From: Obrimoposthia wandeli
Taxonomy: Eukaryota
Assembly (NCBI GenBank): GCA_977020255.1
Contig: CDROCS010002422.1
Span: forward strand, 124,001 to 188,000
Direction: 5' to 3'
Length of the DNA stretch: 64,000 nucleotides
Part shown: piece after piece, positions 1 through 64,000 of the stretch
Layout of the letters: each line of letters starts with the position of its first letter
Position numbering within the stretch: position 1 is the stretch's first letter
Program-made: the position numbers and the translations under genes
Notes under the pieces: model-generated
The model's input: the letters and a program-made list of their open reading frames with translations, nothing else
What the model was told of the DNA's origin: nothing
Databases searched by the model: none

Positions 1-125
1 GGCCTGATTTACTCGCGACTCAACGACGTTTAATCCCCGAGGCTCTGTGTGTCATGGAGCACGATAACCCTAGTGATGTTACGCGCTTTGCACGTGAATC
101 TATTCGTAATTTGCGGGAGATGTAA
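1..125 (+). CDS. 3' end of a sugar phosphate isomerase/epimerase (xylose-isomerase-like TIM barrel), cut by the window edge
   Basis: Frame from nt 3 reads PDLLATQRRLIPEALCVMEHDNPSDVTRFARESIRNLREM*, with TAA at 123-125. The EHDNPSD motif is typical of the C-terminus of this family. Not in the ORF track. Confidence 0.65.
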   Translation, partial: PDLLATQRRLIPEALCVMEHDNPSDVTRFARESIRNLREM

Positions 126-126
126 A

Positions 127-1260
127 GTGGATTCTCCTCTTCGTGTTGGCATTGTTGGTTGCGGTACTATTTCTGATTCTTATCTGCGCATGGCCAATTT
201 TTTCAAAGATTACCAAGTAATCGCCTGCGCTGATATCAATCCTGCCTCTGCGCAGAGCAGAGCTGATGAATTCAATATAGAAGCACGTAGTCTTGACGCG
301 CTTTTCAATGCTGATGACATCGACATTATTGTCAATTTAACCATCCCTAGTGCACATTTTGAAGTCTCTAGAGCAGCGCTAGTCGGCGGCAAGCATGTTT
401 ACTCAGAAAAACCTTATATTTTGCAGCTAGAAGAAGGAAAAATACTCGCAGAGCTGGCACAGCAAAAAGGATTACGCATTGGTTCAGCTCCCGACACTTT
501 CCTTGGAGGCAGCCACCAGCAAGCCCGCTCAATAATAGATAGCGGCGACATAGGAGAGATTAGCTCTGGCACGGTTTTCATTATGAACCATGGTATGGAA
601 AGCTGGCATCCAAACCCAGATTTTTTCTTTCAAGCAGGTGGCGGGCCTGTATTAGATTTGGGTCCTTACTACCTCAGCAATTTAGTGCAATTATTGGGAC
701 CTGTTAGCCATGTTAAAGCGCTGTCTAGTACCCCATCTGTGGAACGAACCATTGGCAATGGCGCACGCTGTGGTGAAAAAATAGCCGTCACCACGCCCAC
801 CACCATTCATGCTTTACTGCAATTTGAAAGCGGTGCGCTAATTAACTTCGGTGCAAGTTGGGATGTGTGGGCTCATGAACATAACCCTATTGAACTATAT
901 GGAAGTCTTGGCAGCCTCTACTTACCTGATCCCAATTTCTTTGGCGGTGAGGTTAAAGTAACGCAACACGCACAAGCAGTCGTTACAGCTGCTTGGCAAC
1001 ATCCATTTTCTATTATCAATGATCGAGATAAAGCGGGAGTTAGCCGTGCTAATTATCGCGGCGCGGGCCTCGCTGATATGGCATTAGCGATTAAAAATGG
1101 AACTGCTCATCGCTGTAACCAGGAGTTTGCCCTGCATATTATCGATGTACTAAACTGTATGCTTGACGCCGCAGAAAATGGCCATAACAGCGAAATATCA
1201 ACGCGCTGTGATCGCCCTATGCCCTTATCGATTGCGCAAGCTAGCAGCCTTATCGCTTAA
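127..1260 (+). CDS. Gfo/Idh/MocA family NAD(P)-dependent oxidoreductase
   Basis: Motifs VGIVGCGTIS, HVYSEKP and GPVLDLGPYY. The real start is probably GTG at 127, after GGGAGA and the upstream stop, not 49. Confidence 0.9.
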   Translation: MDSPLRVGIVGCGTISDSYLRMANFFKDYQVIACADINPASAQSRADEFNIEARSLDALFNADDIDIIVNLTIPSAHFEVSRAALVGGKHVYSEKPYILQLEEGKILAELAQQKGLRIGSAPDTFLGGSHQQARSIIDSGDIGEISSGTVFIMNHGMESWHPNPDFFFQAGGGPVLDLGPYYLSNLVQLLGPVSHVKALSSTPSVERTIGNGARCGEKIAVTTPTTIHALLQFESGALINFGASWDVWAHEHNPIELYGSLGSLYLPDPNFFGGEVKVTQHAQAVVTAAWQHPFSIINDRDKAGVSRANYRGAGLADMALAIKNGTAHRCNQEFALHIIDVLNCMLDAAENGHNSEISTRCDRPMPLSIAQASSLIA

Positions 1261-1270
1261 TGATAATTAA

Positions 1271-1291
1271 CTCCACAGCCCTGCTGTGGAG
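1271..1291. terminator. GC-rich hairpin between convergent genes
   Basis: ctccacagc-cct-gctgtggag, a 9-bp stem 10 nt after the Gfo stop, with no clear T-run. Confidence 0.5.
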
Positions 1292-1349
1292 GAGCCCTAC
1301 TGCTGATAGTACCGGAAAACTATTGCGCTCAAGAACTGGTCGTTGCTAA

Positions 1350-1377
1350 ATGACTCAACATTATCATGTTGAGTCAT
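1350..1377. terminator. Second hairpin between convergent genes
   Basis: atgactcaacat-tatc-atgttgagtcat, a perfect 12-bp stem. Confidence 0.45.
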
Positions 1378-1501
1378 CACTCTCATTCACATCAGCAATA
1401 CCCATAAACAACAAATCCTCAATAGGCGCTATATCAGCGCACGATAACAAACAGATCTATCGATAATTTATTGATAATTTATTCAAAGGTAAATCAAGTT
1501 T

Positions 1502-2500
1502 TTATATCGCTGCGGTTGTACCACGTAACTTTAACTCCACCGGTAAAGTGCTATTGGTAGGCTGTGCTTTTCCTGCCAGTAAATCTAATAGGCGCAGCAT
1601 AGCGGTTTCGCCAATCAACTGTCGCGGTTGATGCACGGTGGTTAGCTGTGGTGTACAATATTCACTAAATGGGATGTTATCGAAACCTACTACAGACAGC
1701 TGCTCAGGTACATCAATCCCCAGCTCACGGGCATGTCTTAACACCCCAATTGCCATTTCATCGTTATAACAAAAAATAGCGCTAGGGCGCTCTTTCAAGC
1801 GCAATAAATCGCCCGCCAGATCATAACCTGACTGTAGCGTATAATCGCCTTCACATATGAAATTTTGTGGCAGCGTTAATTGTACACTTTCCATGTAATT
1901 GGCCACGCCTTTCATGCGCGCCAGCGTAATCGCATTATTTGCATGACCGGTGATACAGGCTATTTTTTTATGACCCAATTTTACGAGTAACTCTACCACA
2001 CTGCGCGCACTGCTTTCGTTATCGATATGCACCCTTGGGATATCGCTATCCGCGTAATATTCACAGACCATCACAAAAGGTAATTTAGCTTGCTTGTCTG
2101 CATTAATTAACGCCGACAAAGGTAAATCTGCGGTTAACAACAACACGCCATCTGCCTGCTTGCTGTGTACTAAATCAAGATACTTTTGAGCGCGTTCGAC
2201 ATCGTGGTCCGCATCCCCCACTAAGACTTTATAGCCTTCACGGTGCGCTACCTTTTCGACACCCTTAATGATATCTGTAAAAAACGGGTTACTGATGTCA
2301 GGTAAGATGATCACTATTGTTTTAGACTGCTGAGTACGCAAACTACGTGCAATTGCATTGGGAGCATATCCAAGCTGCTCTGCTGCTAGCAATACCTTGT
2401 TGCGCGTTGGCTCTGTCACTTTTTCTGGGTTTGCCAGTGCACGCGACACTGTAGCAGTTGATACACCTGCTTGCTTTGCTATATCTTTAACTGTCGTCAT
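1502..2500 (-). CDS. LacI family transcriptional regulator (CytR-like)
   Basis: N-terminal HTH TVKDIAKQAGVSTATVSRAL, hinge YAPNAIARSL, and C-terminal VVGFDN/PQLTTVHQP. Confidence 0.95.
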   Translation of the reverse strand: MTTVKDIAKQAGVSTATVSRALANPEKVTEPTRNKVLLAAEQLGYAPNAIARSLRTQQSKTIVIILPDISNPFFTDIIKGVEKVAHREGYKVLVGDADHDVERAQKYLDLVHSKQADGVLLLTADLPLSALINADKQAKLPFVMVCEYYADSDIPRVHIDNESSARSVVELLVKLGHKKIACITGHANNAITLARMKGVANYMESVQLTLPQNFICEGDYTLQSGYDLAGDLLRLKERPSAIFCYNDEMAIGVLRHARELGIDVPEQLSVVGFDNIPFSEYCTPQLTTVHQPRQLIGETAMLRLLDLLAGKAQPTNSTLPVELKLRGTTAAI

Positions 2501-2719
2501 AAGCTTTTTTATAACTCGTTGATTACTATTTCAGGTGGTAACACTCTTACTAACACTGTGCGAAGCGCTAGATGGCAAGGTACTATAGCTGATCTCGACG
2601 ACTAGCTATAGTAGAGTCTAAGCTAGACAGACATTTTGAGTTACTGGGCTATAAAAAACACTGCTAAAGTCCATAATGCATTAGATATTAGATGCAATGT
2701 CTTGAGTGAAACTACTTAG

Positions 2720-3877
2720 TTAACCGACTATTTCATCCAGCGTTGTCCACTGACTATTATTTTGTGAAGATAGCACCACGGCTTCAACAAACTGCATGGC
2801 TGCAATGCCCTCTTCAATACCTGGAATCAGCGCTAACTCAGCGCCCGCTGTACCACCTTGCTTACGTAACAGTAACACTTGCGCTATATCGCTATACAAG
2901 TTGGCAAAGCCTTCTAAATAGCCTTCTGGGTGACCTGCTGGCGTGCGGCTCACCCGGTTCGCTATTTGTGTCACACCATCGCCTGCGCGTACCCGTTTTT
3001 GCGAGGGTTCTCCGTGGGGTTTAAACCAAAGGTGGTTCGGTTCCTCCTGCGACCATTCAATACTCGCTTTCTCACCGTAGATGCGAATTTTTAAGTCATT
3101 ATCATGCCCTACAGCAACTTGACTACACCACAGCATTCCCTTAACACCTTGCTCGTAACGCAGCATCACGTGCGCATTATCATCTAGGCGTCGCCCAGCT
3201 ACGAAAGCATCGATGTCAGCGCAGACAGACTGCAGCGTTAAACCTGATATAAATTGTGCCAAATTGATCGCATGCGTTCCTATATCACCAATGCTGCCAC
3301 CTAAGCCTGAGCGTAGCGGGTCTGTGCGCCACTGGGCTTGTTTGTTGCTTTTACTCTCTTCATTTTCACTCAACCAATCTTGCGCATATTCAACTTGTAT
3401 CAACCGCAACGTGCCTAATTCTCCATCGGCTACCAATGATTTTGCATAGCGCACTAAAGGATAACCCGTGTAGTTATGTGTAAGATAAAACCCTGTTTTT
3501 GTCTGCTCTATTTGCCGTTTAAGTTGCAATGCTTGTTGCACATTTAACGTCACAGGTTTATCGCAAATAACACAGATACCCTGCGCTAAAAATGCGCTAG
3601 CCACCGCAAAGTGCAGGTGATTAGGCGTCACTATTACCACCGCATCAATGCCGTCTGCACGCTTTGCTTCAGTCTGAGCCATCGCATTAAAATCTTCGTA
3701 ACTGCGCTCGCGATTGATACCGAGCAGGTCAGCAGAGCTATGCGTCCTAGCCTCATCTGAGGAAAAAGCCCCCGCTACCAGCTCAAAATGGTTATCTAAA
3801 CGTGCCGCTATACGATGTATTTCGCCGATAAATGCCCCTTCTCCACCACCGACCATGCCTAATCTAAGGACGCTCAT
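2720..3877 (-). CDS. Gfo/Idh/MocA family oxidoreductase
   Basis: Motifs RLGMVGGGEGAFIGEIHR, VICDKP and GSIGDIGTHA. Start overlaps the upstream stop by 1 nt. Confidence 0.9.
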   Translation of the reverse strand: MSVLRLGMVGGGEGAFIGEIHRIAARLDNHFELVAGAFSSDEARTHSSADLLGINRERSYEDFNAMAQTEAKRADGIDAVVIVTPNHLHFAVASAFLAQGICVICDKPVTLNVQQALQLKRQIEQTKTGFYLTHNYTGYPLVRYAKSLVADGELGTLRLIQVEYAQDWLSENEESKSNKQAQWRTDPLRSGLGGSIGDIGTHAINLAQFISGLTLQSVCADIDAFVAGRRLDDNAHVMLRYEQGVKGMLWCSQVAVGHDNDLKIRIYGEKASIEWSQEEPNHLWFKPHGEPSQKRVRAGDGVTQIANRVSRTPAGHPEGYLEGFANLYSDIAQVLLLRKQGGTAGAELALIPGIEEGIAAMQFVEAVVLSSQNNSQWTTLDEIVG

Positions 3878-4950
3878 TATCGTTCCTCCTGTGCCGCCAG
3901 TCCTAGCAGTATGCGATTGGCTGATGCATCCGTTTTAGTACTTGAAAAATCATCAAAAGCTTTATCTGTTATCTCTATAATGTGATCTTTAACAAATTGC
4001 GCACCTTCCTGGGCTCCTTGTTGCGGATGCTTAAGACAGCACTCCCACTCTACTACCGCCCACCCCTTGAACCCGTATTGACTCAATTTTGAAAAGATAC
4101 CGCCAAAATCTATTTGCCCGTCACCGAGTGAGCGAAAACGTGCCGCTCTATCTGCCCAAGCAGCATAACCACCGTAAACTCCTTGACTCGGCGTTGGATT
4201 GAACTCGGCATCTTTCACATGAAACATTTTAATACGTTGATGATAGCGGTCTATAAACCCTAAATAATCTAGCTGTTGCAGTAAGAAATGTGATGGGTCG
4301 TACAAAATATTAGCGCGGGGATGATTTCCAGTAGCCTCTAAAAATTTATCAAAACTGCCACCATCATGTAAATCTTCACCTGGATGTAATTCAAAGCACA
4401 GATCAACTCCACAGCGTTCACATTCATCTAGAATAGGCAGCCATTGGCTTGCTAACTCTGCAAAACCCATTTCTACTAATCCAGATGGGCGCTGCGGCCA
4501 AGGGTATAAATATGGCCACAATAGTGCCCCTGAAAAACTAGCCATTTCACTTAATGATAAGTTTTTGGATGCTTGCGCTGCCAAAAACAACTGCTCTTTC
4601 GCCCACGCTTGTCGAGCACTAGGATTGTTCTGTACATGCACAGGAGCAAAACTGTCAAACAGCTGATCATAAGCTGGGTGTACCGCGATTAATTGCCCTT
4701 GTAAATGTGTTGATAACTCAGTAATAACCAGCCCGTATTTAGCCAATGTTGCCTGAACTTGTGCACAGTATTCGAGATCTGTCGCTGCTTTTGCCAAATC
4801 GAATATTTTCGGGTTGGTGGTTGGCATTTGCACACCTTTATAACCTGCCTGCGCCGCCCAAGAACTGATACCATCTAAACTATTAAAAGGTGCTTTGTCG
4901 TCAATAAACTGAGCTAAAAATATCGCTGGGCCTTTTATCGTGTTCATCAA
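3877..4950 (-). CDS. Sugar phosphate isomerase/epimerase (IolE/AP-endonuclease-2 TIM barrel)
   Basis: Metal-ligand pattern FELHPGED, YDPSH, FHVKDAE and VVEWEC; N-terminal IKGPAIFLAQF family signature. Confidence 0.85.
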   Translation of the reverse strand: MMNTIKGPAIFLAQFIDDKAPFNSLDGISSWAAQAGYKGVQMPTTNPKIFDLAKAATDLEYCAQVQATLAKYGLVITELSTHLQGQLIAVHPAYDQLFDSFAPVHVQNNPSARQAWAKEQLFLAAQASKNLSLSEMASFSGALLWPYLYPWPQRPSGLVEMGFAELASQWLPILDECERCGVDLCFELHPGEDLHDGGSFDKFLEATGNHPRANILYDPSHFLLQQLDYLGFIDRYHQRIKMFHVKDAEFNPTPSQGVYGGYAAWADRAARFRSLGDGQIDFGGIFSKLSQYGFKGWAVVEWECCLKHPQQGAQEGAQFVKDHIIEITDKAFDDFSSTKTDASANRILLGLAAQEER

Positions 4951-5005
4951 TTATCCTCTGTTTTGCGTTCATTGAATGCTCGGTTATTAATTCAAAAGCA
5001 CTATT

Positions 5006-5019
5006 TGTAATCGATTACA
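5006..5019. promoter_or_regulatory. LacI-family operator of the sugar operon
   Basis: Perfect palindrome TGTAATCGATTACA fits the LacI-type TGNAANCGNTTNCA pattern. It lies just downstream of the predicted minus-strand promoter. Confidence 0.75.
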
Positions 5020-5025
5020 TTAGCA

Positions 5026-5054
5026 ATTTAAAACGACTGAAAAGACTAAGTCAA
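5026..5054 (-). promoter_or_regulatory. Sigma70-type promoter of the sugar operon
   Basis: Minus strand TTGACT-N17-TTAAAT. Confidence 0.5.
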
Positions 5055-5335
5055 CTTTTAACCAACAAAAGAGACAATTAGCACTTGAGATCACTAGATT
5101 AACCATATGCTCAGCCATATATTCGAACACTGGCTCTTTTTATGCGCTTATATTTTTAACACAAGCTCGGATTTTCAAGCATTAAATTGAGCACTCACTA
5201 TTTTTTTAGCACACTAATGAGGGGTTTTCCCTTATAAACCAGCCAAAACTACCTCTTTAGTTGTTGAATAATAAGGATTAAATAATTATTTTAAATTAAC
5301 TATTGACCAATTACTAAACAACTGGCTAATATATA

Positions 5336-5351
5336 TTGACCACTTGGTAAA
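5336..5351. promoter_or_regulatory. RutR/PydR-type operator upstream of the F420 operon
   Basis: TTGACCACTTGGTAAA has one mismatch to the RutR consensus TTGACCAnnTGGTCAA. It overlaps a putative -35 (TTGACC-N18-TAAAGT). A weaker copy, TTGACCAATTACTAAA, is at 5303-5318. Confidence 0.7.
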
Positions 5352-5425
5352 ACTTTTAGTAAAGTTAACGACCAATTGATCGCAATACACAACTATTAAA
5401 AAAATAACATTGTTGGATAGGTAAC

Positions 5426-6553
5426 ATGCTTACAAAAACACAAGCAGCCACACTACAAAGTGTGAGCGGTGATGAGTTACAAGCGCTGTGTGCAAACGCC
5501 AGTGAAGTACGTGAACAGCACTGGGGCAAAACAGTCACTTACTCGCGTAAGGTCTTTGTGCCTCTCACAAATATGTGCCGCGATACTTGTAGCTATTGTA
5601 CTTTTGTAAAACATCCCGATTCGCCGCAGTCATATATCATGACCCCTCAACAGGTGATGGATGTCGTAAATGACGGGCAAAAGATTGGCTGTAAAGAAGT
5701 GTTATTTAGCTTGGGAGAAAAACCTGAGCAGCGCTACCCACAAGTGCAAGCAAGCCTGACTAAAATGGGTTTTCTAAGCATGACAGACTATTTAGAAGAT
5801 ACCTGTCAAAAAGTAATCGAACAAAGCAGTATGCTACCTCATGTTAATGCCGGCACCTTGTCTCTAGAAGAAATACGCCGTTTAAAGCCCGTCAGTGCCA
5901 GTATGGGGATGATGTTAGAAACCGTTTCCAAACGCTTATTACTCAAGGGTAATGTACATTATGCCTGCCCTGATAAAGTACCTTTACAAAGACTGCGCAC
6001 ATTAGAGCGCGCAGGTCAGTTAGATGTGCCTTTCACGACAGGTATTTTAATTGGCATCGGTGAAACTTGGCTTGAAAGAGTTGAAAGCTTAATTGCCATC
6101 AATGAGATCCACCAGCAATACGGCCATATTCAAGAAGTGATAGTGCAAAACTTTTGCGCCAAAGAAGGCACTGCTATGGCGGGTGCTGCAGAGCCTGATT
6201 TAGATGACATGTTGCGCACGATTGCCGTCGCCAGATTAATTTTAGACCCTTCTATCAGCTTGCAAGCACCGCCAAATTTACAAGAGCGCTTTCACGCATA
6301 CTTAAACAGCGGTATCAATGACTTCGGCGGTATTTCACCCCTGACGATTGATCATATAAACCCTGAAAAAGCTTGGCCACAAATTTCACAACTGGCCAAA
6401 GCGAGTAACGATTGTGGTTATCAATTACAAGAACGCTTAGCGGTTTACCCCAAATATCAGCAATTCCCAGAACGCTATTTTGCCCAACAGATCGCTAGCA
6501 GAGTTCAAAGCATTGCCAGAGTAGATGGTTTAGCAAATCGACAGTGTTTGTAG
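5426..6553 (+). CDS. cofG: FO synthase subunit CofG (7,8-didemethyl-8-hydroxy-5-deazariboflavin synthase)
   Basis: Motifs VTYSRKVFVPLTNMCRDTCSYC (radical SAM CxxxCxxC), LPHVNAG, FTTGILIGIGE and GINDFGGISP. Confidence 0.95.
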   Translation: MLTKTQAATLQSVSGDELQALCANASEVREQHWGKTVTYSRKVFVPLTNMCRDTCSYCTFVKHPDSPQSYIMTPQQVMDVVNDGQKIGCKEVLFSLGEKPEQRYPQVQASLTKMGFLSMTDYLEDTCQKVIEQSSMLPHVNAGTLSLEEIRRLKPVSASMGMMLETVSKRLLLKGNVHYACPDKVPLQRLRTLERAGQLDVPFTTGILIGIGETWLERVESLIAINEIHQQYGHIQEVIVQNFCAKEGTAMAGAAEPDLDDMLRTIAVARLILDPSISLQAPPNLQERFHAYLNSGINDFGGISPLTIDHINPEKAWPQISQLAKASNDCGYQLQERLAVYPKYQQFPERYFAQQIASRVQSIARVDGLANRQCL

Positions 6554-6594
6554 ATTGTAGCTCCTAGCTTACAAACACCGCCACTACTTCGAAA

Positions 6595-7878
6595 ATGCAC
6601 AGTACAAGGAATAATATTTTGAATGCTCTAAACAACTTTCAAAAAAGCACCACTCAACTTAATGAAGCAGTCATTAATAGCTCAGTTCCTGCAGAGTTAG
6701 ATCTATCTAATATCAGTAGTGTGGTTGCTAACATATTAACTCGCGCCCTTAGCGGTGAAGAAATTAGTGCACAAGAAGGCACGCAGCTTTTTCAAAGTAC
6801 TGGCCAAGAGATCACCGCCATCGCCAAATGCGCCGATATTATTCGCCAGCGAACGGTTGGCAACCAAGCCAGCTTTGTCATTACCCGCAACATCAACTTC
6901 ACCAACATTTGTTATATGGGGTGTAAGTTCTGCGGTTTTTCAAAGAGTAAAAACGATCCAGATGCCGAGCTGCTTTCGATGCAAGAAATAGCGCAGCGCG
7001 CACAAGAAGCTTGGGATAGAGGCGCAACTGAAGTGTGTATTCAAGGCGGCATACATCCTGATTTGCCCGAAGATCACTACCGCAATATTTTAATCGCGAT
7101 TAAGCAACAAGTGCCTGATATGCATATTCACGCATTCTCTCCGTTTGAGATATTTTTTGGCGCACAAAATAGTAACATGAGCTATCGTGAGTTTATTCAA
7201 GACTTAATGGATCACGGCCTAGGTTCAATGCCGGGTACTGCCGCTGAAATTCTAGATGTAGAAATTCGCAAACAGCTCACCCGCGATAAGCTAACCACAC
7301 AGCAGTGGGTTGATATTATATCGACTGCACACCAATTGGGCTTGCCTACTACTGCCACCATTATGTACGGCCATATTGATTCACCTCATCACTGGGCTGC
7401 ACACATTGAGCTGCTGCGCAATATGCAAAAAGAGCACGGGGGTTTTACCGAATTTGTACCGCTAGGTTTTGTGCATTATGAATCACCTTTATATACCGAT
7501 CGCAAGAAACTCAAACTCGATGTGCGTCCAGGGCCCACCGCTAACGAAAACATTTTAATGCATGCCGTTTCTAGAATTATGCTCAGTGGATGGATAGATA
7601 ACATTCAAGCATCTTGGGTGAAATTAGGGCCTAACTATGCGGTACAAATGTTACGTGCAGGTGCTAATGATTTAGGTGGCACTTTAATGGATGAATCGAT
7701 AACGCGCTCATCAGGCGGCGTACACGGCGAAGAAATACTGCCCTTAGATATGGTGCAAATGATTGAAAAAAGCGGCTTAACGCCTTTTAGACGCAATACT
7801 CTATACGCACAATTAGAGCACTTCCCGCAAACGCAACAAGCTACACTTATCGCCTCTTGCGGCGGTGCTATTGCATGA
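6595..7878 (+). CDS. cofH: FO synthase subunit CofH
   Basis: Motifs RNINFTNICYMGCKFC, EVCIQGGIHP, SMPGTAAEIL, NIQASWVKLG and GANDLGGTLMDE. The exact start is uncertain. Confidence 0.95.
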   Translation: MHSTRNNILNALNNFQKSTTQLNEAVINSSVPAELDLSNISSVVANILTRALSGEEISAQEGTQLFQSTGQEITAIAKCADIIRQRTVGNQASFVITRNINFTNICYMGCKFCGFSKSKNDPDAELLSMQEIAQRAQEAWDRGATEVCIQGGIHPDLPEDHYRNILIAIKQQVPDMHIHAFSPFEIFFGAQNSNMSYREFIQDLMDHGLGSMPGTAAEILDVEIRKQLTRDKLTTQQWVDIISTAHQLGLPTTATIMYGHIDSPHHWAAHIELLRNMQKEHGGFTEFVPLGFVHYESPLYTDRKKLKLDVRPGPTANENILMHAVSRIMLSGWIDNIQASWVKLGPNYAVQMLRAGANDLGGTLMDESITRSSGGVHGEEILPLDMVQMIEKSGLTPFRRNTLYAQLEHFPQTQQATLIASCGGAIA

Positions 7879-8870
7879 GCCTATCAATACTACTGTTAGC
7901 AGGCGGTGTGGGCGGTGCAAAAATGGCCGAGGGGCTAATGCACAGTGATCACGCCCAAGGCTTAAGTATTTTGGGTAACATCAGCGATGATCAAGAAATT
8001 CATGGCTTGTGGGTATCACCCGATATCGACACTTTGACTTACACTTTAACTGATCGCATTGATACTGATAAAGGCTGGGGCTTAAAAGATGAGAGCAACC
8101 GTACTTTAGATGCACTAAAACTGCTGGGTGAAGATACTTGGATGTATTTAGGCGACCAAGATTTTGCCACCCATATCTACCGCACTCAGTTGCGTAAAAA
8201 AGGGCTGCGCCCCAGTATTATTGCCGCCGATATAGCTGCAAAATTTGGCTTAAAAACGCCTTTACTACTCCCTACTGATGACATCGTACAAACCCGTGTA
8301 AATACTGATCTAGGATGGCTAGATTTTCAAAGTTATTTTGTGCGCTATCAATGCCAGCCTGAAATTAGCGAAATTGCCTTTAAAGGCGCTGATACTGCTA
8401 AAGCCACACCAGAGGCACTGGCTGCAATCAGTGCTGCTGATGTCATTATCTTTGCCCCATCTAACCCTATTGTAAGCATAGGCGCCATTTTGGCGGTGCC
8501 GGGCATTCGCACAGCCATTGAAACGAGTAAGGCTTATAAAATGGCGGTTTCTGGGATTGTGGCCGGAAAAACAGTAAAAGGGCCTGCTGATAAAATGCTG
8601 CGCGCTTTAAATATTCCCTGTAACGCTTTAGGCGTAGCACAATGTTATCAAGATTTAATTGATGTGCTAGTGGTTGATAACTTAGATAACGCGCTTTGCC
8701 CCGCGATTGAAGCTTTAGGTATGGCCACTTACTGCACCGATACCATGATGCTTGATCGCTCAGATAAAGTGCGCTTAGCCAATCAACTAATTGCTTTTCA
8801 GCAAACGGCGGCTAACGACAGCCTTTGTACTGATATCTCTTCAACTAACAGCGAGCAGCCATCACTATGA
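7875..8870 (+). CDS. cofD: 2-phospho-L-lactate/phosphoenolpyruvate transferase CofD (FbiA)
   Basis: Motifs LAGGVGGAK, VSPDIDTLTYTL, LGDQDFATH and PSNPIVSIG. Start at 7875 through an ATGA overlap with the cofH stop. Confidence 0.95.
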   Translation: MSLSILLLAGGVGGAKMAEGLMHSDHAQGLSILGNISDDQEIHGLWVSPDIDTLTYTLTDRIDTDKGWGLKDESNRTLDALKLLGEDTWMYLGDQDFATHIYRTQLRKKGLRPSIIAADIAAKFGLKTPLLLPTDDIVQTRVNTDLGWLDFQSYFVRYQCQPEISEIAFKGADTAKATPEALAAISAADVIIFAPSNPIVSIGAILAVPGIRTAIETSKAYKMAVSGIVAGKTVKGPADKMLRALNIPCNALGVAQCYQDLIDVLVVDNLDNALCPAIEALGMATYCTDTMMLDRSDKVRLANQLIAFQQTAANDSLCTDISSTNSEQPSL

Positions 8871-9505
8871 GTTTGTGCATCGTTATTCCGATGAAAGATC
8901 CGCAGTGTTCCAAGCAACGTTTAAGTGATGTGCTTGATCCACATGAAAGGCAAAACATTGCGCTTAATTTGTTACATAAAACTCTACATTTTTTAACCCA
9001 GCACTTTCCACAGATCAGCGTATTAATCGTTACGCCAGCGCCTGTTATTGCAAAAATTGCTGAACAGTACAAAGTGAATGTATTGATAGAACAATGCGCT
9101 AAAGGCTTAAATAACGCGATTGCACAAGCCGCTCAACACTGTGAAACACTTGGTTTTACCAGCCAGCTAGTGTTACCGGCCGATATCATCGATTTAGATT
9201 ATGCTGAGTTTAATCAATTGCTGAATATGAAAAGAGCTCACCAGTCAGTGATTATCTGCCCCGCGGAAGATGGCGGTACTAATGCGCTGTTAACCACCCC
9301 ACCGCAAGCTATTGAATTTAGTTATGGTGTAAATTCTAGCTCTAAGCATTGGCGTAATGCACAACAAAACAATCTTCACTGCCAACTGCTCACATTGCCA
9401 AACTTAGCCTTAGATTTAGATACCGCACAAGATTTACAACTACTCAATGCAGATGTCATTAATCAACTCACACATAACAACAATCACTATCAGCTCCAAC
9501 GGTAG
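8867..9505 (+). CDS. cofC: 2-phospho-L-lactate/PEP guanylyltransferase CofC (FbiD)
   Basis: Motifs VIPMK..KQRL, GLNNA, LPADI, DGGTNAL and LDLDTAQDL. ATGA overlap with cofD. Confidence 0.92.
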   Translation: MSLCIVIPMKDPQCSKQRLSDVLDPHERQNIALNLLHKTLHFLTQHFPQISVLIVTPAPVIAKIAEQYKVNVLIEQCAKGLNNAIAQAAQHCETLGFTSQLVLPADIIDLDYAEFNQLLNMKRAHQSVIICPAEDGGTNALLTTPPQAIEFSYGVNSSSKHWRNAQQNNLHCQLLTLPNLALDLDTAQDLQLLNADVINQLTHNNNHYQLQR

Positions 9506-9555
9506 CCTTTTAAAAAATAAAGAGCTGATATGAATGATTCAAAGAGGAAATTTAA

Positions 9556-10335
9556 GTGAGTAACCAAGCAGTACAAATTATGGCCGTGACCGGAATCCCC
9601 GACATCGTACCAGGGGATGATTTAGCCACACAAATTAACCAAGCCATGCAAGCACAACAATTATCACTAGAAGATGGCGACATCCTCGTTATTGCTCACA
9701 AAGTTGTCTCTAAAGCGGAGGGACAAATTGTTAACTTGGCCGATGTAGAGCCTTCTTTAGAAGCATTAGAGCTGGCTGAGAAACTAAATAAAGATCCTGC
9801 GAAAGTTGAAACTGTATTAAGAGAATCATCACGCATTGTTAAAACCAGTAAGCGCGAAGATCAAAATGAAGGGCTGATTATTGCACAACATCGCTTAGGC
9901 TTCATCTGCGCAAATGCCGCGGTTGATGAGTCAAACGTTGATCAGCCAAATCACGTTATTTTACTGCCAAAAGATCCTGATAAGAGCGCGCGTGAAATAT
10001 GCGCGGCTTTGGAGAAAATAAGCGCTAAAAAACTCGGTGTGGTAATCACCGACACCTTTGGCAGACCTTGGCGCATGGGCCTTGTAAACGTTGCTATTGG
10101 TTTAGCTAACGTGCCGAGCAAAGTAGATATGGCCGGTCAAAATGACGCTTATGGTCGTGAACTCAAAGTAACAGTGCCAGCCCTGGCTGATGAACTCGCT
10201 GCTGCCAGTGGCTTATTAATGAGTAAAGAAGGAAAGAAGCCAGTCATTTTATTTAGAGGCGTTGATTGGAGCCGCACATCCAGCAGCGCACAAGACTTAA
10301 TTCGCCCAGCGCGCGAAGATTTATTCAGACTATAA
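9556..10335 (+). CDS. cofE: Coenzyme F420-0:L-glutamate ligase CofE, without a nitroreductase domain
   Basis: Motifs GIPDIVPGDDL, AHKVVSKAEG, ANAAVDESN, ITDTFGRPWRMG and ADELAAA. GTG start with AGAGGA RBS; 259 aa. Confidence 0.95.
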   Translation: MSNQAVQIMAVTGIPDIVPGDDLATQINQAMQAQQLSLEDGDILVIAHKVVSKAEGQIVNLADVEPSLEALELAEKLNKDPAKVETVLRESSRIVKTSKREDQNEGLIIAQHRLGFICANAAVDESNVDQPNHVILLPKDPDKSAREICAALEKISAKKLGVVITDTFGRPWRMGLVNVAIGLANVPSKVDMAGQNDAYGRELKVTVPALADELAAASGLLMSKEGKKPVILFRGVDWSRTSSSAQDLIRPAREDLFRL

Positions 10336-10434
10336 GTTAAAAAGTTAGAACATTTAATACATGTAACTCGTAATTTCTTTACAAACTACATCAACCTTGT
10401 GCTGCATTTGAGCACTAAAAAAGGAAAAACAATA

Positions 10435-11118
10435 ATGAAAATAGCTATTCTTGGTGGAACGGGACCGCAAGGTAAAGGATTAGCATTACGCTTTGCCATG
10501 GCCGGCGTTGATGTTGTATTAGGCTCTAGAGATAGCGGTCGCGCCACTGAAATTGCCGCTGAACTCAACGGACAAATTGCAGCGCTCGATAGCGTCAGCA
10601 TGGCGGGTAATATTTCAGGGGCTGATAATAACCAAGCTGTCATTAGTGCTGATCAAATGGTCATTTTAGCTGTACCTTACTCTGCGCATAATGCCACTTT
10701 AACGGCTATTAAAGGCGATCTTAGCGGCAAGATTTTAATTGATATAGTTGTGCCATTAAAAGATGGAGACCCTAAAGCGGTCGATATGCCTATTGAAGGC
10801 TCCGCCACTGAAGCGGCGCAAGCACTACTGGGACCAGATATCCCGGTGGTTGGTGCACTGCACAATGTTTCAGCGACAACGCTCAATCAACTAGCACAAA
10901 AAATTAACTGTGACATCTTAATATGTGGCAATAATTTAGAAGCTAAAAACCAAGTAATTGGCTTGGTTGAGTTGTTACAAGTACAAGCTTACAACGTTGG
11001 CCCTGCCGTTAATGCACGTTGTGTTGAAGCGATTACGCCCATGTTGATTCGTTTGAATATTTCCAAAAAAGTACCTTTCACTCATGCGGGCATCAAGATT
11101 TGCCCGCCTGAACATTAG
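10435..11118 (+). CDS. npdG: NADPH-dependent F420 reductase (F420H2:NADP+ oxidoreductase, Fno)
   Basis: Motifs [38 protein letters not shown] and [14 protein letters not shown] at 10435 follows an AAGGA RBS. Confidence 0.93.
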
Positions 11119-11248
11119 AATTATTTGATCAGCTAAGAAGAACAACAGATATAACGATGAATTTTGTCTCGGAGCTTTCGGCTGATCTTACAGATCAGTT
11201 CGATGTCTCCTCACTATAAAAAAAAGAGAGTTATCTCAGGAGTTAACT

Positions 11249-12253
11249 ATGGATTTTGGTATTACGTTTAAAGGCTTTGTTGAACCACAAAGAGCGAGAA
11301 ATTTAGTTAGACAAGCAGAAGAAGCTGGATTCACCCACTGCTGGTTCTACGATTCACACGTACTGTGGCGCGAGTGCTACCCTGCTATTGCTATGTGCAT
11401 GGAACACACCACTAAAATGAAGTTCGGCCCTTGTGTTACTAACCCTAACTCTCGTGATTGGTCAATTGCAGCAAGTCTTTTTGGTAGCTTAGCAAAACAG
11501 AGTAATGGTCGTTTTGTGGTAGGTTTAGGCCGCGGCGATAGCGCGATGCGTGTAATGGGCAAAAAGCCTGCTAACTTAGCGCGAGTAGCTGAGTTCACAC
11601 AAAAAGTTAAAGCCATGGTACGTGGTGAAGAAGTAACTTACGGCGAAAGCCCTGAGCCGGTTAAATTCCCTTGGGCTGATGGTTATGAACTACCAGTACA
11701 CATCGGCGCATACGGACCTAAAGCACTTAAAACGGCTGGGGAAGTTGGCGATGGTGTTATTTTACAAATTGCCGATCCTTCATTAGTTAAATGGTTTGCT
11801 GAGCAAGCAATCTCTGCGGGCAAAGAAGCGGGGCGTGATATGTCTAACTTCCAAGTTATTGCCTCAGCACCTGCTTACATGGGCGATATGGATAAATGTC
11901 GTGAGGCTACTCGTTGGTTCCCTGCGATGGTGGGTAACCACGTTGCTGATATCGTTGAAAAATACGGAGCACACTCCGGCCTAGTGCCTGAAAGTTTGAC
12001 TAACTACATTGAGCAACGTAAAGGTTATGACTATTCAAAGCATGGTCAAAGCGACAACCCTTATCTTGATTTCATTACCAATGACATCATTGACAGCTTC
12101 AGTGTTTTAGGTGAGCCAGATGCGCACATTGCTAAAATTAAAGAACTGGAAGCTGTGGGCACTACACAGTTTAATATCTATTTAGACAGTGGTGATGAAG
12201 AGCAAATTATTGCTGACTACGCGAACAAGATCATCCCTGCTTTTACAAAATAA
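11249..12253 (+). CDS. F420-dependent LLM-class oxidoreductase (TIGR03842/CPS_4043-like, Mer-related)
   Basis: Motifs WFYDSHVLWRE, GPCVTNP, GLGRGDSAMRVMG and AYGPKAL..AGEVGDGVILQIADP. AGGAG RBS; sits directly after the F420 genes. The family was assigned by recognition, not by an HMM run. Confidence 0.85.
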   Translation: MDFGITFKGFVEPQRARNLVRQAEEAGFTHCWFYDSHVLWRECYPAIAMCMEHTTKMKFGPCVTNPNSRDWSIAASLFGSLAKQSNGRFVVGLGRGDSAMRVMGKKPANLARVAEFTQKVKAMVRGEEVTYGESPEPVKFPWADGYELPVHIGAYGPKALKTAGEVGDGVILQIADPSLVKWFAEQAISAGKEAGRDMSNFQVIASAPAYMGDMDKCREATRWFPAMVGNHVADIVEKYGAHSGLVPESLTNYIEQRKGYDYSKHGQSDNPYLDFITNDIIDSFSVLGEPDAHIAKIKELEAVGTTQFNIYLDSGDEEQIIADYANKIIPAFTK

Positions 12254-12317
12254 TTGACTCGCACTAACCCCCGGTCAATTAAAACACCGAGGGTTTTGCA
12301 ATAACTGAGCAAAGATT

Positions 12318-13547
12318 ATGCAAAATATAAAAATTAATGAGCAGCGCCTTTGGGACAGCCTCATGCAGATGGGTGAAATTGGCGGCACTGAAAAAGGTGG
12401 TTGCTGTCGTTTAGCGCTCACTGATTTAGATAAGCAAGGCCGTGACTTATTTGTAAAATGGTGCGAAGAAGCAGGCTGTACCGTAAGCGTCGATAAAATG
12501 GGTAACATTTTTGCTCGTCGTGCGGGAACAGATGATAGCCTTCCTCCAGTAGTAATGGGCAGTCACTTAGATACGCAGCCAACAGGCGGCAAGTTTGATG
12601 GCGTTTATGGGGTGCTAAGTGGCCTTGAAGTTATACGCTCACTTAACGATCATAACATCCAAACTAAACACCCTATTGAAGCTTCAGTATGGACCAACGA
12701 AGAGGGATCTCGCTTCCCACCTGCCATGGTTGCCTCTGGTGTTTTCGCCGGCGTCTTCGATTTAGAATATGGTTTATCACGTGCCGACTTAGACGGTAAA
12801 ACCATGGGCGAAGAACTCAAACGCATCGGTTATGACGGCGCATTAGAGATGGGTAACCGTGAGTTCAAAGCCTTCTTTGAAGCGCATATTGAACAGGGCC
12901 CTATTTTAGAGAACGAAGAAAAGACTATCGGTGTGGTAACAGATGCCCAAGGTCAGCGTTGGTATGAAGTTAAATTTACTGGCCAAGAATCTCATGCAGG
13001 CCCGACTCCTATGGCAACACGTAAAGATGCTTTAGTAGGTGCCGCACGCATGATCGATAAAGTAAACCAAATTGGTTTAGGTAATGCACCATTAGCCTGC
13101 TCTACTGTTGGCTTATTACAAGTATTTCCTAACTCGCGTAATGTTATCCCTGGTGAAGTGTTTTTCACTGTCGATTTCAGACATCCTAATGATGCTGTAC
13201 TGTCTAAAATGGATGCAGAACTTAGAGCTTTTGCCGAGCAAACAGCAACTGAGCTAGGTTTAGAGATGGAATTTGAAGAAATTTGGTATTCACCGCCGGT
13301 TCCTTTCAACAAATCCTGTGTCGATTCCGTGCGTGAAGCGGCAGAAGCTTCAGGCTACTCACATCGCGATATTGTCAGCGGTGCTGGTCACGATGCTTGC
13401 TACATTTCACGTGTAGCACCCACTGCTATGGTGTTTGTTCCTTGTGAAAATGGTATCAGCCACAATGAATCTGAAAATGCAGACCCGGCTGATTTAGCCG
13501 CAGGTTGCGATGTATTGATTCAAGCAGTTTTACTGCAAGCAAACTAG
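12318..13547 (+). CDS. M20 Zn-dependent N-carbamoyl-amino-acid hydrolase / beta-ureidopropionase (PydC/HyuC/AmaB-like)
   Basis: Motifs GSHLDTQPTGGKFDG, WTNEEGSRF, EAHIEQGP, HAGPTPM and SGAGHDA. Confidence 0.9.
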   Translation: MQNIKINEQRLWDSLMQMGEIGGTEKGGCCRLALTDLDKQGRDLFVKWCEEAGCTVSVDKMGNIFARRAGTDDSLPPVVMGSHLDTQPTGGKFDGVYGVLSGLEVIRSLNDHNIQTKHPIEASVWTNEEGSRFPPAMVASGVFAGVFDLEYGLSRADLDGKTMGEELKRIGYDGALEMGNREFKAFFEAHIEQGPILENEEKTIGVVTDAQGQRWYEVKFTGQESHAGPTPMATRKDALVGAARMIDKVNQIGLGNAPLACSTVGLLQVFPNSRNVIPGEVFFTVDFRHPNDAVLSKMDAELRAFAEQTATELGLEMEFEEIWYSPPVPFNKSCVDSVREAAEASGYSHRDIVSGAGHDACYISRVAPTAMVFVPCENGISHNESENADPADLAAGCDVLIQAVLLQAN

Positions 13548-13562
13548 TCTAATAAACAATAT

Positions 13563-13590
13563 GCCTTACATTACTGTAAGGCTATTTTGT
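13563..13590. terminator. Intrinsic terminator ending the F420/LLM/hydrolase transcript
   Basis: gccttaca-ttac-tgtaaggc followed by tattttgt. Confidence 0.6.
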
Positions 13591-13674
13591 TACTAAAGCG
13601 GCGCTTTTCTTTTCGCAATATATAGCTACCCTACTACAGCTAAAGGCTCAGTTTTCAATAGATATCTCATTATT

Positions 13675-14775
13675 TTAGTAGCGGCTAACGGTTTTTTTAA
13701 ACTCCAAAGACAACTGATCAAGATAATAGCTGACCTGTTCACTTTCAGCTTCCATAGTGTCTAGATGCTTAGCCAAACCTACTAGGTCATTTTGCTGGCC
13801 ACATTTAATCGCCGCTCTACCTGCGTTATGCACCATTTCATGGGGCTTAGCTATTTTTTTAAACGCTGCAAAGTGACTATACTTTTTCGCGCCATCGCCT
13901 TTTGCATACCAAATCCCCATTCGACACTCACTATGCTTATTAGGTAACTCTGCAAAGTTTTGGCTATCAACTAAGTTATATATATTACTTTTCCAAACGA
14001 CGTGATCTAGTTTTACCGTATCTAAAAAGGCTTTTATAGAGGTAAAATCGATCACTGCTTGCATGTTTTGAGAGCTAGTTAATACTGAATTGACCACTTG
14101 ATCTATCTGCTGTGATGATACAGATACTTCAGCCGCGCTATTCTTGTTTTCTAAAATTGAATCTTTGATGCTCTCAGTTTGCGCTATTACTTGTAGCACT
14201 AGTTTTTCAATACCAGCGCTTGCTTCATACGCTTTTCCTGCCAGTGCACGTACTTCATCCGCTACTACAGAGAACCCTCTACCTGCCTCTCCCGCTCTTG
14301 CTGCTTCTATCGCAGCATTAAGTGCCAATAAGTTAGTCTGATCTGAAATAGATTGAATCGATGAAACCAGATTATTTATAGAGTGTACTGAACTGTTAAG
14401 CACACTCACTGACTCTTCGCTGTCATCCGCTAAGCGATTTATATCGCTCGCTCTGGTTGCCAATCTAGCGAGCGCTTCTCGTGTTTGCATAAAGATTTCA
14501 TCTAGCTGATGCAATTTTTCCTGCTCAATAACTAAATCTTCAGCGCTTTCACTTAAACCATTACGAATGCTATTGAGCATTGCACTGCCTTTTAATTGGC
14601 TAGAGAAAATGGTTGATTGTTCGTGTAATGCGTTTTTTTGTTGCGTTAACTCATCAACTTCGTTTTTCCATTGGTGGTTTAAAAGCGCCACATCTTCGCT
14701 ATGCTTATTACGTTCATCTATTAGCTGCTGTTTTAATGACTCAATTTCTTTATGTGCTTTGCTTTGAAAAAACAT
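13675..14775 (-). CDS. Soluble methyl-accepting chemotaxis protein with a C-terminal CZB zinc-binding domain
   Basis: Signalling core [34 protein letters not shown] ligands in [17 protein letters not shown] and PHEMVH. No transmembrane segment. Confidence 0.92.
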
Positions 14776-14839
14776 TAAACTTTACCCAGTTGCAATCATT
14801 ATTTATAGCTGCTTTTATCGCTATTTCATCATTTTGTTT

Positions 14840-14991
14840 CATTAGTGTGCGGTTTAATTTTTGTTGTTCTTTAACTCATTGATTTTACGTTAAACATAAG
14901 TGTTATTCGGCTGAAATAATTCAATTACCTATGCTAGAAAACCACAAATCAACGAGCTAGAGAGCTTACACTTTTTAACCGGACAGCAATG
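14840..14991 (+). mobile_element. MITE family A, copy A1 (152 bp)
   Basis: Ends CATTAGTGTGCGGTTT...AACCGGACAGCAATG. Flanks attttgttt/atttagttt form an 8/9 target-site duplication. Confidence 0.85.
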
Positions 14992-15214
14992 ATTTAGTTT
15001 ATGCATTGTTATTAATCAAGCAGGCTTCTTTACACACAAATACTATTAATTTAATGACCGGATACAGTATTAACCGATAGGTAAATTTGAAGTAATGAAG
15101 CAGAGTGAGTTTTAATCTTATTCAAAGAAAACAACAATTGTAGCAATTCGCGATACTATACATTTTTTGCTATTAACTTAAAATAAATATGCTGGCTTAT
15201 TTGATACACAAAGT

Positions 15215-15367
15215 CATTAGTGTCCGGTTTAATGTTTGTTGCTCTCTAACTCATTGATTTTACGTTAACGGAAAATACTCCTTAGCTAAAAAATATCTAT
15301 TTTTCCATGATAGAAAACCACAAATCAATGAGTTAGAGGGCTTACGTTTTTTAACCGGACAGCAATG
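15215..15367 (+). mobile_element. MITE family A, copy A2 (153 bp)
   Basis: Ends CATTAGTGTCCGGTTT...AACCGGACAGCAATG, with a perfect 9-bp TSD acacaaagt. Confidence 0.92.
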
Positions 15368-15376
15368 ACACAAAGT

Positions 15377-15515
15377 GAGACCTTTGCACAATTACTGCAC
15401 TCAGTGATACGGCGTTAAAAACAAGCTCAAAATCCTCATTTATAGGCATAAACTCCGGTTTTTCGCTTGTTTTTGCCTTGTCTCACTGTCGCTCGCTACT
15501 TTGTGCAAAGGTCTC
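15377..15515 (+). mobile_element. MITE family B, copy B1 (139 bp)
   Basis: Perfect 15-bp TIR GAGACCTTTGCACAA/TTGTGCAAAGGTCTC and a 5-bp TSD aaagt. Identical to 40889-41027. Confidence 0.93.
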
Positions 15516-15786
15516 AAAGTATAAAACTGGTTAGGTAAATGAAGAATCATAATGATAAAAGCATAACTAAAGTAACGAAGATTTAAACCTAGCTTGAAAT
15601 CGCTTAATATCAGCTTTGGTAGGGAGCTATCGGCCTTGACCGATCGTAGTGAGAAGGAACTGATTTAACAGCATTTTTCAGCTTTCATAGCTAATAATGC
15701 GCTATTTACGAGGAAGACGGAGCTATAGCCAGATTCTGATTTCTCACAGAAAATGAGTATTCAGCTCACCAACTTCCTCATAACAT

Positions 15787-16560
15787 TTAGCTTTTAACGT
15801 AGCGTGGATAAGTTTGTTTAGCGAGGTTACTTATATTTAGATCTACATCAATGGTAATAAATGGATTATCGGGATCTGTTGTGCCTAAGATATCTCCCTC
15901 TGGAGAAATGATCCAAGATAATCCGCCAATATCAGCAGCGCTCGATTCAGGTAAATACATATTAGAAGATAGATGAAATGCTCCTGAAACAACTGCACCC
16001 GCTTGGCCACCTGCCAACCACTTTTCTACACTAGCATGGGGTGTCACTCGAGGAACACACAACAAGTCTACTTGTTTTTGCCCCAGTTCACGTGAGTGTT
16101 GGAAAAACCACATTTCAGTACAAATTTGTATGCCAATACGTACTTCACCTAATCTAGCTGTATCAAATAACGAATCTCCCATGTCATACCAGCTAGCTTC
16201 CCAGTAGCCTGGTTCATTGGGTAAGTAATACTTTTCATGTATCCCCTGCACACCTTTATTTTCTGTCCATAAATAACCTTGATTACGCCGTGATCCATTG
16301 CCAATTACAATAGGTCTTGTTGAAACTAATGGCGGTAAAGCGAGTGCACTGAACTGCTCGATCCACTGCTGATGTAGTGCTATTGCCTCTTGCCATTGCC
16401 CATCATTACTATCGCGAGTATTTGCTAGCCAAGGTGAAAAAGTCATTTCTGGCAATAATACAAATTCTGATTTTTCAGCTTGCACATGTTGACTTAACTT
16501 TTGCATATCACTTTGTAATTGGCTTGGATCATTACTTAATTGAACCACTGTTACTCTCAT
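15787..16560 (-). CDS. Carbon-nitrogen hydrolase (nitrilase superfamily)
   Basis: Catalytic E-K-C triad in LLPEM, HEKYYLP and QICTEMWF. Confidence 0.88.
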   Translation of the reverse strand: MRVTVVQLSNDPSQLQSDMQKLSQHVQAEKSEFVLLPEMTFSPWLANTRDSNDGQWQEAIALHQQWIEQFSALALPPLVSTRPIVIGNGSRRNQGYLWTENKGVQGIHEKYYLPNEPGYWEASWYDMGDSLFDTARLGEVRIGIQICTEMWFFQHSRELGQKQVDLLCVPRVTPHASVEKWLAGGQAGAVVSGAFHLSSNMYLPESSAADIGGLSWIISPEGDILGTTDPDNPFITIDVDLNISNLAKQTYPRYVKS

Positions 16561-16592
16561 TTACTACTCCTGAATAATGCTGCATTTAATTA

Positions 16593-16752
16593 GCCCCCCA
16601 TCCAGAAACGGATGCCTACTGCGAATGCATCACTAACTCAATCTACTCACTACTAGATCTAGTTGCTTGGAATAACCAAACGCCCATATCTAGTAGTACG
16701 TATCTTGAATCATTGAAACGCTCTCGCGACGATCTCGTTTCTGGATGGGCAC
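16593..16752 (-). mobile_element. MITE family C, copy C1 (160 bp)
   Basis: TIR core CCATCCAGAAACG at both ends and a 6-bp TSD taatta. Reverse-complement homologue of 19415-19573. Confidence 0.82.
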
Positions 16753-16907
16753 TAATTAGCCATTTTTTGCTACCCAAGACTAAGTTACGCATCTGGATAT
16801 AAGATAAAGCATAGACAAAAATAGCTTTTAGCACGAGATACAACTTGTACAACTTAGCAATTCAATATTACAATTTGTTAAATAAAAATAACTTAGTGTT
16901 AATAACG

Positions 16908-17354
16908 ATGCTATTAGATGCGATAGATAAAGAACTGTTGGCTTTACTAAAAGTTGATTCAAGGAAACCTGTTACTTGCCTGGCACAAATATTGGGTATA
17001 TCCAGGCAAACAGTGCAAAAGCGCTTACAAATATTAGAGTCTAAAAAAGTAATTGCCGCTTACACCATTAGAACGGGAGAGGCTTTTAATAGTGAGCGCT
17101 TTCGTGCACAAGCAATGCTCACTATTGAAAATAATGTCAGTGATTCATTAATTGCGTACTTCGCAAAAATACCGCAAGTAACCAGCGTTTATTCTGTTGC
17201 AGGCAATTGTGATGCCCTAGTGACTATTGAATCAAACAGCTCCGAAGGCATCGATTTGGTATTAGATACCATTCGGCGCCACCCTCAAGTTATACAAACT
17301 CAATCTTATTTACTGCTTTCGCAAAAGCTGGATAGGCAGTGGTTACCCAGTTAA
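16908..17354 (+). CDS. Lrp/AsnC family transcriptional regulator
   Basis: [43 protein letters not shown] plus an AsnC ligand domain (YSVAGNCD). Likely start is ATG 16908, not 16845. Confidence 0.9.
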
Positions 17355-19327
17355 ATAGTATAACGTACCACCAGCGCTTTTAAGCTGCCACTCACGCCAT
17401 TTAAACTGCGACTTTGCGCTCGTGCAAGCTGCACTCTTTGTGTGGAGCTGCTTGATTGCTGTTGCACAACGAGCATATTATGCTGCACTTGATCTGTGCA
17501 GGCAGATTGCTGCACTGTACGTGAGGTAATTAGACTATTTATGGCGTGTATTTGGGATATTAGCTGCTCCACAACGGCTAATTTTTTCACCACTTCTTGA
17601 GTGCCCTCTACAGAGAGCTGTGCTTGGGTATGTTGGCGCTGCATTGAGTTAGTCACATTCGCAGCGGAGCTTTGTAGTGCATTGAGAATAGCACTAATTT
17701 GCCCTGCTGATTCGGAGGTGCGCATGGCTAACTGGCGAACTTCATCTGCTACCACTGCAAACCCACGCCCACTCTCACCAGCACGCGCGGCTTCTATCGC
17801 AGCGTTAAGGGCTAGCAAATTAGTTTGATCTGAGATTGATACGATCACTTTGAGCATGGCCTCGATATCCTTAGTATCACTATTCAAGCTTGAAATCACT
17901 TTACGACCGCTCATTACTTGAGTCGATAAATCTCCTATGCTTTGCTCTAATTGAGCCACTTCTTTGACACTATGATCTACCGCTTGCTGACCTTCAATCA
18001 CAGAACTTGCCGCTTGCTGAATATCTTGCTCTACATGATTGAACAGTGCTAGTAATTCATTGATGGCGACTATAGATTGGTCTGTTTGCGCCTCTCGCTC
18101 TATAGTTGCCGCTTCTATGTCATCAGAAAATCCAGTAATACTTTCACTAACACTTTCTACTTGTGCCACTTCGCTGCGTATTTCTTGAACCAACTCAACT
18201 AAAAAACCACGTAATTGATTGGCACAATCTGCAAGCTGTTGCAGCTCTAGAAAGCGACTTGGCGCATGCATCGTTTTTGAAAAGTCACCTTTTGTAAGTG
18301 TTTCCAAATATTTAATCGCATTATCTATTGCTGATAATACGCGCTGCTGGCTCAGCGCAGAAAAAACACCTAACACCAATAACAGTGTTAAAACGGCGGC
18401 GAGTGCGAGGAACACTTGGTTTTCCACTTGCATCCGTATTTCTTCTATAAAAGGCTTGCTCTCTTTAACGCGTAGCTCCAAAGTTTGGGTTAATTGCTTT
18501 ACATGCTGCTGAGCTCTTTGCCCCAATTCAATCATTTGCGCAGTGCGTTCAAGCTCTGCAAGATAGCGCTTACTCAGGCTTATTATCGTGCCTAATAACT
18601 CATCGCCAACATCAATCTTTGGCGCGCTTTCTTGCTCTGTCACGGATAATTCCATTAACGCCGCGAAATCATTTTCTTCCGCATCTGCTACAACTCCAAG
18701 CAAAGGTATCTTTGAAAGGATCATTGCTTGCTGCTCAATATCTCTACTGGCCTGTTCAATACTCTTTCTAAGCGAGGGGGAAGGTTGTCGAAAATAGCGA
18801 TCACGCATTAATATTCGCGATGCAGCCATTTGCAATAATGTGATTAATTCAGTATGTAATTTATCAGCTTGCGCTAAGTTATGATCTGTTCTGCCCTTGG
18901 CGATATAATCGTTAAAGCTTTCGATTGCTGAGAGTAACTCGCGCTCATTGTGACTAATGAGCCCCTGAATATCTCCAGCAAGCTTTCCTGCATCACGCAG
19001 TTCAACATCCATATTTAGTGTAAGCTCTTGCAGCGCGGGTAACAGTGATTCTTGTAACGGTAGTGGCAATGCCATGACGGTGGCATTTAACTCCTGCTCT
19101 AGAAATTGTTTGGCGATGCCTAAATCTGATATATCTCCCGTTTTCAAGTAGCTATCGATTAGCAACCGCGTTTTCACTGAGATATCTTCTACTACCTGGA
19201 AGTATTTTTGATTTAACTGATAGGGTTCTTGTAATTTTTGTAGTGCCCAAAAGACACCACTGGTCATTAATAAGATCGCTAATATAAGTAACCCTGATGT
19301 TAATTTGGTCAATGTCGATAATCGCAT
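17351..19327 (-). CDS. Membrane-bound methyl-accepting chemotaxis protein
   Basis: Two hydrophobic helices around a large periplasmic region, a HAMP-like linker, and [34 protein letters not shown]. Confidence 0.93.
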
Positions 19328-19414
19328 GTTCTACCACTTTCTCACTAGAAAGATAGTAGACTAAGTCATTAACATGACAGTTTTGTTAAACGCGCTCTGC
19401 AAAATTATTAACTA

Positions 19415-19573
19415 GTGTTCATCCTGAAACGGGGTCGTCGCGAGAGCGACTCAATGATTCAAAATATGCACTACTAGATATAGGCGTTTGGTTATTCCAA
19501 ACAACTTTATCTAGTAGTAAGTAGATTGTGTTAGTGAGGCGTTCGCAGTAGACATCCGTTTCTGGATGGACAC
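19415..19573 (+). mobile_element. MITE family C, copy C2 (159 bp)
   Basis: Ends GTGTTCATCCTGAAACGG...CCGTTTCTGGATGGACAC, a perfect 6-bp TSD taacta, and an internal stem actactagat/atctagtagt. Confidence 0.85.
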
Positions 19574-19588
19574 TAACTAAATATGAAG

Positions 19589-20245
19589 CTATTTATTAGT
19601 GGCTATACGCGTCGCTAGCGCGAGAAATACCAGCCCTAAAGCACCGTCAATATGGCGCGCTAAATTCATCTTTTTGCCTGCTAGCTTGTTGCCAACTATT
19701 TTACCTATTTCGCTAAAAGCTAGTGAGAAAACAACATTCATGAGCAAAGCAAAAATACTCAGCAGCATGCCCAAGGTTAATATCTGTAATGACATCGAGC
19801 GTTCTGGGTCCACGAATTGCGGTAGAAACAAACTAAAAAACAGCAAGGCTTTGGGATTTAACAAATTATTTAAAAGGCCTTTCTTAAATAACCCTTTAGT
19901 AATGGTCTTGCTATCACAAAGTACTGCATTGCCATTATTTTCCTCTGCTTGATTGAGATACCAACTGACCAGCATTTTTATACCCAACCAGCTTAAGTAA
20001 AGGGCCCCAACAATTTTAATGATGAAAGCGACTATCGGTAATGTTTGCATTAATTGTCCTAAACCAAAAGCCACTAACAGCGTTTGTATGACCCCTGCAA
20101 CAAAAACACCAAGTGCAATCATTACTCCCGACTTAAAGCCTTTAGTTGATGAATATGTTGATATCAATACTAAGTCTGGCCCCGGAGCAATCACCAGAAA
20201 AAAGATAGTCATGAAAAATATCGGTAATATGGCTAGGTCTATCAT
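19589..20245 (-). CDS. LysE/RhtB family amino-acid exporter
   Basis: Motifs IAPGPD, GALYLSWLG and NLLNPKALLFF; hydrophobic throughout. Confidence 0.9.
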   Translation of the reverse strand: MIDLAILPIFFMTIFFLVIAPGPDLVLISTYSSTKGFKSGVMIALGVFVAGVIQTLLVAFGLGQLMQTLPIVAFIIKIVGALYLSWLGIKMLVSWYLNQAEENNGNAVLCDSKTITKGLFKKGLLNNLLNPKALLFFSLFLPQFVDPERSMSLQILTLGMLLSIFALLMNVVFSLAFSEIGKIVGNKLAGKKMNLARHIDGALGLVFLALATRIATNK

Positions 20246-20618
20246 GTTTCACTACTCGATGTTGGCGCTAATCATTAAATATATAGCGGCTTGGGATACG
20301 AAAAGAATAAGTACTCTTTAATTCAGTAACCAAGAAATAAAGTGTCATACTAAGTATTAAACAATAAAACTCAGTAATATAGTTTCATACTGGATGAGTG
20401 CTGTTTGTGCCTATAAGTGTCTGAAAATGGCCGATTTCAGCCATCGGTTTCAGTACTCCAAATAGACGGGAGTTGACAACATAGCAGACGTTTAAGATAC
20501 TTTATAAAAAATTATTTCAGCTACATATATTACGCATTTAATAAGCGGATAATAAATAATTCTAGAGGGTACCGATATAGAATTAACACTTGCTATATAG
20601 GCAAATAATACTAATGCA

Positions 20619-21551
20619 TTATGACTTATGAGGAACGTATAGTTCCGTTCTATTGCGACCTGAATTTTTAGCTTGATATAATGCGATATCTGCTTGATGA
20701 ACAATTTCATCATAAGTAATATCTAATATATTATTATTACTTAATCCTATGCTGACAGTAATAGGGTTATCTTCTATTAATATAGCTGATATCTCTTTAT
20801 GGAGTCGTTTTGATAACAATATTGCTGTATCAACATCTGTATCTGGAAACACTAGTAAAAACTCTTCTCCCCCATAGCGCGAAATCAAATCAGTCTTCCT
20901 TCCAAACATATTTAAATATTGACCTAATTCACTTAAAATTCTGTCTCCTTCAGCATGCCCATAATTATCATTAACCTTCTTGAAATAATCAATATCTAGC
21001 ATCATAAAACAGACGGTGAAATTTGACCTAGAAGCTTGGTCAAGCAATAGTTTAGATCGTTTTATCATTTCTCTTCTATTCAACAACCCTGTTAATTCAT
21101 CAATAGAAGCCAATTCTCTTAGAGATTCCGCTTGGGCTTCTAGCTGTTCACGAGCATTGATCAACTCTTCATATAGTTTATCTCTTTTAGAAGCATTAAA
21201 TAGGCTCCAATAACTAAAACCTAAGTCATCAACTTTAACATTAACCACAACAGGAATACGATTTCCTGTCGTATCCAATATACTCAACTGGATTTCTTCG
21301 CATTTTTTATCATGGAGCAATATTGGTAATAAATAGCTTTGATAAAATATTTTAGAAGATTTAGTTAGAATTTTACCAATTTTATTTCCAACAAGTGCAT
21401 GAGGTGACCAACCAAACTCACGCTTGAAATAAGTATTAGAAAATACAATATTTTTATTTACATCGAGAACAAGTCCGCCGCAAGGAAAGTCATCAATAGA
21501 TTGGTACTCATTTTCTAACGGTTGTATTGTTTTATTTGACATATTCTGCAA
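20619..21551 (-). CDS. PAS-GGDEF diguanylate cyclase
   Basis: N-terminal PAS-like region similar to RsbP-type PAS (KIFYQSYLLPIL), DELTGLLNRR, DIDYFKKVND, and RKTD-LISRY-GGEEF (I-site plus active site). Confidence 0.9.
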   Translation of the reverse strand: MQNMSNKTIQPLENEYQSIDDFPCGGLVLDVNKNIVFSNTYFKREFGWSPHALVGNKIGKILTKSSKIFYQSYLLPILLHDKKCEEIQLSILDTTGNRIPVVVNVKVDDLGFSYWSLFNASKRDKLYEELINAREQLEAQAESLRELASIDELTGLLNRREMIKRSKLLLDQASRSNFTVCFMMLDIDYFKKVNDNYGHAEGDRILSELGQYLNMFGRKTDLISRYGGEEFLLVFPDTDVDTAILLSKRLHKEISAILIEDNPITVSIGLSNNNILDITYDEIVHQADIALYQAKNSGRNRTELYVPHKS

Positions 21552-22338
21552 TACGTATTGCTATTTCATCGGGCGTTGTCATATGTAAACAATGCCCTTC
21601 TGAATCAATTACCTGAAGTTCGGAGTTACTGATTTCATTATGCATATACTCACCGATGCCAGGCGCAGCCAATGCGTCATTACTGCTTTGGAAAATTAAA
21701 CAGTCGATTTTTAAATCTTTCAATATATGCCGATAGTCGGAAAAGAAAGTCGCTTTAGCAAAGTTTTTGGCTATTACTGGATCCGTAGAGCAAAAACTAC
21801 TTGATAATTCAACAATCAATTCTTTTGAATGATTAGCACCCATAACCAAAGGCGCTAAGTAGTCTGCCCATCCAATATAATTCTTATCCATAATATTTAA
21901 CAGTTCTTCTAAATCTTCTTTATCAAAACCACCAGAATAATGAGGAGGTAGATTCAAAAAACAAGGTGAAGGGCAAACCATGATGAGCTTGGAGAATGAC
22001 TTAGGTGATTCAATGGCCGCTAATGTACCAATAACACTGCTTACTGAATGTCCAACAAAAATAGCATCCTTTAAATCTAATGCTTCGCAAATATCGACAA
22101 CATCCTGAGCATAACCCTCCAAAGAACTATAACGATCTTTATCGTAATGTGATAAGTCAGATCTACCTGATCCAACATAATCGAATAACACAATTTTGTA
22201 TTCTTTAATGAGTAGAGGGGTAATAAATCGCCACATATTTTGATCACAGCCAAAACCATGGGCAAGCAGAAGAGTTTTATGTCCTTTTCCAATAATTGTT
22301 ACATTATTTCTAATTAAAATTTCATTTTTAGAATACAT
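21532..22338 (-). CDS. RsbQ/KAI2-like alpha/beta hydrolase
   Basis: Motifs LAHGFGCDQNMW, FDYVGSGRSD, VGHSVS (nucleophile Ser) and EGHCLHM. Overlaps the downstream DGC by 20 nt. Confidence 0.9.
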   Translation of the reverse strand: MYSKNEILIRNNVTIIGKGHKTLLLAHGFGCDQNMWRFITPLLIKEYKIVLFDYVGSGRSDLSHYDKDRYSSLEGYAQDVVDICEALDLKDAIFVGHSVSSVIGTLAAIESPKSFSKLIMVCPSPCFLNLPPHYSGGFDKEDLEELLNIMDKNYIGWADYLAPLVMGANHSKELIVELSSSFCSTDPVIAKNFAKATFFSDYRHILKDLKIDCLIFQSSNDALAAPGIGEYMHNEISNSELQVIDSEGHCLHMTTPDEIAIRIAEYVK

Positions 22339-22703
22339 GTATTCGCTTCCCTACAATTGACTCAATTAAATAAAATAAGTATTTAATATATATCTAAAAA
22401 AGCAAATTCTCAATCGATAAAATTGAGAATTAATAACCTGCGTCAACACAAAAAAGGACTAAAAAATGGCTGCTTCAGGTCGTTAACTGCCTTCGCCGAT
22501 ATCTGATAATCTAGTAACTTTGCCGAATTCTAGTATGCAACTTTATTATTAAAAACATATCCTGCTATTAAGTGATGCTGAGTTCAGTGTGGTACTTTAT
22601 TTTCTGTTCAGGGGTTTTAATACCTGAAATTAGTACTTGTTGGGGTCTTCAGTATGTCCCTTTATTACTCGACTACAAGTTCATGCTCTACTTTATAAGT
22701 GCT

Positions 22704-24680
22704 CTATTTTTCTTGAGGCACTAAAACCTGATAATCTTGTTGAGCAGTGTAGTAGTCTTTTTTGAAGGCTAAGCTACCCCACATAGCATTCGCATGTGCG
22801 CGCTGTACAATAGCATCATCAACTTTAGCTGCTGTCATTGTGTCTTGCTCTGGGTCATATTTATAAGTTGAAATGCCTTGCCCCGGCTGCAATACCACAA
22901 CTTTATTATCAGCGGTCATCCAACCAAAGTTTTTACCCCTTTGCATCAGCGCTCGCTGCTTTTCAATAGGAATTGTTTGCGTTAAATCGTGACCTACCAT
23001 CGGATTTTTACTATTAATACCGGCCAAAGATAAAAGTGTCGGTGCCAGATCTATTTGGCTGACTAAACGGTTATCAATTCTAGGCGCTATTCCTCCGCCA
23101 AAAATAACGGCGGGGATTTTAAAGTGACCGATTGGCAAAGGTGATGCACCGTAAGTTCTTGAATCGTGATCTGCAATAACCGCAAAAACGGTATTATCCC
23201 AATAAGGGGATGCCTTGGCCTGGGCAACAAATTTTCCCAAGGCATAATCAGCATATTTAACCGCATTTTCGACTGTCTGTTTAGGTTCGTTATATTGCTC
23301 AATCGTATTGTCGGGGTATTCAAATGGGCTGTGATTTGAGGAGGTAAATACTAAGCTGAAGAATAATTTTTGCTGCTCACTTAGCTGCTTAAATTGACGA
23401 TCCGCTTTGTTCAATAAATCTTCATCTGACGCTCCCCAAGACCCAACAAACTTTGGCGCTTTAAAGGTTGGAAAGTCTTGCATATCGTCAAAACCATTAC
23501 CTAGAAAAAAGCTTTTCATGTTGTCGAAATGGCTCTCTCCCCCGTAGATAAATTGGGTGTGATACTGATTGGATTTTAGTAAGCGCGCAAGAGAGAAAAA
23601 GTTTGTTTGGCTCTTTCCTAGTTTCACAACAGAGCGCGCCGGTGTCGGTGAAAACCCTGTGGTAACCGCTTCAATTCCTCTCACTGAACGAGTACCCGAT
23701 GCGTACATGCGCTTAAAAGCCCAACCCTCAGCTATTAACTTATCTAAGTTTGGAGAAAGGTCTATCCCACCCAAACTTTTAACATAACGTGCACCATGGC
23801 TTTCTAATAACAAAATGACAATATTTTTAGGCGCACCTTGATACTGCGATTGATGATTGGCAAGCGTAGGTTTGTCAGCACTAATGAAATCTTTTGCTGG
23901 CACGTTCATCGACGCTTTAATTTCCGAGATCACCAGCTGATCATCAAGCTTTGGATAATAATCATAGGCACTGGCTTCACTTTTCATCTGCTTTGCAGCA
24001 AACAATACCGAATAAGACGAGTTTAACGTAAGATCGTTGATAAGTGGATCACTAGCAAACGCCACCATCGCTGGGTTAAGGGGTCGATGACCTAAAGTAG
24101 AGCGCGCTCCCATTGTGCCTACCAACACCACTAGTACCATAATAACAGGGCGCCAATACCACTTAGGATAATGTAAATTAGTACACACAATTTTACTAAG
24201 CTTCCAGCCGTAGAATACTGTGAAAATCGTTGCGAACAACCCTATAGCCAGCTCTAATTTATAAGCTGACCAAAGCATCCCAAACACTTCTTTTGGATAG
24301 ATTAAATATTCAATAAATAAACGGTTTGGGCGTAAATCATATTCCATAATAAAAGCTGGCGTTACCACTTCCATATAAACGGCGAACCACAATCCAAAGG
24401 TAATCCAAACGCGTAACAGGAATTTCCAGATTTGACCGACGCGATGCTCTGCGCTGATAAGGCTTGATATTAACGCTGGCAATACTAGTAATAAGCATAC
24501 TGAGGCGATATCAATTCTTAGACCACTCATAAAGACGTTAAACCAGCCATCCACTGCGCTAACTCTATCTAAGTGCCAAAGTGCTAAGCCTAACCTGGAA
24601 AGTGAAAACACCATTAAAATGATTAAAGCGGTGATAAAAATAGGAAATAGAGGGCCTAATATTTTTTTTATTTTATTCAT
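22704..24680 (-). CDS. LTA synthase family protein (sulfatase-like phosphoglycerol transferase)
   Basis: Five N-terminal TM helices, then ILLLESHG, SGTRSVRG (Thr nucleophile), SSNHSPFEYP and IADHD. Confidence 0.88.
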   Translation of the reverse strand: MNKIKKILGPLFPIFITALIILMVFSLSRLGLALWHLDRVSAVDGWFNVFMSGLRIDIASVCLLLVLPALISSLISAEHRVGQIWKFLLRVWITFGLWFAVYMEVVTPAFIMEYDLRPNRLFIEYLIYPKEVFGMLWSAYKLELAIGLFATIFTVFYGWKLSKIVCTNLHYPKWYWRPVIMVLVVLVGTMGARSTLGHRPLNPAMVAFASDPLINDLTLNSSYSVLFAAKQMKSEASAYDYYPKLDDQLVISEIKASMNVPAKDFISADKPTLANHQSQYQGAPKNIVILLLESHGARYVKSLGGIDLSPNLDKLIAEGWAFKRMYASGTRSVRGIEAVTTGFSPTPARSVVKLGKSQTNFFSLARLLKSNQYHTQFIYGGESHFDNMKSFFLGNGFDDMQDFPTFKAPKFVGSWGASDEDLLNKADRQFKQLSEQQKLFFSLVFTSSNHSPFEYPDNTIEQYNEPKQTVENAVKYADYALGKFVAQAKASPYWDNTVFAVIADHDSRTYGASPLPIGHFKIPAVIFGGGIAPRIDNRLVSQIDLAPTLLSLAGINSKNPMVGHDLTQTIPIEKQRALMQRGKNFGWMTADNKVVVLQPGQGISTYKYDPEQDTMTAAKVDDAIVQRAHANAMWGSLAFKKDYYTAQQDYQVLVPQEK

Positions 24681-24920
24681 TTTTACCTAATAAACTCAAA
24701 AGTTACATCCACAAATTATAAACTACATCACGCAGCAGCATAATATAGATAAAGATTGCTAAAGAGGGAAGAGATGCCTGACCGGCTTAATTGTTAATTG
24801 TATAAAAGGTCCCTTACGAAGCGCTTAATTTTTAAAGTAAACCATCGCTATCATTGATGCTAAAACTCAATTTTAACACCACTTCAGTTTCTTCAATACT
24901 GTATTTATTAGTTAAAGGAC

Positions 24921-25072
24921 CATTAGTGTCCGGTTTAATTTTTGTTGCTCTGTAACTCATTGATTTTACGTTAACGGAAAATACTCCTTAGCAAAAAAAA
25001 TCTATTTTTCCATGAAAGAAAACCACAAATCAATGAGTTAGAGGGCTTACATTTTTTAACCGGACAGCAATG
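24921..25072 (+). mobile_element. MITE family A, copy A3 (152 bp)
   Basis: Same TIRs as A2 and a nearly identical interior. The perfect 9-bp TSD ttaaaggac contains the menA stop codon. Confidence 0.93.
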
Positions 25073-25936
25073 TTAAAGGACAGCTAATTCAAATACACAT
25101 AACAAGCTCCAAAGCAGCATAAAAGCAGCGGTTTGAGCCAACTGTCGATTGAGTTGTTGGACACTTCGTTTAAAAATAGACATCGTGAGCAATATTGCAA
25201 AAATCGCTCCGGTTAACACAATTCCACTATTTTGATTATTAACGTAAGCTAATGCCACCACCGAGCAGAGCATAAAAGCATATGTAATTTTGCTTTTCAA
25301 CTCGCCGAGCAAAATAGCTAAGGTTGTTTTATGTGCATGTGAATCGCTTTTTATATCGCGAATATTATTAACTAACATGATCGCAGCCGCCAGTAACCCC
25401 ATCTGTATGGCGTAACTAAAGAAGTAATGCAAAGTGATAACACTTTGCGTTTGTAAATACCCTGCTGCTATTACGGCTACTGGCCCGAAAAATATGAATA
25501 CAGCTATTTCACCAAAAGCATTGGAAGCTAATGGTTTAGGACCTGCGCTATAACCTATGACCCCCGCGATTGATAATAACCCAAGCAGGATATAAACGGC
25601 TCCGCCGATATACATCAAATAAACACCTAGCACACTTGCTGTAAACAAAGCGAGATACATACCTTTTTGCACTTGTAGACTATTGAGCAACCCAGCTTGG
25701 ATAGCTCTTTTAGGGCCTAATCGCTGATCAGTATCGATGCCTGCTTTATCATCAAAATAATCATTGGCTAGATTTGCGCTTATTTGCAATAAGATCGTAC
25801 ACAGCAAAATGACTAACGCTAACAACCAAGAGAATTGCGCAGTGTGTTGATAAGCGAGCGTTTGACTTAACAAAATAGGGGCGATAGATGCGCTCATTGT
25901 CTTGGGCCGAATGGCCGTAAACCAGTTACTTAACAT
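25073..25936 (-). CDS. menA: 1,4-dihydroxy-2-naphthoate polyprenyltransferase
   Basis: Motifs AIRPKTM, NLANDYFDDKAGID, EIAVFIFFG and NNIRDIKSD..AHKTTLA. Confidence 0.9.
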   Translation of the reverse strand: MLSNWFTAIRPKTMSASIAPILLSQTLAYQHTAQFSWLLALVILLCTILLQISANLANDYFDDKAGIDTDQRLGPKRAIQAGLLNSLQVQKGMYLALFTASVLGVYLMYIGGAVYILLGLLSIAGVIGYSAGPKPLASNAFGEIAVFIFFGPVAVIAAGYLQTQSVITLHYFFSYAIQMGLLAAAIMLVNNIRDIKSDSHAHKTTLAILLGELKSKITYAFMLCSVVALAYVNNQNSGIVLTGAIFAILLTMSIFKRSVQQLNRQLAQTAAFMLLWSLLCVFELAVL

Positions 25937-26127
25937 GATGAATTCTTACTATATTTGGAAGGTAAGCTATCTTACCTGTTATATTAAAAGTACGTCAGGA
26001 ATCTTATATAAACAGCTAGTAATTCTAAGCGCTAATTAACTTGTATCAAGTTTTACGATTTCAGCTCACACTAAAGTAAAGCGCTTCTTTACTAAAATGA
26101 ATAGCGCAGTGATTAGTTATCCAAAAT

Positions 26128-26184
26128 CATTGCTGTCCGGTTAAAAAGTGTAAGTCCTTTAAAAAATTAAACCGGACACTAATG
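26128..26184 (-). mobile_element. MITE family A, internally deleted copy A4 (57 bp)
   Basis: Both termini are kept (CATTGCTGTCCGGTT...AACCGGACACTAATG) and about 95 bp of interior is missing. Degenerate 6/9 TSD. Confidence 0.8.
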
Positions 26185-29100
26185 ACCTGAAATAGATTCT
26201 GAGGCGAGAAACTGCTGATCTAAATAAACATTCACGTCGCTTAGACTGAGCGCCTTACTAAATAACCATCCCTGCACGAGATCACATTTATGCTCTATTA
26301 GATAAGCATGTTGCTCAGGCGTCTCAACACCCTCAGCGACGACCTTCATATCTAGCTCGTGTGCCATAGCGATAATCGCCGTCACTAGCTTTTTGTCAGC
26401 GTTAGAATGAGGCAGTCCAGCAATAAATTCTTGATCAATTTTCAAAGTGTCAAATCGATATTTACGTAAGTAGCTCAAAGATGAATAACCAGTACCGAAG
26501 TCGTCCATTGCTAAAGAGACTCCCAGTACTTCTAATTTTCTTAGCTTGTCTTCGATGCCTGAGAAATTCGAAAGTAATACACCCTCGGTTATTTCGAATT
26601 CAATACTGCTGGGCTTAAGTTTATATTTAGTTAATAGTAATTCTATATTTGGTAATAAATCTTCGTCGTAGAACTGCACAGGAGACAAATTTATAGCGAC
26701 AGAAAATTCGAACCCGTATTTCTTTTGCAATTTTTGTAGTGTGTACAATGCTTGTTTAATCACAAATAGGCCGATTTCCTTTATTATTCCATGATTTTCT
26801 GCGATAGGAATAAACTCTGCTGGGGAAACAGGACCTAACGCTTTACTATTCCAGCGAAGCAGTGCTTCGAAACTGATTACTTTAACGGTTATTGGGTCTA
26901 ATTTCGGCTGAAAATACACTTCCAATTCGTTATGTTCTACGGCATGACGCAGGTGCGTTTCAATCGTTAACTTACGTGAAACATTATGATTTAAACGTTC
27001 GGTATAATATATATACCCCCCCTGCGCTTTATTTTTGGCATGTTGCGTTGCGGTATTAGCATGTTTTAGTAATAGCTCAGCCTCTTCTCCGTCATCAGGA
27101 TACAAAGTGATTCCCAAACTGACATTAACCGATATATCATTTATCGGGGATGTAAAAGGTTTTCCTGAGCACTCTAAAATTTGTTCAGCTAAACTAGCTG
27201 ATTCTATATAACCTTGAATATTAGATTGGATCATTAAAAATTTATTACCACTTAAACGGCCAATTAACTGATACTGACGTAGTGAAGTTTTAAGACGCTG
27301 CGCAAATACATGTAAAATATCATCGCCTATCCGACTCCCATAAACTTCATTTATTTTTTTCAAATCATTAATATATATCGATATGATTGCAATTTTATTA
27401 GTACTATTTTGCGCTTCAGCAATTTTTTGAGTTAAGCGATCTACCGTCAAAAAACGGTTTGGTAAATCGGTTAACTTATCATAATTGGCATTGTAGATTA
27501 GTTGCGAAGTGCGCAGTTTTACTTTTCTATTTAGAATGACATTCCATATCGCAACAGCAAATATCACTAAGCTTGCGATACCGATGATTTTCCAGATTAA
27601 TCGATAACTATTTCCCGGGTTATACTCTATCGATAACCATTTTTCAGAAATCACTTTCTGCTGTCGAGCACTAATGCTGTTTAACCCTTTTTGTAATATT
27701 GAGATAAGTTCTGGCCAATCTTTACGTACACCAAAACGCAATCCTTGTATTTCGGTAGATGCAGGGGCAGCAATTTTTAAATTTGTTAAATTTAGCTTTC
27801 GTATCCAATATGTAACCGCTGCTACGTTACCTATATAGGCATCGGCCTTACCACCAGAAATGGCTAATAATGATTGCTGTAAATCTCCATATAGCACAGG
27901 ATTTATATCGGAATTTTGCATTAAAAACTCATAGTGAGAAGTGTTTTTTTGTGCCGCAACGATTTTTTCATCCAAATCATCCAAGCTACTGATAAAGGGC
28001 ATCTCGACTCGAGTAACAATCACACGATAAAAATTTAGGTAAGGAAGCGTAAAGGATAAAAACTGACTACGTTGCGGGGTAATACTAACGACGGGTAAAA
28101 CATCGAGTTCTTTCTTTTGTATATTATTAATTACTTCAGTCCAACTTAAATTGTCGCTCACTTGCATATTGAGCTTTAAGCGCCGGTTTAGCAATTTGAC
28201 ATAATCTGAAGCCATACCTTTATATTGTTGTTCTTCAACATATTCAAACGGTGCATATTCGGGGTCTACACCTAGGCGAATGTTTGGGTGAGCTTTTATC
28301 CAGCTAAGCTCCTCTGGCGTCAATTCAATCTCTGCAAGCTCTTCCATATCGTCAATAGGCAGCCATTTACTCCTCAGTTTTTGATATTGGGCTTCAGTTA
28401 TCGATGCCAGTGCTTTCTCTAAAATAGTAGAGAGTAACGGCAAATCGTTTCTTATGGCTATCCGCTCATTAGCCTTATCTCGATCATAAATAGCAGCGTA
28501 CTTTAAATTAGTTAACAAATACTTATTACGTAAGAAGTGGCCAGCCCCGAAAAAGGTAATAGCGGCATCTGCTTCTCCAACTGAAACCGCATTGAGCGTA
28601 TCTAGGATGGTATCGAAGTACAAGGGCGTGATAGTTGGATGTTCTTCGATTAACTTATCTATGTAGTGATAGCTTTTGACCAGTGCAACTGTTTTGTTTT
28701 TAATGTCAGCTTTATCATTTATGGTCATATCATCTTCCCGAGAGATGATGACCTGTGATTTAAAAACATAAGGCCGAGTAAAATTAAACCACTGTAAACG
28801 CTCCTTTTTCTCTACCATAGTCGCGACTACATCTATTTTATGCTCTTTGGCAGCAGCGTATATCTCTTCCCACTTGTATTGAGGGTGGACATTAAAAGTT
28901 AAGCCTGTCTTGTTCGATAAAATCTTAAATAAATCAACAGAAAGGCCTTCTAATTGCTGCTCGTTATTAATGAAACTATAAGGCGGGGAGTGGCCATCGT
29001 AAGCCATAGTTACTTGGTTATTTTCTTGTATCCACAGCTGTTCTTCAAAGGTGAGACTTATACCTAAGTTTTCTTGAGAGTGTACTGATGTAGAAAGGAC

Positions 29101-29301
29101 TATCGATGCTACCATTGCAATAAGTGTAAATTGAGAAGCAGATGTGATGCGTGGCAAAAAATACTTAACACAGACCCTTACATGACTGAGCACAGTTATC
29201 ATGTACTCTGGGTAAGTTATACTGGAGTATCTAATATTTATTCTTCGATAAAAAAGTAGCACTATTAAAGAAGAAACTAACTCATCCTTGATTATTGGCA
29301 T
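26179..29301 (-). CDS. EAL phosphodiesterase with two tandem periplasmic solute-binding (PBPb) domains and a degenerate GGDEF
   Basis: Two repeats of ELTxEExxWI/GVDPEYAPFE-type PBP domains, a TM helix, SGNKF in place of GGDEF, FEALLRW and DDFGTGYSSL. The real start is probably downstream of 29301. Confidence 0.85.
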   Translation of the reverse strand: MPIIKDELVSSLIVLLFYRRINIRYSSITYPEYMITVLSHVRVCVKYFLPRITSASQFTLIAMVASIVLSTSVHSQENLGISLTFEEQLWIQENNQVTMAYDGHSPPYSFINNEQQLEGLSVDLFKILSNKTGLTFNVHPQYKWEEIYAAAKEHKIDVVATMVEKKERLQWFNFTRPYVFKSQVIISREDDMTINDKADIKNKTVALVKSYHYIDKLIEEHPTITPLYFDTILDTLNAVSVGEADAAITFFGAGHFLRNKYLLTNLKYAAIYDRDKANERIAIRNDLPLLSTILEKALASITEAQYQKLRSKWLPIDDMEELAEIELTPEELSWIKAHPNIRLGVDPEYAPFEYVEEQQYKGMASDYVKLLNRRLKLNMQVSDNLSWTEVINNIQKKELDVLPVVSITPQRSQFLSFTLPYLNFYRVIVTRVEMPFISSLDDLDEKIVAAQKNTSHYEFLMQNSDINPVLYGDLQQSLLAISGGKADAYIGNVAAVTYWIRKLNLTNLKIAAPASTEIQGLRFGVRKDWPELISILQKGLNSISARQQKVISEKWLSIEYNPGNSYRLIWKIIGIASLVIFAVAIWNVILNRKVKLRTSQLIYNANYDKLTDLPNRFLTVDRLTQKIAEAQNSTNKIAIISIYINDLKKINEVYGSRIGDDILHVFAQRLKTSLRQYQLIGRLSGNKFLMIQSNIQGYIESASLAEQILECSGKPFTSPINDISVNVSLGITLYPDDGEEAELLLKHANTATQHAKNKAQGGYIYYTERLNHNVSRKLTIETHLRHAVEHNELEVYFQPKLDPITVKVISFEALLRWNSKALGPVSPAEFIPIAENHGIIKEIGLFVIKQALYTLQKLQKKYGFEFSVAINLSPVQFYDEDLLPNIELLLTKYKLKPSSIEFEITEGVLLSNFSGIEDKLRKLEVLGVSLAMDDFGTGYSSLSYLRKYRFDTLKIDQEFIAGLPHSNADKKLVTAIIAMAHELDMKVVAEGVETPEQHAYLIEHKCDLVQGWLFSKALSLSDVNVYLDQQFLASESISGH

Positions 29302-29451
29302 TCACAAATTCCCTAGTGAAAACAAAAAATTTTTCAGGCTTTTCAAAACACTACCAAATTTTATCATAATAAAGCGTGTTGTGGTTAGCAGCCACTCTCC
29401 ACGAAATTGAGCGACGTAACAATCGCGGAGTATGATTGCAAAAATTAAACC

Positions 29452-29703
29452 TTAGGTCGTGTATTTGTGATAAACATCCCATTGTGCATCAGTCATATCA
29501 CTACTAACTTTGCTATCTTCAATTAGAATTAGAAATTCTATAATTTCGTGAGGGGGTGTATTCGAATGCTTAGATAGTCTATCTAAAGCTTTTTGCGCCT
29601 CAGTACTCACCGACGTGCTATCGTCATAAACTATACTTTCAAGAGAACATAAATTGCGGGTTCTATCATCAGAGCAGGATTGCGGCCCCGTTTTATTTGT
29701 CAT
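29452..29703 (-). CDS. Small hypothetical protein (83 aa)
   Basis: ATG at 29703 preceded by GGAG with 7-nt spacing. No recognisable family. Confidence 0.4.
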   Translation of the reverse strand: MTNKTGPQSCSDDRTRNLCSLESIVYDDSTSVSTEAQKALDRLSKHSNTPPHEIIEFLILIEDSKVSSDMTDAQWDVYHKYTT

Positions 29704-30025
29704 AACAAACTCCATTTGAATAAATTTCCTTTTTGATCCCAAGTAAGTAAATAGCAAAATATCTAAGACTCATCAACTTTTTGTGACAGTAATTTCAATA
29801 ATTCGTGCCCTGAATATATATTTAGGGCTTATCATCTAGAGCTTATAGTTAAGTCGTAACAACCAGTAAAAAGAGCAAGTACCGTTAAATACACCTGCAA
29901 GCATTAGCGCCGTTGGTAATGTTCACCAACAACAAACCCTCATCAAAAAAACCTTTTTAAAGTGCAGCAACATTCAAAGAGGCATAGCCAAAACTTTTAA
30001 GAGCGCCGCTGGAGATAGGATAGAT

Positions 30026-30056
30026 CAAAAAAACCAGCACTAGGCTGGTTTTTTTG
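30026..30056. terminator. Bidirectional intrinsic terminator after mmsA
   Basis: caaaaaaaccagc-actag-gctggtttttttg. Confidence 0.85.
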
Positions 30057-30070
30057 TATCTAAATATTAC

Positions 30071-31561
30071 TTATGAAGGGAACGCGAACTGTGCACCTTC
30101 ACGAACACCCGCTGAAGGCCAGCGCTGGGTAATCGTTTTACGCTTTGTGTAAAAACGTACTGAATCAGGGCCATACGCAGCTAGATCACCAAACAATGAA
30201 CGCTTCCATCCACCAAAGCTGTGGTATGAAACAGGTACTGGTAACGGTACGTTAATGCCTACCATGCCTACCTTAATGTTATCACTGAAGTAACGTGCAG
30301 CTTCGCCATCACGGGTAAAGATACAAGTACCGTTACCGTATTCGTGGCTATCAATTAGCTCCATTGCTTCTTGCATTGTGTTAACACGTACCACAACCAA
30401 TACAGGGCCAAAGATTTCTTCTTTATAGCTAACCATTTCAGGGGTGACATTATCAATCAATGTACCACCAACGAAGTAGCCATTAGCATAACCTTCAACT
30501 TGTGGGTTACGACCGTCAACAATAATTTTAGCACCATCGTTTTCAGCGCCAGTGATGTAGCCATTCACTTTTTCTTTGTGTGCTTTAGTGATAACAGGAC
30601 CGAAATCGTTTGAACTATCGCTGAAAGCACCCACTTTTAGATCAGCCATGCCAGCCGTTATCTTCTCTATTAATAAATCAGCCGCTTGATCGCCTACTGC
30701 AACAACACAAGAAAGTGCCATGCAACGCTCGCCTGATGAACCAAAAGCTGCACCTATTAATGCTTGTGCTGCGTTATCCATATCAGCATCTGGCATGATG
30801 ATCGCGTGGTTCTTAGCGCCGCCTAGTGCTTGGCAACGCTTGCCGTGTGCACTCGCGGTTGTGTAAATGTATTCCGCAATTGGAGTTGAACCTACAAAAC
30901 TTACCGCCATTACATCTGGGTTTGTTAGTAGTGTATCTACTGCTACTTTATCGCCGTTAACTACGTTCATTACGCCCGCGGGTAAACCTGCGTCTAATAA
31001 AAGCTGTGCGATAAACATAGTAGATGAAGGATCACGCTCAGATGGCTTCAAGATGAAAGTGTTACCACAAACGATTGCCATTGGGTACATCCATAAAGGA
31101 ACCATCGCAGGGAAGTTAAAAGGTGTTATACCTGCAACTACGCCTAATGGCTGGAACTCACTCCATGAATCGATATTTGGACCCGTATTTTTACTGTGCT
31201 CGCCTTTTAGTAATTCTGGTGCGTAGCAAGCGTATTCAACGTTTTCTATACCACGTTGTAGCTCACCCATTGCATCGTGAGAAATTTTACCGTGTTCTTC
31301 ACCAATTAATTCGCAGATCTTGTCAGCATTTTCTTCTAGTAACTGCTTAAACTTAAACATTACTCGAGCACGCTTAGCAACAGGTGTATTGCGCCATGCA
31401 GGGAAAGCTGCTTGTGCTGCTGCAATCGCTTGCTCAACTGTTTCTTGACTAGCTAATGCAACTTGTTTGCTTACCTCACCAGTTGATGGGTTAAATACAT
31501 CTTGAGAACGGCCGCTGTCACTGACATCCAAACCGTTAATCATGTGTCCTAAAGTGTTCAT
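30071..31561 (-). CDS. mmsA: CoA-acylating (methyl)malonate-semialdehyde dehydrogenase (BauC/IolA-like)
   Basis: Motifs GITPFNFPAMVP, LKPSERDP, ALGGAKNH, FGSSGERCMA and EEIFGPV. Start ATG 31561 has a GAGG RBS. Confidence 0.95.
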   Translation of the reverse strand: MNTLGHMINGLDVSDSGRSQDVFNPSTGEVSKQVALASQETVEQAIAAAQAAFPAWRNTPVAKRARVMFKFKQLLEENADKICELIGEEHGKISHDAMGELQRGIENVEYACYAPELLKGEHSKNTGPNIDSWSEFQPLGVVAGITPFNFPAMVPLWMYPMAIVCGNTFILKPSERDPSSTMFIAQLLLDAGLPAGVMNVVNGDKVAVDTLLTNPDVMAVSFVGSTPIAEYIYTTASAHGKRCQALGGAKNHAIIMPDADMDNAAQALIGAAFGSSGERCMALSCVVAVGDQAADLLIEKITAGMADLKVGAFSDSSNDFGPVITKAHKEKVNGYITGAENDGAKIIVDGRNPQVEGYANGYFVGGTLIDNVTPEMVSYKEEIFGPVLVVVRVNTMQEAMELIDSHEYGNGTCIFTRDGEAARYFSDNIKVGMVGINVPLPVPVSYHSFGGWKRSLFGDLAAYGPDSVRFYTKRKTITQRWPSAGVREGAQFAFPS

Positions 31562-31857
31562 GTTAAACCTCATGTTTCTTTAAAGCTTATAATAGCTTCA
31601 TTAATTGGGTAAGCTTTGTAGCGTTCCTGTACAAGATAGCTATACAAGACCTACAAACAAGCTTATTAACTATACTACCGATGAGCACACCTTCAATCTC
31701 TGCGGTGAAAAGCGCTATCAATATCGGTAATTCATGTTCTTAAATGACTAGTTTTATAATAGTAAATACCAGCCAAGTATAAATTAACAGCTCAAAACAA
31801 CCAATAAATTCTAAATTTAAAAAATAGAACATTTGATTTATTTTGAGTTTGTTTAGT

Positions 31858-33201
31858 CTACTTTAACTCTCTTATAGACTCGCCTATAGCATTAATAACG
31901 TTATCTATCTCTTCACGCTCAACAATAAACGGCAAGCCTAATTGGATAGTATCACCGCCATAGCGCACGTAATAACCTTTTTCCCAACACTTCATCGCTA
32001 TTTCATAAGGTCTTCTTGCAGGCTCTCCTGGATACGATTCTATCTGTAACGCTCCAGCTAAGCCATAATTACGAATATCCGTAATATACTCTGTGCCTTT
32101 TAAGCTATGAAGCGCATTTTCAAAGATTGGGCTCATTTGCTTTACACGTGGCACAAGTTGCTCATTCTTCAGTATATCTAAAGAAGCTAACGCTGCTGCA
32201 CAGGCAACAGGGTGACCTGAATAAGTGTAGCCATGTGGTAATTCAATAGCGCCTTCAGGACCTGAGTTATCCATAAAGGTTTGGTAAATTTCAGAACTTG
32301 CTATCACCGCACCCATAGGTACAGCACCGTTAGTTAACTGCTTAGCAACATTCAATAAATCAGGGGTTACACCGAATTCTTCTGCGCCAGTGTTGGAACC
32401 CATACGGCCAAAACCGGTAATGACTTCATCAAAAATCAATAAAATGCTGTGTTGATCACAGATTTCACGTAAACGCTTTAGGTAGCCAACAGGTGGCGGT
32501 ATAACCCCTGCAGAACCCGCTAACGGCTCAATAATGACCGCTGCAATGTTTGACGCATCGTGCAGTGCGATAAGTTCAAGTAGCTCATCCGCTTTATCCG
32601 CGCCTGTTTCAGGCATACCGCGTGTAAAAGCATTTTCTTTAAGAAGAGTGTGCGGCAAGTGATCACAATCGACCCCCTGTCCGTACAAAGTACGGTTAGC
32701 ACCGATGCCACCTAAGCTAAACCCACCAAAGTTAACTCCGTGGTAACCTTTAGAGCGCCCTATTAGCTTGGTTTTAGTGGCCATACCTTTCTTGCGCCAA
32801 TACGCTCTGGCAATTTTTAGCGAAGTATCAGCCGCTTCCGAGCCTGAATCGGTGTAGAACACATAATCCAGTCCTTTTGGCATTAATTCCTTAATACGAT
32901 TAGCTAATTCAAATGCCTGTGGGTGCGCATATTGAAAAGCCGGTGCGTAATCTAACTGGCGTAATTGTTTAGAGACAGCATCCGCTATTTCAACTCTGCT
33001 GTGCCCTGCTCCACAAGTCCAAAGCCCTGACAAACCGTCAAAAACTTTACGGCCAGTTGAATCTGTCAAGTAACTGCCTTGACCTTCAACAATGATGCGC
33101 GGATCCGCTTTAAATTGACGGTTAGCCGTATATGGCATCCAGTAAGCTTCCATCTCTTGACGAGACATTCCAGCAGATTTTTGTAAATCGAATTCAGACA
33201 T
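31858..33201 (-). CDS. bauA: Beta-alanine:pyruvate (omega-amino acid) aminotransferase, class III PLP
   Basis: Motifs YWMPYTANRQFK, DGLSGLWTCGAGH, FDEVITGFGR, AKQLTNG and HGYTYSGHP. Start ATG 33201 has a GAGGA RBS. Confidence 0.9.
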   Translation of the reverse strand: MSEFDLQKSAGMSRQEMEAYWMPYTANRQFKADPRIIVEGQGSYLTDSTGRKVFDGLSGLWTCGAGHSRVEIADAVSKQLRQLDYAPAFQYAHPQAFELANRIKELMPKGLDYVFYTDSGSEAADTSLKIARAYWRKKGMATKTKLIGRSKGYHGVNFGGFSLGGIGANRTLYGQGVDCDHLPHTLLKENAFTRGMPETGADKADELLELIALHDASNIAAVIIEPLAGSAGVIPPPVGYLKRLREICDQHSILLIFDEVITGFGRMGSNTGAEEFGVTPDLLNVAKQLTNGAVPMGAVIASSEIYQTFMDNSGPEGAIELPHGYTYSGHPVACAAALASLDILKNEQLVPRVKQMSPIFENALHSLKGTEYITDIRNYGLAGALQIESYPGEPARRPYEIAMKCWEKGYYVRYGGDTIQLGLPFIVEREEIDNVINAIGESIRELK

Positions 33202-33441
33202 GGTGTTCCTCACATCGCTAATTATTGATCGTTGTTTGCAGTTTGCACTTAATTTTACTAACAAAAAATATAAAATTACTTATATTCAGATAACCATTTA
33301 CTAACCTAAAGAGTCACTTTATTATATTTACTACTTTGTGTGAAACAAGGGTTTTAGTAAAACCACTCGATGCATGAAAGTAAGTTATAAATATTCTGGA
33401 CGAGCATTACTTGTAACCTCTGAAAAATTAAGGAATCTGTC

Positions 33442-34383
33442 ATGGCTAAGGTAACCACAGCACGCCAAAAAGGCTTATCAGGGCGCTTAGCTGATACCGA
33501 TATCCGTTTGCTTAAAATTTTTAAAGCCGTCGTTGAGTGCGGTGGTTTCACTACAGCCGAGGTTGAATTAAATATCTCACGCGCTGCCATTAGCATCGCA
33601 ATGAGCGATTTAGAACACCGCTTATCGCTAAAGCTTTGCCAGCGCGGCCGAAGTGGTTTCTCTATGACCGATCAAGGCACTGAAGTGTATCAAGCGACTT
33701 TGCAACTGTTTTCAGCGCTTGAAAATTTTCGCACCCAAGTTAACAGCATTCACCAACAGCTCAAAGGGGAGCTCAACATTGGTATCACTGATACGCTCGT
33801 CACTATGCCTAAAATGAGAATTACTAAGGCCTTGAGTAATTTAAAGCAGCGCGGTCCTGAAGTTAAAATCAACATTCGTATGGTCCCACCTGGTGAAATT
33901 GAGATGGCGGTGCTCGATGGAAAATTACATACAGGCGTTATACCTGTCTCCAAGAAACTGCCCGGTTTAGAATATCTCTCTTTGTACAACGAAGAATCCC
34001 AGCTTTACTGCTCAGACACCCACCCCTTGTTCACTTTATTTGATAGCGAACTGAGTGTGAGCTTAATCGAAGAACACGAAGCTGTACTGCCTGCATATGC
34101 ACAATCCGCCAGTATTAAAGCGCTTTTCCAGCGTCTTCAAGGTACCGCGACAGCCACTGATAGGGAAGGCATCGCTTTTTTGATTCTTACAGGTCACTAC
34201 ATTGGTTACCTGCCAACCCATTTTGCGCAGCGGTGGGCTCTACAAGGTAAACTGCGTGCTTTACTGCCCAAGCAACTCAATTTTAAAACACCTATTGCTG
34301 CTATCAGCCGCAAGGGGGCTGCATCTAACTTAGTCCTTAACTGCTACTTGCAACAGCTAGAGAGCACTGATATATCTACATAA
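33442..34383 (+). CDS. LysR regulator divergent from bauA (BauR-like)
   Basis: HTH DIRLLKIFKAVVECGGFTTAEVELNISRAAIS. Same divergent arrangement as Pseudomonas bauR/bauA. Confidence 0.88.
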   Translation: MAKVTTARQKGLSGRLADTDIRLLKIFKAVVECGGFTTAEVELNISRAAISIAMSDLEHRLSLKLCQRGRSGFSMTDQGTEVYQATLQLFSALENFRTQVNSIHQQLKGELNIGITDTLVTMPKMRITKALSNLKQRGPEVKINIRMVPPGEIEMAVLDGKLHTGVIPVSKKLPGLEYLSLYNEESQLYCSDTHPLFTLFDSELSVSLIEEHEAVLPAYAQSASIKALFQRLQGTATATDREGIAFLILTGHYIGYLPTHFAQRWALQGKLRALLPKQLNFKTPIAAISRKGAASNLVLNCYLQQLESTDIST

Positions 34384-34504
34384 TTTTTTTGGTAAAAAAA
34401 CCTATATTTTCATAAAGAAACTCTTTCTCTGTCATTGTGCTAAATATAGGCTGATCAAATTTTTTACATATTTTGCTTGCGATCTGTTTTTTTCCATCAT
34501 AATA

Positions 34505-34520
34505 TTTACCGAATGGTAAA
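34505..34520. promoter_or_regulatory. RutR/PydR-type operator upstream of the nitrilase-NCS1-hydA operon
   Basis: TTTACCGAATGGTAAA, a perfect TTTACC-N4-GGTAAA palindrome, immediately after a putative TTGCGA-N17-TAATAT promoter. Confidence 0.62.
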
Positions 34521-34921
34521 AAATAATTCTAACAACTTACTCACTACAATTTACGCTCATATAAGATTGATCAGAGCCGTTTCTTGTAGATAGGGGAATG
34601 CTTAATGCACGCATACCAAAGCAGTTTTATATATCTTTTCGTTACACAAAAGTTACTGATGAGTTTTCAAAGAGCTCTTCTACGCATTCAATTTCTTTCG
34701 TTACAATTATTTTTTCACTACACCTTGTTTAATAAAAAAATAAAATTCTATCACTTAAATCTTCCTGTAAAAGCGATGTCAGCCACATCACGTTCGACAC
34801 TTGTGTACTAAAATTCGGTTTAGACTGAGGGATTTCAGCGCTCAAGCGCAGCTTTCACTCATCTATACAACCGCACTTTTTATAGCGCTGTCGACACCAG
34901 GATTTAATCAGAGGCAAAGTA

Positions 34922-35794
34922 ATGAATAAACTCAAATGCGGCTTGATACAAATGTCACTCAAGGGCAGTACCAGCGAATCAACTGATTCTATTAGAGATA
35001 AAATGATTGACGCACATATTCCTCTTATTCAGGAAGCTGCAGATCAAGGGGTCCAAGTACTTTGCTTCCAAGAAGTTTTCACCACGCCGTATTTTTGCCC
35101 AAGCCAAGATAAGAAATGGTATGCAAGTGCTGAGAAAATTCCTGGCGGCCACACAGTCACTTTAATGCAAGAGCAAGCAAAGAAGCACAATATGGTCATT
35201 GTGGTACCTATCTATGAAGAGGATTTACCTGGCGTCTTTTACAATACCGCTGCGGTAATTGATGCCGATGGAAGCTACTTAGGTAAATATCGCAAATCAC
35301 ATATTCCCGATACAGCACCTGGCTTTTGGGAGAAGCTTTACTTCAAACCCGGTAATACAGGCTATCCCGTCTTTGATACCAAGTACTGTAAGTTAGGGGT
35401 TTATATTTGCTATGACCGCCATTTCCCTGAAGGCTGGCGCGCACTGGCACTCAATGGCGCTGAATATATTGTTAACCCCTCTGCTACTGTAATGGGTAAA
35501 AGTAAGTATTTATGGGAGCTCGAACAACCAGCCTCTGCCGCGGCTAACGGCGTATTTATCGGCGCGATAAACCGTGTAGGTAGAGAACAACCTTGGGATA
35601 CTCAAATGGGTGAATTCTATGGCTCTAGCTATATCGTGAACCCCTTGGGCCAAATTGAGGCACAAGCTAGTGCCGATCAAGATGAGTTGTTAGTGCACCA
35701 AATCGATTTAGATATGATCAAAGAAGTACGTACAGGCTGGCAGTTCTTTCGTGATCGCCGCCCAGAAACTTATGACGATTTAACCCGTCCTTAA
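34922..35794 (+). CDS. Nitrilase-fold beta-ureidopropionase (N-carbamoyl-beta-alanine amidohydrolase)-like hydrolase
   Basis: Triad in CFQEVF, YRKSHIP and ICYDRHFPEGWR; also FFRDRRPE. First gene of an operon with NCS1 and hydA. Confidence 0.85.
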   Translation: MNKLKCGLIQMSLKGSTSESTDSIRDKMIDAHIPLIQEAADQGVQVLCFQEVFTTPYFCPSQDKKWYASAEKIPGGHTVTLMQEQAKKHNMVIVVPIYEEDLPGVFYNTAAVIDADGSYLGKYRKSHIPDTAPGFWEKLYFKPGNTGYPVFDTKYCKLGVYICYDRHFPEGWRALALNGAEYIVNPSATVMGKSKYLWELEQPASAAANGVFIGAINRVGREQPWDTQMGEFYGSSYIVNPLGQIEAQASADQDELLVHQIDLDMIKEVRTGWQFFRDRRPETYDDLTRP

Positions 35795-35893
35795 CCATTT
35801 TTAAGAGATACGCTCATGATTTGGCGTATTTCTTTTTTAATTCTAATGTTCAGCAAAATATAAAAAAACCATAATAATTAAAAGGTATTAATA

Positions 35894-37366
35894 ATGAGTA
35901 ATAATCAATCAACAAGCTCCAACGCGGTGCAAGTAGATGAATTCTACGAGCTAAATGTTGGCTCTGATGTGAGCAACAGCGACTACTACAACGAAGATAT
36001 TGCACCTACTAAAGTATCCCAGCGCACTTGGGGAACCTGGAACGTGGCAGCGCTTTGGGTGGGTATGGCGATTTGTGTTCCAACATATACACTAGGTGGT
36101 GTGTTAACCGCTTACTTTGGTCTCTCTGTTGGTGAAGCATTAATCACTATCCTAGTGGCTAACATCATCGTACTAATCCCCCTAACTTTGAACGCTTTTC
36201 CTGGTACTAAATACGGCATACCCTTCCCGGTATTACTGCGCTCTTCCTTCGGTATTTTCGGCTCCAACATCCCCTGCTTAATTAGAGCAATGGTCGCTTG
36301 TGGCTGGTTTGGTATTCAAACTTTATTTGGCGGTATTGCCATTCACATTTTATTTTCAGCCATTATTCCAGGTTGGGAAAGCTTAGGCGGCACCGGTGAA
36401 GTTATTGGCTTCTTTATGTTTTTGGTAATGAACCTGTATATCGTTATTAAAGGTTCTGAGTCAATTAAGATTTTAGAAACAATTGCTGCGCCACTGCTAT
36501 TAGCCGTAAGTATGGGTTTAATGTTATGGGCATGGCCACAGTTTTCGCTTACTGAAATTATGGCAGTACCTGCAAATCGTCCTGCTGACGCTTCTTTTTG
36601 GGGTTACTTCTTTGGTGGTTTGACCGCTATGGTTGGTTTTTGGGCAACGCTATCTTTAAACATCCCTGATTTTAGCCGTTATGTTAAGTCGCAAAAATCA
36701 CAAATTGTTGGCCAAATCATTGGTTTACCAGCAACGATGTTTTTCTTTGCAGCGCTAGGTGTAATTCTAACAGCCGCTTCAACAACCTTAGTTGGCGAAA
36801 CGATTTCTGATCCAATTAACTTAATAGGTAAAATTGATAGCCCTATGTGGGTTGTCATCGCGATGATCATGATTATTGTCGCGACATTATCAACCAATAC
36901 TGCAGCCAATATTGTATCGCCAACCAACGATTTTCAGAATATGGCTCCATCGAAAATAAACCAAACACGCGGTGTTATTCTCACCGGTATTGTTGGGGTG
37001 TTATTGATGTCTTGGGAGTTATTCAAGAAATTGGGTGTGATCGAATCAGATGTCAGTGTTGAGGCAATGTACACAGGCTGGTTACTTGGCTATTCAAGCC
37101 TATTAGGCCCTATTGCCGGCATTATGATCGTCGATTACTTTATCGTTAAAGATCAGCAATTAAATTTAGCAGCGCTTTACTTAGCTGATAGTGAATATGC
37201 TGGTATCAACATGAGCGGTATGATCGCCTTTGCGGTACCTGTTGCGTTGACAGTGTTCTCAATTGTTACTGGTTCTTTAAGCTGGTTCTATCAATACGGT
37301 TGGTTTACAGGTTCTATCTTAGGTGCGATTATTTATTTCGCTATTGCTAAACGCCCTACAAATTAG
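35894..37366 (+). CDS. NCS1 family nucleobase/hydantoin:cation symporter
   Basis: Motifs NVAALWVGMAICVPTY, GIPFPVLLRSSFG and LNIPDFSRY; about 12 TM segments. Confidence 0.93.
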   Translation: MSNNQSTSSNAVQVDEFYELNVGSDVSNSDYYNEDIAPTKVSQRTWGTWNVAALWVGMAICVPTYTLGGVLTAYFGLSVGEALITILVANIIVLIPLTLNAFPGTKYGIPFPVLLRSSFGIFGSNIPCLIRAMVACGWFGIQTLFGGIAIHILFSAIIPGWESLGGTGEVIGFFMFLVMNLYIVIKGSESIKILETIAAPLLLAVSMGLMLWAWPQFSLTEIMAVPANRPADASFWGYFFGGLTAMVGFWATLSLNIPDFSRYVKSQKSQIVGQIIGLPATMFFFAALGVILTAASTTLVGETISDPINLIGKIDSPMWVVIAMIMIIVATLSTNTAANIVSPTNDFQNMAPSKINQTRGVILTGIVGVLLMSWELFKKLGVIESDVSVEAMYTGWLLGYSSLLGPIAGIMIVDYFIVKDQQLNLAALYLADSEYAGINMSGMIAFAVPVALTVFSIVTGSLSWFYQYGWFTGSILGAIIYFAIAKRPTN

Positions 37367-37430
37367 GTAGTGCTATTACGCTGAAAGGGCTCGCTCTTTC
37401 AGCAACTTTCTTGAAATTTAGTGAATCTAA

Positions 37431-38885
<1,455 letters not shown>

Positions 38886-38912
38886 GCTGCTACCTTAAAT
38901 ACTTATCTCCAT

Positions 38913-38947
38913 ACTCGCTGGTTTTTGACTAAACCAGTGAGTTTTTT
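38913..38947 (+). terminator. Intrinsic terminator after hydA
   Basis: actcgctggttt-ttgact-aaaccagtgagt followed by a T-run. Confidence 0.75.
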
Positions 38948-38983
38948 GCTTTAGCTTAAATATATCAACAAAGAGAATTAACT

Positions 38984-39427
38984 ATGATCTGGTTTAGTAT
39001 GCTGCTCGTCTTTATTGCGGGTGCTATGCTGCCGATGCAAGCAGGTGTCAATTCACAATTAGCGCGCCATGGCAGTGGTGCACTATGGGCGGCTGGCGTA
39101 TCTTTTCTTATCGGCACACTCACACTGCTAACCATTTTTGTATTAGTCAGACAGCCTTGGCCGGTGCTCGCTCAGCTAAAAGTGGCGCCTATGTGGTCTT
39201 GGACAGGTGGCTTTATGGGCGCTTTTTTTGTGTCTTGTATGGCTTTTTTCGCCCCAAAATTAGGCGCAGCAACACTTTTAGCATTAATTATTGCAGGACA
39301 GATGAGCGCTTCTATACTTTTAGATCACCAAGGCTGGCTCGGTTTTAATGTACAACACATTAGCTTAGGCCGCATTGCTGGTTTAGCTTGCATTGCATTA
39401 GGGATTGTATTGGTTAAGAAGTTTTGA
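38984..39427 (+). CDS. DMT family transporter (YdcZ/DUF606-like)
   Basis: Motifs LPMQAGVNSQL, WSWTGGFMGA and GQMSASILLDH. Confidence 0.88.
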   Translation: MIWFSMLLVFIAGAMLPMQAGVNSQLARHGSGALWAAGVSFLIGTLTLLTIFVLVRQPWPVLAQLKVAPMWSWTGGFMGAFFVSCMAFFAPKLGAATLLALIIAGQMSASILLDHQGWLGFNVQHISLGRIAGLACIALGIVLVKKF

Positions 39428-39627
39428 GTGTACCATCACTTCTTTTCACGTCATCTAGAATCAACGCAATTATTTTCATATGAAGCCTTTTTAAGCTGTT
39501 TTGGTAGGGTATTTGAGCGGCAAAGTCAGTAAGGTCTTTTCGCCTAGCCCAATATCACAATAACAGCTAAGTGCCACAAAATGACGAGCACAGTGGCGAG
39601 AGTCTCAAATATTTAATAACCATGCCA

Positions 39628-40827
39628 CTATGATTTAAACAGTAAATTCTGATCGAGTAAGTAATGCTTGAATAAAGGTAGGCAGGCGCTACCGATGACA
39701 CGAGGGTCTTTGTCTAGCCGCGCCTCTTCAATTTTTGGAACCACGATCCCTTGCAAATCCAATTCTAGTAGTTGTTGTTCAACCGCGGTGACTATGTTTT
39801 TGCGCACACCGACTGGGAAAGCCCCGTCTATTACAAAATGACTGAAATCAATGACACTACAAGTAGAGACAATGGCCATTGCAATGTATTTGGCAATGTA
39901 ATCAACCCAACATTGTACATCTTCTGCATTTTTGCTCCAATCATCAAGCCCATCCCACAAAAAGCGAGTATCCTTTCCCCCTTGCTGTAGCTGTTGCTCT
40001 AAAAGCGCAACCGAGGCATGCTCAATCAACTGTGATGGTTTTCCATCAGGGGCGGTGACTAGCATAGGGCCAAATGCACCGGAATTCCCATGGGATCCTG
40101 GATAGATAGAGTGATTTAACACAATGCCACCACCAATAAAAAAGCCGATAAAAAGGTAGGCAAAGTTACAGAGTTGAGCACCGCAGCCGAACACTAGCTC
40201 AGCAGCACAGGCTGAAGTCGCATCATTTTGAATACTAATAGGATAGTCACAAATTTTACTCATTTGCGCAGTAATATCTAGTTCGTGCCAAGAATCAATT
40301 TCTATTTGCGGGGCACCCATACTTTCTGCCCAGTTCCATAGTTCGTAGGGCATCGCCACACCTAAACCGATGATTCTTTGTTGCTGGCTAGTATTTAAAT
40401 CGGCAATTAATATTGCTAGATTATCTGCGACAAACGCTAATATATTTTCAGTAATAGGATAGGGGTAAATGATATGAATAACTTTACGCTGTACCCCGAC
40501 AAAATCCATCAATACCAGTTCGGCTCTGCGGCGACCTATTTTTAAGCCTAAGGTAAATACACCGTTTGGATTCAAGCGCATCGGAATAGAAGGCTGGCCT
40601 ACTTTCCCTTTTTTTGATGAGCCCCTTAAAATGAGCTCGTCTTTTTCTAAACCGCGCATAATAACCGACACAGATTGCGCTGATAACCCGGTTAGCTTAG
40701 CCAGTTCTGCTTTGGCAACCTCCCCTTTGCGTCTAATTAACGAAAGAATCGCTCTTTCATTATACTCCCGCAAATTAGATTGATTAGCGCCACCCGCCAA
40801 ATTTTTATTGTTATTCTTGAGTATCAC
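39628..40827 (-). CDS. frcR: ROK family transcriptional regulator (FrcR-like)
   Basis: wHTH AELAKLTGLSAQSVSVI, QNDATSACAAE and GFFIGGGIV. Divergent from the frc ABC genes. Confidence 0.8.
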   Translation of the reverse strand: MILKNNNKNLAGGANQSNLREYNERAILSLIRRKGEVAKAELAKLTGLSAQSVSVIMRGLEKDELILRGSSKKGKVGQPSIPMRLNPNGVFTLGLKIGRRRAELVLMDFVGVQRKVIHIIYPYPITENILAFVADNLAILIADLNTSQQQRIIGLGVAMPYELWNWAESMGAPQIEIDSWHELDITAQMSKICDYPISIQNDATSACAAELVFGCGAQLCNFAYLFIGFFIGGGIVLNHSIYPGSHGNSGAFGPMLVTAPDGKPSQLIEHASVALLEQQLQQGGKDTRFLWDGLDDWSKNAEDVQCWVDYIAKYIAMAIVSTCSVIDFSHFVIDGAFPVGVRKNIVTAVEQQLLELDLQGIVVPKIEEARLDKDPRVIGSACLPLFKHYLLDQNLLFKS

Positions 40828-40888
40828 TTAAAGGCCTTTTACAAAAAGGATCATAATATCATTCACCTTTCACAGACAAAGTTATAAT

Positions 40889-41027
40889 GAGACCTTTGCA
40901 CAATTACTGCACTCAGTGATACGGCGTTAAAAACAAGCTCAAAATCCTCATTTATAGGCATAAACTCCGGTTTTTCGCTTGTTTTTGCCTTGTCTCACTG
41001 TCGCTCGCTACTTTGTGCAAAGGTCTC
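40889..41027 (+). mobile_element. MITE family B, copy B2 (139 bp)
   Basis: Identical to B1, with a 15-bp TIR and a 5-bp TSD ataat. Confidence 0.93.
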
Positions 41028-41069
41028 ATAATAAGTTTTATTGATATTTATTATAATAAAATAGCATAT

Positions 41070-41102
41070 TCAATTAATAAATCAACATGATTTATTAATT
41101 GA
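41070..41102. promoter_or_regulatory. Putative FrcR operator overlapping the -35 of the frcB promoter
   Basis: 15-bp perfect arms tcaattaataaatca-aca-tgatttattaattga, overlapping TTGACA-N17-TAATTT. Confidence 0.7.
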
Positions 41103-41357
41103 CAAAATAGTGATCAACAGGTAATTTCTACTATGTGTATATAAAATAGCCAGCGAAAATACCAATCAATATAAGTGGATACTGCTGTGCTATTTCACTT
41201 ATCTACAAGGTAATAATAGTTAGAAAGCGGCAGATATACTCAACAACTTAGCTATTGCTAAACGATAAATTCTCATTAAACAAAGGCATGGAAGCTCTTA
41301 ATACGTCCAGCTCTTTACATGTCTACAAACTTGAATTTTAACCATGTGGGGAATACG

Positions 41358-42380
41358 ATGAAAAAAACAATTATCGCATCAATGATCAGCACCATCGCCT
41401 TAGCCAGTGCATTTAGCTTGCATGCTCAAGCGAACACTAGTGCTTGCCTTATTACAAAAACCGATACCAACCCGTTTTTTGTGAAAATGAAGCAAGGTGC
41501 TAAAGCAAAAGCTAAAGAGCTAGGGATTAATCTTAAAACCTATGCTGGAAAAATTGACGGTGATTCGCAAAGCCAAGTAGCCGCTATTGAAACTTGTATC
41601 GCCGATGGTGCTAAAGGCATTTTGATTACTGCATCAGATACCAGCGGTATAGTGCCTGCTGTAAAGCAAGCGCGTGCTGCTGGTCTACTAGTTATTGCCT
41701 TAGATACACCATTGCAACCAATTGATGCAGCAGATGCTACTTTTGCGACCGATAATTTTTTAGCCGGTGAGCTAATTGGAAAATGGGCAGCCGCTTCTTT
41801 AGGTGATAAAGCAAAGACGGCAAAAATTGCCCTACTCGATTTAGCGGTGAGCCAGCCATCTGTTGGTGTTTTACGCGATCAAGGATTTTTAAAAGGTTTT
41901 GGTATAGAGCTAGCGGATCCGAACAAATGGGGTGATGAGAAAGACCCGAGAATTATTGGACATGAAATAACAGGGGGTAGTGAAGAAGGTGGGCGCAAAG
42001 CGATGGAAAATTTACTCGCCCAAGATTCAGCTATTAACGTGGTTTACACAATCAATGAGCCTGCCGCTGCCGGGGCTTATCAAGCGCTCAAAGCATTTGG
42101 TAAAACAGATGGGGTATTAATTGTATCCGTTGATGGAGGTTGCCCCGGGGTGCAAAACGTCGCTGAGGGCGTAATCGGTGCCACATCGCAACAATATCCA
42201 TTGCTCATGGCTTCTAAGGGCATCGAAGCCATTGCAACTTGGGCAAAAGATGGTACGAAGCCGGCTAATACTGTGGGTAAGAACTTTCATGATACAGGTG
42301 TTAGTTTAGTCACTGATGCTCCCGTTGAAGGTGTTGAATCTATTGATACCAAGGAGGGCAAAGCAAGGTGTTGGGGGTAA
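41358..42380 (+). CDS. frcB: Sugar ABC transporter substrate-binding protein (fructose FrcB-like)
   Basis: Signal peptide, then [25 protein letters not shown] and [10 protein letters not shown]. Likely start ATG 41358. Confidence 0.85.
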
Positions 42381-42423
42381 ACTGTAATACATAACAAGTA
42401 TTTGTCAGAAACACTTGCGGACA

Positions 42424-42458
42424 TTAGCGGTAATTTTATGACTTAAGATTACCGCTAA
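42424..42458 (+). terminator. Stem-loop after frcB (attenuator or mRNA stabiliser)
   Basis: ttagcggtaat...attaccgctaa, an 11-bp perfect stem extendable with a G-U pair. Confidence 0.55.
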
Positions 42459-42610
42459 GGAAGTAGCGAACAAGTCCCAGACACCTCGTAGGATGGATCT
42501 CTAAGCGGTCAACTCTTTTGTCAGTACGCTGATAAAGGACTGGCCATTCACTGCAGATTTAACTGCTTAGTTATCCACAGGGAACATCTGCGGACTTATT
42601 CGCTACTTCC
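42459..42610. mobile_element. MITE family D, IS5-derived (152 bp)
   Basis: TIR GGAAGTAGCGAA(C/T)AAGTCC matches 18/19 between the ends and resembles the IS5 end GGAAGGTGCGAACAAG. The 4-bp TSD CTAA fits the IS5 YTAR target. Confidence 0.88.
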
Positions 42611-42676
42611 CTAATATTCCATTAGGTTTTATTATCTGCTGTTCTATACTTTTACTGGCATTTAATTAGTATTACT

Positions 42677-42827
42677 CATTGCTGTCCGGTTAAAAAGTGT
42701 AAGTTCTCTAACCCTTTGGTTTGTGGTTTTCTAGCACAGGTAATTGGATTTTTTAACCAAATAATACTTGTGGAGAACGTGAAATCAATGAGTTACAGAA
42801 CAACAAAAATTAAACCGGACACTAATA
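42677..42827 (-). mobile_element. MITE family A, copy A5 (151 bp)
   Basis: Reverse orientation, with a perfect 9-bp TSD agtattact. Confidence 0.9.
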
Positions 42828-42869
42828 AGTATTACTAAAAAGCTTACTTGCTTTCTATTAGGATTAGCC

Positions 42870-43937
42870 ATGACCCAATCCACCAACAGTAACGGACCTG
42901 CATCATCTGTCAATAGAACTGAAACTGTCGCAAATTTTGAGACGCAAAAGCGTAGCTTTACTAGTAATATTCAGCACAGATTGCATCGCACTCCCTCACT
43001 TGTCCCTTTAATTGTTCTAATTATTTCAATTACTGTATTTGGTATATTGTTAGGTGGTAAATTCTTTTCCCCTTTCGCACTCACACTTATACTGCAACAA
43101 GTAGCCATTGTCGGCATTGTTGGCGCGGCACAAAGCTTGGTGATCCTAACAGCGGGTATCGATTTATCAGTTGGTGCTATTATGGTGCTATCCTCGGTGA
43201 TTATGGGACAAATGACATTTAGTTATGGTCTACCTCCAAGTCTAGCGATCGCGATAGGCTTATCTAGTGGCGCTTTATTAGGCTACATTAACGGCGTTTT
43301 GGTCGCTTTTATGCGCCTCCCTCCTTTCATCGTTACGCTGGGGATGTGGCAAATAGTACTCGCCAGTAACTTCTTGTACTCCGCTAACGAAACAATACGC
43401 AGCCAAGATATTGAAAAAACAGCGCCATTATTCCAGTTTTTTGGCGAAAAAATTCAAATAGGCAGCGCTGTCTTTACCTATGGTGTGCTTCTCTTTGTAT
43501 TCATCGTATTACTGCTTACCTATGTCTTAAATAACACCGCTTGGGGGCGCCATGTTTACGCGGTAGGGGATGATCCAGAATCAGCAGAGTTAGCAGGTGT
43601 TCAAACTAAAAAAATCATTGTATCGGTCTATATGCTGGCCGGTTTGATTTGTGCATTCGCAGGCTGGGCTTTAATAGGTAGAATTGGCTCTATTTCGCCC
43701 ACCTCTGGTCAGTTTGCTAACATCGAATCTATCACGGCAGTGGTCATTGGGGGTATTTCACTCTTTGGCGGGCGCGGCTCAATTATGGGTATGTTATTTG
43801 GCGCTCTGATCGTTGGTGTATTCTCATTGGGATTACGCCTCATGGGGACTGATCCCCAATGGACTTATTTATTAATTGGAGTGTTGATCATCAGTGCTGT
43901 GGCGATTGATCAATGGATTAGGAAAATTTCATCATGA
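42870..43937 (+). CDS. frcC: Sugar ABC transporter permease
   Basis: Motifs ILTAGIDLSVG, LPPFIVTLG, GRHVYAVGDD and GGISLFGGRG. Confidence 0.85.
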   Translation: MTQSTNSNGPASSVNRTETVANFETQKRSFTSNIQHRLHRTPSLVPLIVLIISITVFGILLGGKFFSPFALTLILQQVAIVGIVGAAQSLVILTAGIDLSVGAIMVLSSVIMGQMTFSYGLPPSLAIAIGLSSGALLGYINGVLVAFMRLPPFIVTLGMWQIVLASNFLYSANETIRSQDIEKTAPLFQFFGEKIQIGSAVFTYGVLLFVFIVLLLTYVLNNTAWGRHVYAVGDDPESAELAGVQTKKIIVSVYMLAGLICAFAGWALIGRIGSISPTSGQFANIESITAVVIGGISLFGGRGSIMGMLFGALIVGVFSLGLRLMGTDPQWTYLLIGVLIISAVAIDQWIRKISS

Positions 43938-44701
43938 GCCAAGCTATTCTAAGTGTGCGTAATTTGGTTAAGCGTTACGGGCGAGTCACTGCACTAGACA
44001 ATTGTGATTTTGATTTGTATCCGGGGGAAGTACTAGCTGTTATTGGGGATAATGGTGCCGGAAAATCGACCCTTATCAAGGCTCTGTCCGGAGCTGTAAA
44101 ACCTGATTCAGGTGAAATATATCTAGAGGGAAAGAGTATTAATTTTAGCACTCCGTTGGCCGCTCAAGCAGCGGGTATTGAAACGGTGTATCAAACCTTG
44201 GCACTTTCCCCTGCACTATCAATTGCAGATAACATGTTTTTGGGCAGAGAACTTCGCAAACAAGGTATTTTGGGCAGTGTTTTTCGCCAATTAGATCGCA
44301 AAAAAATGCAGCACCTCGCCAGAGAAAAGCTTTCACAGCTAGGCTTGATGACAATTCAAAATATTAATCAGACCGTGGAAACACTCTCTGGCGGTCAGCG
44401 TCAAGGAATATCAGTCGCAAGAGCGGCCGCTTTTGGCTCAAAGGTGATTATTATGGATGAACCCACCGCCGCACTGGGCGTAAAGGAATCACGACGTGTT
44501 TTAGAGCTCATTTTAGAAGTTAAAGCTAAAGGCATCTCTATTGTATTGATCTCGCATAATATGCCGCACGTATTTGAAGTTGCCGATAGGATACACGTAC
44601 ACAGATTAGGCAGCCGTTTATGTACTTTGGATCCTAAAGAGCACAACATGTCTGATGCTGTCGCTTTTATGACCGGTGCCTTAACACCTGATAATCCATA
44701 A
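43934..44701 (+). CDS. frcA: Sugar ABC transporter ATPase (single domain)
   Basis: Motifs GDNGAGKS, LSGGQRQ and MDEPTAALG. ATGA overlap with frcC. Confidence 0.87.
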   Translation: MSQAILSVRNLVKRYGRVTALDNCDFDLYPGEVLAVIGDNGAGKSTLIKALSGAVKPDSGEIYLEGKSINFSTPLAAQAAGIETVYQTLALSPALSIADNMFLGRELRKQGILGSVFRQLDRKKMQHLAREKLSQLGLMTIQNINQTVETLSGGQRQGISVARAAAFGSKVIIMDEPTAALGVKESRRVLELILEVKAKGISIVLISHNMPHVFEVADRIHVHRLGSRLCTLDPKEHNMSDAVAFMTGALTPDNP

Positions 44702-44928
44702 TACAGCTATGAATTTCTAATGAAACATCAGCATAACTTCTGCTTTTAATAATGCGCCTTTTAAAATCGACTCTATATGCTTATTTACATCAACAATGCC
44801 CATACAAAGAGGCACAATAGCTTCGCCATGCTGGCGGTTATTTTCTCGTTTTAATGGCTCACTACGTTATTCAGGACTTTCATAAACGAACAATTTTTAG
44901 CTTAATTATCAAAAAAAACAAGGAAAAA

Positions 44929-45582
44929 ATGCAACCAAAAAACACATCTTCCCTAAGTGAAATAGCACTATTTCTCGAACAAAAAGTCACTGGATTCGAT
45001 AGATTCATATTGGCGATAGCCGGTGCTCCAGGATCAGGAAAATCAACTCTAGCTTGTGAGTTACAACAAGCTTTGACAAGTATTAATCCTCTGCTTTCAA
45101 GCCAAATAGTCGCCATGGACGGATTTCATCTAGATAACGTAACTTTAACTAATAACCAGCAATTACCTTTCAAAGGCGCACCTCACACCTTTGATGTAAA
45201 TGGTTTTTCTCTGTTGTTAGCACAACTTAAGAAACAGCAGAATGAACGACAAAAAATCATCTTAGCACCCTTTTTTAACAGAGATATCGAAGAGGTCATT
45301 CCTAATACTGTGCCTATAAGTATAGATACTAAAATAATAATCGTAGAGGGAAACTATCTGTTGTTACAACAACCTCCATGGGACCAACTGGTAAGCTATT
45401 TTGACTGTAGTTTATTTATCAAAAGTGATAAAGCTATATTAGAGCAACGGTTAACACAGCGCTGGCTTGATCAAGGATTTGATCTAGCTAGCGCTCAATG
45501 TAAAACAAGAGAAAACGATTTAGTGAATGCTGATCTTGTTGAGCGGCACTCTCGAAGCGCTGATATTGTCTTTATGCAGTAG
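44929..45582 (+). CDS. frcK: P-loop kinase, FrcK/YggC-like putative fructokinase
   Basis: Motifs IAGAPGSGKST, MDGFHL, KGAPHTFD and VEGNYLLL. Lies after frcA as in frcBCAK. Likely start ATG 44929. Confidence 0.7.
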   Translation: MQPKNTSSLSEIALFLEQKVTGFDRFILAIAGAPGSGKSTLACELQQALTSINPLLSSQIVAMDGFHLDNVTLTNNQQLPFKGAPHTFDVNGFSLLLAQLKKQQNERQKIILAPFFNRDIEEVIPNTVPISIDTKIIIVEGNYLLLQQPPWDQLVSYFDCSLFIKSDKAILEQRLTQRWLDQGFDLASAQCKTRENDLVNADLVERHSRSADIVFMQ

Positions 45583-45599
45583 TTATTTTTTCACTCAAT

Positions 45600-47711
45600 T
45601 TAGTGTATCGGCGTGCTGGCAGGAGGTAAATGTGTGCCTTGGGCGCAATAAAACACTTTTTTATTCAATAATTGAGTAAACTTTCGACCACTCAATGGCT
45701 TACTATAATAATAACCTTGCATTTGAAAACAGCTATTTTCTAGCAAAAAGCTGGATTGCGTTTTGGTTTCAACACCTTCTGCCACCACATTTAAATTTAG
45801 GCTTTTTGCCATTGAAATAATTCCTTTGATAAGCTCGTCGTCGCTACTATCTATACTGATATCTTTAATAAAAGATTGATCTATTTTTAAGGTAGATATC
45901 GGGAATTTTTTTAAATAGCTTAAAGATGAATACCCAGTCCCGAAATCGTCAATGGCCAGGGCCACGCCCATATCACGGATATTGTTGAGTTGATTCATCA
46001 CTTTATCATCATCAGCCATTAGTAAGCTTTCGGTAATTTCAATCACTAAACGCTGTGCATCTAAACCACTCTCTTTAAGTGCATTCTTAATTAACAAGGC
46101 AACATCTGTACTTTGAAATTGTCGAGAAGATATATTCACCGCTATATTCAAAGGACCATTTAAACCAGGCTGCCAAGTCGCGGCGGCTAAACAAGCGTGA
46201 CGTAACACCCACTCTCCAATATCTAAAATCAACCCTACTTCCTCTGCTAAAGGAATAAACTGGGCAGGCGAAACCGTCCCCAAATGTGGATGATTCCAAC
46301 GGATCAGTGCTTCAGCACCCGTAATTGACTGGTTCTTGACATTAACAATGGGCTGAAAATTGAGATAGAACTCATTATTTTCAACTGCCTTGTAAAGCGC
46401 TTTTTCTAACTCTCTGCGCTGGTTAGCCTCGACATCCATTTGCTGTGTAAAATACTGGCAGTTATTTTTTCCCAACGCCTTTGCCTTATACATTGCGCTA
46501 TCTGCTTTGCGTAATAAGGTTTCGCAGTTGTCACCATCTTCCGGGTAAATTGTTATTCCAATACTCGCAGAAACAAAGGCATCATTACCTGATAATCGAA
46601 AAGGATCCGCCAAGCTTTTCAAAATACGCTGGACAATTAAATCTATATTTTTCAGCTCAGTGATATCTGACAAAATAATTGCGAACTCATCCCCACCAAA
46701 GCGTGCTGCTGTATCGTTTTCACGTAATACATCCACGAGTCTTCTCGATGCTTCTTGTAGTAATTCATCGCCGATAGAGTGTCCTAATGTATCGTTGATA
46801 TGCTTAAAACGATCTAAATCTAAAAATAATAAACCTACTAGCGTATCATTACGCTGGGCTCTTTTAAGTGCTAGGGCAAACCGTTCTAGAAACAGGTTAC
46901 GATTTGCCAGCTTAGTCAAGCTATCAAAGTTGGCTTGATAAAATACTTTTTCACGCGACTTTTCAGCAGATAATTGACTGCTTATTAGCTCTATCTCAGT
47001 TTCTTTATGCTTTTCAATAGCACTTTTAAGCTCGCTATTACTCTCTCTTAGCTCTTTAGTTCTCGTATAAACTCGCTCTTCTAGTGTCCAGCGCAATTGC
47101 AGTAATTTCTTGTTGTTGCGAATAAGATAAAAAACCATCACTAGACCTAAAATAAAGGTCGCTATTATATACATCACTGAATGACGGTAACTTTCGTAAG
47201 ATTTTAATTGTTGAGTAATCGCTGTTTCGCGGTCGAGATAGCTGCGAGATAATTGATAACTATGTGCTTCGCTTATTAACCGTTTGAATATATCGTGTAC
47301 TTGATTGATACTGTCTTGGGTAACATTTGGTTGAGTGTATAGTAGATTGTCGATCAGATTAATATCATTGCTTAGGGCTTGTACCTTAAAACCATCTGCC
47401 ACAATGATCTTGCCCAAGCTTCCCGTCTGCATTTGCTCAACCCGACTCCATAAAATATCAAACCATTTATTAAAACCTTGGGGGCTGTTAATCATTGTTA
47501 CCGGTGAATAGGTTGCCAAAAATGTACTGTTAGTGCGTGATAGCTCATATTGATACTGGCGCATATAAAATACTAACTCAGACTTATCGGAACTAACTTC
47601 TAAACTAGAGATACGCTTAAACAACATCACTGAGCTAATGATGCTTAATGTCATTATAAGCAATAAAAAAAATGAGAGTAAGTAAGGAGTTTTAGACGTA
47701 TTACTATTCAT
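45600..47711 (-). CDS. Dual GGDEF-EAL diguanylate cyclase/phosphodiesterase with a periplasmic sensor (DcpA-like)
   Basis: Two TM helices around a periplasmic region containing WFDILWSRV, an intact GGDEF, AEALIRW and DDFGTGYSSL. Confidence 0.9.
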   Translation of the reverse strand: MNSNTSKTPYLLSFFLLLIMTLSIISSVMLFKRISSLEVSSDKSELVFYMRQYQYELSRTNSTFLATYSPVTMINSPQGFNKWFDILWSRVEQMQTGSLGKIIVADGFKVQALSNDINLIDNLLYTQPNVTQDSINQVHDIFKRLISEAHSYQLSRSYLDRETAITQQLKSYESYRHSVMYIIATFILGLVMVFYLIRNNKKLLQLRWTLEERVYTRTKELRESNSELKSAIEKHKETEIELISSQLSAEKSREKVFYQANFDSLTKLANRNLFLERFALALKRAQRNDTLVGLLFLDLDRFKHINDTLGHSIGDELLQEASRRLVDVLRENDTAARFGGDEFAIILSDITELKNIDLIVQRILKSLADPFRLSGNDAFVSASIGITIYPEDGDNCETLLRKADSAMYKAKALGKNNCQYFTQQMDVEANQRRELEKALYKAVENNEFYLNFQPIVNVKNQSITGAEALIRWNHPHLGTVSPAQFIPLAEEVGLILDIGEWVLRHACLAAATWQPGLNGPLNIAVNISSRQFQSTDVALLIKNALKESGLDAQRLVIEITESLLMADDDKVMNQLNNIRDMGVALAIDDFGTGYSSLSYLKKFPISTLKIDQSFIKDISIDSSDDELIKGIISMAKSLNLNVVAEGVETKTQSSFLLENSCFQMQGYYYSKPLSGRKFTQLLNKKVFYCAQGTHLPPASTPIH

Positions 47712-48219
47712 TAATATCTAACGCTATTAGCTGCCAAACGGAGCGTGAATAATACTTACCTTTATTTAAAATCTTGTGATCTGACCATGGATAAATAACC
47801 CAAATTGGTCCTTTTGTGCGCATCGTTAATGCTTGACCATTTTTCTCTAATGCGAGAATAACGTCATATGCTTTAATATCTACAAAAGGAATTTCAACAC
47901 CATATTCGTTACTAGCAATCGCTTGTACATTTCGTCCAGTACCTTTTGCCAGTGTAATAACATCCCGAATTAATGGGCCTTTGAACTCTATCACTCCCTC
48001 TGTCCAACGAGTTGTAGTATTAATGGTTTGTTGAGGTAATGCTTTTAGCTGTGCAATACTCAATAATAAAGTACCTTGTTGATTAGTTTCTTTAATATTA
48101 CCCGTTACTGTTAAAGCCACTTCACTGGGTAAAGGTAGCTCAATGTTGGGTTGTGAATACGCTAAGTTATAAGCGAACAAGCAGATTAACGTGCTAAATA
48201 TTTTGTGAAACATATGCAT
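47704..48219 (-). CDS. Periplasmic molybdopterin-oxidoreductase-fold protein lacking the Mo-ligand Cys (PruR-like pterin-binding protein)
   Basis: Signal peptide, LTVTGNI, TTTRWTEG..FKGP, A.NEY and R.KGPIWVIYP/VWQL. Overlaps the GGDEF-EAL gene by 8 nt. Confidence 0.72.
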   Translation of the reverse strand: MHMFHKIFSTLICLFAYNLAYSQPNIELPLPSEVALTVTGNIKETNQQGTLLLSIAQLKALPQQTINTTTRWTEGVIEFKGPLIRDVITLAKGTGRNVQAIASNEYGVEIPFVDIKAYDVILALEKNGQALTMRTKGPIWVIYPWSDHKILNKGKYYSRSVWQLIALDINE

Positions 48220-48582
48220 CCAGGTGGCTTAATCCGTAGCAGCCACGCTTAAGTTATGTTTCTGGCTTTCCTGCTGAAACAGACAATAGTTAAATAAGAA
48301 TCAACATTATGATTATTTTTCAACCAGTGTACATTCAAAAAAAAGAACAAGCGTTTATATCTTCCCTTTTATAAACATATTTTAACGCAAACTATTAATT
48401 AGCTTAGTAATTTTTTTACTCTTGATTATAAATTTTTTAGCCCACAATGTGTGCCGTACAACTGATAAGGAAGTCAAAATAGTGAGGGTTAATATATTTC
48501 AGAGACTCGTAAGCAGAGCCCAGAACAATAATCTACTAGAATAAAAGCGTAGCGGTATCGTTTTGGGCCTGTTAACTTGAGA

Positions 48583-49647
48583 CTAACCTACTTTAGCAGA
48601 CAACTTACCTAACTCATAAGCCGTTGCCATGTCTTCAAGACTTATAGCCGTTATCTTACTGGCCTGCCCAGCTGCTCCAAAAGCCTGATACCGATCAATA
48701 CAAATATCACGCATCGCAACAATCGTGGCGTTTAGGAATTTGCGAGGATCAAACTCTGCTGGGTTTTCTGCTAAAAACTTACGCACGGCGCCTGTTGAAG
48801 CTAAGCGTAAATCGGTATCTATATTTACTTTGCGCACTCCATACTTTATACCTTCAACAATTTGCTCAACTGGAACCCCATAAGTTTCGGGTATTTTACC
48901 GCCAAACTCATTGATTACAGCTAGCCATTCTTGTGGCACTGAAGATGATCCATGCATTACTAAATGCGTTCCTGGAATACGCTGGTGAATCGCTTTAATA
49001 CGATCTATTGCCAAAATATCCCCGGTAGGCGGGCGAGTAAACTTATAGGCGCCATGAGATGTTCCACAGGCAATAGCGAGTGCATCAACTTGAGTTTTAG
49101 CTACAAAATCTGCCGCTTCATCAGGATCAGTCAACATTTGCTCCATTGACAACTTACCTTCAGCACCAACACCGTCTTCTTCACCTGCTTCGCCCGTTTC
49201 TAATGAGCCCAGGCAACCTAGCTCACCTTCAACAGATACACCACAGGCATGCGCCATCTCCACTGTACGGCGGGTTACTTCAACATTGTATTCATAAGAA
49301 GACGGGGTCTTGCCGTTTTCTAGTAAAGAGCCATCCATCATTACTGAAGAGAAACCCATAGCAATTGAGCGCTGGCAAATGGCTGCAGAAGTACCGTGAT
49401 CTTGATGCATACAGACAGGAATATGCGGAAATTCAGCGGTTGCCGCTAAAATCATATGCCTTAGGAAGTTAGATCCGGCATATTTACGAGCACCTGCTGA
49501 TGCTTGAACGATGACAGGAGAATCTGTTCTATCTGCGGCTTCCATAATGGCGCGCATCTGTTCAACATTATTTACATTAAAAGCGGGAATACCATAATTG
49601 TATTCTGCTGCATGATCCAACAGTTGACGCATAGAGATCAAAGCCAT
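48583..49647 (-). CDS. fba: Class II fructose-bisphosphate aldolase
   Basis: Motifs [38 protein letters not shown] and KVNIDTD. Confidence 0.96.
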
Positions 49648-49897
49648 TTCACATTACCTTTCATTTTGAGTAACAAATTATACCAGACACCCTGTATTGT
49701 TTATCTCAGGAGCCTCAGAGAGAAAAGGCGATATTCTAACAGACTGTAATAGAGAAATTCATCCAAGTGCACCCTATTTTTCTTTATTTTTTACCTTATA
49801 ATTTATTTAACGATAGTAATTGATTATAGAGCGAACGTTACAGGCAAAGAATAGAGGATAATGATAGGCACTAGCTACTTCAACAGTAAAGCTCAAC

Positions 49898-51676
49898 CTA
49901 AAGCGGCCATACATACATCACTAAAGGAACGGCAATAATGATAATGATAATATCTAACGGTAAACCCATTCGCCAATAGTCGCTGAACTGATAGCCGCCA
50001 GGACCCATGACCAATGTATTTGATTGATGACCAATAGGTGTCATGAAAGCGCAAGAAGCTCCTATTGCAACAATCATAAAGAAGGGATCTGGATTGACTT
50101 GTAATCCTTGCGCGATGCTATAAGCAAGCGGAGCCATAACCACAGCGGTAGCGGCATTATTTATTACATCCGACAACCACATAGTAAGGATGAGTAGCAC
50201 CCCAATAACAATATAGACTGGTAACCCAATAGTAACTTCAAGTAATTGCTGCGCAGCTAATGCCGTTAAACCTGTTTGTTCTAATGCTTTTCCAACGGGT
50301 ATCAGCGCTGCTAATAAGATAATCACTGGCCAATCTATCGCATCATATAAATTGCGGACCGGTATTAAATCTAGCAATACGTAAACTAGCACTGCCAATA
50401 CAAACACAATAGCTAAAGGTAATATTTTCAATACGCCTAACGCTATTGCAGCTGCGAATATAGTGAGAGCTATGGCGACCTTTCTGTTACCGCCTAATGC
50501 CAAGTTACGCTCTGCTAAAGGAACCATTCCTAACTCTGCAAGCTGCTCCTCGACGCTATCAGCAGCACCTTGCAATAATAATATATCGCCTGCTCTAAAG
50601 CTTTGCTTGCGAATCCTGCGCTGTACACGTCGTCCTTGGCGGGCAAAACCTACTAATGCTAATGAGCTGTTACTTCTGCGGCGTAAAAAAGGAACACCTC
50701 TACCTTCAAGACAAGAACCGCGCTTAATAACCCCTTCGACTAACGTCAAATTACCTTGTGTTAGCTGTACAAACTTTTTATCTGCGCTGGTAATTAGTTC
50801 TAAATCATTTTTATCTAACAACGGCTGTATTTCAATAGGGTCTGCCTGCAATATTAAGATATCGCCAGCTTTTAAACGCTGAAAACGCTTCATGGACATC
50901 GTTTCTCCATGGCGATGTGCGATACCAACTACTTCAACATTTCCCTCCTCTAAGCCTATGATTGCTTCTGCCCTTTGCCCAACTAACTCGGATTTTTCAC
51001 TGATAATAACTTCAGTTAAATAATCATCTATGGCAAATAACTGCTCTGGCGCACTGCGGTTCATCCTAGCTGTTGGTATTAGGCGCCAACCGATTAACCC
51101 TATAAACAATACCCCTACCAAAGCTATCACTATTCCAACAGGTGAAAAATCAAACATACTAAAAGGCTCACCAGATATTTCAGCGCGCATCATGGCAATA
51201 ATTATATTTGGTGGGGTACCAATTGCTGTCGTCATTCCTCCTAGTATACTGCCGAATGCCAGAGGCATAAGTAAGATAGCGGGGGAGCGATTATGTTTAG
51301 CGCAAGTTGTTATTGCTACGGGTAGCATAAGTGCTAAAGCGCCAACATTATTCATAAAAGAGGAAGCTATGGTAACCACTGCTGTTAGCAACAGTATGTG
51401 ACCTAGCAAGTTTTTCGTGTAGGGTAATAAAGCTTGCGCAATGATATCAACCACACCACAACGGCGCATAACATCAGAGATCACTAACACAGCTGCTACT
51501 GTAATAACTGCAGGGTGACCAAAACCTGTAAATGCTGATTCTGCGGAAACTAAGCCCGTCAACACACAGCTGCTTAAAGCGAGGGCCGCTACGATATCGT
51601 GGCGATATTTTCCCCAGATAAACAGAGCCACTGTAAGCACTAAAATCGCGGTAATTAGTTGCTGTTCAAATGTCAT
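49898..51676 (-). CDS. SLC13 family permease with TrkA-C (RCK-C) domains
   Basis: Motifs GFGHPAVITV, SSFMNNVG, TAIGTPPNII and AFMTPIGHQSN, with a central soluble TrkA-C region. Confidence 0.9.
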   Translation of the reverse strand: MTFEQQLITAILVLTVALFIWGKYRHDIVAALALSSCVLTGLVSAESAFTGFGHPAVITVAAVLVISDVMRRCGVVDIIAQALLPYTKNLLGHILLLTAVVTIASSFMNNVGALALMLPVAITTCAKHNRSPAILLMPLAFGSILGGMTTAIGTPPNIIIAMMRAEISGEPFSMFDFSPVGIVIALVGVLFIGLIGWRLIPTARMNRSAPEQLFAIDDYLTEVIISEKSELVGQRAEAIIGLEEGNVEVVGIAHRHGETMSMKRFQRLKAGDILILQADPIEIQPLLDKNDLELITSADKKFVQLTQGNLTLVEGVIKRGSCLEGRGVPFLRRRSNSSLALVGFARQGRRVQRRIRKQSFRAGDILLLQGAADSVEEQLAELGMVPLAERNLALGGNRKVAIALTIFAAAIALGVLKILPLAIVFVLAVLVYVLLDLIPVRNLYDAIDWPVIILLAALIPVGKALEQTGLTALAAQQLLEVTIGLPVYIVIGVLLILTMWLSDVINNAATAVVMAPLAYSIAQGLQVNPDPFFMIVAIGASCAFMTPIGHQSNTLVMGPGGYQFSDYWRMGLPLDIIIIIIAVPLVMYVWPL

Positions 51677-51821
51677 CGCTAAGCAAGTCTCTATTTTGCT
51701 CTGAAATTACACTTTAGTGCATCGACCCATTGTTAGCAATCTAACAACAAGCATAGCGCTATTTTTTGAAGAATTAAATGAATCAGTCTAATGGGGAATT
51801 GTAAACGGATAGGAAATGTCT

Positions 51822-51860
51822 TTAATACACAATGTTTTCTTAGTTAACGTTGTGTATTAA
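51822..51860. terminator. AT-rich hairpin after the ABC permeases
   Basis: ttaatacacaatgtt...aacgttgtgtattaa. Confidence 0.45.
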
Positions 51861-51879
51861 CAATTGCAGTGCTTAGTTC

Positions 51880-52731
51880 TTAACCTGGAGCCAAACCACG
51901 TTGACGCTCACTTCTACGACGCACTAACTCTAATACTGTTAATAACATGATAGAGATGATAACCAAAATAGTCGCTACAGCTAATATAGTTGGGCTTATT
52001 TGTTCACGTATACCACCCCACATTTGCAATGGAATTGTACGCTGCTCAACACCTGCCACAAAGATCGCCACAACCACTTCATCAAACGAAGTGATGAAAG
52101 CAAACAATGCACCTGAAATTACTCCAGGGGTCACAAGTGGCAACATAACTTTAAAGAACACTGTAGTAGGTTTTGCTCCTAAACCAGCTGCAGCTCTTGT
52201 TAAAGAGTGATCAAACCCTGATAAAGTCGCTGTCACTGTTATTACTACAAAAGGTATGCCTAAGGCAGTATGCGCCAAAATAATACCTAAAAACGTACCT
52301 GCTAAGCCAACACTTGAGTAGAAAAAGAACATACCCGCCGCTGATATAATCAATGGCACTATCATCGGTGAAATCAATAAACTCATGATGATAGTACGAT
52401 ATGGCATTTCAGGTCTAGACAACCCTAACGCTGCTAAAGTACCTAAAGTAGTCGCGAGAATAGTTGATGCTATTGCGATGATGAAACTGTTTTTAATCGA
52501 TTTCATCCACACTTCACTTGCTAAGAACTCTTCATACCAGCGCAGTGAATAACCTGCTGGATCTAAGGAAAGCATCTCTGACGTAAAGGTAAAGTAAGGC
52601 TGCACATTGAAAGACAGCGGTACGATGATTAAAATTGGACCTATTAAAAAGAGAAAGATTAAACCGCATAATATTCTGTAAGAATAATACCAAGTTCTTT
52701 CTACTTTTCCTGCGTAAATTGGAATTGCCAT
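51880..52731 (-). CDS. Polyamine/opine-family ABC permease (PotC-like)
   Basis: Motifs LTRAAAGLGA, ITSFDEVV and QRTIP. Confidence 0.9.
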   Translation of the reverse strand: MAIPIYAGKVERTWYYSYRILCGLIFLFLIGPILIIVPLSFNVQPYFTFTSEMLSLDPAGYSLRWYEEFLASEVWMKSIKNSFIIAIASTILATTLGTLAALGLSRPEMPYRTIIMSLLISPMIVPLIISAAGMFFFYSSVGLAGTFLGIILAHTALGIPFVVITVTATLSGFDHSLTRAAAGLGAKPTTVFFKVMLPLVTPGVISGALFAFITSFDEVVVAIFVAGVEQRTIPLQMWGGIREQISPTILAVATILVIISIMLLTVLELVRRRSERQRGLAPG

Positions 52732-52744
52732 GGTTATATCTCCC

Positions 52745-54007
52745 CTATCCCATCTTCATTTTGTCAATGCCGACCACTTTATTAAAGATGGCATAGAAGA
52801 CTAATACAATAACTAGCAAGATAAACCCTAATGCGCCTGCCAATCCCCAGTTCAGTGAATTTTGCATATGATATGCAATCATATTACTAATCAGTAAACC
52901 ACTTTGACCGCCCACTAATGCGGGTGTTATGTAGTAACCGATCGATAAGATAAACACTAACAAACTACCAGCGCCTATACCTGTTACTGTCATCGGTATA
53001 TATACCCTAACAAAAGAAACTACCGGATTCGCCCCTAGAGATAATGCTGCGCGCATGTAAGACGGTGGTATGGTTTTCATAACGCTGTATAACGGTAATA
53101 CCATGAAAGGAAGTAAAATATGCGTCATTGCAATGATAGTACCCGTTTTGTTGTAGATCATCTGTAATCGACTGGCTTCATCAATTATATTCATCCAAAC
53201 GAGTAAGTCATTGAGCACACCTTGCGTTTGCAGCAATACGATCCAAGTGGTCGTTCGAACTAAAAGAGATGTCCAAAATGGTAACAACACCAAAATCATC
53301 AATAAGTTACTTTTAGCCAAAGGCAGCGTTGCCAACAAATATGCAATTGGATAAGCGAGCAAGATACAAATGATGGTAATGGTAAAACTCATCAGTAACG
53401 TACGGCCAAACAAAGACTTATATATTTGTTTATTATCTGCTTTTGCGACTATGTCCCCGCCATCAGTAATTTTGTAATCAACTGCAGCAACCAGGTAGGA
53501 GTTAGTAAATATTCCAGACTCGCGTTTAATCAACGACCAGACACCGACATCGCCCCAAGATTTATCTATCTTGAGCATCTGTTCTTTATAAGGCCCTTCT
53601 TTGAGCTTGGATGCTTTTCTAGCAGATCCTGAGATAACACGGCGCATGCCACTGCGTTCGTAGTTTAAACGTGTTGCAACTTTACCAATGTTTTTATTCT
53701 TACGCCCTTCGGTGAGATCAGTCACTAATGCTGCGAAAACTGCTTCATCAGGTACATCCACTCCGTCCCAGCTTTTTAAGGCCTCGACTACATTGGGCAT
53801 AATATTCGCCACTTGTGGGTTTTCAACACCACGAAGCGTCATGTTAACCACTGGAATGATGAAACTAACGAATATAAATATAAGGAGCGGAGCGACTAAT
53901 AAAAACGCCCATAGTTTTAATTTTCGCTGGGATCTTTGTAAGCTTAACTTCAGCGGCACACCGTCGCTGGTTGTCATCTCACCTACTTTTGAATATGTAT
54001 TCGCCAT
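52745..54007 (-). CDS. Polyamine/opine-family ABC permease (long PotB-like)
   Basis: Motifs LLPFWTSLLVRT, YMRAALSLGA and GYYITPALVGG, with a large N-terminal periplasmic insert. Confidence 0.9.
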   Translation of the reverse strand: MANTYSKVGEMTTSDGVPLKLSLQRSQRKLKLWAFLLVAPLLIFIFVSFIIPVVNMTLRGVENPQVANIMPNVVEALKSWDGVDVPDEAVFAALVTDLTEGRKNKNIGKVATRLNYERSGMRRVISGSARKASKLKEGPYKEQMLKIDKSWGDVGVWSLIKRESGIFTNSYLVAAVDYKITDGGDIVAKADNKQIYKSLFGRTLLMSFTITIICILLAYPIAYLLATLPLAKSNLLMILVLLPFWTSLLVRTTTWIVLLQTQGVLNDLLVWMNIIDEASRLQMIYNKTGTIIAMTHILLPFMVLPLYSVMKTIPPSYMRAALSLGANPVVSFVRVYIPMTVTGIGAGSLLVFILSIGYYITPALVGGQSGLLISNMIAYHMQNSLNWGLAGALGFILLVIVLVFYAIFNKVVGIDKMKMG

Positions 54008-54181
54008 ATTTTTTAACCTACTTGCAGATTTAAAACGTTTCTTATTGTTGTTTTACTACTTCGTATTGACCGTGTTCATGGTGACTTGTAGCTACTTAGT
54101 TTTATTCAAAATCCAAAATTGTCACTGGGAAACACCGAAACGTTCCTGCTCAAACTCCGCGTTTAAAATAGAACTAACTAA

Positions 54182-54262
54182 GGGATTGTCCGAAAAACAT
54201 GGTGCAGTATATTTTTGCATAAAATGCCTAGTTATAACTTCACTAGTATTTCGGACAATCTC
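54182..54262. mobile_element. MITE-like element E (81 bp)
   Basis: TIRs GGGATTGTCCGAAAAA and GAGATTGTCCGAAATA (14/16), with flanks ctaa/ctag. Single copy in the window. Confidence 0.55.
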
Positions 54263-54383
54263 CTAGAATGTATTTATATGATCAAGAGAGTTGCATCTTT
54301 ATTTGAAATATCCGGCAGAATTAGCGAATCATATTGCCAATTCTGCCGTCTTGCTAAATAAAATTAAACATTAATGATGCTTA

Positions 54384-55481
54384 TTACTTAGCTAACCAAG
54401 CGTTAAAACGCTCATTCATATCATCTTTATTATTTGCCCACCATTCAGCGTTTTTGATCACTGGGTTGGTGAAGTTTGCCGGCGTTGTAGGCATATGCGG
54501 CTTCATATCAATACCAGTATCGGCGTGCTTACCCACTAAAGGAGCAGAAGATGCACGAGCCGGACCGTATGAAATGTACTTAGACTGATCAGCTAAACGC
54601 TGTGTATCAGTTGCAAATTTAATGTACTCTTTCATTTGTGGAGTTAGTTTGCCTTTTGGAATAACCCATCCATCAATCTCAGCTAGCTGACCATCCCAAA
54701 TAATAGTGAACGGCTGCTTTTCTTCAACTTGCGCACTGAAGAAACGACCGTTAAAACCACTTGCAATACTTACTTCTTTATCTGAAAGCAACTGAGGTGG
54801 TTGTGCACCCGCTTCCCACCAAACAACAGAATCTTTAATGGTATCTAGCATTTTAAAAGCGCGAGTAACACCTTCTTCAGTACTTAGCACATCGTAAACA
54901 TCTTTAGTTGCTACACCATCGGCAACTAGAGCCCACTCTAAGTTTCCGTCTGGCACTTTTTGCAATGAACGCTTACCAGGGAATTTTTTAAGATCAAAAA
55001 CATCAGCGATGCTATCTGGCTTTTCGCCAGTGAATAACTCATCGTTGAAAGCAAATAATGTTGCGTAAACGATTTGTGGAATAAAGCAGCCGTTTACGCC
55101 ACCTAAGAAGTCTTTAGAAGCAGGTGTACCATCTGGAGCAGCAGCAAGAATCTCATCGTAGTTAATTTCTTCGATTAGACCTTCATCACAGGCAATCATT
55201 GAATCGCCTTCTAGCATATCCACTAGATCCCAAGTAACGTTGTTCGCTTCTACTTGCGAACGGATACCAGCAAGGCCCGCACCTGCTTTATCTTCATGTA
55301 AAAACTTAGTACCTGTCTTTTTAGTCCAAGGCTCATGGTATGCACGTACCTGACTCTTCGAGTAAGACCCACCCCAAGACACGACTGTAAATGTGTCTTC
55401 AGCTTGAGCGACACTCGTCATTGAAATCGATGCAGCGGCAACGGCTGATGCGATAATTGAGCTTTTAAGTAACTTCTTCAT
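54384..55481 (-). CDS. Polyamine-family ABC substrate-binding protein (PotD-like)
   Basis: Signal peptide, VVSWGGSY, DLKKFPGKRSL, WWEAGAQPPQLL and NGRFF. Confidence 0.9.
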   Translation of the reverse strand: MKKLLKSSIIASAVAAASISMTSVAQAEDTFTVVSWGGSYSKSQVRAYHEPWTKKTGTKFLHEDKAGAGLAGIRSQVEANNVTWDLVDMLEGDSMIACDEGLIEEINYDEILAAAPDGTPASKDFLGGVNGCFIPQIVYATLFAFNDELFTGEKPDSIADVFDLKKFPGKRSLQKVPDGNLEWALVADGVATKDVYDVLSTEEGVTRAFKMLDTIKDSVVWWEAGAQPPQLLSDKEVSIASGFNGRFFSAQVEEKQPFTIIWDGQLAEIDGWVIPKGKLTPQMKEYIKFATDTQRLADQSKYISYGPARASSAPLVGKHADTGIDMKPHMPTTPANFTNPVIKNAEWWANNKDDMNERFNAWLAK

Positions 55482-55568
55482 CTTCTTGTTTTCCTTTTTT
55501 TATTAGATCTAAAGTAAAAAACCGATTAGCTTTTGAAACTTACTTCTTCATTCTTACAATTCGTTACA

Positions 55569-56663
55569 CTATGCATCCAGTGCTCGACAATCATCGGTAT
55601 TCCAACCGATGCTTATTGATTCACCTTTCTTCAAATGTTTTTGATTGTGAGTATTTGGCACTTTAATAATAAAGTCTTTATTGCCAGAAACTGATACGCG
55701 AGTTCGAGTGTGATCACCGTGATATATAAGCTCTTCCACTATCGCCGTGCTTCCGTTTGAGCATTCCCCCTGAGCTGGATTAACCACAACCCGCTCCGGT
55801 CGTAGAGATAGAGTAGTTTTATCACCTACACCTTCTACGTTGATTTTCTTCGCGTTAACTACTCCACCACCGCCATCTAACTCAACAGTACACTCATCTC
55901 CTGACACAGAGATAACCTTACCCATCAAACGGTTATTTTCGCCGATAAAGTTGGCAACAAATGCGTTGGTCGGTTCATCGTACAGAACATGAGGGGATGC
56001 AAGCTGTTGCACAATACCATCATCAAATACTGCTATTCGATCTGACATTGTCAGCGCTTCAACTTGATCATGGGTCACATAAAGCATTGTTACACCAAGA
56101 TCTTCGTGAATATGCTTTATTTCATACTGCATTTCTTCGCGCAGATTTTTATCAAGAGCACCTAAAGGTTCATCCATCAAGACTAATTTAGGTTCAAATA
56201 CAAGTGCTCTAGCAACAGCAACACGCTGCTGCTGTCCGCCGGATAGTTGTGCTGGACGCCTATTAGCAAAATGATCTAAACGTACCATTTTTAAAGCGTG
56301 GTTCACTTTATCGGTAATTTCAGACTTACCCATATTCCTGACTTGAAGTGGGAATGCTAAGTTTTCAGCCACACTCATGTGTGGAAAAAGTGCATAATTC
56401 TGGAACACCATGCCAATTTCGCGTTTATGAGGAGCAACATTGTTGATAGATTGACCATCGAGAATGATTTGGCCGTTAGTCGCAGTTTCAAATCCTGCTA
56501 ACATCATCAAACAAGTGGTTTTACCGGATCCGGAAGGGCCTAACATGGTTAAAAATTCGCCTTTCACCATGTCGACATTAAAATCTTTTACGACTAAATG
56601 GACTCCATCATAGCTCTTTTGTACATGTTTGAATTGCACCAAAAAATCTGGATTTGAATCCAT
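55569..56663 (-). CDS. Polyamine-family ABC ATPase (PotA-like)
   Basis: Motifs GPSGSGKT, LSGGQQQR and MDEPLGALD, plus a TOBE C-terminus. Start 56663 follows GGAGAG. Confidence 0.92.
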   Translation of the reverse strand: MDSNPDFLVQFKHVQKSYDGVHLVVKDFNVDMVKGEFLTMLGPSGSGKTTCLMMLAGFETATNGQIILDGQSINNVAPHKREIGMVFQNYALFPHMSVAENLAFPLQVRNMGKSEITDKVNHALKMVRLDHFANRRPAQLSGGQQQRVAVARALVFEPKLVLMDEPLGALDKNLREEMQYEIKHIHEDLGVTMLYVTHDQVEALTMSDRIAVFDDGIVQQLASPHVLYDEPTNAFVANFIGENNRLMGKVISVSGDECTVELDGGGGVVNAKKINVEGVGDKTTLSLRPERVVVNPAQGECSNGSTAIVEELIYHGDHTRTRVSVSGNKDFIIKVPNTHNQKHLKKGESISIGWNTDDCRALDA

Positions 56664-57132
56664 AAAACTCTCCATATATATTATTATTTTTAGCTGATTT
56701 TTATACTAGCACATGCCTTTTGAGATACACAACCGACTTCCATTGTATTGTATTAGTTAATTCAATTTTCTTCGTGTTTACGACAAATCTCTCATTATTA
56801 GCGTCAATTATTTTTTTCGATTTACTAAATAAATGTAAAATCAAGTATAATCATTAACTAATAGCAATTTTTTCCGCATGCGGTATTTATTTTTTTTATT
56901 TCTTAAAATCAAAAGATTACGAAGTAAAAAATTGATGTTCCTTATCATGCATGACAACTTAGGCATTTAAAATGCAATTTTATTTACCTTTAATTAAGCT
57001 AATACTTACCTTAAAACATAATGCATTATTTCTACTTTATTAAAGGGGAATTATTTTCTTACAGCACAGACTTAGTACAAACTTTCACCACTTTTTACAG
57101 TTGAATTATAAAAGGTGGTGATTTTAAATTTT

Positions 57133-58344
57133 CTAGCGCGGAAGGATTAAGTGTTCAGGCCCATAAGCAAAACCCGTTATATTATCGTTTCCTTGCTCAT
57201 TAATGACCAAAATATCATGCTCTCTGTAGCCACCTGCTCCTGGCAAATGATCTGGTATGGTAATCATCGGCTCCATCGAAATAACCATGCCCGGCTCCAG
57301 CACTGTTTCACAATCTTCGCGTAATTCGAGCCCTGCCTCACGGCCATAATAGTGGCTTAGCACACCAAAAGAGTGTCCATATCCAAATGAACGATACTGT
57401 AACAATCCTTCGGCTGCATACATATCATTTAACTCGGCAGCGATCTCTGAACATTTATTGCCTGGGATTAACAACTCTTTACCACGATCATGTATACGAC
57501 AGTTGATATCCCATAAACGAATGTTTTCATCAGTTGCTGAACCGGCAAACAGCGTGCGCTCCAATGCAACGTAGTAACCTGCCACCATAGGGAAACAGTT
57601 AAGCGATAATATATCCCCCTCTTCGATGATGCGCGAAGTAACAGGGTTATGAGCACCATCAGTATTTAAGCCTGATTGAAACCAAGTCCAAGTATCTAAT
57701 AGCTCACCTTGCGGCCATGTTTTTGCGATTTCACGAATCATAGTCGCTGTCGAATGCAGCGCAACTTCTCTTTCGCTAACACCCACTCTAGCGGCTTCGG
57801 CACAAGCAGCTCCGCCAATATCGGCGATGCGTGTCATTTGCGTGATGTGCGCTATTTCTTCAGCTGATTTAATCATACGCAAGCGCATTGCAGGCGCTGA
57901 TATATCGACGAATTCCATTTGTGGAAAAGCCGCTTTCAAACGCTGTAATTGATCTAAGGTGCAGTGATCAAACTCAATACCCAAACGTTTAATATCGCCG
58001 GTTAGCTCTTTAATAGCGGTGAAGTAGTTATCTTTTTGCCAATCAGTATATGTGATGTTATCGCCACGAGTACGGCGCCATGGCTGACCACCATCAATAC
58101 CAGCGCTAATACTGGTGACTTTTTCTTGATCAATCACTAAACCGTAATTGCGGCCAAAGTAACAAAACATAAAATCAGAATAGTAACAAATATTGTGGTA
58201 AGAACTAAACAGTGCTGCATCAATGCTTTGTGCTGACATGTACTTTCGAATAGCACTATGTCTTCTGTTCATTTCCGCATCTGAAAAAGTACCTTTAGCT
58301 TTTGAACCGTTATTCGCAAAACTTTGCAACGCTGGCATTCCCAT
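57133..58344 (-). CDS. Creatinase (creatine amidinohydrolase, M24 fold)
   Basis: Motifs SYHNICYYSDF..CYFGR.YGLVI, IDGGQPWRRT, NTDGAHNP, GYGHSFG, ELRED and AGGYREHD. Start 58344 follows GGAG. Confidence 0.88.
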   Translation of the reverse strand: MGMPALQSFANNGSKAKGTFSDAEMNRRHSAIRKYMSAQSIDAALFSSYHNICYYSDFMFCYFGRNYGLVIDQEKVTSISAGIDGGQPWRRTRGDNITYTDWQKDNYFTAIKELTGDIKRLGIEFDHCTLDQLQRLKAAFPQMEFVDISAPAMRLRMIKSAEEIAHITQMTRIADIGGAACAEAARVGVSEREVALHSTATMIREIAKTWPQGELLDTWTWFQSGLNTDGAHNPVTSRIIEEGDILSLNCFPMVAGYYVALERTLFAGSATDENIRLWDINCRIHDRGKELLIPGNKCSEIAAELNDMYAAEGLLQYRSFGYGHSFGVLSHYYGREAGLELREDCETVLEPGMVISMEPMITIPDHLPGAGGYREHDILVINEQGNDNITGFAYGPEHLILPR

Positions 58345-58421
58345 ATTTTTCTCCAAATCGGTCTTTTTAATTTACCTAATTAAACCCCTCTATTACTACT
58401 TTGTCCAACGAGTGTTTTTCA

Positions 58422-58452
58422 GCACCTCGATGAATTTAATTCATCGAGGTGC
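58422..58452. promoter_or_regulatory. 31-bp perfect palindrome in the divergent creatinase/LysR promoter
   Basis: gcacctcgatgaatt-t-aattcatcgaggtgc, which contains a T-N11-A LysR-type core. Confidence 0.6.
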
Positions 58453-58524
58453 AAGCTATTATAAGAGAATAACTTTATCATTACGCTTCTGGTATCAAGT
58501 ACTGCTTAATAGAGATAATTAAAA

Positions 58525-59430
58525 ATGCGTAACTTACCCCTCAAAGCGCTACAAACATTTGAAGCAGTCGCTAGACACCACAATTATCATGGCGCTGCAC
58601 AAGAGTTATTTGTGACTCCTTCTGCGGTTAGTCATCAAATAAAAAACTTAGAATCATGGTTGGAATTCCCGCTCTTTAAAAGAAGAGGGAATAAGCTAGA
58701 ACTGTTGCCCCATGCTAAATTATTGGCTGAAAGCCTTTCCCTATCTATCGGTGATATTAGAGCCGCTTGTCAAAAAGCGATGCTAAGTGAGCAAAATAAG
58801 CAAAGTAATAAACTTGTGATTGCCGCCATCCCCTCTGTTGCAACTTGCTGGCTGATTCCCCGATTAAATGACTTCCAACAGCGATACCCCGAAATTTCAC
58901 TACGGGTTACCTATGCTCTACACGGCTCTGAAATTGATTTTTCTGAGGTTGATATCGCTTTTGTTTTCGCGCAATCTAAACCTAAGATTGAAGGGGCTAG
59001 CGTTGAACTGTTTCGCTCAGGTAAGAGCTACCCTGTATGTAGTGCCGACTTTTTACGTAACCATGGACCTTTTTGTGATTCGCAAATTGCTAATTTTGCG
59101 CTTTTACACGACACCGCTATAGGTGATAGCTGGCAAGATTGGTTCAAAAAATTACAACTACCTTTTGAAAATGCTGTTAAAGGCCCAGCTTTTGATGATT
59201 TTAATTTATTGCGCTCCGCGGCGCTAGCAGGGCAGGGAATTGCACTTTGCCCAATAACAATGATAGAAGATGATTTAAACGCTCAACGCTTAGTACAAGT
59301 TTCACAATCCTCTGTCTCTACAACCAGTGGATATTATTTAATTAGCCGCTTCGATCAAAGTAAATTAAGTTTTAATAGCCAGCAATTTAGAGATTGGGTC
59401 TTTAATGTTCAAACAACAGTACCTAGCTAA
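58525..59430 (+). CDS. LysR regulator, GcvA-like
   Basis: Motifs PLKALQTFEAVARH, VTPSAVSHQIK, WLIPRL and AALAGQGIAL. Confidence 0.92.
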   Translation: MRNLPLKALQTFEAVARHHNYHGAAQELFVTPSAVSHQIKNLESWLEFPLFKRRGNKLELLPHAKLLAESLSLSIGDIRAACQKAMLSEQNKQSNKLVIAAIPSVATCWLIPRLNDFQQRYPEISLRVTYALHGSEIDFSEVDIAFVFAQSKPKIEGASVELFRSGKSYPVCSADFLRNHGPFCDSQIANFALLHDTAIGDSWQDWFKKLQLPFENAVKGPAFDDFNLLRSAALAGQGIALCPITMIEDDLNAQRLVQVSQSSVSTTSGYYLISRFDQSKLSFNSQQFRDWVFNVQTTVPS

Positions 59431-59441
59431 TCTAAGTTGAA

Positions 59442-60197
59442 TTAGATTAAGCCATCAAATACCAGTTTTGTACCTATGATGAATAACAACACAAAAATTA
59501 TCTGTACAAATAATTCGTTACTGATTCTACCTTGTATGATTAGGCCTAGTTTTACCCCTAACCATGCAACAGGTGCTAGTAACACTCCCATTAAAAGATT
59601 ATCGACACTCAACTGCCCTAGCAATGCATAAGGCACTAGTTTAATAGTATTGACGACGGCAAAAAAGTATACTGCTGTAGCTAAAAACGCTTCTTTCTTC
59701 AGTTTTAACGGCAATAGATAAAAGCTCACAGGAGGCCCTCCTGCATGTGCAATAAAACTACTCAAACCAGCAATAAAACCACAGATCCGCCCCAACCAAG
59801 CATTATTAGAAAAATGTAAATCTACGCCTTTTAACAACCCCCAAATCGCGAATATTATTGACATCACCCCTAAAAGCAACTTTATCATTTGCGGGTTAAA
59901 GTAATCATATAATAGATAGCCTAAAACAATCCCCAATACTGCTGCTGGCAATAGTAACAATAAAACTTTCTGCTGTTGTTTACCCCACCAATATTTAACA
60001 CTTAAGATATCCATAAATATTAATAACGGTAGCATAATTGCGGCAGCACGTAATGGACCCACCTGCAGCGCAAGTAGTGGCACCGCAATAATGCCAATCC
60101 CGCCTGCAAAGCCAGATTTAGATATCCCGGTAAGCAAAACGGCGGGAATAGCCACCAGCAATAACAGATAGTTTTCAAACAAGTAAGCTGTAACCAT
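59442..60197 (-). CDS. TauE/SafE (TSUP) family membrane transporter
   Basis: Motifs TGISKSGFAGG, LPLLIFMD, FIAHAGGPP and VNTIKLVPY. Confidence 0.9.
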   Translation of the reverse strand: MVTAYLFENYLLLLVAIPAVLLTGISKSGFAGGIGIIAVPLLALQVGPLRAAAIMLPLLIFMDILSVKYWWGKQQQKVLLLLLPAAVLGIVLGYLLYDYFNPQMIKLLLGVMSIIFAIWGLLKGVDLHFSNNAWLGRICGFIAGLSSFIAHAGGPPVSFYLLPLKLKKEAFLATAVYFFAVVNTIKLVPYALLGQLSVDNLLMGVLLAPVAWLGVKLGLIIQGRISNELFVQIIFVLLFIIGTKLVFDGLI

Positions 60198-60381
60198 AAT
60201 ACTTTTATACCGCCTTAATAAGTTTAACCTTAGTTTGATTCTAGTTTAGCGAAATTTTCAATTTACTTCTTAGCAAGCTATAGTAAGTTTATTGCAAAAA
60301 ATCATAACCAAAAAAATCTAGAAATCACCACCTGCTTTTTGATTAATTAACTATCTTTTCCATCAAGAAAGATCCTAGCCA

Positions 60382-61434
60382 ATGAAAAAAGTGCAACAGT
60401 GTGGGTACATACAAATAAAAGCGTTAAGCAAAATAATTAGCAAATTTTTTTCAACAGCGATAAACGCCTTTTATTATTTACCACTGGTTTTTAGAGGGTT
60501 GTTGCTCGGGCCTATTTTGTTAGTTTTAGCTATCATGGCTTATCAATGGTTTATCGAAGAATACCCTAAGCGCCCACTCATTATAATCAACAGTCAAACT
60601 ATCCAACATCCTAACTACCATAGTTTGGCAACAAAGGCCTTAGCGCAGTTTAAAAATTTACCTCTACTCGATAAAAAAAATTTAACAAATGCTCTTAAAG
60701 GAAATATCTTATCCCTTCCGCAATGGCTTGATAGTATTGCTGAATTAGATGATTTAACATTGTGCTTAGGAGAATCGCACCATGAAACAACCCGAGAGTT
60801 TATCGCTGCACAGATTTTTACAGACCTCAGTTTTAACGTTTTATTCTTAGAAACTAGCGAGCAAAAATTAGAGAGGATTAATCAACGGCTCTCTACTGCT
60901 ACTGACTATTTCCCGCTATTAAACGCCGATATTCTCCAAATATTACGCACTGTTAAGCGAAAAAATCCTACCATCGATATTTATGCTATCGATGCAGAGA
61001 AACGAGCGAATAACAGGAAGCTAGCTAAGCCGCAAACAATCATAAAGACACGAGAAGAACAAATTTATAGTAACTTTAAGCGCTATTACGCTAAAAACAC
61101 TCGTAGTGTTATATTATTTGGCGCTGTGCACTGCAGCTTTTCTGACACTTGGTTCTTCGGAAAACTGATATCAAGACTAGATAAAACCAAACCTCAACGG
61201 TTACTCAATGTACGCGTTTTTAGCGAGCATGAGGATGGGCCAATTGAAGCATTTGTTTATTTTCTTGATCAATTGGTGCCCATTTCAGGCCATTTTGTCA
61301 TTAATAATACTCAGGCATTTTCCGCTCTTATCAATCAATGGTTTCCACTGACGCAGCAAGTTACTTTTAAGCCTTTTCAAAGCATTATTATTTATCGTCA
61401 TAAGCTGATGAAGGGCAACCAACAACGCCTATAA
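60382..61434 (+). CDS. Hypothetical membrane-anchored protein, possible ChaN/EreA/TIKI-like fold
   Basis: One N-terminal TM helix; spaced motifs LGESHH, FLE, AID and FGAVH. The start is uncertain. Confidence 0.6.
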   Translation: MKKVQQCGYIQIKALSKIISKFFSTAINAFYYLPLVFRGLLLGPILLVLAIMAYQWFIEEYPKRPLIIINSQTIQHPNYHSLATKALAQFKNLPLLDKKNLTNALKGNILSLPQWLDSIAELDDLTLCLGESHHETTREFIAAQIFTDLSFNVLFLETSEQKLERINQRLSTATDYFPLLNADILQILRTVKRKNPTIDIYAIDAEKRANNRKLAKPQTIIKTREEQIYSNFKRYYAKNTRSVILFGAVHCSFSDTWFFGKLISRLDKTKPQRLLNVRVFSEHEDGPIEAFVYFLDQLVPISGHFVINNTQAFSALINQWFPLTQQVTFKPFQSIIIYRHKLMKGNQQRL

Positions 61435-61640
61435 CAATAAAGCTAATTTGTCTTTACTAAGGCGGTATCTCTGTACAACCTATCCAAAGGTGGTAACCCA
61501 TAACGACAGAGACTCAGACAACCGTTTTAGCTAGCCCGTTTCAATTTAATCAAAACTGGCACTTCCCAGCTTCTCAGTTGTTTTTAACGCCGCATAACTA
61601 AAGCACTGCTGCCATGCCCTTTGGATAAGCTATTGAACAG

Positions 61641-62360
61641 TCAAGATAACAGTGCGCCACCTTCTATATCCACAATAGTGCCTGTGGCATAATTGGTTGT
61701 CATTGCAAATATAATACCGTTGGCAACTTCTTCCGGCTGCCCCACTCTGCCTAAGGGTATGTGTGCAGTCATATCTGCTAATTGCTGCTGCTTGTTTTCT
61801 CCAAATCCATCCCACATAGCCGTTTCAATCAAGCCAGGAGATACACCGTTAATACGCTTTGGCGCTATTTCTATCGACACAGCTCTGATGAATGCCTCCA
61901 CCGCCCCTCCTGTGCAACTCAGTGATGACATGCCTTTTTTGTATTTGCGCGCAGGGCTGCCACTCACTAAAGTAATTGAACCTGTTGCGTTTACGAAAGA
62001 TTCACCACAGCGCACTACATTGGTATAACCCCAAAATTTTTGAAAGGCCGCTGAGAACTGCTCACTAGTTTGTTCTGTAAATGGCGCAACTGTGCGTTGT
62101 GCGCCTGTTGCTGCTGACACTAAATGATCTATTTTTCCCACTTCTGCAAATAGCTTTTTTAAACTTTCTTCATCGTGTGTATCCGCTACCCTAAATTGCA
62201 CGGTATCGGCACACTGTGCACGCGCTGTATCAATATTTGCTTGCGTTCGACTCGCGGCATAAACCTTAGCACCCATGGCTGCAGCCGCTTTTACAACAGC
62301 TAAGCCTATACCAGATGTTCCACCAATAACGACAACTGTTTTTTCAGCTAAATTTTGCAT
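61641..62360 (-). CDS. Atypical short-chain dehydrogenase/reductase
   Basis: Motifs VIGGTSGIG and RINGVSPGLIET. No canonical YxxxK. Confidence 0.85.
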   Translation of the reverse strand: MQNLAEKTVVVIGGTSGIGLAVVKAAAAMGAKVYAASRTQANIDTARAQCADTVQFRVADTHDEESLKKLFAEVGKIDHLVSAATGAQRTVAPFTEQTSEQFSAAFQKFWGYTNVVRCGESFVNATGSITLVSGSPARKYKKGMSSLSCTGGAVEAFIRAVSIEIAPKRINGVSPGLIETAMWDGFGENKQQQLADMTAHIPLGRVGQPEEVANGIIFAMTTNYATGTIVDIEGGALLS

Positions 62361-62469
62361 TTATTTCACCAACTTTAATAATAATTAATTCTAAGTTCAA
62401 ACAAGAAATACTTTAAATATATTCTCATCGCAAAAAATAGTTATACACTGAGCTTTGGTATTTTCAAGC

Positions 62470-62620
62470 CATTGTTGTCCGGTTATAAAATGTAAGCCCT
62501 TTACCCATTGATTTGTGGTTTTCTAGCATCGTTAATTGGATTATTTTAGCCAAATAACACTTATGGTTAACGTAAAATCAATGAGTGATAGAACAACAAA
62601 AATTAAACCGGATATATATG
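62470..62620 (-). mobile_element. MITE family A, copy A6 (151 bp, one end degraded)
   Basis: CATTGTTGTCCGGTT...AAACCGGATATATATG with flanks ttttcaagc/ttttcaaac (8/9 TSD). Confidence 0.85.
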
Positions 62621-62942
62621 TTTTCAAACAAATTGTACAACGTATTTTTTATGCTGCCAAATAGACACCAGCACTCCTAAATTTCGGTTCTAACCTTAAC
62701 GTTATTTTAATGAATGTAAATTGGCTCGTTCAATGATTTGGCATCAAATAAGCATTTAAATAAATAAAGCTAAGTTATTCAATTCCATTGCTAATTTTTA
62801 AGAATATATTAGTGTACACTTGAATTAGTATTTATTCACTTCACACCAAAAAACTTAGTTTTAATTTTTAGCGTGTACAATTTAATATGAGCATTTTGAA
62901 AAAATTCAACGTTAAATAGGCTTTTACTTGTTATCTAAAAAA

Positions 62943-64000
62943 ATGAAAATCATGTTGTTATTGTGCTGCATTCTAGCACTCGGTTTCATCGCCACGAGCA
63001 TGGTTGGGTACTTTGTAGCCAGAGACTCTTTAACTAAACAAATTTCAACCGATACCCTACCTCTGATCGGCGATAACATCTATTCTGAAATCCAACGCGA
63101 TTTACTAAAACCGATCATAATTTCATCCCTCATGGCCAACGACACCTTCTTAAAAGATTGGGTAATAAGTGGTGAAAAAGACACGCAACAAATCACTAAA
63201 TACTTAAAAAGTATGCAAATAAATTACAATACTGTGACTAGTTTCTTTGTTTCCGATAAAACGCTTAAGTATTACCACCCGACAGGTGTATTTAAAACCA
63301 TCTCAGAGAAAGCCCCTGCCGACCAATGGTATTTTGCTACAAAAAATAATGGCAATACGCATCAGTTGAATGTCGATTACGATCGTTATGCTGATGATGC
63401 GCTGACCGTTTTTATCAATTATAAGTTATACGATGATAACCAAAATTTTCTTGGCATTACGGGTGTAGGACTTGCCTTAACCAAAGTACGTACTTTATTA
63501 GAGCACTATCAAAGAAAATACCAACGTGAAGTATTTTTTGTAGATGTAGCAGGCGAAGTTACCTTGCGCGGAGCGTTTTATAACGGCGATATTGATTTCA
63601 ATCAAATCAACAATGGCAAAACGCTAAAACAGCAGCTACTTAACTTTAGTAGCTCCTCTTTGACTTACCGCCAGGGAAATAACAATTTTTTGCTCGATAG
63701 CCGCTACATAGAAGAATTCAATTGGTATTTAATGGTTAGGCAAAGTGATCAGGCAATAAACAAAAATATTTTTGATTCTTTATTAATTAATTTACTGATT
63801 TCATTAATAATTACTATTACGATACTGGCCGTTACTTGGTTGACACTAAGCAGCTATCAACGTCAATTAGAAATAATGGCCACTACTGATAAACTAACTG
63901 GGCTCAATAACAGACACATGTTCGATCCAATTTTAGAGCAGATGTTCAAATATTCAACACGCAACCACACTACACTGTCGGTACTCATTTTAGATATTGA
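62943..64000 (+). CDS. Cache-sensor diguanylate cyclase, cut by the window edge
   Basis: Open frame from ATG 62943: TM helix, DNIYSEIQRDLLKPIIISSLMANDTFLKDW, a second TM, then TDKLTGLNNR...SVLILDID (start of the GGDEF domain). Not in the ORF track. Confidence 0.88.
   Translation, partial: MKIMLLLCCILALGFIATSMVGYFVARDSLTKQISTDTLPLIGDNIYSEIQRDLLKPIIISSLMANDTFLKDWVISGEKDTQQITKYLKSMQINYNTVTSFFVSDKTLKYYHPTGVFKTISEKAPADQWYFATKNNGNTHQLNVDYDRYADDALTVFINYKLYDDNQNFLGITGVGLALTKVRTLLEHYQRKYQREVFFVDVAGEVTLRGAFYNGDIDFNQINNGKTLKQQLLNFSSSSLTYRQGNNNFLLDSRYIEEFNWYLMVRQSDQAINKNIFDSLLINLLISLIITITILAVTWLTLSSYQRQLEIMATTDKLTGLNNRHMFDPILEQMFKYSTRNHTTLSVLILDI

Follow-up and report, generated by a model that had tools for sequence, protein, structure and literature searches.

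Tandem RutR-type operator boxes upstream of an F420 biosynthesis operon and their likely role in uracil-dependent control

RutR of E. coli is a TetR-family regulator that controls pyrimidine catabolism. It has a YcdC-type C-terminal domain in which uracil is stacked by a pair of tryptophans (W77 and W167) and further contacted by Q171, Y97 and Q179' (PMC10891134). The physiological effector is uracil and not thymine. A RutR dimer protects about 30 bp of DNA, which is contacted by the residues K51, L55, Y56 and K61; their substitution lowered the affinity 14- to 70-fold (PMC2952853). The operator of RutR, the RUT box, is known from rutA-rutR and carAB P1 and is a 16-bp palindrome with the core GACCAnnTGGT. 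Mutagenesis in E. coli showed that a G to A exchange at position +3 is tolerated and that a G to C exchange at +4 in both halves costs about 3.7-fold. The rutA-rutR operator is bound with a KD of 8.6 nM (PMC2952853) and, as read in the E. coli sequence (L081), has three mismatches to the consensus. The RutR regulons of 196 proteobacterial genomes (Leyn et al. 2016, PMC5343134; RegPrecise) contain pyd, rut, xdh and transport genes and a GTP cyclohydrolase II homologue named 'ribA2'. A further known arrangement is that of tetO1 and tetO2, which are adjacent palindromic operators over a core promoter. Each of them is bound by one dimer of a TetR-family protein, and the ligand relieves the repression.

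Why Proteobacteria synthesise F420 was described as an open question in a 2021 review (PMC8498797). In the literature that we searched, no paper was found on F420 together with RutR, and the papers that joined F420 with dihydrouracil, with thymine and uracil catabolism or with dihydropyrimidinase dealt with unrelated subjects. Nothing was found there on TIGR03842 and CPS_4043. The supplementary table of PMC5343134, including Table S3, does not contain F420, cof or luciferase-like genes.

The locus described here lies in a stretch of 64 kb, which we call the window and compared with 80 cofG loci of related genomes. It shares with E. coli the type of operator, and the regulators encoded in the relatives share the TetR family, the YcdC-type domain, the tryptophan pair, the glutamine and tyrosine contacts and the link to pyrimidine catabolism. 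The differences are that the target in E. coli is rutA-G and here a cofactor-biosynthesis operon, that two tandem operators are placed on the core promoter, and that position 6 of the operator is A/T and not C/G. In addition, the regulators of the relatives are only about 40-50% identical to RutR with a score below the equivalog level, and RutA and RutB are absent from all loci (0/80). With the regulons of Leyn et al. (PMC5343134) the system has in common the reductive pathway (there pydA, pydB, pydC and pydX), the pyrimidine permeases, tsx and taxon-specific changes of the motif. However, neither pydA nor pydX is found in the window or the 80 loci, and cof-fno-LLM (LLM, luciferase-like) occupies their place in the regulon. 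It resembles tetO1/tetO2 in having two adjacent palindromes over core promoter elements. From these it differs in ligand, in operator sequence and in how the genes are arranged, and the regulator is not transcribed divergently from the operators. The operator type is already known; new against the literature searched are the target, the promoter with two operators and the F420-dependent pyrimidine pathway that is implied.

Two conserved boxes on the predicted cofG promoter

A preliminary description of the window had reported a strong RutR-type box 74 nt before cofG and a weaker copy further upstream. Both were confirmed when the sequence was read (Table 1). The start codon of cofG is at 5426, and the two boxes lie within the 475-nt gap that separates it from a xylose-isomerase-like gene on the minus strand (3877-4950). 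The 16-bp palindrome TTGACCAnnTGGTCAA, which is one criterion for a RUT box, was met with one mismatch in the strong box (box 2) and three in the weak box (box 1). When the window was scanned with TTGACCANNTGGTCAA, allowing up to 3 mismatches, 9 matches were obtained; shuffled sequences gave 2.63 on average and never more than 7. The best match of the entire window was box 2. We then scored the sites with a weight matrix that was trained only on sites from the genomes of relatives, excluding the window's own sites. Box 2 reached 23.4 bits and a further box at 34505 reached 22.5 bits, with maxima of 8-17.5 in the shuffled window. Box 1 scored 13.4 bits, which taken alone is not significant and lies at the level of chance. 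The bases at positions 3 to 5, which are critical by mutagenesis, are intact in both halves of box 2 (ACC and GGT). In this clade, box 1 has a degenerate right half, which deviates at +3 and +4, and a left half without deviation there. The preliminary description had to be refined in that the consensus of the boxes in these loci is TTKACCAnnTGGTAAA and not TGGTCAA.

Table 1. Position of the boxes, promoter elements and genes in the window and of boxes in related loci
Feature	Position	Strand	Remarks
Synteny breakpoint	5265-5293		DNA homology with relatives begins here, just upstream of box 1
Operator box 1, weak	5303-5318		TTGACCAATTACTAAA; 3 mismatches to the E. coli RutR consensus
Predicted -35 hexamer TTGACC	5303-5308	+	left half of box 1
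Predicted -10 hexamer TAATAT	5327-5332	+	promoter scan; 18 nt after TTGACC of box 1
Operator box 2, strong, RutR-type	5336-5351		TTGACCACTTGGTAAA; 1 mismatch (+6 C>A) to the E. coli RutR consensus
cofG, cofH, cofD, cofC, cofE, fno, LLM, M20 operon	5426-13547	+	Pfam, NCBIfam; gaps of at most 130 nt
fno, NADPH:F420 reductase	within 5426-13547	+	NCBIfam npdG
F420-dependent LLM oxidoreductase (luciferase-like)	11249-12253	+	TIGR03842, 504.7 bits (cutoff 295)
M20 carbamoylase-type amidohydrolase	12318-13547	+	Pfam
Hairpin with T-runs on both strands	13563-13582		just past the M20 stop codon
Second strong box	34505-34520		TTTACCGAATGGTAAA; upstream of the CN-hydrolase, NCS1 and dihydropyrimidinase genes
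CN-hydrolase, beta-ureidopropionase-like	34922-35794	+	Pfam
NCS1 permease	35894-37366	+	Pfam
Dihydropyrimidinase	37437-38885	+	Pfam; above the NCBIfam TIGR02033 cutoff
Box before cofG	most loci
Box before rutR	L015, L017, L020, L057, L069
Box before the M20 gene, with or without dihydropyrimidinase	L014, L055, L057, L020, L069
Box before pydC-NCS1	L008, L009		equivalent to the 34505 box of the window
Box before NCS1 and a LysR/aminotransferase pair	L019
Box before aldehyde dehydrogenase	L038

Other candidates in the cofG upstream region were rejected. A third box at about 5368-5383 (CGACCAATTGATCG) had a low matrix score and recurred in the relatives only as a partial copy in L001. A match at 5099-5114 with 3 mismatches and 7.4 bits lies in a non-conserved part and was treated as chance. 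For a structured RNA in the cofG leader, the Rfam search gave only matches at the level of chance.

The conservation of the motif was followed in the 80 loci, which were collected by a CofG search with one genome per species and have CofG identities of 58% to 97%. They come from Oceanospirillaceae/Nitrincolaceae-like bacteria, Colwellia, Balneatrix, Amphritea, Marinomonas, Rhodobacteraceae, Cohaesibacter and other Hyphomicrobiales. These loci are related to one another and hence are not independent samples. One contig (L076) is labelled Nocardioides marinus, and its CofG identity and gene order fit the Leisingera loci (L078, L047), so that it is likely a contaminant or mislabelled. The boxes were counted over the 78 gamma- and alphaproteobacterial loci that have enough upstream DNA. 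A box with at most one mismatch to TTKACCNNNNGGTMAA was present between -300 and +60 of cofG in 61/78 loci, with 0.008 per locus expected from the background of the same loci. The unmodified E. coli consensus was found near cofG in 36 of the 78 loci with up to one mismatch and in 52 with up to two (expected 0.002 and 0.006, respectively). All 22 gammaproteobacterial loci have a box upstream of cofG, usually in two copies that are 31-33 nt apart. In the alphaproteobacterial loci the boxes are only about 30 nt away from the start codon, and perfect matches to the E. coli consensus occur in three of them (L043, L058 and L059).

When the window and nine relatives were aligned, the mean pairwise identity in the ten genomes was 92% for box 1, 94% for box 2, 78% for the spacer and 43% for the flanks, and both boxes fall inside one conserved block of 65 nt. 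Box 2 was found in all close relatives. Box 1 has the same position and a near-identical sequence in six of the relatives, and it is identical in sequence and position in L003, L005, L006, L008 and L009. The boxes at 5303, 5336 and 34505 are intact, and each differs by one base from L001, the relative with 97% CofG identity. These results show the sequence and the conservation of the boxes upstream of orthologous cof operons, which the preliminary description had proposed to check. Strain variants were seen in the contigs of run X1 at 5263 (G>A), 5357 (T>C) and 5359 (G>A) and not inside the boxes.

The preliminary description had placed the strong box over a plausible -35 hexamer, which the comparison with the relatives corrects. 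More than 20 gammaproteobacterial loci share one layout, with TTGACC invariably as the left half of box 1, TAnnAT 18 nt further on, and box 2 beginning 2-4 nt past the TAnnAT. The start of transcription is accordingly predicted near 5339, inside box 2, for which no start-site data are available. An alternative promoter with its -35 in box 2 and the -10 hexamer TAAAGT (5360-5365) had an equal score in a simple scan and remains possible, although the relatives do not conserve its -10. Because the layout of box 1 and TAATAT is conserved and the TAAAGT is not, we assign the -35 to box 1 and the predicted start site to box 2. The centres of the boxes are 33 bp apart, corresponding to about three helical turns, and two dimers would thus be located on one face of the DNA. 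Given this spacing and the roughly 30 bp protected per dimer in E. coli, two dimers would blanket the whole core promoter. Both statements are inferred, without start-site or binding data.

A RutR-like regulator in the relatives and its absence from the window

The E. coli K-12 RutR sequence was taken from L081 and used as a tblastn query against the loci. A TetR-type homologue is encoded in 34 loci with 38-54% identity (E 1e-35 to 1e-51). Its gene immediately precedes cofG in 14 gammaproteobacterial loci, L001 among them, and is found at the end of the cof operon in many alphaproteobacteria, showing that rutR is linked to these operons. At least 120 homologues have both the TetR_N domain (PF00440) and the YcdC (RutR) C-terminal domain (PF08362). 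Among the NCBIfam families, RutR was the best for the relatives' regulator with 187 bits and the next family had 39 bits. The equivalog cutoffs of TIGR03613 (187 vs 368 bits) and NF011584 (175 vs 230 bits) were missed, and therefore the regulator was filed as RutR-like (PF08362 family) and not as a certified equivalog. The closest solved structure is E. coli RutR itself (6Z1B, 3LOC and 4JYK; E 4e-46), followed by another TetR protein at 1e-9.

The residues that contact uracil in E. coli, W77, Y97, W167, Q171 and Q179, are invariant in 25/25 aligned full-length homologues. None of the 16 gammaproteobacterial homologues has an exchange at K51, L55, Y56 or K61 of the recognition helix (numbering of PMC2952853). 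The DNA-contacting K51 (Lys52) is a threonine in six alphaproteobacterial homologues (L029, L063, L067, L070, L071 and L075). In five of these six loci the box before cofG is missing or divergent (TTTACCAGATAGTCAA and TTGACCTGTAGCTAAA are examples), and the box of L029 matches well. This may be a co-variation of protein and operator. No box was observed before rutR itself in L001, L002, L003, L008 and L085, so that autoregulation is not indicated among these close relatives.

In the window, no TetR-family gene was detected by Pfam scans of all open reading frames of at least 100 amino acids or by tblastn with E. coli RutR, confirming the preliminary description, which had noted the lack of a rutR or pydR gene. 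The RutR orthologue that was to be looked for in the genome was thus found in CP093399.1 (L007), a complete genome, and in 34 of the related loci but not in the window, to which the search of this genome was confined. The gene is missing because the synteny with the relatives breaks at about 5265. Upstream of this point the window had zero matches to any of the 80 related loci; where the relatives have rutR or other genes, the window has an unrelated cluster of the sugar type. The cluster in 1-5264 includes two GFO/IDH/MocA oxidoreductases, a LacI regulator and a xylose-isomerase-like TIM protein, and was apparently placed beside the cof promoter by a rearrangement. Contigs of the public run X1 (5060-5322 and 5293-5748) span the junction and do not indicate an obvious chimeric join. 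Run X1 may be the source sample, and this support is then not independent.

In CP093399.1 both boxes precede cofG and the RutR orthologue is encoded about 670 kb away. There, rutR adjoins a gene of the proline-racemase family, which is its left neighbour also in L001 and L082. An unlinked rutR thus has a precedent. Since the boxes are intact in our case, we argue that the regulator is still present in the genome; this is an inference, as only the window was available. The nearest RutR-like contigs, L082 and L083, belong to L001-like genomes and have no sequence in common with the window.

The cof operon and the genes that share the box

The order cofGHDCE-fno-LLM-M20 of the window recurs in most loci. 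The LLM oxidoreductase has Mer (1Z69) as its relative in the PDB. For the M20 protein, the N-carbamoyl-beta-alanine amidohydrolase 8C46 (E 6e-146) is among the nearest relatives with a solved structure. The hairpin that follows the operon is likely its end, as inferred from the sequence. The region of 30-39 kb contains, besides the genes behind the second strong box, those of an aldehyde dehydrogenase, a class-III aminotransferase and a LysR regulator.

Throughout the 1.3 Mb of the loci, sites with at least 16 bits are nearly all intergenic and adjoin cofG, rutR, M20, dihydropyrimidinase, NCS1, pydC or beta-alanine genes (Table 1). The gene order often links the pyrimidine genes with the cof operon. 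In Colwellia, the aminotransferase, LysR, NCS1 and dihydropyrimidinase genes are followed by the boxes and then by cofG through M20. The LLM gene is present in 61 of the 80 loci, the M20 gene in 28 and dihydropyrimidinase in 17. The content of the regulon is thereby shown, and the association with genes of pyrimidine catabolism, a further criterion for a RUT box, is met by the 34505 box and by the loci with rutR, M20, dihydropyrimidinase and NCS1. Homologues of E. coli PreT/PreA (PydX, PydA) were found neither in the window nor in any of the 80 loci at E 1e-5. As these two are absent and the other genes are present, the neighbourhoods encode all steps of the reductive pathway except the first. 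For this missing step, the F420 enzyme under the same control suggests itself as the candidate, which is an inference.

Some further observations were made on the genes around the boxes. In Motiliproteus, the operon includes a GTP cyclohydrolase II gene (L014:17150-17770) downstream of LLM, and two boxes and M20 come after it; the product of this gene would supply the pyrimidine precursor of the deazaflavin. In Colwellia, a gene for a Tsx-type nucleoside channel (L018:8776-9504) lies between dihydropyrimidinase and the boxes preceding cofG. In the window, about 400 nt (34521-34921) separate the 34505 box from the start codon of the CN-hydrolase, and promoter-like and terminator-like sites were not found on the plus strand of this segment by a simple scan. 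A weaker box at 15070-15085 (TTAACCGATAGGTAAA) scored 14.1 bits, within the range of the shuffles. It is about 295 nt upstream of a minus-strand gene for a chemoreceptor with a CZB domain (13675-14775) that the relatives do not have. Either this box is due to chance or the chemoreceptor has been recruited into the regulon; both are possible. An intergenic repeat of about 130 nt was noticed at 15386-15516, 40898-41029 and 44728-44790 of the window and, in relatives, between fno and the LLM gene (L002:15623-15754 and L007:15706-15868). It possibly represents a REP- or MITE-type repeat of the lineage.

Control by uracil and the role of F420

We propose that the tandem pair of RutR-type operators represses the F420 operon until uracil is present. 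We regard this as likely, and the binding, the repression and the response to uracil are inferred. According to this proposal, the two 16-bp palindromes would be tandem operators for a TetR-family repressor orthologous to RutR, and they would sit on the sigma-70 promoter of cofGHDCE-fno-LLM-M20. In the absence of pyrimidine, the repressor would block RNA polymerase. Uracil, bound in the conserved C-terminal pocket, would release it, and the cell would then induce F420 synthesis, Fno, the LLM enzyme and the carbamoylase-type amidohydrolase jointly with the pyrimidine genes behind the 34505 box. That the F420 operon carries a RutR-type operator, as the preliminary description had claimed, is supported by the counts in the cofG loci, by the linked RutR homologues and by the content of the regulon. 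Its further claim that the boxes are evidence for a function of F420 in pyrimidine catabolism is largely supported by the comparative data. It had also named uracil or thymine as the releasing ligand, of which the uracil part held; thymine is not the physiological effector in E. coli (PMC2952853). The induction of F420 synthesis by pyrimidines remains an inference, as there are no expression data and none of the RNA runs contains this DNA.

Three other explanations were considered. The boxes could be read by a RutR-family paralogue with another ligand, for example thymine, dihydrouracil or a metabolite of the purine pathway, and uracil would then have no control. In favour of this are the scores of the regulator below the NCBIfam RutR equivalog cutoffs, the different base at operator position 6 (TGGTAAA vs TGGTCAA) and the second copy, rutR2, that the published regulons include in some genomes. 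However, the five uracil contacts do not vary among the homologues, and the co-regulated genes to which a name can be given all function in pyrimidine uptake or reductive catabolism. We therefore consider the paralogue unlikely. Even less probable is that the regulator was lost in the upstream rearrangement, with the boxes remaining as relics and the operon being constitutive. The window indeed lacks rutR, and the synteny is broken exactly upstream of the boxes. Against a loss stand the two boxes and the 34505 box, which are intact and each only one base away from L001, the complete genomes with an unlinked rutR that retain the boxes, and the contigs of the sample, whose variants at 5263, 5357 and 5359 never fall within the boxes.

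The conserved block could also be nothing more than a strong promoter without a dedicated repressor, with the likeness to RutR resulting from the -35-like TTGACC. This hexamer is only one base off TTGACA, and a -35-like hexamer opens both boxes. Yet the right halves TGGTAAA complete palindromes and are conserved as well as the left halves, and box 2 often begins with TTTACC, which is a poor -35. The palindrome also recurs in other promoter contexts before rutR, M20 and pydC, and in alphaproteobacteria, so that this explanation is all but ruled out. The repression by a RutR-type regulator that responds to uracil remains our preferred reading.

If the reading is correct, the RutR regulon gains a cofactor-biosynthesis operon, and a substrate is predicted for the uncharacterised TIGR03842 family of F420 enzymes. 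The shared operator with dihydropyrimidinase, carbamoylase and permease, together with the lack of PydA nearby, offers a testable answer to why these bacteria make the cofactor: F420 would serve pyrimidine catabolism and be inducible by uracil. A bolder reading, which in our judgement may as easily be wrong as right, is that in marine gamma- and alphaproteobacteria F420 is produced only when needed, controlled by a RutR repressor that senses uracil, and drives an as yet undescribed opening step of reductive pyrimidine breakdown. In this step, F420H2 would serve the TIGR03842 LLM enzyme as the reductant for uracil or thymine and would be regenerated by Fno with NADPH. Together the two enzymes would take the place of the dihydropyrimidine dehydrogenase PydA/PydX. 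If this is true, a physiological role in Proteobacteria would be given to F420 for the first time.

Follow-up and report, generated by a model that had tools for sequence, protein, structure and literature searches.

In reductive uracil and thymine catabolism, the iron-sulfur flavoenzyme PreTA (PydX/PydA), like DPD, holds FAD, FMN and four [4Fe-4S] clusters wired within one complex. Among coenzyme F420-dependent oxidoreductases of the luciferase-like (LLM) class, LxmJ (a dehydroalanine reductase), Apd6/LmbY and the picrate reductase Fht transfer hydride to electron-poor C=C bonds conjugated to a carbonyl or a ring, LxmJ and Apd6 using F420H2 to reduce a C=C beside an amide, and Fno supplies this class with F420H2 from NADPH (PMC8498797). 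A further F420 LLM, termed 'yanthine reductase', has been proposed on bioinformatic grounds in a reductive uric-acid cluster of Chloroflexota (PMC12507026). A search of the literature found no paper connecting F420 with pyrimidine reduction. The locus described here lies in a window of 64 kb, the whole stretch of DNA that was analysed, and joins an F420 operon to a pyrimidine-catabolic cluster. With a probability of roughly three in four, as judged from comparative genomics, the operon would be a self-contained, pyrimidine-inducible module in place of PreTA/PydA; if true, this would be the first clear role of F420 in Proteobacteria.

Structure of the F420 operon

The operon belongs to a marine bacterium and occupies positions 5426-13547 of the forward strand, its gene calls resting on curated NCBIfam cut-offs that all eight genes exceed. 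The FO synthase radical-SAM subunits cofG (5426..6553; TIGR03550, 465 bits against a cut-off of 213) and cofH (6595..7878; TIGR03551, 497 against 374) are followed by cofD of the 2-phospho-L-lactate transferase family (7875..8870; TIGR01819, 270 against 257), cofC, the guanylyltransferase of F420 biosynthesis (8867..9505; TIGR03552, 165 against 105), and cofE, a single-domain F420-0:glutamate ligase of 259 aa (9556..10335; TIGR01916, 266 against 181). Behind these lie npdG, encoding the NADPH-dependent F420 reductase Fno (10399..11118; TIGR01915, 188 against 150), an LLM-class F420-dependent oxidoreductase gene (11249..12253) and an M20 hydantoinase/carbamoylase-family amidase gene (12318..13547; NF006769, 684 against 452; TIGR01879, 438 against 204). 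The placement of the LLM in TIGR03842, made in an initial annotation, is borne out by a score of 505 bits against a cut-off of 295. The co-oriented arrangement with one terminator, likewise described there, stands as well: the junctions are tight, with gaps of 41 (cofG/cofH), 50 (cofC/cofE), 63 (cofE/npdG), 130 (npdG/LLM) and 64 nt (LLM/M20), and sequence inspection places a terminator-like hairpin followed by a T-run at the operon end (13563..13582, forward strand). At cofH/cofD a 4-nt ATGA overlap sets the probable cofD ATG (7875) across the cofH stop, the mechanical ORF opening at TTG 7857, and cofD/cofC overlap by 4 nt in ORF coordinates. The claim that only one F420-using catabolic enzyme is present agrees with family scans that covered almost every ORF of 120 aa or more across the 64-kb window, down to 80 aa in its first 22 kb, and returned no further F420-family protein. 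Dozens of genomes share the identical eight-gene order, and the arrangement is therefore not due to chance.

The AF2 model of the LLM (pLDDT 92) has its best PDB matches exclusively among F420-dependent LLMs, namely Mer (TM 0.77-0.81), then Adf, FGD2 and FGD1, with FMN enzymes after them. Mer (PDB 1z69, 8qpl) is also the nearest characterised homologue at ~27-31% identity, sharing the TIM-barrel LLM fold and the non-prolyl cis-peptide loop (GPGVT in Mer, kept as GP(C/L)VTNP in the TIGR03842 LLM), and LLM Asp97 corresponds to Mer Asp96, which in Mer makes contact with the pyrimidine moiety of the pterin. The catalytic Glu6 of Mer, however, is Thr in the LLM and is never Glu among 94 family sequences, and the LLM is therefore not a Mer; its scores also fall under the Mer HMM cut-offs (TIGR03555, 143 against 349; NF002619, 146 against 276). 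The LLM further differs from Mer in its genomic setting, operons for pyrimidine breakdown in aerobic bacteria, with no C1/H4MPT context.

The downstream pyrimidine-catabolic cluster

The remaining reductive pyrimidine pathway, comprising NCS1, dihydropyrimidinase, beta-ureidopropionase, beta-alanine aminotransferase and semialdehyde dehydrogenase, is found ~24 kb downstream of the operon. On the reverse strand lie a CoA-acylating (methyl)malonate-semialdehyde dehydrogenase (MMSDH; 30071..31573; TIGR01722, 680 bits, cut-off 448.5) and an AptA-like omega-aminotransferase (31858..33264; NF052567, 715 bits, cut-off 500), the substrates of which are probably beta-alanine or beta-aminoisobutyrate. 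Divergent from the aminotransferase gene is a LysR-family regulator on the forward strand (33442..34383; family scan), and this LysR-AptA-MMSDH unit borders the F420 operon itself in 10 related loci. The forward strand continues with a nitrilase-superfamily, beta-ureidopropionase-like hydrolase (PydC; 34922..35794; PF00795, 215 bits), whose nearest solved entries are 2vhh, deposited as CG3027-PA and which we take to be fly beta-alanine synthase, and then beta-ureidopropionase 6ftq/8pt4. It is followed by an NCS1 nucleobase:cation symporter (35894..37366; TIGR00800 being the best match at 317 bits but below its cut-off of 353), a dihydropyrimidinase (PydB; 37437..38885; TIGR02033, 612 bits, cut-off 393) and a YdcZ-type small DMT membrane protein (38984..39427; PF04657, 133 bits), a conserved cluster companion, homologues of which in 13 related loci lie 3' of the LLM or adjoin the dihydropyrimidinase gene. 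The M20 amidase of the operon matches PDB 8c46, an N-carbamoyl-beta-alanine amidohydrolase, at 490 bits, is represented in 25 of the 53 canonical PreTA clusters by homologues at 52-77% identity, and is itself a probable N-carbamoyl-beta-alanine / beta-ureidoisobutyrate amidohydrolase of the PydC type. Family scans and tblastn of the 64-kb window found no PreT/PreA in the cluster (30071-38885), and E. coli PreT/PreA gave no tblastn match (E<=1e-3) anywhere across the window and 80 LLM loci, 1.57 Mb in total.

Gene neighbourhoods of the LLM

Co-occurrence of TIGR03842 with pyrimidine genes, which the initial annotation had anticipated, is seen in these 80 loci from alpha- and gammaproteobacteria, sampled with flanks of ~10 kb on each side. 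The LLM is accompanied by a RutR-like TetR regulator in 62 loci, M20 in 59, NCS1 in 43 and, by ORF labelling, a dihydropyrimidinase within 10 kb in only 22, and more rarely by MMSDH (11), AptA (10), a CN-hydrolase (7) or a cytosine deaminase (4). At least one pyrimidine marker is present in 72/80 and at least three in 51/80. ORF labelling leaves eight loci marker-free, six of which are at or near full length; later tblastn located a dihydropyrimidinase in the two Paracoccus loci among the eight, and two further ones hold a RutR box. Genes for pntAA-pntAB-pntB, the product of which makes NADPH, lie 3' of M20 in ~20 loci, ribA lies 3' of the LLM in 10, and a fusion of LLM and Fno exists (P0353). 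Most carriers of the operon are marine.

Linkage of the LLM to dihydropyrimidinase, ureidopropionase, NCS1, beta-alanine aminotransferase and a RutR-like regulator extends across three phyla. Halieaceae operons read PydC< NCS1< and, divergently, DHPase> LLM> YdcZ> RutR<, while HMM-scored operons read DHPase> CN-hydrolase> LLM in Thermoleophilia and aminotransferase<, then MMSDH> CN-hydrolase> LLM> DHPase in Anaerolineaceae; the ~10-kb flanks of these pyd-operon LLMs hold no cof genes. Some of the deeper TIGR03842 branches are placed differently (P0121/P0272 next to amidases and an NtaA-like LLM; also P0319), and the family may thus lack a single function.

The anti-correlation with preT/preA suggested by the initial annotation is found beside dihydropyrimidinase. 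Across 110 dihydropyrimidinase loci, 30 hold the LLM only, 53 PreT/PreA only and none both (Fisher p=1.8e-11, indicative only, because two sampling schemes were pooled and related genomes included). The median distance of PreA from dihydropyrimidinase in canonical clusters is 2.7 kb.

RutR-type operators

Matches to the RutR consensus TTGACCAnnTGGTCAA (PMC2475637) lie on the forward strand before both gene clusters of the window. Upstream of cofG, a weak box with 3 mismatches, TTGACCAATTACTAAA (5303..5318), overlaps a -35-like TTGACC, and a box with 1 mismatch, TTGACCACTTGGTAAA (5336..5351), lies over a second -35-like TTGACC, 75 nt before the cofG ATG; the palindromic box TTTACCGAATGGTAAA (34505..34520) is upstream of pydC-NCS1-pydB. 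In 36/66 related loci the 450 bp preceding the first cof gene contain boxes with at most 2 mismatches. In total 92 such boxes were observed against 4.75 +/- 1.8 in shuffles (~20-fold enrichment), 78 of them intergenic, and they stand upstream of cofG/cofH (43), M20 (16), NCS1 (6) and dihydropyrimidinase (5), in part in common divergent regions. They are also present on the operon promoters of two alphaproteobacterial loci whose flanks lack pyd neighbours. The RutR-like proteins of the LLM loci score below the NCBI RutR equivalog cut-off (197 against 368 bits), and the 64-kb window contains no RutR gene. In P. denitrificans, which carries the operon (L069), only trace F420 has been detected, which fits a repressed operon.

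Proposed mechanism

The idea put forward initially, that LLM and NpdG stand in for PreTA, gains support from comparative genomics through the Pyd cluster without PreT/PreA, synteny, exclusion, RutR boxes, the pntAB, ribA and cytosine deaminase neighbours, and the LLM-Fno fusion. CofG, CofH, CofC, CofD and CofE would make coenzyme F420, and Fno, as the electron-input half and functional counterpart of PreT, would pass hydride from NADPH to F420. The LLM, as the counterpart of PreA/PydA, would reduce uracil or thymine by passing the F420H2 hydride to C6, a putative enzyme acid protonating C5 to give 5,6-dihydrouracil or 5,6-dihydrothymine. Dihydropyrimidinase would open the ring, the M20 amidase and/or the nitrilase-type beta-ureidopropionase would yield beta-alanine or beta-aminoisobutyrate with NH3 and CO2, and the aminotransferase and semialdehyde dehydrogenase would carry out the last steps. 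A RutR-type repressor encoded outside the window may sit on the boxes over the -35 regions until released by uracil or thymine, so that F420 would be made only while pyrimidines are degraded. That F420 is made solely for the pyrimidine reduction step is plausible because RutR boxes lie on the cof promoter.

Alternative explanations

It appears unlikely that, within pyrimidine or ureide catabolism, the LLM serves a different substrate or step, with uracil reduced by an enzyme encoded elsewhere. The substrate might then be a RutR-linked N-heterocycle (a 5-substituted uracil, a cytosine-derived or hydantoin-like ring, or a purine-derived ureide) or malonic semialdehyde, and such a reading draws on the putative Chloroflexota 'yanthine' reductase, which shares its cluster with an M20 enzyme and a hydantoinase of the TIGR02033 type (PMC12507026), on the several ureides accepted by dihydropyrimidinase and M20 enzymes, on the two ureido-hydrolases in the window and on the differing neighbours of some TIGR03842 branches. 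PydA, however, is the one step lacking both from the window cluster and from the operons of Halieaceae, Thermoleophilia and Anaerolineaceae, the beta-alanine-type aminotransferase and MMSDH at the pathway end are specific to uracil/thymine products, and LLM and PreTA exclude one another beside dihydropyrimidinase. The 64-kb window showed neither xanthine-dehydrogenase nor SsnA-type genes, and it already has MMSDH for the semialdehyde.

Less probable again is that most of the flux runs through a canonical PreTA encoded at another genomic site, which would make the F420 module an accessory or conditional isoenzyme (for use when iron is limiting, with NADPH in place of NADH, or with thymine alone). 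The PreT/PreA search of this genome covers the 64 kb of the window, the predominance of marine carriers would suit a conditional isoenzyme, and PydA variants differing in reductant (NADH, NADPH, ferredoxin) are known (PMC7332683); yet PreA, usually so close to dihydropyrimidinase, is in 0/30 LLM-type neighbourhoods. It is very improbable that the LLM is a Mer-like or Fgd-like F420 housekeeping enzyme, acting in C1 metabolism or F420 reduction, with pyrimidine genes nearby by accident. Although Mer is its nearest characterised relative in sequence and fold, and cof genes and Fno are the only informative neighbours in some alphaproteobacterial and other loci, this reading conflicts with the Mer model scores and the Thr in place of Glu6, with the operator boxes on operon promoters, including those of the two alphaproteobacterial loci without pyd neighbours in their flanks, and with the three lineages that place the LLM inside pyd operons with no cof genes in the ~10-kb flanks; nor did the window show any H4MPT genes.

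Comparison with known systems

The proposed F420 module would occupy the same pathway position as PreT/PreA and shares its gene neighbours (RutR-like regulator, NCS1, dihydropyrimidinase, CN-hydrolase or M20 ureidopropionase, aminotransferase and MMSDH), RutR-type operators being common to both cluster types. The two-part logic would also be alike, nicotinamide electrons entering via PreT or Fno and the pyrimidine being reduced by PreA or the LLM. In contrast to PreTA, to which it is unrelated in sequence (no tblastn match) and fold, the module would rely on a diffusible deazaflavin ferrying hydride between two metal-free proteins, and its operon includes the genes for cofactor biosynthesis. 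LxmJ, Apd6/LmbY and Fht share superfamily and cofactor with the TIGR03842 LLM (PMC8498797), but act in actinobacterial secondary metabolism or xenobiotic degradation, whereas the LLM would serve central nucleobase catabolism in Proteobacteria under RutR control. The 'yanthine reductase' cluster offers a parallel in that an F420 LLM is proposed in place of a PreA/DHODH-like reductase (YgfK/UacX) in ureide-ring degradation, the cluster likewise encoding a ring opener of hydantoinase type and an M20 enzyme (PMC12507026). Its proposed substrate is purine-derived and its cluster includes XdhD, SsnA, YgeW and YgeX (PMC12507026), whereas the LLM clusters of the present analysis lead into beta-alanine metabolism and have RutR boxes.

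An F420 operon with a single candidate user enzyme

Eight genes in one orientation (window 5426-13547, forward strand) form an operon in the order cofG, cofH, cofD, cofC, cofE, npdG (Fno; 10399-11118), a luciferase-like oxidoreductase gene of the TIGR03842 family (LLM; 11249-12253) and an M20 amidase gene of the hydantoinase/carbamoylase family (12318-13547), every product scoring above its curated NCBIfam cut-off. The F420 biosynthesis set is complete, as CofG and CofH (together FO synthase), CofC, CofD and CofE all exceed their cut-offs. Successive junctions are a 41-nt gap, ATGA overlaps between cofH and cofD and between cofD and cofC, and gaps of 50, 63, 130 and 64 nt, with a hairpin and T-run at 13563-13582 ending the operon, which bears out the co-oriented arrangement with short gaps or overlaps and one terminator described in the initial annotation. 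Neither flank is related to the operon: the upstream genes encode sugar dehydrogenases and a LacI/CytR regulator, and those downstream encode chemoreceptors, c-di-GMP enzymes and an Lrp regulator. No further F420-family protein was found in the 64-kb window, in a scan that took in almost every ORF from 120 aa upwards (from 80 aa in the first 22 kb); among these ORFs the LLM stands as the single F420-using catabolic enzyme, as had been claimed.

CofE (9556-10335) is a single-domain protein of 259 aa that lacks the C-terminal nitroreductase domain of FbiB, and the operon contains no gene for a dehydro-F420 reductase. Candidate precursors of the side chain, which would set the F420 variant made, are 2-phospholactate, 3-phosphoglycerate and PEP. 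The npdG-LLM gap (11119-11248), at 130 nt the longest in the operon, holds a short hairpin, GCTGATCT-TACA-GATCAGT, at about 11170-11190 without a clear T-run, which may serve in processing or attenuation or may have no role at all. The nearest solved match of the M20 amidase is the N-carbamoyl-beta-alanine amidohydrolase 8c46 (490 bits), with L-carbamoylases and yeast beta-alanine synthase also matched, and the protein would therefore be a second, M20-type PydC in the window.

Family, fold and residues of the LLM

Assignment of the LLM to TIGR03842 (CPS_4043) holds over the full length of the protein, with 504.7 bits against a curated cut-off of 295.45 and a match to residues 2-332 of 334. Solved structures are lacking for the whole family. 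A single-sequence AlphaFold model (pLDDT 42) was discarded in favour of one built from a 94-sequence alignment (pLDDT 92.3), for which Foldseek returned Mer structures first (TM 0.77-0.81), then Adf, FGD2 and FGD1, with FMN luciferases and monooxygenases after them; the top 18 PDB matches are all F420-dependent LLMs. By its predicted TIM-barrel fold and its loop sequence, the protein belongs with the F420-type luciferase-like hydride transferases (LLHT). That its cofactor is F420 rather than FMN is suggested indirectly by operon sharing with cof and Fno genes and by the database protein P0353 (545 aa), a natural LLM-Fno fusion that joins a TIGR03842-like PF00296 domain to a PF03807 domain in precomputed Pfam annotation.

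Mer itself was weighed as an identity for the LLM. The loop that in Mer contains the non-prolyl cis-peptide (beta3, behind F420) is conserved as GP(C/L)VTNP, and Asp97 stands where Mer has Asp96, a residue in contact with the pterin's pyrimidine moiety. The Mer models are nevertheless matched far below their cut-offs (TIGR03555, 143 bits vs 348.7; NF002619, 146 vs 276), and Thr6 occupies the position of the catalytic Glu6, in a column that holds T, C, A, S or V and never E across the 94 sequences. In Mer, Glu6 lies at the end of beta1 and the E6Q variant retains only 0.4% activity (bioRxiv 10.1101/2023.09.18.558202). Mer was rejected on these grounds. Within the 69 TIGR03842 sequences of the alignment, His37, Arg69, His231, Tyr260, Tyr262 and His265 do not vary, and these residues are candidates, by inference only, for pyrimidine binding and protonation. 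For the C5 proton donor, conservation singles out His37, Asp97, His231, Tyr260, Tyr262 and His265 as candidates.

A pyrimidine pathway without its first enzyme

The genes within 30071-38885 encode a CoA-acylating (methyl)malonate-semialdehyde dehydrogenase (MMSDH), an AptA-like omega-aminotransferase, a LysR regulator, a ureidopropionase-like nitrilase-superfamily hydrolase (CN-hydrolase), an NCS1 nucleobase symporter (best match 317 bits, just under the cut-off of 353) and a dihydropyrimidinase (TIGR02033, 612 bits). The best solved match of the CN-hydrolase is 2vhh, which we take to be fly beta-alanine synthase, followed by human beta-ureidopropionase. Dihydropyrimidinase, the CN-hydrolase and M20 ureidopropionase-like enzymes, transporter, aminotransferase and MMSDH are all present and clustered, and as annotated the 30071-38885 cluster is the reductive pyrimidine (Pyd) pathway without its first enzyme. 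Searches by tblastn with the E. coli K-12 PreT and PreA proteins, the usual dihydropyrimidine dehydrogenase (PreTA), gave no match at E<=1e-3 in the window or in 80 related LLM loci. It is by gap-filling and synteny only that the putative role of uracil/thymine reductase is given to the LLM and Fno.

Directly after the dihydropyrimidinase lies a gene for a YdcZ-type DMT membrane protein (PF04657; 147 aa; 38984-39427, forward strand), which recurs in 13 of the 80 related loci (L028-L031, L039, L047-L049 and others), either after the LLM or between NCS1 and dihydropyrimidinase, and might export or import a pathway intermediate. Just past the cluster, 39628-45582 encodes a ROK-family regulator, a ribose-type ABC transporter (binding protein, permease and ATPase) and a PRK09270 nucleoside/nucleotide-kinase-family protein, which may form a nucleoside or ribose utilisation unit tied to pyrimidine salvage. 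In operon DNA the window shares only about 90% identity with the nearest genome locus, L001, which comes from an Oceanospirillaceae MAG. L001 has a RutR-like gene some 1.2 kb ahead of cofG, and the stretch of about 10 kb with chemoreceptor and c-di-GMP genes by which the two pyrimidine clusters of the window are parted is missing from it; by this comparison the window region has been rearranged recently.

Neighbours of the LLM across related genomes

The LLM-centred sample, one genome per species, comprises 80 loci whose LLMs are 74-99% identical (74-80% between alpha- and gammaproteobacteria). Gammaproteobacterial carriers are Oceanospirillaceae, Colwellia, Marinomonas, Halomonas, Vibrio, Amphritea, Halieaceae, Pseudomonas/Halopseudomonas and Marinobacter, and alphaproteobacterial ones are Paracoccus denitrificans, Cohaesibacter, Ensifer and Hyphomicrobiales. 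ORFs were labelled by the proteins of the window, the remainder clustered, and neighbours counted within 10 kb, leaving out six clusters (C3, C5, C10, C21, C30 and C31) that look like opposite-strand artefacts of the simple ORF caller in GC-rich loci.

The cofGHDCE and Fno genes share an operon with the LLM in 60-66 of the 80 loci, depending on the gene. The association with dihydropyrimidinase, NCS1 and PydC-type genes anticipated in the initial annotation is found in 22 loci for dihydropyrimidinase, 43 for NCS1, and 59 and 7 for the M20 amidase and CN-hydrolase. MMSDH follows with 11 loci, AptA with 10, a Tsx channel with six and cytosine deaminase with four, while ribA stands after the LLM in 10. 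At least one pyrimidine marker occurs in 72/80 loci and at least three in 51/80. Two of the eight loci without any marker by ORF labelling are from Paracoccus, where tblastn later found a dihydropyrimidinase, and a RutR box is present in a further two. The accessory genes fit functionally: PntAB supplies NADPH for Fno, RibA works towards the FO precursor, and uracil is the product of cytosine deaminase.

In about 20 of the 80 loci the M20 gene is followed by pntAA-pntAB-pntB, directly 3' of it in L005, L007, L012, L013, L020, L033, L035-L037, L039, L041, L043, L045, L047-L049, L057 and L058, several of which have a RutR-type box upstream of M20; the pyrimidine regulon seems to have taken in NADPH supply by this proton-translocating transhydrogenase. 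In Halomonas and Amphritea loci, genes of 398 and 468 aa that follow M20 were weighed as PreA and PreT and rejected, being these same pntAA/pntAB/pntB genes.

The LLM also occurs in pyd operons of other composition. In four Halieaceae or related genomes, PydC and NCS1 are divergent from a dihydropyrimidinase-LLM-YdcZ series with a RutR gene in opposite orientation at its end, the divergent promoter carries RutR boxes, and cof genes are absent within 10 kb. A Thermoleophilia genome has dihydropyrimidinase (576 bits), CN-hydrolase and TIGR03842 LLM (417 bits) tightly packed in that order, and Anaerolineaceae contigs have an aminotransferase divergent from MMSDH, a small ORF, CN-hydrolase, LLM (463 bits) and dihydropyrimidinase (558 bits); in the operons of both groups the LLM is the sole oxidoreductase candidate for the absent first step. 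Judging by gene context, it is the pyd genes, not the cofactor genes, that the LLM tracks.

Some database proteins point elsewhere in the family. The P0121/P0272 subclade, a sister about 50% identical to the window LLM, has as neighbours an NtaA/DszA-like LLM of 436-446 aa, an HpaB-like oxygenase, a PCMT-type methyltransferase and either isochorismatase or amidases, a set that resembles a distinct catabolic cluster, perhaps for another N-heterocycle. P0319 adjoins hydrolases and xanthine-dehydrogenase-like subunits, and P0318 and P0364 occur in F420 clusters only. The TARA protein P0355 again lies between an aldehyde dehydrogenase and an M20 gene. With some deeper TIGR03842 branches in other contexts, the family may hold more than one specificity.

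Exclusion of PreTA and shared operators

A dihydropyrimidinase-centred scan of metagenome contigs added 80 loci. Most are canonical, joining PreT and PreA to NCS1, dihydropyrimidinase and either a CN-hydrolase or an M20 gene, and many also include a RutR-like gene; an LLM, Fno or cof gene occurs in none of the 80. Among 110 pooled dihydropyrimidinase neighbourhoods, 30 have the LLM only, 53 PreT/PreA only, 27 neither and none both, in agreement with the anti-correlation that the initial annotation had expected; the Fisher p of 1.8e-11 for this exclusion is indicative only, because two sampling schemes and related genomes were pooled. The M20 amidase (52-77% identical) is found in 25 of the 53 PreTA clusters and is therefore a regular pyd gene.

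Repeated TTGACCA..TGGT motifs precede cofG. Measured against the E. coli RutR consensus TTGACCAnnTGGTCAA (PMC2475637), boxes at 5336 (one mismatch) and 5303 (three mismatches) overlap -35-like TTGACC elements upstream of cofG, and a perfect palindrome, TTTACCGAATGGTAAA, at 34505 (three mismatches) lies upstream of pydC-NCS1-pydB. The window holds nine matches to this consensus against 2.6 expected. In the related loci, counted at no more than two mismatches, the LLM set has 92 boxes against 4.75 +/- 1.8 in shuffles and the canonical set 31 against 2.3, the same operator type being enriched in both. Intergenic positions account for 78 of the 92; boxes lie upstream of cofG/cofH (43), M20 (16), NCS1 (6) and dihydropyrimidinase (5), the last two groups being partly common through shared divergent regions. 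No RutR gene occurs in the 64-kb window; a RutR-like TetR gene stands beside the operon in 62/80 loci, mostly directly upstream of cofG, with 197 bits, under the RutR equivalog cut-off of 368.

Boxes over -35 regions predict repression lifted by uracil or thymine, and this predicted RutR-type control of the cof promoter suggests that F420 may be dedicated to a single step. Such pyrimidine-relieved repression would explain why only trace F420 was reported in Paracoccus denitrificans (2021 FEMS review), whose locus L069 carries the operon. Exclusion, the M20 amidase and the shared operators together show the gene-content pattern that would be expected of non-orthologous gene displacement.

A further RutR-type site, TTGACCACTTGATCTA (14090-14105, two mismatches), lies inside a chemoreceptor-like gene (13675-14775) and could be due to chance; E. 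coli RutR binds inside genes too (PMC2475637). Between the palindrome and the start of the pydC-like gene is an unusually long leader of about 400 nt (34521-34921), and Rfam has no family in the window; this leader contains no known riboswitch.

Proposed pathway and comparison with known systems

In the proposed mechanism, Fno would pass a hydride from NADPH to F420, and the LLM would transfer it from F420H2 to the uracil or thymine ring at C6, C5 being protonated. Next, dihydropyrimidinase would act, followed by the M20 and/or CN-hydrolase ureidopropionase, and the aminotransferase and MMSDH would finish the pathway. The replacement of PreTA by the LLM and NpdG (Fno), as put forward in the initial annotation, is supported by strong and varied genomic evidence from synteny, exclusion and operators. 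We judge the odds slightly better than even, at about 0.55, for the following joint reading. The LLM family would be an undescribed class of Fno-fed F420H2:pyrimidine reductase, used in uracil and thymine degradation by Proteobacteria of sea and soil and by some members of the Actinomycetota and Chloroflexota, and would substitute for PreTA without any metal. In the proteobacterial carriers the entire F420 pathway would serve this single reaction, induced by pyrimidines under RutR control. PreTA carries four [4Fe-4S] clusters, and independence from these in iron-poor seawater is a speculative advantage, the mostly marine carriers being its sole support.

What emerges is a known pathway with a new variant of its first step. 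If the reading is true, the first step of a classical pathway has a second, non-homologous enzyme, a function can be given to a hypothetical-equivalog family that counts thousands of database members, and F420 gains a defined, inducible catabolic role in Proteobacteria, which predicts that uracil or thymine switches on F420 production in culture. It would give a reason why Proteobacteria make F420 at all, its physiological role there being listed as an open question (2021 FEMS review), and would be an example of a catabolic regulon that has taken over an entire cofactor pathway, with spread by horizontal transfer. A metal-free uracil/thymine reductase for biocatalysis and better annotation of pyrimidine turnover in marine metagenomes would also follow.

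The literature check that the initial annotation called for, in the full text of open papers (about 8.1 million) and in bioRxiv, found neither a link between F420 and pyrimidine reduction nor TIGR03842/CPS_4043 by name. The closest proposal in print, itself untested, has a Chloroflexota F420 LLM taking the place of a PreA-like reductase in reductive uric-acid degradation (PMC12507026). F420H2-dependent LLM precedents for hydride transfer to a C=C bond conjugated to an amide or ring are LxmJ, Apd6 and picrate reductase (reviewed in PMC8498797). With the DHODH-like FMN/Fe-S protein PreA and the GltD-like PreT the LLM has no homology, and its likeness to PreTA would be one of functional analogy, not membership.
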